DNA of 32,000 nucleotides, from assembly GCF_014696135.1 (NCBI RefSeq), contig NZ_JACJPP010000024.1:1-32000 (forward strand), written 5' to 3'. Shown here one piece after another: positions 1 through 32,000 of the stretch (positions are counted from its first letter, which is position 1; every line of letters begins with the position of its first letter). The notes under the pieces are model-generated. The model worked only from the letters and a program-made list of their open reading frames with translations. It did no database searches and had not been told where the DNA came from. The position numbers and the translations under genes are program-made. Origin of the DNA: Nodosilinea sp. FACHB-141 (lineage in GTDB: Bacteria > Cyanobacteriota > Cyanobacteriia > Phormidesmidales > Phormidesmidaceae).

Positions 1-109
1 GTCCGTCGCGGGTGCTGTAGCCGTGGTCATTGAGCCACCGGCGTACGGAAGTTTTGGGCAGGTTGCCGTTCTCTCGGCAGAACGAATGAAGGCTGACGAG
101 TTCGGTCAT
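1..109 (-). CDS. hypothetical protein, N-terminal part only (runs off left edge); possibly HTH DNA-binding
   Basis: Reverse-strand ATG at 109-107 opens MTELVSLHSFCRENGNLPKTSVRRWLNDHGYSTRDG..., which stays open to the window edge. It is divergent from the operon starting at 305. It is not in the ORF track because it is partial. Confidence 0.35.
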   Translation of the reverse strand, partial: MTELVSLHSFCRENGNLPKTSVRRWLNDHGYSTRDG

Positions 110-304
110 AGCTAAAAGTCCTTTAGTCCGTTGCAGGTACGGGTTTGGCGCGGTTGGCACGGCAAACAGTGGGCCAACTAGGCCCAGCCCTGTGCCTATG
201 CCGTCTCACGACTTGGTACAGATATAACACAAATTGATGGCATAACAATACAAAAATGAGTATTATGGGTGTCATATTCACTCTGAACCGTTAGAGGTTG
301 TACC

Positions 305-481
305 ATGGCGGGCATGAGTAAGCGAATCCAGGTAACACTGCCTGACCGACTAGCAGACGACTTAGAGCAATGGGCCGACTATGACGGTCGGGCGATCGCT
401 AATCTGGCTGCATTCTTGCTAGAGCAGGCGGTTAGAAACGCGAAGCAGGATGGTACGTTCCCTACCGAGGCCAAGCCATGA
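305..481 (+). CDS. ribbon-helix-helix (CopG/Arc/MetJ-like) DNA-binding protein, 58 aa
   Basis: ATG at 305, TGA at 479-481. The translation is MAGMSKRIQVTLPDRLADDLEQWADYDGRAIANLAAFLLEQAVRNAKQDGTFPTEAKP. A short beta strand (RIQVTLP) followed by two helices is the RHH pattern. It is below the ORF-track size cutoff. Its stop overlaps the next start (ATGA at 478-481). Confidence 0.6.
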   Translation: MAGMSKRIQVTLPDRLADDLEQWADYDGRAIANLAAFLLEQAVRNAKQDGTFPTEAKP

Positions 482-969
482 CCCAGAGCAGCGATCGCCT
501 TGACCGCATGGAAGCCCTTTTGGCTACCACTATTGAAGGGCTAGCCAGAACTGAGAAAATCACCGAATCCAACGCCCGCGCTATTGAGGCGTGGGGCGGG
601 CGCATTGATGAGGGCGATCAGAAGAACCAGACCCAACTGGAGGCATCCATCGCCGACACCGTGGCCATGATTGCCGACATGGGCCAACAGCAGCAGGAAG
701 CGGCGCAGAGGGCCGAGCAACACAAGGTAGAGGCCGACCAACGCTTTGAGGTGTTCCTGGCTGAGGCCAGGGCTGATCGACAGCGCTCTGAACAGCTCAA
801 TGCAGAGCACAACCAGCGCTTTGAGACTTTCCTGCAAGATGCCAGAGCCGATCGGCAGCGGTTTGACCAGACGATGGCGGCCAACGCGACGGAGCACCGG
901 GCGTTCCGGGAAACACTCCAGAACATGCTGGCTGAGATTGCCCGGCTGTGGCAGCGGGTGGCAGGATGA
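478..969 (+). CDS. coiled-coil hypothetical protein, 163 aa
   Basis: ORF track entry. The protein is Q/E/R/A-rich and helical, with an internal repeat QRFE(V/T)FL..ARADRQR present twice. It is translationally coupled to both neighbours through ATGA overlaps. Confidence 0.55.
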   Translation: MTQSSDRLDRMEALLATTIEGLARTEKITESNARAIEAWGGRIDEGDQKNQTQLEASIADTVAMIADMGQQQQEAAQRAEQHKVEADQRFEVFLAEARADRQRSEQLNAEHNQRFETFLQDARADRQRFDQTMAANATEHRAFRETLQNMLAEIARLWQRVAG

Positions 970-1274
970 CCACCGGAGACAAAGCCAAGCGTGCCCCAGT
1001 TGCGATCGGTCCGCTGTCGGTCGACGGTTTCCAGATGCTCGGTGGCTCCTATCGAAGGAGCCAAACAAGCGCAGATGATGCTGTCGGTCTAGGGCGACAG
1101 AACGTGTCAAATTTTTTGCGCTTGAAGGCCATCAAATCCTTGCTAGGCGAGGGTTGCACGAGTCAGATTTTTAAGGCAGAACCCGACGCATTGCGCGAAC
1201 AGGTGGCCCGGCAAGACCAGCAGCTCCACGAAGCTGGTCTAGAGCCCTGGCAACTACCGCAGAACGAGCGGTAA
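966..1274 (+). CDS. hypothetical protein, 102 aa
   Basis: The in-frame ATG at 966-968 overlaps the TGA of the previous gene (967-969). The same frame appears as track ORF 948..1274. I recognise no family. Confidence 0.45.
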   Translation: MTTGDKAKRAPVAIGPLSVDGFQMLGGSYRRSQTSADDAVGLGRQNVSNFLRLKAIKSLLGEGCTSQIFKAEPDALREQVARQDQQLHEAGLEPWQLPQNER

Positions 1275-1351
1275 CCACAGTCTTTTGTTGCACGTAAGGA
1301 GGCCGATATCAACCCAAAAACACCGATGACGCCCAATTTTTAGTGTTTGCC

Positions 1352-1380
1352 TTGCCTGGCTTGTACACCTGTACTATGAT
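1352..1380 (+). promoter_or_regulatory. candidate sigma70-type promoter for the rep gene
   Basis: TTGCCT (1352-1357), a 17-nt spacer, then TATGAT (1375-1380). It sits about 245 nt upstream of the Rep ATG. This is a motif match only. Confidence 0.25.
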
Positions 1381-1464
1381 TCGGCAATGATTTACGCCCC
1401 GCTGGGTTGACCCCCTGGCGATCGCGTTGATCAGTATTAAGTGTCCTGACCAGACCCTTAATAG

Positions 1465-1497
1465 GCAAAAAGAACCGGCAGCGAATGCCACCGGCTC
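1465..1497 (-). terminator. candidate intrinsic terminator reading on the minus strand inside the rep leader
   Basis: The minus-strand RNA would be GAGCCGG-uggcauucgcug-CCGGUUC followed by UUUUUGCC. That is a 7-bp stem (one G-U pair), a 12-nt loop and a U5 tract. No minus-strand CDS ends here. Confidence 0.3.
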
Positions 1498-1624
1498 TTT
1501 AAAAAGCGAAAACCCGAGAGGACCAGTCCCGAGTCGCGCAAAATTGCTTATGCGGCTATGGTAACACCGGCGCTCTCTCGGGGCAATACTCATTGCTCAC
1601 AAATTTTGGAAGAGACGCACGAAA

Positions 1625-3328
1625 ATGACCGCATCTATAGGATGGGGCGAGGAGTCGCGTAGACCTCCCCGTTCCGAACCACTTCCCGCTGACCCCACGG
1701 GCCAGCGGCTGTGTGAAATCTTTGGCCACTACCCCTGGAACTTCATCCGCGCCGACCTGCCGGATGATGCCACTGCTAAAGCCGCTTGGACAACTGTTAA
1801 AGACTACCCGCTGCGGCCCCGGGTGTTGTGGAACCACTGGCAAGACGCCAACCAGCTAATCGGCGTCCGCTTCACCCACGACACCTGCTACGCCCTGCTC
1901 GACCTCGACGCTGGTGGTGACTACTGCACCGCCGACGGGGTGGCCCAGATCCGTGCTGCTCTGGAGACCATTGGCATTACCCGCACCCTGCTGCTGCGTT
2001 CCAGCTGGAGCGGCGGTCTGCACCTCTACCTCCCCTTTGCTGAGCGGATCAACACCTTTAACCTGGCCGTTGCCCTGAAAGAATGCCTCAAAGCCCAGGG
2101 GTTTCGGCTCCAGGCCGGGCAGCTTGAAATCTTCCCCAACGTCAAAGCCTACGGCGTTCAAGCCTTCATCGAATATATGGGGCACCGGCTGCCCCTGCAG
2201 CCCGGCAGCGGCTCCTGCCTGCTCGACGACGCTCTCAACCCGATCGGCGACAGCCTAGCCCGCTTCTTCTGGCTCTGGGATGGTGCCGCTGGCCACCAAG
2301 ACATGGACACCCTGCGCCATGCAATGAAAATTGGCCGCGACAACCACCGCAAACGGCCCAAGCGTCGTAGTCATCCCGTCGAGAGCTGGCGACGCGACCT
2401 CGACCTTGAAATCACTGAAGGCTGGACCGCTTACGGGCAGACCAACCACCTGCTCAAAACCATCGCTTGCTACGGCCGCGTCTTCGAGGGTCACCAAGGC
2501 CAAGCCCTGATTGACTACACCCTGCGCATCGCCCTTCATTGCCCTGGCTACGAGCAGTACTGCCGCCACCAGCACGACATCGAGCGCAAGGTCATTGCCT
2601 GGGTCAGAGCCGTGGAGGGCTACTACTGGCCCTTAGGAACCACCCCTACCCGTGACACCAGCCACCCCAAAAACAACCTGGTGCCCTTTAACCAGCGGCA
2701 GTCCGAATCTGCTCAGCACCGCATTCGCGCCGCCTACAGAGAACTAGAGCAGACGGGAGAGCTGCCCGAGCAGATTACTGCCCGGGCCAAGGCGATCGCC
2801 CAAAGAGCCAGAGTTAGCCAGCAGACCCTCTACAAGCACCTCAGCCTCTGGCACCCCGAGCACCAAAAGGGTGTAATTGCCCTAACAGCAAGCTTTCTAG
2901 CTCCTGAAGAGGCAATTTCTGAAGCCTCACCCAAAACGTCAGAACCCTGGAAAATCAAGGAATTACACCCCTCAGAGAGAGATATGAAGGGTGAGGCGCT
3001 TTGCGCCGGTGAGTTGGGCTCGGATACAAACTCTTTTATTCCGGACAGGGGGGTACGGGGGGATGAGGTTGCTTTTCCACAGGAAGCAGAGCCTGCAGCT
3101 TATGACCTAGACCTGCACGAGCAGATTCAACACCAGGTTAGGAGCCTGGGTTGGTCTGGGGAGGTGATTCGCCAATTCATTGCCGACCGATTTGAGGACA
3201 AGCGCTGGTCTGAACTGACAGAGGATGAGCGGTTTCTGCTGCTCTATCATCTGCGTGTGCTTGATTCTCTCGAGGCTGGAGAGCCTGCTGACGTGACTGC
3301 CCAAGACCCCTCACCCATTAACCGATAG
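1625..3328 (+). CDS. plasmid replication protein candidate with N-terminal primase-polymerase (AEP/prim-pol) domain
   Basis: 567 aa. It carries an acidic metal motif YALLDLDAGGDY followed by SSWSGGLHLYLPF (an sGxxH-type motif), in the order typical of prim-pol domains. An HTH-like segment ARVSQQTLYKHL follows, and the tail is acidic. The gene is adjacent to a partition locus. Confidence 0.6.
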   Translation: MTASIGWGEESRRPPRSEPLPADPTGQRLCEIFGHYPWNFIRADLPDDATAKAAWTTVKDYPLRPRVLWNHWQDANQLIGVRFTHDTCYALLDLDAGGDYCTADGVAQIRAALETIGITRTLLLRSSWSGGLHLYLPFAERINTFNLAVALKECLKAQGFRLQAGQLEIFPNVKAYGVQAFIEYMGHRLPLQPGSGSCLLDDALNPIGDSLARFFWLWDGAAGHQDMDTLRHAMKIGRDNHRKRPKRRSHPVESWRRDLDLEITEGWTAYGQTNHLLKTIACYGRVFEGHQGQALIDYTLRIALHCPGYEQYCRHQHDIERKVIAWVRAVEGYYWPLGTTPTRDTSHPKNNLVPFNQRQSESAQHRIRAAYRELEQTGELPEQITARAKAIAQRARVSQQTLYKHLSLWHPEHQKGVIALTASFLAPEEAISEASPKTSEPWKIKELHPSERDMKGEALCAGELGSDTNSFIPDRGVRGDEVAFPQEAEPAAYDLDLHEQIQHQVRSLGWSGEVIRQFIADRFEDKRWSELTEDERFLLLYHLRVLDSLEAGEPADVTAQDPSPINR

Positions 3329-3350
3329 GTTCTTATTTAAGAGTGTCGCT

Positions 3351-4145
3351 ATGCCTGAATTTCGCGCCGGTCAAATCATCCCCCTGCGCTACAAGAGCCA
3401 GGAGATCAAAGCCATCATCATTGACCCCAACGGTCTGGGACCAGATAAACCCTCTATCGGTATGGGCTTTCGTGGGATGGATCGTCACATTGGAGTGCCC
3501 CAGCAGACCCTCACGAATAGGGTGACCCAAATCGAAGGGGCAAAGTACCTAGAGCTCCCATCTGGCAAGGCTTTCAGGGTGACCCAAATCTTGGCCGAAG
3601 ACGGGAACGATTACCTGCTGCTAGAGGCTTCTGACTGGGCGGCGCTGGCTCTCGACTGGGCTAAGAATCCCGGTAAGCTGCGGAAGCCAGCCCGCGATGG
3701 ATTGATTGAGTTTCTGGCCTGGTTCGCGGCTGAGGGCCTCTACGCTCAGGCGTACACCGTCCTTAAGCGCGCCTACACGCGAGAGGATGACCAGCGAGTC
3801 CAGAACTGGATTATGTCGCGGGAGTCGGGCAAGCCCGCCCGCGCTGAATGGGGCTGGGAGGTGCAGGAGAAAGACCCACGGAGCCGCTACGGCTACTGGA
3901 CAAACTATGTCTATCGGGGTCTCTTCGGCATGGATGCCGCCACTATGAAGGAAACCTGGGCAAACCCGGTACATGGGGATGCTCGCATTGCCCGTAACTA
4001 TGTGCCGGAATCGGTGGGACTGGAGGCGATCGCCTACTGCGAGAAAATGGTGGGCTTACTCGACCTCGACGACATCGAGCAGGCCCACGACGAAGCGATA
4101 CGGCTTACTCAAATCAAATTTGCCAAGCATTTTCCGATGGCATGA
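3351..4145 (+). CDS. hypothetical protein, 264 aa
   Basis: Long ORF with codon usage like its neighbours, starting 23 nt after the rep stop. I recognise no family with confidence. Confidence 0.55.
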   Translation: MPEFRAGQIIPLRYKSQEIKAIIIDPNGLGPDKPSIGMGFRGMDRHIGVPQQTLTNRVTQIEGAKYLELPSGKAFRVTQILAEDGNDYLLLEASDWAALALDWAKNPGKLRKPARDGLIEFLAWFAAEGLYAQAYTVLKRAYTREDDQRVQNWIMSRESGKPARAEWGWEVQEKDPRSRYGYWTNYVYRGLFGMDAATMKETWANPVHGDARIARNYVPESVGLEAIAYCEKMVGLLDLDDIEQAHDEAIRLTQIKFAKHFPMA

Positions 4146-4241
4146 GTTATGAAGGGGGTTGCGATAGTTAACGGTTGGCCTCAGATTGTAATGGCCTCTA
4201 ACGATGGTCTGTGACTTCCGCCCTGCTATGGAGAAGATGCG

Positions 4242-4979
4242 GTGACCAAAGACTTTTTCATTAGCTACAACAGAGCCGATGCCACCTGGGCTGAGTGGAT
4301 CGCCTGGGTGCTGGAGGAGCATGGCAAAACGGTCGTCATCCAAGCCTGGGACTTTCGCCCTGGGGGCAACTTTATTTTGGACATGCAGCGGGCGGCCCAA
4401 GACTGCGATCGCACCATTGCTGTCCTATCAGAAGACTATCTTAACGCCCTCTACACCCAGCCCGAATGGGCCGCTGCCTTCAAGCAAGACCCCACCGGTA
4501 TAGAGCGCAAACTTCTGCCCGTTCGCGTTGCCCTTTGCAAGCCCACTGGCCTGTTAGCTCCTCTGGCGTATGTAGATCTGGTGGGCAAGTCTGAGGCAGA
4601 AGCCGAAACCTTGCTGCTTGGAGCACTCCAGGAGCGCGCCAAACCCACCAGTCGCCCCAGCTTTCCTCAATCCGTACAACCCCAAGAGCGAATTACATCA
4701 GGCACAGTCACCTTCCCCCAGAACATCCCTGAGCAATCCGTCCAATCTGTCACTAGCAACACAGCCCTACGCCTTGCCCTGTTTCAAAACCTGGCTTCTC
4801 TCCCCAGCCCTCAGTTTGAACAAATCCTATTCGCCCTGAGCCCACCCCCCGGCAATGTGGCTTCGGCCCAGGCCCCCCAGGGCAACCGCGTCAAAGACCT
4901 GCTCGATTGGGCCACCAGCATTGGCCCTGGCCTAAGCGAAGTAGAAGCCATTTACAACCAAATCGCCCGCCCTCGCTAG
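4242..4979 (+). CDS. TIR-domain effector protein with C-terminal helical adaptor (effector-associated-domain-like) module
   Basis: GTG start. The N-terminus reads FFISYNRADATWAEWIAWVLEEHGKTVVIQAWDF...IAVLSEDYLNALYTQPEWAAAF, which fits the bacterial TIR pattern including the conserved W/E region. The last ~70 aa (LFQNLASLPSPQFEQILFAL...RVKDLLDWATSIGPGLSEVEAIYNQI) resemble the death-like adaptor domains that pair effectors with STAND NTPases. Confidence 0.8.
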   Translation: MTKDFFISYNRADATWAEWIAWVLEEHGKTVVIQAWDFRPGGNFILDMQRAAQDCDRTIAVLSEDYLNALYTQPEWAAAFKQDPTGIERKLLPVRVALCKPTGLLAPLAYVDLVGKSEAEAETLLLGALQERAKPTSRPSFPQSVQPQERITSGTVTFPQNIPEQSVQSVTSNTALRLALFQNLASLPSPQFEQILFALSPPPGNVASAQAPQGNRVKDLLDWATSIGPGLSEVEAIYNQIARPR

Positions 4980-7408
4980 CCTCTTCGGAATCAACTGGTA
5001 CCACACCGGAGAGGCGACCCCAGGTACCCGAGCTAGCTCAACCGCTGCCTTACCCCCGCAACCCCTTCTTCACTGGCAGAGAAGACCAGCTACAGGCCAT
5101 CCATGCGGCTCTCACCAGCCGAGGTCGAGCCGCCCTCTCTGGGCTGGGGGGTATTGGTAAAACCCAAACCGCTCTGGAGTATGCCTACCGCCATCAGGTT
5201 AAGTATGAACATGTGTTTTGGGTCCGAGCCGAACAGGAAACGGAGCTGATCACCGGATATGTGGCCCTGGCCAAGGCACTACAACTCCCTGGGCATCAGC
5301 AAGAGGATCAGCAGGCGATCGTCACCCTGATGAAACAGTGGCTGACTACCCACGACGGCTGGCTGCTGGTGCTCGACAATGCCGACGACCTACGCCAGCT
5401 GCGGCTCTACCTGCCCACTACGAACGGCCATATTCTACTCACTACCCGCGCCCAGGCCCTGGGCGACCTGGCCAAGAAGGTTGAGGTCACCCGCATGGAT
5501 GCCGATGAAGGAGCCTTACTGCTGCTGCGCCGTGCCAATGCGATTGCCGATGACGCCGACCTGGTCGACGCCTCAGACCATGACCAGGCCCTAGCCCATA
5601 CCCTCAATACCGAAATGGATGGCCTACCCCTGGCCCTCGACCAGGCCGGAGCCTACATTGAAGACCAGGTGCTTAGCCTAGACGAATACCTGGAGCTGTT
5701 TCGCACCGAAAAAGCCGAACTGCTGCAAGAACGGGGACAATTGGACCCAGATCACCCCAGCGTCACCGTAACCTTTACCCTGGCCTTTGAGAAAGTGGTT
5801 GCCGCCAGTGCCACCGCTGCCGCATTGGTGCGAGCCTGCGCCTTTCTAGCCCCCGATGCCATCCCTGAGGAAATTTTTAGTGAAGGGGCTGCAGCGTTTG
5901 AAGCGCCCCTCAGTACCCTGGCTGAGAGCAAACTGGCTCTATCCAAAGCCATTGCAGAAGCCGCTAGATTTTCCTTAATTAGCCGCAACCCGCTGACCAA
6001 AACATTGACTATTCATCGCCTGGTGCAGGAGGTGCTGAGATCGGCCATGGATGACAACCTCCAACGACAGTGGGCAGAGCAGGTCGTCGAGGCCGTAACG
6101 GCGGTGTTTCCCAATGCTGAATTTGAGAATTGGGTGCGGTGCGCTCGCCTAATTACCCAGGCCCAGGCCACCACACATATGAGCGCTGATTACGGGCTAG
6201 CCTCGGAAACAGCCGCTTTACTACTCATTCGCGCTGGCTATTACTACAACTCCCAGGGGCGGTACGGAGAGGCCGAACCCCTCTACCTGGAGGCCTTGAC
6301 GATGTATAAACAGCTGTTGGGGGAGGCCCATCCCGCTATCGCCGATAGCCTCAATAACCTGGCCGCGCTCTATGGTTCCCAGGGGCGGTACGGGGAGGCC
6401 GAACCCCTCTACCTCGAGTCCTTAGCGATGTATAAGCAGCTGTTGGGAGAGGCCCATCCTGAAGTCGCCACCAGTCTCAATAACCTAGCAGGGCTCTATC
6501 GTTTCCAGGGGCGGTACGGGGAGGCCGAATCCCTCTACCTGAAGGCATTAACGATGCGGAAGCAGCTGTTGGGGGAGGCCCATCCCAAAGTCGCCATCAG
6601 CCTCAATGACCTGGCTACGCTCTATCGTTTCCAGGGGCGGTACGGGGAGGCCGAACCCCTCTACCTTGAGTCCTTAGCGATGAGTAAGCAGCTGTTGGGA
6701 GAGGCCCATCCTGAAGTCGCCACCAGTCTCAATAACCTAGCAGGGCTCTACGAATTCCAGGGGCGGTACGGGGAGGCCGAACCCCTCTACCTCGAGTCCT
6801 TAGTGATGCGGAAGCAACTGTTGGGGAAGGTCCATCCCGAAGTCGCCGCCAGCCTCAATAACCTGGCCGCGCTCTATGGTTCCCAGGGGCGGTACGGGGA
6901 GGCCGAACCCCTCTACCTCGAGTCCTTAGCGATGAGTAAGCAGCTGTTGGGGGAGGCCCATCCCAAAGTCGCCATCAGTCTCCATAACCTGGCTGCGCTC
7001 TATCGTTCCCAGGGACGGTACGGGGAGGCCGAATCCCTCTACCTGAAGGCATTAACGATGCGGAAGCAGCTGTTGGGGGAGGCCCACCCCGAAGTCGCCA
7101 CCAGTCTCCATAACCTGGCTGCGCTCTATTGTTCCCAGGGACGGTACGGGGAGGCCGAACCCCTCTACCTCGAGTCCTTAGCGATGAGTAAGCAGCTGTT
7201 GGGGGAGGCCCATCCCTATGTTGCCAGTAGTTTGTTCAACTTGGGAGCCCTACGCTACAACCAGGGCCGCTACAGCGAAGCCCAGACACTACTCCTCCAA
7301 GCTCAACCTATTTACCTCACCAGCCTAGGCTCCCACCACCCCGCTACTCAGGCTCTCCAAAGCTGGCTTAATATGGTACAAGCGGCCTTGGACAGTCAGC
7401 CGCGCTAA
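4907..7408 (+). CDS. NB-ARC (STAND) NTPase with C-terminal TPR sensor array
   Basis: Motifs present are Walker A GLGGIGKTQ, Walker B WLLVLDNADD, LLTTR and GLPLAL, followed by 9 TPR units of 42 aa (QGRYGEAEPLYLESLAM.KQLLGEAHP.VA.SLNNLA.LY). The frame is open from 4820. The only canonical start before the P-loop is TTG at 4907, so the start is uncertain. Confidence 0.85.
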   Translation: MGHQHWPWPKRSRSHLQPNRPPSLASSESTGTTPERRPQVPELAQPLPYPRNPFFTGREDQLQAIHAALTSRGRAALSGLGGIGKTQTALEYAYRHQVKYEHVFWVRAEQETELITGYVALAKALQLPGHQQEDQQAIVTLMKQWLTTHDGWLLVLDNADDLRQLRLYLPTTNGHILLTTRAQALGDLAKKVEVTRMDADEGALLLLRRANAIADDADLVDASDHDQALAHTLNTEMDGLPLALDQAGAYIEDQVLSLDEYLELFRTEKAELLQERGQLDPDHPSVTVTFTLAFEKVVAASATAAALVRACAFLAPDAIPEEIFSEGAAAFEAPLSTLAESKLALSKAIAEAARFSLISRNPLTKTLTIHRLVQEVLRSAMDDNLQRQWAEQVVEAVTAVFPNAEFENWVRCARLITQAQATTHMSADYGLASETAALLLIRAGYYYNSQGRYGEAEPLYLEALTMYKQLLGEAHPAIADSLNNLAALYGSQGRYGEAEPLYLESLAMYKQLLGEAHPEVATSLNNLAGLYRFQGRYGEAESLYLKALTMRKQLLGEAHPKVAISLNDLATLYRFQGRYGEAEPLYLESLAMSKQLLGEAHPEVATSLNNLAGLYEFQGRYGEAEPLYLESLVMRKQLLGKVHPEVAASLNNLAALYGSQGRYGEAEPLYLESLAMSKQLLGEAHPKVAISLHNLAALYRSQGRYGEAESLYLKALTMRKQLLGEAHPEVATSLHNLAALYCSQGRYGEAEPLYLESLAMSKQLLGEAHPYVASSLFNLGALRYNQGRYSEAQTLLLQAQPIYLTSLGSHHPATQALQSWLNMVQAALDSQPR
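6252..7259 (+). repeat. tandem 126-bp coding repeat, 8 near-identical copies (TPR units), plus one diverged copy downstream
   Basis: The marker cccaggggcggtacgg recurs at 6252, 6378, 6504, 6630, 6756, 6882, 7008 and 7134, an exact 126-bp period. The copies are nearly identical at the nucleotide level. Confidence 0.9.
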
Positions 7409-7493
7409 GTCAGAGCCACCACTCCCGACCCCAAGCCTTTTCCACTAGCACAAAGGGGAGTCTGCTTGAGCCACCTAACGCTGAAGCCTAGTT

Positions 7494-7645
7494 ATCTGGT
7501 CATCTGCCTAACCAGCAGTCAAGACAACCAGATAACCAAATGAAAAACCCCTTGCTAGAAAGCAGAACTAAATTGTCAACCAGGTAGTAACATCTGGTCA
7601 TCTGCCTAACCAGCAGTCAAGATAACCAGATAACCAGATAACCAG
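7494..7645. promoter_or_regulatory. centromere-like (parS/parH-type) iteron region and parA promoter region
   Basis: The 31-bp unit atctggtcatctgcctaaccagcagtcaaga occurs twice (7494 and 7592). Three tandem ATAACCAG octamers (7622-7645) abut the parA ATG. The ACCAGAT motif is present in both orientations. Confidence 0.6.
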
Positions 7646-8245
7646 ATGAAAATTATCACTGTGACTGGGTATAAAGGGGGCTGCGGCAAATCCATGACGG
7701 CGATCCACGTTGCGACCTACTTCAGTCGCCTTGGTGATGTGGTGCTGGTGGATGGCGACCCAAACCGTACTGCGATCGCATGGAGCGATCGTGGCCAGCT
7801 GCCATTCTTAGTGGCAGACGAGCGCAAAGCTATGAAAGTGGTGCAGGGCCGTGACTTCATTGTGATTGATACCCCTGCCCGGCCTGACTCATCTGACCTT
7901 AAGGAATTGGCCGACGGTGCCGATTTACTGATCCTCCCCACGGTGCCCGATGTAGTTTCCTTAGAGCCAATGCTGCAAACGGCTAGCGACTTGGGAAACG
8001 CTACTTACCGGGCGCTACTTACCATCGTTCCTCCTAAGCCCAGTCGGGAGGGCGAGACTATGAGGGCTGAGCTGAGCGATAACGGGTTGCCGGTGTTCAA
8101 AACCATGATTCGCCGTGCAGCAGGCTTTCAAAAGGCTGCTCTTGCGGGGGTGCCAGTGTCAGCACTCACCGGGCGCGATCGCATGGGCTGGCTCGACTAT
8201 GAGTCACTGGGCAAAGAAATCTTGGAGGTATTAGGTAATGGCTGA
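7646..8245 (+). CDS. parA: ParA/Soj-family partition ATPase (small, type Ib-like)
   Basis: 199 aa. It has the deviant Walker A ITVTGYKGGCGKS and Walker A'/B-like segments VLVDGDPN and FIVIDTP. The size and the downstream small RHH gene fit type Ib partition systems. Confidence 0.85.
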   Translation: MKIITVTGYKGGCGKSMTAIHVATYFSRLGDVVLVDGDPNRTAIAWSDRGQLPFLVADERKAMKVVQGRDFIVIDTPARPDSSDLKELADGADLLILPTVPDVVSLEPMLQTASDLGNATYRALLTIVPPKPSREGETMRAELSDNGLPVFKTMIRRAAGFQKAALAGVPVSALTGRDRMGWLDYESLGKEILEVLGNG

Positions 8246-8546
8246 GCAGCAGGGCGGAAAGTACGGGTCACTGATTCGGCAGGCCAAACAGACAAAGCCA
8301 GATGACCAGCCATTTGGTTTACCAGATGGCCAAATAACCAGCAAACCAGATAACCAGACTACTGGTCAACCAGATGCGAATAGCCAAGTTAAAGAAAAAC
8401 AGGTGAACCTCTGCGTCAAGGTGCCTGAGTCCTTAAGGCGGCACTGGGCCATCCAAGCAAAAATCCAAGACATCACCATGACTGATGTAATGGTTGAGGC
8501 TCTGACCCAGAAGTTTGGCTTGCCAGATGACCAGACAACCAGATAG
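8238..8546 (+). CDS. ParG-like ribbon-helix-helix centromere-binding protein candidate
   Basis: 102 aa. The start overlaps the parA stop (ATGGCTGA). The N-terminal half is disordered with PD(D/G/N)Q repeats. The C-terminal part VNLCVKVPESLRRHWAIQAKIQDITMTDVMVEALTQKFG fits the strand-helix-helix RHH pattern. Confidence 0.6.
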   Translation: MAEQQGGKYGSLIRQAKQTKPDDQPFGLPDGQITSKPDNQTTGQPDANSQVKEKQVNLCVKVPESLRRHWAIQAKIQDITMTDVMVEALTQKFGLPDDQTTR

Positions 8547-8791
8547 CCAGATTAGTGGTTTGGGTGAGGGCGATCGCCCAAACTGGTTAACTCTGGTTGA
8601 CACGAATCGCCGATCCTGTTCCATTAGACGGAAATCTTTAACCTTGCCTTAACGTCTTTGGTTGCGACGTGCATGATTTAACATGTGCTAATACCGCGTG
8701 CGATCAGCCTTTGAGCTAGCTGAGGCTTGGGTGGTGGTTGGAGCGTAATCCTGCCCAATACCGGGCCAGGCATAGATACACCCTGATGGAG

Positions 8792-8830
8792 CCCCACCGA
8801 GCCTGGTAGACACGGTGGGGCGCTTTTTTG
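8792..8830 (+). terminator. intrinsic terminator candidate
   Basis: Stem CCCCACCG (8792-8799) pairs with CGGTGGGG (8813-8820), followed by CGCTTTTTTG. Confidence 0.5.
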
Positions 8831-8835
8831 CGGCA

Positions 8836-8863
8836 ATAAAAAGCCCGCTGAGAAGCCAGCGGG
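8836..8863 (-). terminator. intrinsic terminator candidate (minus strand)
   Basis: Stem CCCGCTG (8844-8850) pairs with CAGCGGG (8857-8863) across a 6-nt loop. On the minus strand it is followed by CUUUUUAUUG. Confidence 0.45.
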
Positions 8864-8939
8864 TGTGTGGGTGTAATTTGCTTAGAGCAAAGACTTGGGC
8901 TGACCGACACGGCGATCGCCAGTGAATAGTGAGAGCCCC

Positions 8940-8987
8940 CCCCGCATATAGCAGATTAACCCACTGCTACATGCGGGGCGCTCTTTT
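8940..8987 (+). terminator. long hairpin plus U-tract, terminator or small-RNA 3' end candidate
   Basis: CCCCGCAT-a-TAGCAG (8940-8954) pairs with CTGCTA-c-ATGCGGGG (8964-8978), followed by CGCTCTTTT. Confidence 0.45.
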
Positions 8988-9192
8988 AGTGGGGGATCTG
9001 TCTGGAACTCACACAGATCCCCCACCCCGCCAAATTAGCACAGCCACCGAGGGGCGGGCTAGGGCGCGATGGTCAAAGACCGGCCTTGGGCCAACGCAAC
9101 CAATTGACTCAAGATTCTGTGAGTTCATTGCGCTTTCGCGATCAGCCTTCTGCCCCAAGGGCACACTGAGGGCAATCCTAGGGTTTTAGGCC

Positions 9193-11048
9193 ATGGCTAC
9201 TCTCATCGCCTCCTACAGCAGCTGCGCCTCTCGCATGACTGGGGGAGAACGACGGCTAGCCCAGCGGCTCGAAGCAAAATTAGAGGATGACCACTTGCTC
9301 TGGTATGACGTACCCGTTGGACCCAAAGCACTGCACCCTGATTTCATCCTCCTGCACCCCTCACGGGGTCTCTTCGTGCTGGAGGTCAAAGACTGGAAGC
9401 TAGACACCATCAAGGCGGCGAACCCTGATGAGTTTGAAATTGAAACCCAATCAGGTCAGCGCAAAACTGTTGATAGTCCCCTTGTCCAGGCGCGAGATTA
9501 CGTCCTGGCTATGTGCTCCCTGCTGGAGAAAGACCCGGAGTTAGTGCAGCCCGAGGGCCGCTACCAGGGCAAGCTCATTTGCCCCTACGCTTATGGTGTA
9601 GTGCTGCCCAACATCACCCGCCGTCAGTTCGACTCACAACTGGCGCTGGGCCAGGTGATTCATGCCAACTTGGTCATCTGCAAAGACGAAATGACCGAGG
9701 CTGTAGACCCAGGGGCCTTTCAAGAACAGATCTGGGCCATGAGCCACTACAACTTTGGCACCACCCTCACCAACGAGCAGATCGATCGCATCCGCTGGCA
9801 CCTATACCCAGAGATGCGAATCTCCGCCAAACAACTCTCTCTCTTCCCCAAGGAACCTGCCGACACCCTACAGACCGCTATCCCGCAGGTGCTCAAAGTC
9901 ATGGACTTGCAGCAGGAGCAGCTGGCTCGCAGCCTGGGCGAGGGCCACCGAGTTATTCATGGTGTCGCTGGTAGCGGCAAAACCCTGATTCTGGCCTACC
10001 GCTGTCAACACCTGGCCGAAGCCATGCAGACCGTTTTGGTGCTGTGCTTTAACGTGGCGCTGGCGTCCCGACTGCGATCGCTGATGGCAGAAAAGGGGCT
10101 AACCAAGCTGGTTACCGTCCGTCATTTTCATGGCTGGTGTACCGAAGTGCTGAAGCAGCACCAGCTGCCGCGCCCTGATTACCGGCAATACAAAGGCGCT
10201 GAGTACATCCAACGGCTAGAGGCTGCGGTGGTGGCTGCCGTCGAGGCGGGAAAGATTCCCACTGGCCAGTATGGGGCGGTGATGGTCGATGAGGGCCACG
10301 ACTTTGCACCGGAGTGGTTGAAGCTGGTCGCACAAATGGTGAACCCCTTCACCGATTCCCTGCTGGTGCTCTACGACGATGCCCAAAACCTCTACGGCCA
10401 ACGGGCAAACCGTGAATTCAGCTTCAAGAGCGTGGGTATCAAAGCCCAGGGTAGAACGACTATCCTCAAGCTCAACTACCGCAACACCGCCCAGGTGCTG
10501 ATGCTGGCCTACGAGTTCGCCAAAGAAGTCATGCAGCCCATCAGCCCTGATGAGGACATACCGCCGCTGGTGCAGCCCAACAGCGCCGGGCGCGAGGGGC
10601 CGGTGCCGGAGTTGGTAAAGTGCCGGAGCTATAAGGAAGAGGTAAATCACATCATCCAGAGAGCCCAGCAGCTGCAGGAGCGAGGCATCCCCTGGAATGA
10701 GATGGCGATTATCTACCGCGACAACTGGATGGGAGAGAAGGCATTCCAGCAGCTCCAGCAGGCTGGAATGCCTGTGACTGGCTCAACCAAAGCAGCAGCA
10801 GCCGTAACTTTGACCCCTCGACCCAAAGTATCAAGCTGATGACGATGCACGCCAGCAAGGGGCTAGAGTTTCCGGTGGTGTTTATCCCTGGGCTAGGCTA
10901 TCTGCCAAACCGCTATAACGATGAGGCTGATGAGGCCCGGTTGCTCTATGTGGCTATGACCAGGGCGATTGAGGTGCTGGTGTTGAGCTGCGATCGCAAG
11001 TCGGTGTTTGCTGAGCGCCTGGATGGGGCGTTGGGGAAGGTGGGGTGA
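9193..11048 (+). pseudogene. NERD-domain / SF1 (UvrD/Rep-like) helicase, interrupted by a frameshift near 10772-10780
   Basis: The N-terminus is NERD-like (HPDFILLHPSRGLFVLEVKDW). Helicase motifs are GVAGSGKT, VMVDEGHDF and LNYRNT. Frame 1 reads sensibly to ...QQAGMPV and then runs as nonsense to TGA at 10837-10839. The -1 frame, open from 10701, reads WLNQSSSSRNFDPSTQSIKLMTMHASKGLEFPVVF...LLYVAMTRAIEVLVLS, the UvrD-type C-terminal motifs. Confidence 0.7.
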
Positions 11049-11184
11049 ACAAGCAAGCTCACCTGTTGACCCGTGCGATCGCAGTGGGCTTGGGGTAAAG
11101 GAAGGTTGAAGATAACTGGTGCGATCGCGGGCGGAGTTGAATGGCTGGGTACACTGAGCTTCTCTACCTAATCCCCCTCCAGGA

Positions 11185-11925
11185 ATGTCAGACAGGAAAT
11201 TTCACTCCATTAAGGCGTTACCCTGCAATGACTACAAGGAAGCAGCGCCCGAAATGGATCGATCCATAAACTACGTCAAGTCCAAACAAAGGGTCGCTGA
11301 CCATGGGGAGGTGTTTACCCCAGCATGGATGGTGGAGGCGATGCTTGACCTGGTGAAGCATGAGACAGAGCGTATTGACTCCCGCTTTTTGGAACCGGCC
11401 TGTGGAAGCGGCAACTTTCTAGTGCAGATCATACGGCGCAAGCTGGCGGCGGTGGAGCTTAAGTACAGCAAGTCTGACTTCGAGCGGCGGCACTATGCAT
11501 TGCTTGGGCTGATGTGCATCTACGGGATCGAGCTGCTAGCGGACAACATTGTCGAGTGCCGTGCCAATGTGCTGGAGATTTTTGCCGAATACCTGGATCT
11601 GGATGAGGAAGACGATCTCTATCGGGCCGCATCCTATGTGCTGTCTCAGAACCTGGTGCATGGCGATGCCCTGACGATGCGTACCCACAACGACCAGCAA
11701 ATTACCTTTGCCGAGTGGGGCTATTTGGGGAAAGGCAAGTTTCAGCGGCGCGACTTCCTGCTCGACTCCCTTACCCAATCATCAAGCTATGTAGTGGATT
11801 CCCCGTTGTTTGCCCACCTGGGGAAGCATGAGATTTTCACACCGATGAAGACCTACCCGCCAATGACGGTGAGCGAGCTAGTCGCTGCCGAACACGGTGA
11901 CGTGCTGAAGGAGGACTCTCTATGA
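11185..11925 (+). CDS. DNA-methyltransferase-like protein with AdoMet motif I but no catalytic NPPY motif
   Basis: 246 aa. It contains GEVFTPAWMVEAMLD, FLEPACGSGNFL (a canonical motif I) and VHGDAL. No (N/D)PP(Y/F) motif occurs anywhere. Its stop overlaps the next ATG (ATGA at 11922-11925). Confidence 0.6.
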   Translation: MSDRKFHSIKALPCNDYKEAAPEMDRSINYVKSKQRVADHGEVFTPAWMVEAMLDLVKHETERIDSRFLEPACGSGNFLVQIIRRKLAAVELKYSKSDFERRHYALLGLMCIYGIELLADNIVECRANVLEIFAEYLDLDEEDDLYRAASYVLSQNLVHGDALTMRTHNDQQITFAEWGYLGKGKFQRRDFLLDSLTQSSSYVVDSPLFAHLGKHEIFTPMKTYPPMTVSELVAAEHGDVLKEDSL

Positions 11926-13514
11926 GTGATCAGGTTGGCTTCGCGCTGCGTGGACGCAACCCGGATGTGCTGACGTGTATTGCTAACCTCTCAAACGATG
12001 AGGTGTTTACGCCGCCGGAGTTTGCTAATCGGATGCTAGATACGGTGGCGGAGGCGTGGGCGGCGAACCATGGCGGGGCTAACTTGTGGGCAGATAAAAC
12101 GGTGCGGTTTCTCGACCCCTGCACAAAGTCGGGAGTGTTTTTGCGGGAGATAACCAGCCGCCTAGCGGAGGGGCTCAAGGCAGAGATACCAGACCTTCAG
12201 GAGCGCGTAGATCACATCGTCACCCAGCAGGTATTTGGCATCGGCATCACCCATCTCACCAGTTTGTTGGCAAGGCGAAGTGTGTATTGCAGCAAGCACG
12301 CTAATGGGGAGCATTCCATTGCTAAAAGCTTGAATAGCAATGAGGGCAATATCTGGTTCCAGCGTACGGAGCATAGTTGGGGTGCCACAAAATGCAAGTT
12401 CTGTGGCGCGCCAAGAGCAATTTGGGATCGTAAGGCAGAACTTGAGAACTATGCTTATGCGTTTATTCACACCGATAACATAAAAGCTCGGGTTGCCAAA
12501 TTGTTTGGAGGTGAAATGCAATTCGACGTGATTATCGGGAATCCCCCGTATCAGATGAAGGGAGGGGCAGGTGGTACAAGCGATTCATCCATCTACCACT
12601 TGTTTGTGGAGCAGGCGAGGCGGCTGGAGCCGCGCTACCTCAGCATGGTTATTCCTTCGCGCTGGATGGCTGGTGGGCGTGGATTAGAAGATTTTCGCAA
12701 GGAAATTCTTGGTTGTCGACAGATCAGAACATTGGTCGACTACCCGAACTCGGCTCAGGTTTTCCCTGGCGTCGATTTGAAGAGTGGAGTCTGCTACTTC
12801 TTGTGGAGCCGTGAGTATTACGGAGATTGTTTGGTTACCCTCATTCGTGATGATATCGCGGTTGGCCCTACGGAGCGCAAGCTCGATGAGTACGACATAT
12901 TTATCCGAGATGTCCGTTCTACAAGTATTCTCAAAAAGGTTCTTAAGATGCATGAGCCTAGCTTTCAGGAATTGTTGACGGGCGATACTCCATTCGGACT
13001 AGCCTCTAACTTCACTGCTTTTAGGCGTGGTGATCCTGATGATGGCGAGGTGAGGATTTACTCCAGATCAAATGCGGGTCGCCGAACAGGAGCAATGAAG
13101 CGCTCGCTCATAGCTAAGAACACACATCTCATCGACACGTGGAAAGTGCTTGTACCGAAAGCCGGGCCAGGTAACAGCGGTGGGCACGTTCTACCTGACA
13201 TGGTGCTAGGCAAGCCGAGTGTTGCCGAACCAAATTCCGTTTGCACTCAAACATGGATTGTTGCTGGACCCCTGACATCAAAGAAGGAATCTGAGATTGT
13301 TGCTGGCTATATACAGACAAGATTTTTCCGTTTCCTTGTGTCGCTGCGGAAAATTAGTCAAGACGCAATGAGAGGCGTTTATCGGTGGGTTCCACAACAG
13401 GAATGGAATCAGGACTGGACGGACGATGTGCTCTATATGAAGTACGGAATAACAAAGGATGAGCAGGAGTACATCGCAACGATGATCAGGGCAATGGACG
13501 AGTGTAATGACTAA
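11922..13514 (+). CDS. N6-adenine DNA methyltransferase (gamma class, Eco57I/TaqI-like)
   Basis: 530 aa. It contains VFTPPEFANRMLD, FLDPCTKSGVFL (motif I with the first Gly replaced by Lys) and FDVIIGNPPYQ (motif IV), followed by a target-recognition-like C-terminal half. Confidence 0.8.
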   Translation: MSDQVGFALRGRNPDVLTCIANLSNDEVFTPPEFANRMLDTVAEAWAANHGGANLWADKTVRFLDPCTKSGVFLREITSRLAEGLKAEIPDLQERVDHIVTQQVFGIGITHLTSLLARRSVYCSKHANGEHSIAKSLNSNEGNIWFQRTEHSWGATKCKFCGAPRAIWDRKAELENYAYAFIHTDNIKARVAKLFGGEMQFDVIIGNPPYQMKGGAGGTSDSSIYHLFVEQARRLEPRYLSMVIPSRWMAGGRGLEDFRKEILGCRQIRTLVDYPNSAQVFPGVDLKSGVCYFLWSREYYGDCLVTLIRDDIAVGPTERKLDEYDIFIRDVRSTSILKKVLKMHEPSFQELLTGDTPFGLASNFTAFRRGDPDDGEVRIYSRSNAGRRTGAMKRSLIAKNTHLIDTWKVLVPKAGPGNSGGHVLPDMVLGKPSVAEPNSVCTQTWIVAGPLTSKKESEIVAGYIQTRFFRFLVSLRKISQDAMRGVYRWVPQQEWNQDWTDDVLYMKYGITKDEQEYIATMIRAMDECND

Positions 13515-13665
13515 GACCATCGAAGAAATCCTTTCGCCTAAACCAGAAGCTAGGCTGCGGGTTTACTCCTACTCTATTGATGACGAAGCTCACCAGGGGC
13601 TTCTAAAAGAGCGTCTTGTCCTACCTATCTTGTTGGCTAACGCGCCTCCTGATTCTTTTGCATAA
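13507..13665 (+). pseudogene. remnant: first ~34 codons of a GIY-YIG-helicase paralog fused to unrelated sequence
   Basis: The ATG at 13507 overlaps the MTase stop (ATGACTAA). MTKTIEEILSPKPEARLRVYSYSIDDEAHQGLLK aligns with the N-terminus of the 16340 gene (MPKPTIEEILAPKPEARPRIYAWTPDD...GLIK). Homology ends near 13610, and the frame stops at 13665. Confidence 0.6.
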
Positions 13666-13831
13666 GCTATCCCAACACATTACGCGCAAGGTCTATACTT
13701 TCGTCCCGACCCAAGAATGGACTAGGAAGTGGACAGATAAGGCTCTTTACGAGAAATATGGCATCACTTCTAGTGAGATCGCGTTCATCGATCAAGTTTT
13801 CCGTCCAATGGACCTCGCCAACCCCTTATAA
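13640..13831 (+). pseudogene. remnant: last ~60 codons of a second adenine-MTase paralog
   Basis: HKLSQHITRKVYTFVPTQEWTRKWTDKALYEKYGITSSEIAFIDQVFRPMD aligns with the C-terminus of the 11922 MTase (RKISQDAMRGVYRWVPQQEWNQDWTDDVLYMKYGITKDEQEYIATMIRAMD). There is no N-terminal body upstream. Confidence 0.6.
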
Positions 13832-13845
13832 CAACGAGGAAGCAA

Positions 13846-16339
13846 GTGTCAGAAAGTAACCCACTCGATAAACTGCCGTCGCCTGACTTCTCAACGAAAC
13901 GCATTTACGCCTACCAGTTGAGCCTCAGCGAGCTTGCTAGGCGTATCAAAGTTGGCGAAACCGAACGTTCGGTTCGTAGCCGCGTGAAGGAGCAGGTGAA
14001 CACGGCTGGCCTATCGGATGTGGTGAAAATCTTGATGGACGAACCTGCCGTTGCGGCGGACGGGCGGACCTTCAGAGACGTTGATGTCCATGAGGTCCTC
14101 AAGCGGATGCCCGGGGTTACGCACCGGACAGAGGGCGGAGGGGTGGAGTGGTTTGAGTGTTCTCTGGAGCAAGTCCAATCCGCCTACAATAGCGTCTACG
14201 CAGGGGAGACCTTCACCAGGGTTCGCGACAAGAGTTTTGGTCTCAGAGGCGAACAGATTCGAGCTATTGAGATGGCCGATGCCTACCTTACCTTCGCGTT
14301 GGCCGACGGGCGAGAGGCACGGTTCCTGTGGAATGCAAAGATGCGCTTCGGAAAAACCTTTGCTGCTTATCACCTAGCCATGCGCCGCAATGCGAAGCGG
14401 GTGTTGGTCGTCACCTACAAGCCGGCCGTCGAAGACGCGTGGCGGACCGATCTGGAGACGCACACCGACTTCGAGGGGTGGGTCTTCTTTTCTCGTGCGT
14501 CCACCGAGGACCCTTCATTCATTGCGACCGACACCCCGCTTGTCTGTTTCTCGTCCCTCCAAGACTTGCGGGGGCGAACGGTGGATGGCGCAATCAAGGA
14601 GCAGAACCAGTGGATACACGACGTAGTGTGGGATCTCGTCATCGTGGACGAGTATCACTACGGCGCGTGGAACGATGCCACCCAAGAGCTTCTGTCGGGC
14701 GAGGTAGGAGGCGGAGAAACTGAGCTCGCGAACGCACGCGGGGCTGATTCGGAAGAAGATGATTCAAAGGATCTCGTTGAACGGCTAGACAACATCAAGG
14801 GTAAAGTCTTCCTTTGCCTCTCCGGCACGCCATTCCGGGCAATAGCGAGCAATGAGTTTTCTGACGAGCAGATCTTCAACTGGACCTATACCGACGAGCA
14901 GAGAGCCAAGGAAGAGTTCGCGGCCAACTATCCTGACCAACGGAACCCCTACGGTGCGCTGCCACAGATGAACCTTCTCGTCTATCAGCTACCTAAGAAA
15001 CTTCGTGAGGTGGCAATCGGAGGCAAGCGCAATGAGTTTGATCTCAACACCTTCTTTGCAGCTACGGGCAACGGCAAGAGAGCATCATTCACACATAGGG
15101 ACCAAGTTCAGGCTTGGTTGGACTGGCTCAGAGGCCAAGACGTAGGTGCCGCCGTTCAAGTTTTGGATGTAAGCACTGCCAAGCCATTCCCGTACGCGGA
15201 CACCAACGTCCTTCCTTACATGAACCACTCAGTTTGGTTCCTACCAGCAGTCGCGTCTGTATTTGCGATGCGGAATCTCCTAGCTGAGCCTCACAATGCC
15301 GTTTCTTGGGGACAATTCACTGTATTGCCAGTGGCGGGCAAACAAGCTGGTGATGGTGCTGACGCGCTACCACCTGTCCGAGAAGCTATCTGTAGCGGCT
15401 ACGATACGAAGACAATCACGCTCACATGCGGAAAACTCTTGACCGGCGTCACAGTACCTCAGTGGTCAGCCATTTTGATGCTCAAAAACCTCGAGGCACC
15501 TGAGAGTTACTTCCAGGCTGCGTTTCGCGTTCAGTCCCCATGGTCAGTGTGGAACCCGGATGGCACCAATCCTAACGAAGAGAGAGTTCTTAAGCCCGCC
15601 TGTCTGGTGCTAGACTTCGCACCGACACGGGCTCTTCGTCTCTTCGCCGATTACGGCATGCGGTTAGGAAGAGGTATGGACGCCGACAACGACGTTAAGG
15701 AGTTAAGCAAATACTTGCCGGTCCTCGGCTTTGATGGCACAAGGATGCAGCCAGTGGATGTGGACGAGATCATCGATACCGCTTTTCAAACTACCACTGT
15801 CGACACCCGCTGGATGCAGTCTAGGAAGTTCATCAACCCAGACGCTTCAAAGCTTGAGCTACTCAGTGAGGAGGTTCGACGGGCACTTATTTGCGTTACA
15901 AAGCAGCGGCAATCGGACCGCAGTGCTGATGAAGATGAAAACGTCATTAACAAAACACCGGAACTTAAGGAGGGTGAAGGAAATACTAGCAACGACAGTG
16001 AAGATGGCGGCTCAAACACCGATCAAGAGGACGATCTGCCAGAAGAAGACCTTGCGAATCGACTGAGCTTCATCGCGAAGCGCATTAACGCATTCATGTA
16101 CTTATCTGACGACATTGAAAAGAACCTCAAAGATGTTTTAGCCACGGACGAGGCTGAACTCTTTCGCATGGTAATGGAACTCCGGAAGGACGAAATGGCC
16201 GCCCTTGTAGATGCGGGCCTATTCCACGAGCAGGCAATGCGACTTGCAATCCATCAGTTCAGGCGCGCCGATGTCGCTTCCTTCCGTTATACCGGCCTTG
16301 ATCCGCGTTCTGGCCCCGAGAGCATTAAGGGAAGCACGG

Positions 16340-16347
<8 letters not shown>
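13846..16347 (+). CDS. GIY-YIG/T5orf172-like nuclease domain fused to SF2 (DExH, ResIII-like) helicase; paralog 1
   Basis: GTG start, 833 aa. The N-terminal module reads RIYAYQL..IKVGETERSVRSRV...VEWFEC. Helicase motifs are NAKMRFGKT (Walker A), IVDEYH (motif II), LSGTPF (motif III) and QAAFRVQSPW (motif VI). The C-terminal linker is acidic. Confidence 0.8.
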
Positions 16348-18904
<2,557 letters not shown>

Positions 18905-19053
18905 AAAGTTTTCTGCCCCATAATTAAGTCTATTAGGCTTAATATCTTCAAGGAGAGAACACCACTCCATTAATCGTTGTGGGGCGATCCGCTATTTGGG
19001 TTCTTACTTGCACAGGAAGAATACTGAAAGAACGTGAAAACTGGACTTGAAGA

Positions 19054-19491
19054 ATGAGTGATCGTACATATTGGCTATGTCTCTTCAACCACACCACCTG
19101 GCAAGAGTTTTTAGACGCTGGCGGGGCAGTGATGGGCTTTCCAGAGACCAGACAAAATACTGTTAGGCAAATTAAACCAGGAGACTACCTCTTGGCTTAC
19201 ATGACGGGAGTCTCTCGATGGATAGCAGTGCTGGAGGTAATGGATGAACCTTATGACGATCTCACCCATATTTGGAAGCAAGCACTGTTCCCTTGCCGGG
19301 TCAAGGTTCAGGTAATTACCAGCGTTGATATTGAATCAGGAATACCAGCACTTTCTCTGAGTAAAAATCTCAAGATGTTTGACAATATGAAAACGCCTAA
19401 CTGGGGGTTATTATTCCGTACCGCTCCAAAGAAGTTAATCTCTGAAGATGGTGAGGCGATTGTCAAGGCCGTTGAGGATGCGGCGGCGTAG
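19054..19491 (+). CDS. EVE/PUA-like domain protein candidate
   Basis: 145 aa. It reads TYWLCLFNHTTWQEF...IKPGDYLLAYMTGVSRWIAVLEV...FPCRVKV. This fits the YWL...W...pGD...Y...G pattern of PUA-superfold EVE/ASCH-type domains. The assignment is tentative. Confidence 0.5.
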   Translation: MSDRTYWLCLFNHTTWQEFLDAGGAVMGFPETRQNTVRQIKPGDYLLAYMTGVSRWIAVLEVMDEPYDDLTHIWKQALFPCRVKVQVITSVDIESGIPALSLSKNLKMFDNMKTPNWGLLFRTAPKKLISEDGEAIVKAVEDAAA

Positions 19492-19606
19492 AGATTCTAG
19501 AAAATAAATGTTGGTGGCTAGACTTAATCACATAGGCAAATATGTAGCGGTTCTCATTCGGATGAGGTATTGGGTAGCTGCCCAGATCTACAACGTCTTG
19601 GAAAAA

Positions 19607-20035
19607 TCAGGCTCCTTGCCTCAGCTCGTAAACCCGCTGCCATTCTTCAGTCGTAACCTTGAAATTGGTGGAGTTGGGTTGGCGAATCACTATCAAGGTG
19701 CTCAAAACAGGGTCTTGCTTTAGCTCACTCCGCAGCAGAGGCCGATCCAACAACTTATCGGTAAAGCGAATGGTGGCAAACGGTTTCTCCCCTAAGCGAG
19801 ACTTATCCAGCCAGTAGCCAATATCCGGCAAATCTGCCATCAGCTTGGGAACTTCGATTATGTCTGCGATCGCATATAACCCCGCCTCTTTGCCCGATAT
19901 CCAGATCAGTACCCCATCACCAGGCTGCATCTCTTTGGCGTACCGGGTGACCAACCAGGGCATCTGGGTAAAGTCTCGAATGCCGTCAATGATGCGGTAA
20001 TACTTTGGGTTTCCCTGGAAGAGCCAGTAAGCCAT
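19607..20035 (-). CDS. EVE-domain protein
   Basis: The start was moved to the internal Met at 20035. The track start at 20128 overlaps the recombinase gene and adds an Arg/Cys-rich leader. MAYWLFQGNPKYYRIIDGIRDF...MQPGDGVLIWISGKEAGLYAIADI is a typical EVE (PUA-like) N-terminal pattern. Confidence 0.6.
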   Translation of the reverse strand: MAYWLFQGNPKYYRIIDGIRDFTQMPWLVTRYAKEMQPGDGVLIWISGKEAGLYAIADIIEVPKLMADLPDIGYWLDKSRLGEKPFATIRFTDKLLDRPLLRSELKQDPVLSTLIVIRQPNSTNFKVTTEEWQRVYELRQGA

Positions 20036-20084
20036 GGATGTACATCGCCAGAACGTCTCTAGATAAGGGTATGTCACCTGGCCT

Positions 20085-20624
20085 CTACAACTGCGCGATC
20101 GCATCCACCTTCTCTTCCTCCGACACATCGAGATACCGCTGGAGCGCCGCCATTGACGACCACCCGCCCAGGTCTTGAATCGCTTTCAGCCGGACCCCCG
20201 CCTTATCCAACCGAGTCGCCCAGGTGCGCCGGTTGCTGTGGGTGCTGTAGCCCCGCAGTCCTAAGAGATCGCACGCCTTACGCAGCGCCGCATCACAGGC
20301 CTGCCGAGTAATCGGCCCTTGCCCATCCCGCCCTGGAAACAGATACCCCCGACTTGGCAACTCTGCCGCCTCCAGCACCGCCCTCAACTTGGGGTGAATT
20401 GGCACTGCTCGCGTCCGCTTTGTCTTCGTCGTCGCCTTGCGCAGCACCAGCGTATTGCCTACCACGTCCTCCGCCCGCAGCTGTCGCGCCTCGCTCACCC
20501 GGCAGCCGGTGTAGTAGCAGATCGAGAAGAGCGATCGCATTTTAGGGCTGAGTTCCCCCATCACCTGCTCGAACTGATCCGCCGACCAAATTTCCGCCTG
20601 GTCGTGGCGATTTTGCTTCGGCAC
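20085..20624 (-). CDS. short tyrosine recombinase (catalytic domain only)
   Basis: GTG start, 179 aa. It contains YYTGCRVSEARQL (Arg I), THSNRRTWAT (HxxR) and GGWSSMAALQRYL (W...Y nucleophile). There is no N-terminal core-binding domain. Confidence 0.8.
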   Translation of the reverse strand: MPKQNRHDQAEIWSADQFEQVMGELSPKMRSLFSICYYTGCRVSEARQLRAEDVVGNTLVLRKATTKTKRTRAVPIHPKLRAVLEAAELPSRGYLFPGRDGQGPITRQACDAALRKACDLLGLRGYSTHSNRRTWATRLDKAGVRLKAIQDLGGWSSMAALQRYLDVSEEEKVDAIAQL

Positions 20625-20796
20625 CGGCTCACCTCAGAACTGGATCCAAACTACTCTTGAAAATGTTGATTTGCTCTTTTTGATATTTTAGCAAGTTCAG
20701 TTTATCGGAGTTGTGAGGGTTTCGGCGGTTTGGCACAAAATCGGAGCAAAGTACCAGAACTTGTTGAGAAGTAACCCCTGTTATTGATAATAGCAA

Positions 20797-20828
20797 ATGC
20801 CAGCTGATTGGATCCAATCAGCTGGCAT
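20797..20828 (-). terminator. perfect 32-bp palindrome 39 bp downstream of the 876-aa gene; terminator or protein-binding site
   Basis: ATGCCAGCTGATTGGATCCAATCAGCTGGCAT. I verified it base by base as self-complementary around 20812/20813. On the minus strand it is followed by UUGCUAUUAUC. Confidence 0.45.
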
Positions 20829-20866
20829 GCAGAAGTGTGGAGTGCTCGTCGGATGATGAAGCTTAG

Positions 20867-23497
20867 TTAAGCGGCTTCATCCTCTAACGGTGGCTCTGGC
20901 AAGTCTTTGTTTCCCTGCTGAGAGATATTCATTAAGGTTTGGTTGATAAAGTCAACATTAGCCTCTACGACAGGAGCCATCTTTTCAACTGATGTGCGCA
21001 AGTCATAGTCATACTTATGTCGATCCTCAGAGTGTTGGAGAAGAAGCGCAGCTGATTCTCGATACTCTGGAAATTGACCTGTAAACATTTTTCGAAGGTT
21101 AGCGGGAGGTACATCGACGCCAGTCCACCACTCGATCATCCATTTAATACGTTCAGCCCAGGATTTAGGACCTGGGACTGGGCGTGTGCTACGTGCCATT
21201 CGGAAAAAGTAATTGTGATTAACTGGTCCACGTGCTGAACGTCCCCAATCTAACCATTGACGTACATACCCATAGAGATCCTTGTTGCCAAACTGGAGAT
21301 TAGGTAGCTCTACCCAAAACCCATCATTGTTTAGCAGTACTGTCGGCATAGATGATCCAGTTTTATAGTCATCAACGCCATGATGGACATAAAATCTTAT
21401 CTCGTCTGCCTTTCCATTAGCCCTTAATTCATCCGCCGGTATAAAGCCATTGGAGTATAGGTATCCTTCCTTAAAAGTTTTCCCAATCTCAAGCTCATAA
21501 AACGTGCGTGACCGAGATGGAAAAATAACAGAGAAGGCGATACTCAAGAATCGCTGTAGCTCTTGAGCCATCGCTCTTTCAGGCCGTGTCTTTTCGGTAT
21601 AACCTAACTTTGCTGCAGAACTTCGGATGTAAATCGTGTCTTGTTCAACTCGCCACCGCTGCATCTCCATAGCATAAATAACTTGTGACCAATGAACCGA
21701 TTTCTCGTGATAATTGACAGTAGCTGGCTGTCTATCAGATTCATCCTTAAGCTGTGCTTGTAAGTTGAGCAGACGTAGTAAAATCGGAATGTTTTGTGGT
21801 ACCGGAAATTCATCCGTGCCCAAAACATCTCGATATAAAAACTTGGCCATTGCAATTGCTACACTCACTCGCTTTTGCTGAGAAGCTGCTTTTCCGCCGG
21901 TAAAGTCTAGATACCTGTGTATGCGTTTAATATCGTTATCAGCTGTGTCATAAGCTTGCTGCTTTCCTGATTCTTCGGCAAAACGAAATGCTTCAAAATT
22001 ATCGAAATCCCTAAGTCTAAATTTAAGCTGACATACAGAAATCAATGCCTCAAAGCATAAATCTTCTAACGATACACCTTCATATCGATGAAGCCAGCCC
22101 ATATATTGGCGTATTTTCTCAACTTCCCCTTTCAGTGCGCCTGGGGTAACTTTTTTCCCTGGCTTGTTCGCCCGATGGTTAGAGTAATCTAGGATTTGTT
22201 GAGCCAAGCGGTCGTTGGTGTAATCATTAGGAAACCTCTTTGCCCCAAGTTGGTGAACTGGTGCTTGCTCCTGACTCAGCTTTAGACCAGATGGGCTAGC
22301 TTTTTTTTCAACTGGGCGATCTCTAAAGGTTCGCAAGGTAATTTCTGCTTTAGCAATATATCCAAAGAAACCTTCTGCTATTGCCCACTCTAACCAGCTG
22401 TTAACCTTCGATATGTATGTTTTTTTGCTTCGATCGGTGATGGAAATACTTGCTAAGTAATCAGCAAAGATCTGTAGTAGGTGCTGATTATTGTTCATTT
22501 CTACAGTCTCAAGAAAATCCAAAGCCAGTTGGAAATCTTCAGCGGTTGCTCTTTGCCCAGAAATGTGAGGGCCACCTAAAGCTGGCACGATATACCTGAC
22601 AATTATGCTTTTAAAGAAGGAGGCTTGCTTGGCATCGAGGGTTAGAGTGTACTCAGCAAAGGCCTCCAGTGTTGTAGCTGCGTGTCTGGGGTAGACCATC
22701 TCTCCGGTAGGTGCTGGAGGCTCAGTAGAATTAGGGTATTCGGGTTTAGCTTCAGGTTCAGGAAACGGCAGATAGCCATGCTCTCGAACCGAATTTAGTA
22801 AGGCCCTTAGCAGCCGACGCACACGAGTTTCCTGAGCTTCAGATCGCTCATAGATTCGCAAGACCCGAGTGGCAATAGTCAAAGCCTCTTGCAGGTATTC
22901 CAAAGGCACCTGCTCTAGGTAGGTTAGTCCGGCCTCAATCTCATCTACCCTCAAAGGATTATGGAGGGGCACCGGTCCGCCACAACCAGGTACGAAATAT
23001 TGGACGATCGCGTAAAGCGCGGACTTTCGGATTTGTTCATCTAGTGGCTGCAGGTAGATCTCAACAATTTGCCGAGTTGAATAAGTCAGCTCCTGAGAAC
23101 TAAGAGGCCCAACAGGGATGTCACTGCAAAGATCTAGAGGAATAAGATTTTCAGGTATAGGGAGAGATCCCTGTTGTCGTCCCCAGTCAATAAGGCCTCG
23201 CAGGTTGCGGCGAACTCGCTCTTGTTGTGCTTGCGATGTATTGTTAGATTCAAATATTGGAGACAAGACTTCTGGGATGCGGTTTAGTTCTTCAGCCTTC
23301 ATATTCGCTAGGAAAGATAACCCAGCATCAACATCCTGGTTTGATAGTTTGGTTCGCTTGTTGGCTAATGGACATGGTCCGCCCATTCCAGGGACCGCGT
23401 AACGAAATAATGCATTCCGAAAGTCGTGCATTTCTGATGCTTCATCCTGTTCATCAAGATGTTTGTAGTAGCGTGTGCAAAGTGTTTTAGCTTGCAT
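20867..23497 (-). CDS. large tyrosine-recombinase-like protein (876 aa) with triplicated N-terminal module
   Basis: Low-GC ORF. The C-terminal domain carries FPSRSRTFYELEIG (Arg I), DDYKTGSSMPTVLL (Lys hairpin), PANLRKMFTG (xxxR, with His replaced by Ala) and LLQHSEDRHKYDY (His, then Tyr at +9), in the canonical order and spacing. The N-terminus holds three ~105-aa repeats. Confidence 0.65.
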   Translation of the reverse strand: MQAKTLCTRYYKHLDEQDEASEMHDFRNALFRYAVPGMGGPCPLANKRTKLSNQDVDAGLSFLANMKAEELNRIPEVLSPIFESNNTSQAQQERVRRNLRGLIDWGRQQGSLPIPENLIPLDLCSDIPVGPLSSQELTYSTRQIVEIYLQPLDEQIRKSALYAIVQYFVPGCGGPVPLHNPLRVDEIEAGLTYLEQVPLEYLQEALTIATRVLRIYERSEAQETRVRRLLRALLNSVREHGYLPFPEPEAKPEYPNSTEPPAPTGEMVYPRHAATTLEAFAEYTLTLDAKQASFFKSIIVRYIVPALGGPHISGQRATAEDFQLALDFLETVEMNNNQHLLQIFADYLASISITDRSKKTYISKVNSWLEWAIAEGFFGYIAKAEITLRTFRDRPVEKKASPSGLKLSQEQAPVHQLGAKRFPNDYTNDRLAQQILDYSNHRANKPGKKVTPGALKGEVEKIRQYMGWLHRYEGVSLEDLCFEALISVCQLKFRLRDFDNFEAFRFAEESGKQQAYDTADNDIKRIHRYLDFTGGKAASQQKRVSVAIAMAKFLYRDVLGTDEFPVPQNIPILLRLLNLQAQLKDESDRQPATVNYHEKSVHWSQVIYAMEMQRWRVEQDTIYIRSSAAKLGYTEKTRPERAMAQELQRFLSIAFSVIFPSRSRTFYELEIGKTFKEGYLYSNGFIPADELRANGKADEIRFYVHHGVDDYKTGSSMPTVLLNNDGFWVELPNLQFGNKDLYGYVRQWLDWGRSARGPVNHNYFFRMARSTRPVPGPKSWAERIKWMIEWWTGVDVPPANLRKMFTGQFPEYRESAALLLQHSEDRHKYDYDLRTSVEKMAPVVEANVDFINQTLMNISQQGNKDLPEPPLEDEAA

Positions 23498-23766
23498 GGT
23501 TAAACCTAAAGGTAAGAATTGCGTAGTGGTATAGCAGGTTGATACATGTGCATTCCTGCTATGAAAACCTGCTTAGTAAAACTGAGCTATCGGCTTTATA
23601 GTTGCAAGCCATAGGCATGCGTGAACCTCAAACTTGCTCAATCAATTGGCCGAATAGTTCAAAAATACTATAGTGATGATATTTTATGTTGCTTTAATTT
23701 GCAATCTAATTTGCTCTGAAATTTAGTGCAAATATCTCTTTTCTTTTGGTTTTTATGTTCCCGCTG

Positions 23767-23801
23767 TATTCCCACGGTACTCCCGTGATATTCCCACAGT
23801 A
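23767..23801. repeat. direct repeat TATTCCCAC(G/A)GTA x2 with 22-bp spacing
   Basis: The copies lie at 23767-23779 and 23789-23801. CCGTGAT also occurs twice (23784 and 23805). The array lies between the 876-aa gene start and the 44-bp palindrome. Confidence 0.7.
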
Positions 23802-23818
23802 ATACCGTGATGCTCTGA

Positions 23819-23862
23819 CGATAATTCGGCGATATTATCGCGATAATATCGCCGAATTATCG
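23819..23862. repeat. perfect 44-bp palindrome
   Basis: CGATAATTCGGCGATATTATCG|CGATAATATCGCCGAATTATCG, with all 22 base pairs checked individually and the centre at 23840/23841. The inner 16-mer ATTATCGCGATAATAT recurs at 23856-23871, 22 bp from its first copy at 23834-23849. Confidence 0.95.
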
Positions 23863-24686
23863 CGATAATATGATGCAACCATTGCTTCTTTAGTTTTATT
23901 TGTACTGGTCAATAATTGCGCTAATGGCCAGACTACCTTTTCTAGTTGCTAATGATTAGGCTAGACAGCTGGCGTAGAACCTTGTTCAAATTTATGATTG
24001 TGGTAGAAATGTAATTTTTGCTATGAAGAGAGACGCCTGCAAGGCAAAACTACTTGTTCTAACTTGATTCTGAAGAATTATTTCATTGGATAGTTTAGCT
24101 GGATTTGAGTGATAGCATAGATCTATTAAATGATCTGTATAAGGTAATAAAGGAAATGATTAGCTATTTAGTTTTTAGATGAGCGTCTAGTTCGACGACG
24201 CAATACTATTACGCTCGTAATGCAATATTTCCCAAGGTAAAATAATTGATTTGTAAGGGTTTAAGGGCTGTTGAGGGTAGTGATGGGCTAAAACCCTTGC
24301 TCAACACGGCCAAAATCGCTGAAATCCTTATATAGCAATGGTTTTGCTTGGGTCGTTTAATGAGGGAGATGATGGCTAGCCGTCATCCCCCTTCTTGTTG
24401 AAAAGGCAGAAGTGCCCCTCTCAGTTTGACAGTGTTGTTAGTATTTTGATCGGGGGCTTGGTAGAGCTCAATATTTTGCCTTGTAGTGATTTTGGTTAGT
24501 CTTTCCATCTGGTAGCGGCGGACTGTACTTGTGCTCATCAGTGCTGTAGCTTGGCGTCGAACCGATAAGGAGCCATCTCAAATTTATCTTTGAGAAAAAA
24601 CACAGCTGTTTGTTGTTTTAAAGATCTTGTTTGAATACTGTTTGTAGCGCTTCAAAGATATTGATGTACAAGGCTTTCAGCGATCG

Positions 24687-24767
24687 TTTCGGCAGAGCTC
24701 TGCCGAAAGTGACCTCGTTTCAGCAGGATTCTGCCGGGTTATGCCCGTTTTCTGGCAGAACTCTGCC
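24687..24767. promoter_or_regulatory. operator-like inverted repeats GGCAGA-N2-TCTGCC x2
   Basis: A perfect 22-bp palindrome TTTCGGCAGAGCTCTGCCGAAA lies at 24687-24708. A second copy GGCAGAACTCTGCC lies at 24754-24767, and a half-site TTCTGCCGG lies near 24729. Confidence 0.4.
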
Positions 24768-25023
24768 GAGCATTTTTGAGCAGAGGCTCAGCTAAGTGGG
24801 AAGACCAGTGCACTTCGATACCCCACTGCATAGGCTATGAGAAAATGTGCTCTGTGCCAGTAGAGCTAAAAAATGGACTAGATTTGGCCCGTTCTGCTCT
24901 GTGCCAGTTGTCTCAAAGCCTGATTCCGCTGTTCTATCTAAAAGTCGTAGCCAAACCTCTCTATTGACTTGAATGCTTTGTGTAGAGAGGTCTTTCGCAG
25001 CAGGTCCAACCGTGGAGTAGTTG

Positions 25024-25043
25024 CGGCGCGGGGCAGCTATTCA
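25024..25043 (+). repeat. left copy of exact 20-bp direct repeat CGGCGCGGGGCAGCTATTCA
   Basis: Identical to 30981-31000. The two copies bracket the ABC transporter operon and the gene fragments after it. Confidence 0.9.
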
Positions 25044-25368
25044 GCTCGAACTGCTTCTAATTTTACCAACGAGCATAGGGCGACGTTTCCGTCGCCAAAA
25101 ACCTTATTAGCTTTTGCTCAATAGTTCACGAGTCCTCAGAAAAGCTGTGCGTTGGTCAAATGTGTCGATTTAGTCAATGCTTGACATAGATTTGTGCAAA
25201 TGAGATTGCAAACTTAAGTTTTCTCCTGCTTTATATCCCTCACCCCCGGATTGTTGATTAGAGCAGGCGGTGGTAGCCTCAAAAGTCGTGAAACCCCTCT
25301 TGCTGCTCAGGATGCTTGATTAAGCCATAGGGGACAACTCATTTTGCAATTAACTGATAGGTGCAGCT

Positions 25369-26994
25369 ATGGCATTACGTCTCAAACTGCCCGCCTGGTC
25401 TATAGGGGTGCTCCTACTGGGGCCAATTCTGACCGGATGTGCCTCAAGCTCAACTGGGTCAAGTGCTTCTACGCCAGCCTCCAATGCTTCTGCAGAGCAG
25501 ATAGTCCTGGCGATTGGAGGAGAGAGCGAGGAAGGGTATGACCCTACCCTAGGCTGGGGCCGCTACGGTTCACCCCTGTTTCAGAGCACATTGCTGCAGC
25601 GCGATGAAAACCTTGAAATCGTCAATGACCTGGCGACCGACTACACCGTTAGCGAAGACGGCAGAACCTGGACGGTGACGATTCGCCAAGACGCTCAGTT
25701 TTCTGATGGGGAGCCGCTGACAGCAGCCGATGTTGCCTATACCTTCAACAAGGCAGCAGAGAGCGGCGGCCTGACCGATGTAACGGTACTAGAAGAAGCT
25801 GTCGCCACTGACGACTACACGGTGGAGCTGCGGCTGAAGCAGCCCCAAAGCACCTTCGTCAACCGCCTGATCACCGTGGGCATTGTGCCGGAGCACGCCC
25901 ATGGTCCTGACTATGCTCGCAACCCCATTGGCTCTGGCCCCTATCAACTTGTCCAGTGGGACGAGGGGCAGCAGCTGATTGTCGAAGCTAACCCCAACTA
26001 TTACGACGAAGCCCCTGGAATTGGGCGACTCGTTTTTCTATTTACCGAAGAAGACGCTGCCTTTGCGGCGGCCCAAGCTGGACAGGCCCAGGTGGTCAGC
26101 GTACCTCAGTCGCTGGCGGTGCAGAGCATTGAGGGCATGAAGCTCTACGACGTTGCCAGCGTGGATAACCGGGGGCTGATGTTTCCCTTTCCTGACGGGG
26201 GGAGTAAGACTACGCCAGACGGTAAACCCGTGGGCAACGCCGTCACCTCAGATCGGGCAATTCGGCAGGCGGTGAACTACGCCGTGGATCGGCAGGCGTT
26301 GGTAGACGGGGTGTTGGAGGGCTACGGATCGCCTGCCTACGGCCCAGTAAGCGGCCTGGCTTGGGAAGAACCGAGTGCCAATATTAAAGATGCTGACCCG
26401 GAGCGCGCTAAGCAGATTTTGGCAGATGGGGGCTGGAGCGACAGCAATAGCGATGGTGTCGTTGAGAAAGATGGCTTAAAGGCCGAATTCACCCTACTCT
26501 ACCCAGCTAGCGACAGTACTCGCCAGGCTTTGGCGTTGTCGGTTGCGGAAATGCTCAAGCCTGTGGGTATTCAGGTCAATGTTGAGGGCAAGAGCTGGGA
26601 TGAGATTACTCCCCTAGCGCACAGCAACGCGGTGCTGTTTGGTTGGGGCAGCCACGACCAGACGGAGATGTACAACCTCTACCACAGCAAAGCGGCCCAG
26701 GGCGATTTTTACAACGCGGGCTACTACGCCAACCGGGCCATTGACCAAAGGCTAGACCTGGCGATGGGGGCCCCTTCAGAGGCAGAAGCGATCGCATTCT
26801 GGCAAGCGGCCCAGTGGGACGGCCAGGAGGGGTTCACGGCCAAGGGCGATGCCGCCTGGGCCTGGCTGGTCAACCTCAACCACACCTACTTTGTCCACGA
26901 GTGCCTGGACATCGGCCAACCCCAGGTTGAGCCCCACGGCCACGGCTGGCCCGTTACTGCCAACATTGCTAGCTGGACCTGGACATGCAACTAA
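25369..26994 (+). CDS. ABC transporter substrate-binding lipoprotein, family 5 (Opp/Dpp/Nik type)
   Basis: 541 aa. It has a signal peptide with lipobox LTGC. Its size and the ANPNYY-type motif are typical of peptide/nickel SBPs. It is the first gene of a five-gene operon with overlapping junctions. Confidence 0.8.
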   Translation: MALRLKLPAWSIGVLLLGPILTGCASSSTGSSASTPASNASAEQIVLAIGGESEEGYDPTLGWGRYGSPLFQSTLLQRDENLEIVNDLATDYTVSEDGRTWTVTIRQDAQFSDGEPLTAADVAYTFNKAAESGGLTDVTVLEEAVATDDYTVELRLKQPQSTFVNRLITVGIVPEHAHGPDYARNPIGSGPYQLVQWDEGQQLIVEANPNYYDEAPGIGRLVFLFTEEDAAFAAAQAGQAQVVSVPQSLAVQSIEGMKLYDVASVDNRGLMFPFPDGGSKTTPDGKPVGNAVTSDRAIRQAVNYAVDRQALVDGVLEGYGSPAYGPVSGLAWEEPSANIKDADPERAKQILADGGWSDSNSDGVVEKDGLKAEFTLLYPASDSTRQALALSVAEMLKPVGIQVNVEGKSWDEITPLAHSNAVLFGWGSHDQTEMYNLYHSKAAQGDFYNAGYYANRAIDQRLDLAMGAPSEAEAIAFWQAAQWDGQEGFTAKGDAAWAWLVNLNHTYFVHECLDIGQPQVEPHGHGWPVTANIASWTWTCN

Positions 26995-27983
26995 AGCCAA
27001 TTCTGCTGTTTTTCGGCTACAAGCTAGTGCGGCTGGCGCTGCTCCTGGTCGCCGTAGCGGTGCTAACCTTTGGCCTGATGAGCCTGTCACCCATTGACCC
27101 GGTGCAAGCCTACGTTGGGGCCGACGTGCTGCAGGTCAGTGCCGCCCAGCGAGAGCTGATCGCTCAGCGCTGGGGCCTGGATCAGCCGATGATTGTGCGC
27201 TTTTGGGACTGGTTTGGGCAAATCATTCAGGGCAACTGGGGCACCTCAATGGTGTTTAACCAGCCGGTTTTGCAGGTGATCGGCCAGCGGTTTCAGGTGT
27301 CGCTACAACTGCTTGCAATCGCATGGCTCCTGTCTGGTCTGCTGGGGCTAGTGCTGGGCGTGCTGGCCGGGGCTTTTGAGGGCACCTGGATTGACCGGGG
27401 CATTCGTCTCTATGCTTACACTCTGGCGTCGTCGCCGACGTTTTGGGTGGCGCTGCTGCTGCTGATTCTCTTTTCGGTGTCACTGCGGCTGACCCCGATT
27501 TGCTGTGCAGCTCCGCCGGGGGTGCTGGCCCAAAACGTTACTTTCTGGCAGCATCTGCACCATCTGCTGCTGCCCGCCCTCGCCCTGAGCATCATTGGCA
27601 TTGCCAGCATTGCCCTCCACACCCGCCAGAAGCTGATCGATGTGCTGCACAGCGACTATGTGCTGTTTGCTCGCGCTCAGGGCGAGAGCCTCTGGGGTAT
27701 CTTGCGGCACCACGGACTGAGGAACATCCTGCTGCCCGCGTTAACCCTGCAATTTGCCTCCCTCAGTGAGCTATTTGGCGGCTCGGTGCTGGTGGAGCAG
27801 GTGTTTGCCTATCCGGGGCTAGGGCAGGCGACCGTGCAGGCAGCGTTGCGCAGCGATGTGCCGCTGCTGGTGGGCATCGTTTTCTTTAGCGCCCTGTTTG
27901 TTTACACCGGCAATACCTTGGCCGATCTGTCTTACCAGGTGATTGACCCACGCATCCGCATTGGCGGCAGGACGACCGCATGA
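26985..27983 (+). CDS. ABC transporter permease (DppB/OppB/NikB-like)
   Basis: 332 aa and multi-pass hydrophobic. It has an EAA-loop-like segment ARAQGESLWGILRHHGLRNILLP. Its start overlaps the SBP stop. Confidence 0.8.
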   Translation: MQLKPILLFFGYKLVRLALLLVAVAVLTFGLMSLSPIDPVQAYVGADVLQVSAAQRELIAQRWGLDQPMIVRFWDWFGQIIQGNWGTSMVFNQPVLQVIGQRFQVSLQLLAIAWLLSGLLGLVLGVLAGAFEGTWIDRGIRLYAYTLASSPTFWVALLLLILFSVSLRLTPICCAAPPGVLAQNVTFWQHLHHLLLPALALSIIGIASIALHTRQKLIDVLHSDYVLFARAQGESLWGILRHHGLRNILLPALTLQFASLSELFGGSVLVEQVFAYPGLGQATVQAALRSDVPLLVGIVFFSALFVYTGNTLADLSYQVIDPRIRIGGRTTA

Positions 27984-28840
27984 CCACCCTTGCACCTCCC
28001 CAAATTCGCGCTGCCAAACAGCGGAGCAGTCGACGGCAGCAGACCCTTTGGACCATTGGGCTATGTGCCTTCTTTTTAGCGGCCATCATCTTCAGCACCT
28101 GGGTGATTGGCGATGCTGGACTTAGCCCGGTATTGACCCAGCGCAACCAGCCCCCCTCCCTAGCCCATCCCTTTGGCACCGACTGGTTGGGGCGAGACAT
28201 GCTGACGCGATCGCTCCACGGCATGTCCCTCAGCCTGCGGGTGGGTCTGCTGGCCGCCACCGCCAGCGCGCTGATTGCCACTCTGCTGGGGTTAGCGGCA
28301 GGCACGTTGGGCGGCTGGGTTGATGCCGTTATCTGCTGGATTATCGACGTGTGCTTTAGCCTGCCCCACCTGGTGCTGCTGATTTTAGTTGCCTTTGCGG
28401 TCGGGGGCGGCACCCGGGGGGTAATCATCGCCGTAGCGCTGACCCACTGGCCTAGTCTGGCCCGCGTCATTCGAGCAGAGGTGTTGCAGGTCAACAGCTC
28501 CGACTATGTGCAGCTCTCCCATCGGCTGGGTCGCTCTCCCGCCTGGATTGCCCGCCACCACATGGTGCCCCACGTCATTCCTCAGCTGCTGGTGGGGTTG
28601 ATTCTGCTGTTTCCCCACGCCATTTTGCACGAGGCAGCGCTGTCGTTTATCGGCATTGGCATTTCGCCGCACCTGCCTGCCATCGGCATTATTTTGGCGG
28701 AGTCGATGCGGCACCTATCTACCGGCTACTGGTGGTTGGGGGTGATGCCCGGTTTGCTGCTGCTGCTGTCGGTCAAAGCTTTTGACTGGCTGGGCGAAAA
28801 TCTGCGGGCGTTGCTCGATCCAAAGACGAGTCAGGGGTAG
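27980..28840 (+). CDS. ABC transporter permease (DppC/OppC/NikC-like)
   Basis: 286 aa. It contains PFGTDWLGRDMLTR, typical of the OppC N-terminal region, and the EAA-like segment SHRLGRSPAWIARHHMVPHVIP. An ATGA overlap links it to the upstream gene. Confidence 0.8.
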   Translation: MTTLAPPQIRAAKQRSSRRQQTLWTIGLCAFFLAAIIFSTWVIGDAGLSPVLTQRNQPPSLAHPFGTDWLGRDMLTRSLHGMSLSLRVGLLAATASALIATLLGLAAGTLGGWVDAVICWIIDVCFSLPHLVLLILVAFAVGGGTRGVIIAVALTHWPSLARVIRAEVLQVNSSDYVQLSHRLGRSPAWIARHHMVPHVIPQLLVGLILLFPHAILHEAALSFIGIGISPHLPAIGIILAESMRHLSTGYWWLGVMPGLLLLLSVKAFDWLGENLRALLDPKTSQG

Positions 28841-28842
28841 CT

Positions 28843-29772
28843 ATGCTGTCAGTTTCAAATCTCAGCGTTACGTTTACCCAGTACGAGCAGGGGCTGCGCC
28901 GCAAGCAGCTCACGGTGATCACTGACCTGGATTTGGAGGTCAAAGCCGGGGAAGTGGTGGCGGTGGTGGGCGCTAGCGGGTCGGGTAAGAGCCTGCTGGC
29001 CCACGCCATTTTGGGAATTTTGCCGGAGAACGCGACCGTCGGCGGCACAATGCTGTTTCAGGGTCAGCCGCTGACGCCCCAACGGTGGCAGCAGCTGCGC
29101 GGCAAGGCCATTGCTCTGATTCCTCAGTCGGTGGGCTACCTCGATCCGCTGATGCGGGTGGGGCAGCAGGTGCAGCGGGTGGCCCAGCTCAACGGCCTAT
29201 CTAAGCCTGCGGCCCGAACGACGGTGAAGCAAACCTTTCATCGCTACGACTTGCCGCCCCAGACCGGTCGCTGCTACCCGTTTCAGGTGTCGGGGGGAAT
29301 GGCGCGGCGGGTGCTGGTGTCTACGGCGGTGGTCAGCCAGGCCGACCTGGTGATTGCCGACGAACCCACTCCTGGCCTGCACCCCGATGTGGTGGTCGAA
29401 ACCCTGAATCACCTGCGGGAGTTGGCCCAGGAAGGGCGCGGGGTAATTCTCATTACCCACGACATTCAAGCGGCGCTGATGGTGGCTGACCGGGTAGCGG
29501 TGTTTTACGCCGGCACGACCGCAGAGATCGCCTCGGCTCAGGACTTTGCTACCAGGAACCTGCGTCACCCCTACACCCAGGCGCTCTGGCGATCGCTGCC
29601 CCAAAATGATTTTGCGCCGGTACCCGGTAACCAGCCCAGCCCTGAGGCGCTGCCGGTGGGCTGCCTGTTTAGCGATCGCTGCCCCTGGATGACAGAGGCC
29701 TGTCTGCCCGAGCGACCGGCGCTGCGGGCAGTGCGAGGTGGTTTAGTGAGGTGCATTCATGCTGACCGGTGA
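28843..29772 (+). CDS. ABC transporter ATP-binding protein (DppD/NikD-like)
   Basis: It has Walker A GASGSGKS, signature VSGGMARR and Walker B VIADEPTPGL, plus a C-terminal oligopeptide-type extension. Confidence 0.85.
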   Translation: MLSVSNLSVTFTQYEQGLRRKQLTVITDLDLEVKAGEVVAVVGASGSGKSLLAHAILGILPENATVGGTMLFQGQPLTPQRWQQLRGKAIALIPQSVGYLDPLMRVGQQVQRVAQLNGLSKPAARTTVKQTFHRYDLPPQTGRCYPFQVSGGMARRVLVSTAVVSQADLVIADEPTPGLHPDVVVETLNHLRELAQEGRGVILITHDIQAALMVADRVAVFYAGTTAEIASAQDFATRNLRHPYTQALWRSLPQNDFAPVPGNQPSPEALPVGCLFSDRCPWMTEACLPERPALRAVRGGLVRCIHADR

Positions 29773-30388
29773 AGGACTTTGGTTTCGCTATGCGCCCCAG
29801 CTGCCCTGGGTGGTGCAGTCCCAGTCTCTGACCGTGAAACCGGGCGAAGTCGTCGGACTGATGGCCCCTTCTGGCTTTGGCAAAACAACCCTAGCTAAGC
29901 TGTTGGCAGGCTATTTGATGCCCACCCAAGGCGGGGTGAGCGTAGACGAGCAGCCGCTTCCTGCCCGGCGGTACTGCCCAGTGCAGCTCGTTTTTCAAAA
30001 TCCGGAGCTGGCGGTCAACCCGCGCTGGCGCATCGACCAGATTTTGCGCGAAGGCCATCCCCCCCAGATGCATCAGCTCGATGCTCTGGGCATTCACCCT
30101 GGCTGGCTCAGCCGCTACCCCCACGAGCTGAGCGGCGGTGAGCTGCAGCGAATTGCGATCGCCCGCACCCTCAACCCCCAGACCCGCTACCTGATCGCCG
30201 ACGAAATGACGGCCATGCTCGACGCCAACACCCAGGCGCTGATCTGGCAGGCCGTTCTGGCCTACACCCGCTCCCATCAGATCGGGGTTTTGGTGGTCAG
30301 CCACGATTGGCCTCTGATGAGGCGGCTGTGCGACCGCATCCTCGATTTGGCCGCCACACAAGACCACCGCACTCTAATTTCTCAGTAG
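29759..30388 (+). CDS. ABC transporter ATP-binding protein (DppF/NikE-like, short)
   Basis: It has Walker A APSGFGKTT, signature LSGGELQR and Walker B LIADEMTAMLD. Confidence 0.85.
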   Translation: MLTGEGLWFRYAPQLPWVVQSQSLTVKPGEVVGLMAPSGFGKTTLAKLLAGYLMPTQGGVSVDEQPLPARRYCPVQLVFQNPELAVNPRWRIDQILREGHPPQMHQLDALGIHPGWLSRYPHELSGGELQRIAIARTLNPQTRYLIADEMTAMLDANTQALIWQAVLAYTRSHQIGVLVVSHDWPLMRRLCDRILDLAATQDHRTLISQ

Positions 30389-30577
30389 CCGCAGCCCGCT
30401 CAGCGTCACGATTACCGTCGAGCCTTCGTGCCCTAGCACGCCCAAGGGCAACGTCAAATTGCTTGGAAAATTCGAAATCAGCAGAATCACGATAAACCCA
30501 AGGGCAAACACTATGTTTTGTTTGACCACGCTCTGAGCCCGACGGCCCAGGCATCGTGTGCGCCCCCTTAGTGTGGC
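30374..30577 (-). pseudogene. C-terminal remnant of a heavy-metal P-type ATPase
   Basis: A minus-strand frame different from track ORF 30297..30554 reads ...LGRRAQSVVKQNIVFALGFIVILLISNFPSNLTLPLGVLGHEGSTVIVTLSGLRLLRN*. This matches the conserved last transmembrane segment and tail of P1B-ATPases (IKQN...HEGSTV.V.LN.LRLL). An in-frame stop lies just upstream at 30578-30580, and there is no N-terminal body. Confidence 0.55.
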
Positions 30578-30980
30578 TTACAGCCTGCTAGCTGATTGAG
30601 CAGCAGCAAATCGAGCCCGCCCTCGTCATTGGCATGCCGATTGGGTTTAGCTATGCCTCAGCGGCAAAGCGGCGACTGGCGGCGACAAAAGTTGCTCACA
30701 TCACAATTAAGGCAGCCTCGGCGGTGGGCTTTTAGCATCAGTGGCGTTAAATTCTCTAGTAGAAATGCTCATTGAAAAGCCGGATTGTCACTGTTACCTG
30801 ACCCGTTCTTAGCTTCAATCCCTGTCCCAGTCGCGCAAAATCCGCATTCTCTCGTTTCCGCCTAAGCCCGAAGCTATACATTCCACGTTGAGTAGTTGCC
30901 TGCGCGCAATTAGCCAATCTGACTTGCCCCACGCCCTTACTCACAAAAGAGCTGCCAAGAGAGATTGTGATGCTGCTCTA

Positions 30981-31000
30981 CGGCGCGGGGCAGCTATTCA
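30981..31000 (+). repeat. right copy of exact 20-bp direct repeat CGGCGCGGGGCAGCTATTCA
   Basis: Identical to 25024-25043. Confidence 0.9.
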
Positions 31001-31072
31001 ATCTGTCATCACTACAGCTATGCAAGGGCTAGACTAACCGGCCTCCTTAGTATTAGCCAAAACGGACTAGCA

Positions 31073-31618
31073 CTATGCCTCGATAGACGGCTGTATAGCG
31101 TAACCGGCAAAGGTCACCTCAAAGCCATCTCCTTCGGGGGAAGCAGCCATGATGCCTATCTGAAGGGCGGGCGCGTCTTGGAAGTAGGTCAACCGAAAGG
31201 GCCTGAAGTCACCGTTTTCATCCCTGTAGAGTAGCTCAATCGCCTCGCCCCGCCGTTCTAGCCGCAGCCGCAGCGTTTCAGGGGCCTTGGTTAGCGCCAC
31301 CATCGACCAGTCAGAGTAGTCATGGGTGACGACGGCGCTCAGGTTTTGCACTCCGTTCACGTACTCAATACCCGCTTTCAGCCAGTGGTTGTTGTCAATG
31401 TGCACCATCAGCCCCGCTTGGTCGTAGAGGTCGCGATACTGTCCCACAATCGTGACCTCGGCTACGAAGTCTCCGGTGATAGTTTCGTAGAAAAAGTGAC
31501 CGCTGTGGCGAATAAAGCCATAGTGGGTAATCCGCCAAAAGTCAGTGTTGGGGGCGGTAGTGAGGGTAATTTGCTGGTCGGTTTGTGCCCACTGGGGCGG
31601 TTCATTGAGCCATTGCAT
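31073..31618 (-). CDS. DUF1349-family (concanavalin-like) protein
   Basis: 181 aa. MQWLNEPPQW...TDFWR.THYGF...DQAGLMV...WLKAGIE matches my recollection of the DUF1349 pattern. Confidence 0.55.
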   Translation of the reverse strand: MQWLNEPPQWAQTDQQITLTTAPNTDFWRITHYGFIRHSGHFFYETITGDFVAEVTIVGQYRDLYDQAGLMVHIDNNHWLKAGIEYVNGVQNLSAVVTHDYSDWSMVALTKAPETLRLRLERRGEAIELLYRDENGDFRPFRLTYFQDAPALQIGIMAASPEGDGFEVTFAGYAIQPSIEA

Positions 31619-31674
31619 GGGGTTTTCTCACAGCGTTCAAACGACAAAAAGAGAGACGGGGTTATGCAGCGAGC

Positions 31675-32000
31675 CTAGACCGTCTCTTCTAGAGACAGCA
31701 GGAACTGCCTGAGGAGCGGCACGAGTAGGTCTAGCTCGTTGGGAGTAGCAAATTGTGCCAGCAGTTCGTGTTCTTTGGCAAACAAGACTGGCATCACCGC
31801 ATTGGCTAGCTCAATACCTTTAGAAGTGAGCTGCACAATCACGCTGCGGCGATCGCCCGCATCCCTGAGGCGCTCTACAAGGCCGTCCTGCTCTAGGCGG
31901 TCGATGCGGTTGGTCATTGCCCCAGACGATAGCATCAGCAGGCTATACAAATCCGTGGGCTTGAGCTGATAGGGCGGCCCCTGGCGGCGTAGGGTAGCCA
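31675..32000 (-). CDS. MarR-family transcriptional regulator, C-terminal part (5' end beyond the window)
   Basis: The frame stays open to the window edge. ...LKPTDLYSLLMLSSGAMTNRIDRLEQDGLVERLRDAGDRRSVIVQLTSKGIEL is the MarR winged-helix signature. Confidence 0.65.
   Translation of the reverse strand, partial: ATLRRQGPPYQLKPTDLYSLLMLSSGAMTNRIDRLEQDGLVERLRDAGDRRSVIVQLTSKGIELANAVMPVLFAKEHELLAQFATPNELDLLVPLLRQFLLSLEETV

Follow-up and report, generated by a model that had tools for sequence, protein, structure and literature searches.

A large tyrosine recombinase homolog with a triplicated N-terminal module, encoded beside a palindromic candidate site in plasmid-like DNA of the cyanobacterium Nodosilinea

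The first 32,000 nucleotides of contig NZ_JACJPP010000024.1 of Nodosilinea sp. FACHB-141 (positions 1 to 32,000 of the forward strand; the window) encode an 876-aa protein that is placed in the tyrosine recombinase superfamily by its predicted fold and sequence homology. It is an unusually large member of its family, with a triplicated N-terminal helical domain. The analysis establishes directly the gene itself, its triplicated module, its fold and catalytic residues, the plasmid setting, and the finding that palindromes or motif clusters recur upstream of family genes. As to function, we infer with middling confidence a plasmid site-specific recombinase for multimer resolution or maintenance that would act on the palindromic site upstream of its gene.

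Recombinase core and active site

A sequence-only reading of this DNA had placed an 876-aa protein at 20867-23497, and the same open reading frame (ORF), on the minus strand and with an ATG start, was found here. Its parts are listed below, with the evidence for each in parentheses.

20867-23497, minus strand: large tyrosine recombinase ORF, 876 aa (ORF, homolog conservation, dN/dS)
23153-23485, minus strand: N-module copy A, residues 5-115, helical, about 105 aa, with a VPGxGGP loop (BLASTP, HMM, dN/dS 0.13-0.22)
22760-23077, minus strand: N-module copy B, residues 141-246 (BLASTP, HMM, dN/dS)
22358-22669, minus strand: N-module copy C, residues 277-380 (HMM, model, profile comparison)
22214-22261, minus strand: linker motif PVHxLGAKxFPxDYxN, residues 413-428 (conservation, low pLDDT before the motif)
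21698-22213, minus strand: core-binding (CB)-type helical domain, residues ~429-600 (Cre alignment, Pfam below threshold)
20903-21697, minus strand: tyrosine recombinase catalytic domain (CAT), residues ~601-865, enlarged by insertions when compared with Xer and Cre (profile, fold, conservation)
21512-21514, minus strand: R662 codon, candidate catalytic residue (conservation)
21380-21382, minus strand: H706 codon, candidate catalytic residue (conservation)
21362-21364, minus strand: K712 codon, candidate catalytic residue (conservation)
21101-21103, minus strand: A799 codon, His-II position (alignment)
21092-21094, minus strand: R802 codon, candidate catalytic residue (conservation)
21032-21034, minus strand: H822 codon, candidate catalytic residue (conservation)
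21005-21007, minus strand: Y831 codon, candidate nucleophile (conservation)

Searched alone, the 876-aa protein gave nothing significant in Pfam, NCBIfam, PDB (phmmer), PHROGs or PADLOC. The family profile matched XerD (1a0p) in the PDB with E=2.4e-8, and box II HxLR and the HS..Y segment were in register. A core model built on 71 sequences (pLDDT 91, pTM 0.78) matched archaeal Xer 4a8e (probability 0.99) and Cre 2crx (probability 0.98) in a Foldseek search of the PDB, and viral integrase and DNA_BRE_C tyrosine recombinase proteins in BFVD (probability 1.0). Foldseek matches of the full-length model (pTM 0.35) were mostly noise. The distant relatives P0064 and P0094 exceeded the gathering score of Pfam Phage_integrase (PF00589); with the NCBIfam Xer models, distant relatives reached about 20-30 bits against cut-offs of 220-335, and the 876-aa protein gave no match. 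These results bear out the earlier description of the protein as tyrosine-recombinase-like and of its architecture as that of no characterised family. The comparison then drawn with telomere resolvases fared differently: TelK, TelA, ResT and other telomere resolvases were absent from the Pfam, PDB profile (E up to 10) and Foldseek PDB and BFVD matches.

The structural alignment of the core model with Cre (Foldseek, 448 columns, TM 0.58) covers both CB and CAT. In the predicted structure, a helical bundle at residues 429-600 precedes the catalytic domain, and Pfam Phage_int_SAM_4 gave a match below threshold at residues 515-561 (E=0.035). The bundle is the real CB domain of the protein; the N-terminal modules are not. 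Ahead of it, residues 385-412 are a disordered linker, as judged from low pLDDT, followed by the PVHxLGAKxFPxDYxN motif, in which L417, A419, K420, F422, P423, D425, Y426 and N428 are invariant among close homologs. In the catalytic domain, large insertions separate Arg-I from Lys and Lys from Arg-II.

The catalytic set consists of R662, K712, R802, H822 and Y831, all of which are invariant in the triple-module subclade. K712, R802, H822 and Y831 are also invariant in 11/11 close homologs, and conservation across the family is similar (R662 in 145/146 members, K712 in 143/146, R802 in 144/146, H822 in 137/146 and Y831 in 142/146). Four residues of the earlier catalytic assignment (K712, R802, H822 and Y831; 94-100%) thus stand, and its first Arg, R664, is replaced by R662, since R664 is kept in 116/146 family members and is Q, S or K elsewhere. 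Tyr829, which had been offered as an alternative nucleophile, is not conserved in the family alignment, leaving Y831 as the nucleophile candidate.

The alignment agrees with the sequence-only reading that Ala (Ala799) occupies the His position of HxxR. In the wider family this position is His in 55/99 members and Lys in 27/99. His was found there in 0/25 triple-module proteins and in 59/105 single-module relatives, indicating that its loss is confined to the subclade and that most of the wider family keeps HxxR; as a telomere-resolvase-like feature, which it had been taken to be, the loss does not hold. The HxxR His is not universal in the superfamily, being Lys in type IB topoisomerases and Tyr in ResT. 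Along with the loss of His799, the triple-module clade has gained an invariant His706 beside the catalytic Lys, and this residue may compensate for the missing one. On conservation and the predicted fold, the 876-aa protein is probably a catalytically competent, if divergent, tyrosine site-specific recombinase.

Compared with its closest homologs, the whole 876-aa gene has a dN/dS of 0.12-0.25, and each of the three N-modules is below 0.6. The ratio is 0.05-0.16 in CB and CAT, with CAT the most constrained region of the protein. These ratios indicate that purifying selection acts on all three module copies, and the gene and each module are therefore functional.

The triplicated N-terminal module

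BLASTP comparison of residues 1-125, 131-260 and 266-395 related module A to B (E=3e-14, 37% identity), A to C (E=2e-7) and B to C (E=1e-5). An HMM made from the modules matched three times and no more, at residues 5-115, 141-246 and 277-380, essentially the coordinates proposed before (~5-115, ~140-245 and ~275-378). The HMM consensus includes the VP(G/A)xGGP motif, which had been noticed as the shared signature, and an R..R..L...W helix. Copy C is the ortholog of the single module in the ~600-aa family members. A word-index search with the module profile returned one fragment.

The modules are all-helical in the predicted structure. The module has no significant Pfam or PDB match, which leaves its SAM-like nature unproven. 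Its last helix, which had been read as the end of a SAM-like core-binding domain, gave only sub-threshold echoes (3nrw, E=0.06 and 0.68; XerD residues 3-51, i-E 140), and hhalign did not relate the module profile to that of the CB domain in the same protein (probability <3%). The view that the module is a diverged CB domain was rejected at the sequence level for these reasons.

Plasmid setting and the upstream candidate site

The wider family comprises about 460 clusters at 50% identity, whose members usually have ~600 aa and one module. It is without a dedicated Pfam or NCBIfam model, and no description of it was found in the literature searched. Every named host is cyanobacterial; the family is apparently restricted to cyanobacteria and uncharacterised. 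All matches with a known replicon are on plasmids and none is in a chromosomal island. On circular cyanobacterial plasmids the homologs adjoin Rep-related, primase and ParA genes, and the family gene is often near the record start or replication genes. In the backbones of cyanobacterial plasmids it appears to be a recurring gene. The window itself is plasmid-like: it encodes a homolog of this Rep-related protein (E=4e-84 and 3e-89) and a ParA, gave no phage matches, and along one flank only has 81% DNA identity to a Leptolyngbya plasmid. A scan of the genome collection with the alignment of close homologs yielded only 8 loci.

The elements in the DNA flanking the gene are the following.

23819-23871, no strand: perfect 44-bp palindrome (23819-23862) in a 22-bp-periodic CGATAAT / ATTATCG half-site array, candidate recombination core or protein-binding site (palindrome and repeat scans)
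23759-23802, no strand: four tandem 11-bp repeats (TCCCGCTGTAT, TCCCACGGTAC, TCCCGTGATAT, TCCCACAGTAA), candidate accessory (arm-type) sites
23676-23704, minus strand: best sigma-70-like promoter match, TTGCAA-17-TATCAT (consensus match; number of such matches not above shuffles)
20797-20828, minus strand: perfect 32-bp palindrome with a 14-bp stem, 4-nt loop and T-rich tail, terminator-like, 39 bp past the stop codon

The 44-bp palindrome, 322 bp ahead of the ATG and unique within the window, is a candidate target of the enzyme. The 11-bp repeats are 16 bp away from it, and 11/22-bp periodic repeats extend over ~110 bp upstream of the gene. The array of 11-bp repeats is well developed in the window only and is not conserved in homologous loci, and an 11-bp iteron array was rejected as a feature of the family. 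The 32-bp palindrome was rejected as a second recombination site, an intrinsic terminator being the simpler explanation. In the 1.9 kb of DNA upstream of the gene, Rfam gave no significant RNA match.

The 600 bp upstream of family genes are enriched in palindromes whose arms measure 10 nt or more (6/18 in 3.4% of the sequence, p=2e-5), an effect that is partly one of non-coding DNA, as intergenic DNA is generally richer in palindromes. One of them, 36 bp long and at -336, belongs to a Geminocystis member that is only 22% identical. Nostocales loci share a CTTGYA-TAGCTA-TRCAAG core with 2-4 extra half-sites, located solely upstream of the gene. The closest homologs with upstream sequence (L019 and L020) have no long palindrome. 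Phylogenetic footprinting of the 44-bp palindrome failed: the upstream DNA is unalignable even at 60-78% protein identity, and between loci only short motifs can be aligned.

Proposed function and known systems

Under the proposed function in plasmid resolution or maintenance, CB and CAT would clamp the inverted half-sites of the palindrome ~320 bp upstream of the gene, and Y831, the candidate nucleophile by conservation, would cleave the DNA through a 3'-phosphotyrosyl linkage. In a plasmid dimer, where the site is present as two direct repeats, strand exchange between them would then give monomers. It is probable that the N-modules, in tandem, contact adjacent repeats or one another to form a defined synapse; this would make the reaction selective and could also autoregulate the gene. 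Resolution as the reaction and the role of the N-modules are what we infer here. On several homolog-bearing plasmids there is, in addition, a canonical tyrosine recombinase of ~300 aa or a serine resolvase, which could resolve dimers instead and counts against the resolvase reading.

A perfectly symmetric site confers no intrinsic directionality, which also counts against resolution.

A joint reading, which we put forward tentatively and regard as doubtful, would go further. In it the N-modules are a new sequence-reading DNA-binding domain, and in the triple-module clade the active site would be rewired as well, with position 706 in the Lys hairpin taking over from position 799 in the HxxR box as the seat of the general acid/base His. 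Contact of the modules with the phased repeats beside the palindromic core would be a built-in topological or directional filter, making plasmid resolution or maintenance self-sufficient, without host accessory proteins, in a phylum of which parts lack Xer.

The enzyme could instead, as integrase or mobility enzyme, belong to a small gene-and-site cassette that integrates into plasmids or brings about the fusion and separation of replicons; it would then not be a dedicated dimer resolvase. The gene and its 1.9 kb of upstream non-coding DNA form a ~4.7-kb island with a GC content of 0.42-0.45, compared with 0.57 in the rest of the window, and loci L003 and L011 show a similar contrast. Only the recombinase gene is conserved between plasmids, in otherwise unrelated surroundings, and distant members are annotated as 'site-specific integrase'. 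Truncated integrase genes adjoin the gene in the window and at L021, suggesting a recombination hot spot. Such a cassette is nevertheless unlikely, as no flanking direct repeats or att-like duplications, no tRNA target and no conserved excisionase-like partner were found, and the known replicons of the matches are all plasmids. The mini-integrase was rejected as a dedicated partner because its copies in the window and L021 are not orthologous and the L021 copy is degenerate. A search for the empty site in plasmids returned an ABC-transporter flank as its sole match.

The protein might also be mainly a sequence-specific DNA-binding or architectural protein (a regulator, partition or origin factor) with weakened chemistry, whose modules read the 11/22-bp repeats. 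The absence of His799 from all 25 triple-module proteins, the ~110-bp repeat stretch and the position of the gene near replication and partition genes in plasmid backbones are consistent with this. The invariance of the five catalytic residues in the subclade and the strong constraint on CAT would be unexpected if catalysis were dispensable. Moreover, the repeats lie ~55-115 bp upstream of the promoter-like site without overlapping it, and the window has Rep-like and ParA genes of its own. These observations make a mainly DNA-binding role quite improbable.

Iteron-like 11-bp repeats and a palindrome adjoining a large plasmid-backbone gene, itself often near the record start or replication genes, would also fit a replication initiator that nicks or melts an origin. 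We consider this very unlikely, given that the window, like two or more homologous plasmids, encodes a separate, well-conserved Rep-related protein (some with a primase as well) and that the iteron array is not conserved at homologous loci. To our knowledge, proteins of the tyrosine recombinase fold are not established as plasmid initiators.

A telomere resolvase (protelomerase), which would convert the palindrome into two covalently closed hairpin ends, is suggested by a perfect 44-bp palindrome just upstream of the gene for a large protein without the HxxR His. In N15, telRL likewise lies just upstream of telN. A Nostocales plasmid with a terminal ORF resembling an annotated telomere resolvase (PMC13603067) and the statement that cyanobacteria have hairpin telomeres (PMC3558466) also count for it. 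It is the least probable of the readings: the searches returned Xer, Cre and integrases and never telomere resolvases, a canonical HxxR persists in most wider-family members, the ends of the 'linear' record pANACY.05 carry no inverted repeats, and the palindromes in the window and in the circular plasmids NC_021575 and NZ_AP014823 are internal and intact with unique left and right flanks, when constitutive resolution would leave the site at a contig end.

Little is understood about cyanobacterial plasmids, most of whose maintenance functions are unannotated. If the 876-aa protein and its candidate site are a self-contained recombinase system, as the resolution reading would have it, this would explain multimer resolution of such plasmids and could offer an orthogonal recombination tool for cyanobacterial engineering. 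With its one, two or three copies, the N-module represents, along with the clade-wide exchange of His799 for His706, a natural experiment in accessory-domain gain and tolerance of active-site rearrangement.

Among known systems, the telomere resolvases TelK, TelN, TelA and ResT share tyrosine-recombinase-related chemistry and a perfectly palindromic element by the gene, and TelK and TelN are large like the 876-aa protein. Telomere resolvases have a non-His residue at the HxxR position. They differ in that they are nowhere favoured over Xer and Cre by sequence or fold matches, and in that the family is on circular replicons with an intact palindrome and no terminal hairpin signature found. Unlike phage and ICE integrases, the gene has no att duplication, tRNA, Xis/RDF partner or phage match found. 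The arm-binding domain of the heterobivalent lambda Int and Tn916-type integrases is likewise not recognised in the N-modules, which have no Pfam or PDB match and are all-helical, whereas the arm-binding domain of lambda Int is a beta-sheet.

RitA of the recombinase-in-trio elements has two CB domains in succession (Smyshlyaev et al. 2021, PMC8138268) and shows that a helical DNA-binding domain at the N-terminus of a 'simple' tyrosine recombinase can be duplicated in tandem. In the present family, the repeat could not be recognised as CB, and up to three copies of it occur besides the CB domain; in contrast to the RIT elements there is no recombinase trio, only one truncated integrase nearby that is not orthologous between loci.

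Directionality in lambda Int, Tn916 Int and TnpI/IRS of Tn4430 comes from additional DNA-binding parts at the N-terminus or from further motif copies by an inverted-repeat core, a concept that would apply here too. The Nostocales loci, with a core palindrome and additional half-sites, resemble by analogy the core and accessory sites of Tn4430 TnpI/IRS, although TnpI is small and without extra domains.

The best profile and fold matches, Xer (XerC/D and archaeal XerA) and Cre, have the CB and CAT core and the R-K-(H)-R-H-Y site in common with the 876-aa protein. The latter is three times larger, its family adds one, two or three modules at the N-terminus as well as a conserved linker motif, and His-II is replaced in the triple-module clade; it therefore falls outside the Xer and 'Cyan' simple YR classes (Smyshlyaev et al. 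2021), which have CB and CAT only and ~300 aa. Cre and loxP belong to the P1 plasmid prophage, where the site is next to the gene. The arrangement described here is Cre-like in this respect, with a plasmid-borne enzyme and a candidate inverted-repeat site beside its own gene.

Fold and catalytic residues

The 876-aa open reading frame first read from the sequence was present on the minus strand at 20867..23497. Compared with its closest relatives, this intact gene shows purifying selection, with an overall dN/dS of 0.12-0.25 (0.08-0.55 per N-module, 0.05-0.16 in the core-binding and catalytic regions). The protein sequence alone gave no significant match in Pfam, NCBIfam or the PDB. The family profile (71 sequences) matched E. 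coli XerD (E = 2.4e-8), with 'PHeLRkiyvT' opposite 'PHVLRHAFAT' and 'HS...Y' opposite 'GHSDLSTTQIY', and two distant family members passed the Pfam Phage_integrase gathering score. For residues 275-876, the 71-sequence alignment yielded a high-confidence predicted structure (pLDDT 91, pTM 0.78), whose only high-probability PDB matches were archaeal Xer (4a8e; probability 0.99), Cre in a Holliday-junction complex (2crx; probability 0.98, TM 0.58, 448 columns spanning both domains) and XerA. Its matches in a viral structure library were Tyr-recombinase, DNA_BRE_C and integrase proteins. These structural matches place the predicted core-binding domain at residues ~429-600 and the predicted catalytic domain at ~601-865. 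The tyrosine-recombinase-like character proposed for the C-terminal half was thus borne out by profile and fold.

Among 146 aligned family members, R662 was conserved in 145, K712 in 143, R802 in 144, H822 in 137 and Y831 in 142. The sequence-only reading had named the last four; the Arg listed with them, R664, was conserved in just 116 (Q, S or K elsewhere), indicating that R662 is the better Arg-I candidate, and its alternative Tyr, Y829, was not conserved. The HxxR His (position 799), which had been read as missing, was indeed absent from all triple-module proteins (0/25) but present in 59 of 105 single-module relatives, with Lys in another 30. His706, located in a beta-hairpin six residues ahead of K712, occurred in 25/25 triple-module versus 4/105 single-module proteins. 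The loss of His799 and the gain of His706 are probably a single evolutionary event, and the swap therefore points to compensation as a lead without proving it statistically.

The N-terminal region is genuinely triplicated. In BLASTP, residues 1-125 (module A) against 131-260 (module B) gave E = 3e-14 at 37% identity, A against C (266-395) gave E = 2e-7 and B against C gave E = 1e-5, and a module HMM located three copies, spanning residues 5-115, 141-246 and 277-380. The module is ~105 aa long and all-helical; it has a VPxxGGP loop that is conserved and ends in an R..R..LK.F..W helix. The suggestion that it ends like a SAM-like domain was reproducible as a hint, in that the last helix alone gave sub-threshold echoes of the 3nrw SAM-like domain (module profile, E = 0.68; core profile, E = 0.06) and of XerD residues 3-51 (i-E 140). 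It was not established; the module matched no Pfam family and had no significant PDB match. Profile-profile comparison with the family's own core-binding and catalytic regions gave probabilities of <3% (positive control, 100%). On these comparisons, 'orphan domain' is the most fitting label for the module.

A plasmid-borne cyanobacterial family

In a collection of 5.8 billion sequences, full-length matches numbered only 11; one of them was identical and bore just the name 'hypothetical protein [Cyanophyceae]'. An exhaustive profile search returned 462 family clusters at 50% identity, with members mostly of ~600 aa aligning to profile positions ~285-880, that is, a single N-module, the linker and the C-terminal region. 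One module was found in 116 of the 178 retrieved proteins, two in 7 and three in 28, indicating that the window protein belongs to a small clade in which an ancestral single module was triplicated. Natural variants without module A occurred at two homologous loci (L014 and L021). Two metagenomic relatives (P0130 and P0141; 1369-1399 aa) carry the module-core-binding-catalytic unit at residues ~710-1225, behind a ~700-aa extension without a Pfam match; P0141 has an additional partial module at its extreme N-terminus.

All named members were cyanobacterial and annotated 'hypothetical protein' or 'site-specific integrase', and no paper describing the family was found in the literature. A tblastn search of 72,556 plasmids located it on ten cyanobacterial plasmids of 15-159 kb, and 50,697 phage records gave no match. 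The large recombinase represents an uncharacterised, apparently phylum-restricted, plasmid-borne branch of the tyrosine recombinases; what is novel is the accessory N-module in one to three copies and the clade-specific active-site change.

On the circular, 27-kb Trichormus variabilis plasmid D, a primase-like gene and the gene for a 'replication-related protein' come after the full-length homolog. The homolog on pANACY.05 is convergent with a homolog of that protein, and the one on Geminocystis pGM3709_02 adjoins parA. Two genes of the window belong to the same context:

1625-3328 (+): 567-aa replication-related protein homolog (38% identity; E = 4e-84 and 3e-89)
7646-8245: ParA-type ATPase

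The two relatives of the 567-aa protein are those of plasmid D and pANACY.05. It had no Pfam or PHROG match and represents a candidate uncharacterised cyanobacterial plasmid initiator family co-occurring with the large recombinase. The ABC-transporter flank shares 81% DNA identity with a 158-kb Leptolyngbya plasmid. Together with the ParA gene and the replication-related homolog, this indicates that the window is very probably plasmid DNA that brings a candidate initiator of its own, a point against the large recombinase being the plasmid Rep.

The window further encodes restriction-modification genes and an NB-ARC/TPR gene. Defence-type cargo at 4907-7408, 9193-10839 and 11185-13514 includes the NB-ARC/TPR (STAND-like) protein, a NERD-UvrD helicase and a split Eco57I/MmeI-type methyltransferase. 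A ResIII/DEAD-box helicase gene (ORF 16211-18904) shares 75-77% nucleotide identity over 16811-18888 with Sphingopyxis (Alphaproteobacteria) and Corynebacterium (Actinobacteria) plasmids, which suggests that a plasmid gene was recently transferred across phyla. At 20085-20624 (-), a GTG-initiated gene encodes a 179-aa Phage_integrase catalytic domain without a core-binding domain (Pfam E = 2e-25; R...HxxR...W...Y); 44 nt of it lie within the next gene, and its GC content of ~0.62 is unlike that of the adjoining large recombinase gene. L021 has a degenerate, non-orthologous 189-aa integrase in the equivalent place on the opposite strand. Two back-to-back EVE-domain (PUA-like, modified-base reader) genes at 19054-19491 (+) and 19607-20128 (-) adjoin the window's integrase remnant; neither matched PADLOC.

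Upstream sites and the proposed reaction

Palindromic and repeated features upstream of the large recombinase ATG (in order towards it) and of homologous genes

23819-23862: perfect 44-bp palindrome, within a 22-bp-periodic CGATAAT/ATTATCG half-site array
23759-23802: four tandem 11-bp repeats
23704-23676: promoter-like match, nearest the ATG
Plasmid D homolog, -398: 28-bp palindrome
Locus L011, -538: 45-bp inverted repeat
Locus L014, -110: 26-bp palindrome
Geminocystis homolog (protein only 22% identical), -336: 36-bp inverted repeat

The arm of the 44-bp palindrome had no other occurrence in the window. In the 15 loci compared, perfect palindromes whose arms reach 10 nt or more clustered within 600 bp upstream of family genes (6/18 within 3.4% of the sequence; binomial p = 2e-5, with non-coding DNA generally palindrome-rich). 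The core site of a tyrosine recombinase is an inverted pair of ~10-11-bp arms flanking a 6-bp centre. Four Nostocales loci had a common CTTGYA-(TAGCTA or GATATC)-TRCAAG core with 2-4 more half-sites close by, and on plasmid D the exact half-site was confined to the region upstream of the homolog. Apart from these motifs, upstream DNA could not be aligned between loci; a long palindrome was absent in the two closest homologs having upstream sequence, and the 11-bp array was not a family feature at other loci.

Other repeats were also recorded. The simplest reading of a 32-bp palindrome just past the stop codon is as an intrinsic terminator. Non-coding DNA at 24182-24344 is 71% conserved with the 5' end of a metagenomic contig (L020), and imperfect 32-nt inverted repeats (24315-24346 and 24653-24684) flank a 306-bp segment in a MITE-like arrangement across 24315-24684; Rfam gave no significant match for 24182-24684. 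Positions 24687-24769 hold TTTCGGCAGAGCTCTGCCGAAA, a perfect palindrome of 22 bp, and GGCAGAnCTCTGCCGA recurs at a distance of 63 bp; identical copies of TGCTCTGTGCCAGT lie at 24848 and 24895. On a Cylindrospermum plasmid (L001, 8644-8801), two 42-bp direct repeats ~1.2-1.35 kb upstream of the homolog contain 11-bp-phased CGTCCCCAC units reminiscent of the window's TCCCAC-type 11-bp repeats.

The large recombinase is most likely a plasmid-backbone site-specific recombinase. We infer that the inverted half-sites preceding its own gene would be bound by the core-binding and catalytic domains and cleaved by Y831; where a plasmid dimer holds the site twice, exchange between the two would restore monomers. 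The tandem N-modules, each under selection as judged by dN/dS, may bind neighbouring repeats or each other, thereby shaping the synapse and perhaps repressing the gene. The analysis thus documents the fold, the catalytic residues, the plasmid context and the recurrence of upstream sites, and from these it proposes the target, the type of reaction and the part played by the N-modules.

The strongest alternative is that of a mobile cassette of gene plus site, or of an enzyme for plasmid fusion/integration. In its favour, the gene together with 1.9 kb of non-coding DNA upstream forms a compositional island (GC 0.42-0.45 versus 0.57 for the remainder), conservation between plasmids is limited to the gene, and integrase remnants adjoin it; against it, no att repeats, tRNA target or Xis partner was found. 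A telomere resolvase, as the missing His had hinted, is very improbable: no such family or structure came up in any search, permissive thresholds included (the matches were to Xer, Cre and integrases), the His loss is peculiar to the triple-module clade, pANACY.05, despite its 'linear' flag, lacks terminal inverted repeats (the record ends within its last gene), and the palindromes lie intact between different unique flanks both in the window and in records of circular plasmids, whereas a constitutively resolved telomere would be a molecule end. A 2026 paper does report, on a small Nostocales plasmid, a terminal ORF resembling an annotated telomere resolvase (PMC13603067).

Comparison with known systems

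The large recombinase is predicted to work in the manner of Xer and Cre, but its size, extra domains and model scores set it outside the simple Xer/'Cyan' recombinases. The additional motif copies at the Nostocales loci may be likened to the accessory sites of the Tn4430 TnpI/IRS system. RitA, with two sequential core-binding domains, is a precedent for N-terminal domain duplication (PMC8138268). Unlike RitA, the large recombinase is not part of a recombinase trio, and the domain that it repeats is a different, orphan one.

Follow-up and report, generated by a model that had tools for sequence, protein, structure and literature searches.

A large plasmid-borne tyrosine recombinase of cyanobacteria and the phased palindromic array upstream of its gene, a possible multimer resolution site

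What is the function of a long perfect palindrome that lies in a repeat array beside the gene for a giant recombinase? The question is raised by a stretch of 32,000 nucleotides from Nodosilinea sp. FACHB-141 (contig NZ_JACJPP010000024.1, positions 1 to 32,000), which we refer to as the window. A preliminary description of this DNA had reported a spacer-free, 44-bp self-complementary segment with a CGCG middle about 320 bp upstream of the recombinase gene. Direct inspection of the sequence bears this out: CGATAATTCGGCGATATTATCGCGATAATATCGCCGAATTATCG at 23819-23862 (no strand assigned) is its own reverse complement, with two 22-nt arms, zero spacer and CGCG at 23839-23842, and its near edge is 322 bp from the recombinase ATG (23497). 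The dyad axis falls between 23840 and 23841, and the central hexamer TCGCGA occupies 23838-23843. Direct sequence, palindrome search, shuffles and folding all bear on this element, which we treat as a putative core (strand-exchange) site. The palindrome lies well outside what chance would produce. No other perfect one in the 32-kb window is as long (the runner-up has 32 bp), none of 200 shuffles of the upstream 800 bp matched it, and its single strand has a folding energy of -29.5 kcal/mol (z = -6.5). Two tandem 11-bp subsites of type CGATAWT can be read in each 22-bp arm, and the 46-bp palindrome of the related locus L023 has a comparable two-subsite arm. The arms had been called AT-rich, which is true in a relative sense only; in absolute terms they have 41% GC.

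The whole region from 23758 to 23878 is a single array of about eleven tandem 11-bp units with the majority consensus TTCCCGCGATA. Its lag-11 identity is 0.57 and its lag-22 identity 0.68; the window averages 0.25 (sd 0.045). Nowhere else in the 32 kb is either value as high, and TRF also detects the array. The 11/22-bp periodicity is the strongest in the window, and the proposal that this is a putative protein-binding array phased on the helix is upheld. The two pairs of repeats described earlier are likewise present. The inner 16-mer of the palindrome, ATTATCGCGATAATAT, is found at 23834-23849 and again 22 bp to the right at 23856-23871, where it forms an extra, gene-distal palindromic box (no strand assigned) that overlaps the right arm in part. 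To the left of the palindrome, the two TATTCCCACrGTA repeats are TATTCCCACGGTA at 23767-23779 and TATTCCCACAGTA at 23789-23801, again 22 bp apart. The 14-mer core of ATTATCGCGATAATAT has two matches in the window versus 0.04 expected. The 8-bp spacers TCGGCGAT and ATCGCCGA flanking the central box are inverted and not direct copies, and therefore the 44-mer represents true dyad symmetry and not a mere tandem duplication. The gene-proximal units 1-6 (23758-23818, no strand assigned), delimited by repeat searches and lag identity, are phased direct repeats and putative accessory recombinase-binding sites. They include TTCCCRYNGTA at 23758, 23769 and 23791 and CCGTGAT at 23783 and 23805, and they shade into the palindrome motif CGNGATA, with GACGATA at 23817-23823 spanning the border. 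Proximal and core units of the window are identical at only 7-8 of 11 positions.

The adjacent gene (20867..23497, minus strand) encodes the 876-aa protein WP_190706932.1, which ORF, alignment, profile and model evidence identify as a large tyrosine recombinase of Xer/integrase-like type. The protein starts with three tandem helical repeats of about 130 aa (roughly residues 1-130, 131-265 and 266-400), which are followed by a core-binding-like helical region and then by the catalytic domain (roughly residues 600-861). The catalytic set of the superfamily, R-K-(H)-R-H/W-Y, is present in the conserved order: in our 61-sequence alignment A2, R662, K712, R802 and Y831 never vary and H822 hardly does. 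Their codons, which were checked, lie within 21005..21514 on the minus strand (R662 at 21512-21514, K712 at 21362-21364, R802 at 21092-21094, H822 at 21032-21034 and the nucleophile Y831 at 21005-21007). The wider family has the consensus 'PHxLR...HS...Y', although the window protein carries Ala in place of the first His of HxLR, and XerD box II aligns with the family profile. Pfam Phage_integrase matches 22 of the 61 relatives; the 876-aa protein alone stays below the Pfam threshold for this family, and direct searches with it of Pfam, NCBIfam, PHROGs and the PDB (phmmer) returned nothing usable. The family profile searched against the PDB finds XerD (1a0p) at 1.8e-8, then XerC-like (4a8e), Tn1549 Int and XerA (5hxy) chains. 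A BFVD structure search with a high-confidence model (pLDDT 89) gives phage integrases at a probability of 0.8-1.0, and Foldseek against the PDB with two multidomain AlphaFold models gave helical-repeat noise and no usable match. The recombinase belongs to an uncharacterised and previously undescribed family of cyanobacterial plasmids, comprising 462 clusters at 50% identity, and neither a set of 50,697 phage records nor IMG/VR yielded a relative. A 32-bp perfect palindrome with a T-rich tail (20797..20828, minus strand), 39 bp past the stop codon, is probably the intrinsic terminator of the gene.

Relatives are found on cyanobacterial plasmids of 15-93 kb that are recorded as circular, and they are plasmid-borne in every annotated record found. 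Seven family-bearing plasmid records are labelled circular (H2 being counted without a topology check). Protelomerase genes also occur on records labelled circular, so these topology labels are unreliable. The family gene of pANACY.05, a record labelled "linear", lies 362 bp from one end, and this end was considered as a telomere. We rejected it and regard the record as unclosed, because it lacks terminal inverted repeats and breaks off within a CDS at its other end. The window also encodes defence genes, and no tRNA or Rfam families were found in it.

If the array belongs to the recombinase, similar sites would be expected beside related genes. We counted perfect palindromes with an arm of at least 9 and a spacer of at most 2. 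Their density is 0.98 per kb within 500 bp upstream of a family gene and 0.049 in the remainder of the same loci, an enrichment of about 20-fold (Poisson P about 2e-10). Among them are palindromes of 46 bp in L023, 28 bp in T. variabilis plasmid D, 26 bp in L015 and L024, 22 bp in L028-L030 and 18 bp in L016. A significant palindrome is present in only about seven of approximately 19 lineages, and in five lineages the symmetry is perfect through the centre. The palindrome sequences are lineage-specific, and site sequences track protein relatedness. The core TTGCATA..TATGCAA is common to L015, L011 and L024, whose proteins are 49-64% identical, and L006 (protein 67% identical) has CGATAGG-type half-sites in place of the CGATAAT of the window. 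The expectation that the palindrome would be found beside homologous genes therefore holds for palindromes in general, which recur upstream, but not for the exact sequence of the window, which is missing in L006 and L007, the closest relatives with upstream sequence (60-67% identity). This recurrence upstream of family genes ties the site to the recombinase, and the enrichment upholds the earlier assignment of the array to the adjacent large tyrosine-recombinase-type gene.

Proximal direct repeats also occur upstream of family genes, alongside the palindromes, in several lineages. L009 and L026-L030 have an inverted-repeat core of which one arm is copied directly on the gene side, 13 bp off, and the accessory repeats have the same placement between core and gene as in the window. 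An alignment of L026-L030 shows conserved arms and a variable central dinucleotide (TT, AA, TC). The inverted arms measure 8-14 bp in the relatives and 22 bp around TCGCGA in the window, and the short-type relatives have asymmetric or variable centres. L023 carries an additional half-site within the spacer of a near-consensus promoter (TTGCAA-17-TATAAT) and another about 45 bp before the ATG. Similarity searches with the locus and its 1.9-kb intergenic DNA against plasmids gave no match. A TCCCCAC-N4-TCCCCAC motif 1.35 kb upstream of the Cylindrospermum homologue is like the TTCCCAC units of the window. We set it aside because the pattern is loose and should turn up by chance about twice in the scanned DNA.

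With some reserve, we lean towards the explanation that 23758-23878 serves the neighbouring recombinase as a core site with accessory repeats on one side, and that this enzyme would resolve plasmid multimers and probably autoregulate its own gene. We infer that the 876-aa protein binds the repeats, that it cleaves in the centre of the palindrome and that it has a role in multimer resolution. The 44-bp dyad core would bind a recombinase dimer, with strand exchange around the central TCGCGA, and the gene-proximal 11-bp-phased direct repeats would bind extra recombinase domains or subunits on one helix face. By analogy with TnpI and the IRS of Tn4430, the one-sided accessory repeats might lend direction to an otherwise symmetric core. 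Productive synapsis would then form only between directly repeated sites on a plasmid multimer, which would be converted to monomers. Binding to the array, which lies just upstream of the promoter, would probably also autoregulate the recombinase gene. A "novel recombination site" had been listed among the alternatives in the preliminary description, and this possibility agrees with the resolution model, the one-sided repeats being like the accessory sites of resolution systems.

The Tn4430 IRS measures 116 bp and is composed of an IR1-IR2 core plus DR1-DR2, and an IRS whose core has been made symmetric yields resolution products only, provided that DR1-DR2 are present (PMC2847244). A perfect palindrome is thus compatible with a resolution mechanism. 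The site in the window is like the IRS in its size, about 116-120 bp for the two, and in having a core of inverted motifs with related direct copies on one side only. The accessory side faces the recombinase gene in the window as in its relatives; DR1-DR2 of Tn4430 likewise lie on the tnpI side. Unlike TnpI, the enzyme is 2-3 times larger and has up to three extra N-terminal helical repeats, and the two show no close sequence relationship. The site differs from the IRS in its about eleven strictly 11-bp-phased repeats and in a natural core that is perfectly symmetric over 44 bp, and the setting is a cyanobacterial plasmid and not a Tn3-family transposon. Several side observations touch on a resolution function. 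One in its favour is that the window motif occurs singly in 32 kb, in a plasmid-maintenance context. Three point the other way: the TTCCCAC-type units are unlike the core subsites and could be bound by a second protein, the eleven exact 11-bp units look more centromere- or iteron-like than the Tn4430 IRS with its irregular motif spacing, and a perfect symmetry of 44-46 bp across the crossover region is unusual for conservative recombination sites.

Other plasmid systems combine a recombinase gene with a single cognate site. Cre/loxP of P1, ResD/rfsF of F and Rsd/crs of the Salmonella plasmid pSDL2 each have the site immediately upstream of the gene on a low-copy plasmid, and crs consists of several direct repeats and an inverted pair. 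Their cores have about 30-34 bp with an asymmetric centre and their recombinases 260-345 aa, and we detected no homology of Cre, ResD or Rsd to the 876-aa family beyond the superfamily level. Xer/dif single-recombinase systems give the family profile its best sequence matches. The dif sites of XerH/difH, XerS/difSL and XerA/dif are near-palindromic with 11-bp arms and a 6-bp centre, in keeping with the palindromes of 26-28 bp at L004 and L015. Unlike our family, Xer systems are chromosomal and FtsK-controlled, with proteins of about 300 aa that have no N-terminal repeats and sites that have no phased accessory array.

An unlikely alternative, though the one that survives best, is that the array is a purely regulatory operator, at which the recombinase or a small repressor binds the repeats and no strand exchange takes place. 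A sigma-70-like promoter candidate for the recombinase gene (TTGCAA-17 nt-TATCAT, 23676..23704, minus strand; a consensus match only) lies downstream of the array at a distance of about 55 bp, the half-site in the L023 promoter spacer would suit such a function, and palindromic boxes spaced by 22 bp are typical of dimeric repressors. However, the promoter match of the window is weak, and the number of promoter-like matches in the region upstream of the recombinase gene is not above shuffle expectation. Perfect palindromes of 44-46 bp far exceed the needs of an operator, no small DNA-binding ORF is evident within 23880-25368, and an enzyme whose intact catalytic set is kept across 462 clusters needs a DNA substrate somewhere. 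Regulation and recombination can also coexist at one site.

We consider it quite unlikely that the array is a centromere-like (parC/parH-type) or iteron replication site that serves another plasmid protein and is unrelated to recombinase chemistry. The parC site of R1 and other ParR-type centromeres consist of about ten 11-bp iterons at one-helical-turn phasing, and the about eleven tandem units of the window resemble such segrosome sites and lie in a 1.9-kb gene-poor, low-GC stretch. But there is no ParR/ParM-, TubR/TubZ- or Rep-like gene adjacent, an operon of a small adaptor and an NTPase is absent within 23880-25368, and the ParA operon of the window (7646-8546) is flanked by 8-bp tandem repeats of its own. 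The site also differs from R1 parC, with its neighbouring parR/parM-type operon, in its true 44-bp dyad and in its link to the recombinase gene across lineages, since lineage-specific palindromes recur specifically upstream of genes of this family. As regards an iteron origin, DnaA-box-like matches show no enrichment (8 versus 11 expected, zero in the array), and two family-bearing plasmids have separate Rep candidates of primase/helicase type that are located elsewhere.

It is improbable that the site serves the attachment or transposition of a small mobile module, as the attP-like site for integration and excision of an integrative element formed by the low-GC segment at about 20.8-25.3 kb, which includes the recombinase gene. 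The gene and its 1.9-kb upstream region have 42-46% GC in a replicon of 55-60% GC, a truncated second integrase gene adjoins the recombinase gene, and gene neighbourhoods vary among relatives. Integration would, however, split the crossover site into attL and attR at the borders, and the palindrome is intact and internal. Furthermore, no flanking direct repeats were noticed, short of a dedicated search of the borders, the 14-mer core box has no further copy in the 32 kb outside the array at up to two mismatches, and relatives are plasmid-borne in all annotated cases.

The preliminary description favoured a hairpin telomere, with the palindrome as an uncut protelomerase tel site. In that case, cuts placed 6 bp apart around the dyad axis by the 876-aa protein would be resealed, each strand to its complement, and leave a linear replicon with closed hairpin ends. 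This idea was not borne out and we regard it as highly improbable. The geometry does fit, since the palindrome is perfect (2 x 22 bp), has an alternating centre (CGCG) and is found about 320 bp in front of a tyrosine-recombinase-superfamily gene. The comparison with N15 was factually correct, as telN is preceded at about 190 bp by an inverted repeat of 56 bp, and the systems of N15 TelN-telRL, TelK, TelA, ResT and TelT have in common with the window a long perfect palindrome, with purines and pyrimidines alternating at its centre, within a few hundred bp in front of the gene. In cyanobacteria, where hairpin-ended replicons are reportedly common, the validated TelT site is a perfect palindrome of 2 x 28 bp (bioRxiv 10.1101/2024.11.13.623437). 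Replication through a hairpin would automatically regenerate the kind of centre symmetry that recurs in five lineages, and the 'circular' labels are weak counter-evidence because bona fide protelomerase genes share them.

The protein and the flanks argue against a tel site. PF16684, the ResT/TelK catalytic domain, is absent from the window protein and from 60 of 60 relatives scanned. It was found in the positive controls, TelN (8.7e-24) and two TelT-related cyanobacterial protelomerases (PCC 7424, 4.8e-44; G. dulcis, 1.7e-58); annotated protelomerases that tblastn found in plasmids served as positive controls. Muzzle and stirrup domains are also lacking, profile-profile comparison by hhalign with the protelomerases TelN, L036 and L037 gives probabilities below 1%, and the PDB profile search gave XerD, XerC and integrase chains, none of them named protelomerase or telomere resolvase. 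A match of the TelT N-terminus (134 aa) to N-terminal repeat 2 (hhalign E 0.027, probability 1.8%) was not significant. In the five long-type assemblies in which flanks were compared (window, L004, L015, L023 and L024), the uncut palindromes lie inside contiguous DNA with unique, non-mirrored flanks. This is not the state of a hairpin-ended plasmid, save for an N15-like phage form, and the family has no phage context. With its one-sided direct repeats and its second 16-mer, the array departs from the symmetry expected of tel, the phased repeats have no counterpart in the tel sites examined, and the centres of short-type relatives are asymmetric or variable. Equally far-fetched is the notion that the Xer-like family is an independently evolved hairpin-forming class, telomere-resolving or palindrome-regenerating and unrelated to ResT/TelK, with the 18-46-bp palindromes as tel-like substrates; if true, plasmids that carry the family would alternate between a circular state and a linear one with hairpin ends.

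Plasmids of cyanobacteria are in demand as vectors and are still poorly understood. If the resolution model is true, one gene and a site of about 120 bp would make up a self-contained stability module, in which a tyrosine recombinase reads a phased repeat array via tandem core-binding-like domains. It would also provide a natural case of a fully symmetric core that takes its direction from accessory repeats. Because the pairs of recombinase and site are lineage-specific, they could supply orthogonal recombination tools.

The 44-bp palindrome at 23819-23862 is perfect, with a CGCG centre and no spacer, and its near edge lies 322 bp away from the start codon (ATG) of the 876-aa ORF (20867-23497, minus strand); the preliminary description had both points right, giving the distance as about 320 bp. 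No other perfect palindrome in the 32 kb is as long, shuffling the upstream region 200 times never equalled it, and its single-stranded folding z is -6.5. The inner 16-mer ATTATCGCGATAATAT starts at 23834 and again 22 bp to the right at 23856, and TATTCCCACRGTA occurs at 23767 and 23789, as had been noted for the 16-mer and for the TATTCCCACrGTA repeats on the left. The 22-bp phasing read from these copies is also confirmed. In 11-bp register, 23758-23878 forms a single array of about eleven units, and its self-identity (0.57 at lag 11 and 0.68 at lag 22, versus a background of 0.25) is the window maximum at both lags. Units of the TTCCCRYNGTA type on the gene side grade into CGNGATA-type units, which are themselves palindromic. 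Because the spacers either side of the central box are inverted copies of each other, the symmetry of the 44-mer is a genuine dyad rather than a side effect of tandem duplication.

Direct family searches with the 876-aa protein (WP_190706932.1, on a 41,279-bp contig) gave no match, and only 11 close relatives were found among 5.8 billion proteins, all of them cyanobacterial. Searching 1.84 billion representatives with a profile extends the family to 462 clusters. The typical member has about 600 aa and aligns to the last N-terminal repeat and the C-terminal part of our protein, whose N-terminus consists of three tandem repeats of about 130 aa (repeats 1 and 2, 37% identity, E 4e-14; repeats 2 and 3, E 1e-5) with a weak likeness to the integrase SAM-like core-binding domain. 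Across 61 diverse members R662, K712, R753, R802 and Y831 are invariant and H822 nearly so, the consensus being PHxLR...HS...Y, and 22 of the 61 match Pfam Phage_integrase. The family profile matches XerD (1.8e-8), a XerC-like protein, Tn1549 Int and XerA in the PDB, and a confident predicted model of residues 266-876 (pLDDT 89, pTM 0.76) retrieves phage integrases from BFVD.

Within the 500 bp that precede family genes, perfect palindromes are enriched about 20-fold (0.98 versus 0.049 per kb, P ~2e-10), and about seven lineages have one. They measure 46 bp at the related locus L023, 28 bp on T. variabilis plasmid D, 26 bp at L015 and L024, 22 bp at L028-30 and 18 bp at L016. Each arm at L023 is made of two tandem 12-bp subsites, and further half-sites are found there within a near-consensus promoter, in its spacer, and some 45 bp ahead of the ATG. 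The palindrome sequences are specific to a lineage, yet track protein relatedness; the proposed search of related replicons finds palindromes beside homologues in these lineages, though not the same sequence. In the 600-aa relatives the site has inverted arms of 8-10 bp and is a classical core, with a direct copy of one arm 13 bp away on the gene side. An alignment of L026-L030 shows conserved arms and a variable central dinucleotide. At the centre of the 22-bp core (~2640-2665) this is TT in L028 and L030 and AA in L029, an exact palindrome flip which could be a footprint of recombination or a simple substitution. TC takes this place in L026 and L027, which are more distant, and arms and flanks are conserved. 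On Cylindrospermum sp. NIES-4074 plasmid AP018273, the homologue is preceded at 1.2-1.35 kb by two 42-bp repeats (8644-8685 and 8760-8801) that include TCCCCAC-N4-TCCCCAC; they resemble the TTCCCAC units of the window, in a loose pattern that may be due to chance.

The window has the same order as the 600-aa relatives, namely core, phased direct repeats, promoter-like element and gene. The Tn4430 IRS is arranged in this way too, with accessory motifs (DR1-DR2) besides the IR1-IR2 core; as long as those motifs are there, engineered symmetric cores still yield resolution products and no others (PMC2847244). Together with the upstream palindrome enrichment, this layout makes a site for multimer resolution, equipped with accessory repeats and probably also an autoregulatory operator, the somewhat likelier account of the array. 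We infer that the recombinase would bind the array, and likewise the positions of cleavage and the biological role.

That the site is purely a regulatory operator seems unlikely. Less likely still is that another protein uses the array as a centromere or as iterons. The 11-bp phasing would fit, but we found no partner operon or rep gene adjoining the array and no enrichment of DnaA boxes. Two related plasmids have separate primase/helicase-type Rep candidates, so the family is unlikely to be a replication initiator. A small integrative module with the array as its att-like site is more doubtful again. GC content is 42-46% across the recombinase gene and the ORF-poor 1.9 kb preceding it, versus a background of 55-60%. 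This low-GC island (~20800-25300, without convincing ORFs in the 1.9 kb) fits such an element and suggests a module acquired apart from the remaining replicon, but the site lies intact within it.

In N15 a 56-bp tel repeat lies about 190 bp upstream of telN, which bears out the analogy of a long palindrome beside the enzyme gene. According to a preprint, hairpin-ended replicons with diverse protelomerases are common in cyanobacteria and the TelT site is a perfect palindrome of 2 x 28 bp (10.1101/2024.11.13.623437). The N15 layout and these replicons meant that the protelomerase idea merited a real test. PF16684 (ResT-TelK_cat) is matched at 1e-24 to 1e-58 by the positive controls, TelN and two TelT-related cyanobacterial protelomerases, and by neither the 876-aa protein nor the 60 relatives scanned. 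Alignment of the family to the same three proteins with hhalign gave probabilities <1%, and neither 50,697 phage records nor IMG/VR yielded a relative. The palindrome lies in contiguous DNA, with flanks that differ left and right, in all five assemblies examined (the window, T. variabilis plasmid D, L015, L023 and L024); an N15-like phage form apart, this is not a state of a hairpin-ended plasmid. On this evidence a tel site, the lead reading of the preliminary description, is very improbable. The family-bearing plasmid records checked are labelled circular, which carries little weight because true protelomerase genes also occur on circular-labelled records. PF16684 genes are found on such plasmids of Gloeothece citriformis PCC 7424 (pP742401, about 1 kb from the record end) and Gloeocapsopsis dulcis, which may in reality be hairpin-ended linear replicons. 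One family-bearing 'linear' plasmid record was rejected as a linear replicon, being unclosed.

The window looks like part of a plasmid from a cyanobacterium of Leptolyngbya/Nodosilinea type, on which several defence genes and a peptide ABC transporter accompany a ParA operon flanked by 8-bp repeats of its own. The 8-bp tandem repeats at 7620-7647 (AGATAACC x3.5) and 8523-8552 (CCAGATAA x3.8) bracket the ParA gene (7646-8245) and a small ORF (8238-8546), and look like this operon's partition site or operator. Defence-type genes are densely packed at 4242-18904. They encode a protein with a TIR domain, an NB-ARC/TPR protein (126-bp tandem repeats), a NERD-UvrD helicase and a split methylase of the Eco57I/MmeI type; a pair of overlapping, paralogous T5orf172-helicase ORFs (13846-16347, 16211-18904) belongs to the same run. 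Two EVE-domain ORFs follow (19054-19491, plus strand; 19607-20128, minus strand). The start of one is overlapped by a 179-aa ORF (20085-20624) that lies directly downstream of the large recombinase gene; this ORF appears truncated, with just the catalytic domain of an ordinary tyrosine integrase. The second longest palindrome of the window, the perfect 32-bp ATGCCAGCTGATTGGATCCAATCAGCTGGCAT at 20797-20828, lies 39 bp past the stop of the 876-aa gene and, with the minus-strand T-rich tail after it, is probably its terminator. Further upstream of the gene, at about 700-850 bp, lies a non-coding stretch (24182-24344, about 160 bp) that is 71% identical to positions 3-164 of L007, about 1 kb upstream of the 60%-identical homologue there. 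This stretch of the window also forms part of an inverted repeat, imperfect over 32 nt (24315-24346 with 24653-24684), and is possibly a conserved regulatory element, small RNA or miniature repeat element. A 22-bp perfect palindrome, TTTCGGCAGAGCTCTGCCGAAA (24687-24708), has a near copy, GGCAGAACTCTGCCGA, 63 bp off (24754-24769).

A literature search for the enzyme family, the N-terminal repeats and the site found no description of them. A tyrosine recombinase with core and accessory sites upstream of its own gene is a known type of system; three features appear to be undescribed, namely this family of enzymes, the tandem repeats at its N-terminus and a long site that is fully symmetric and phased at 11 bp.
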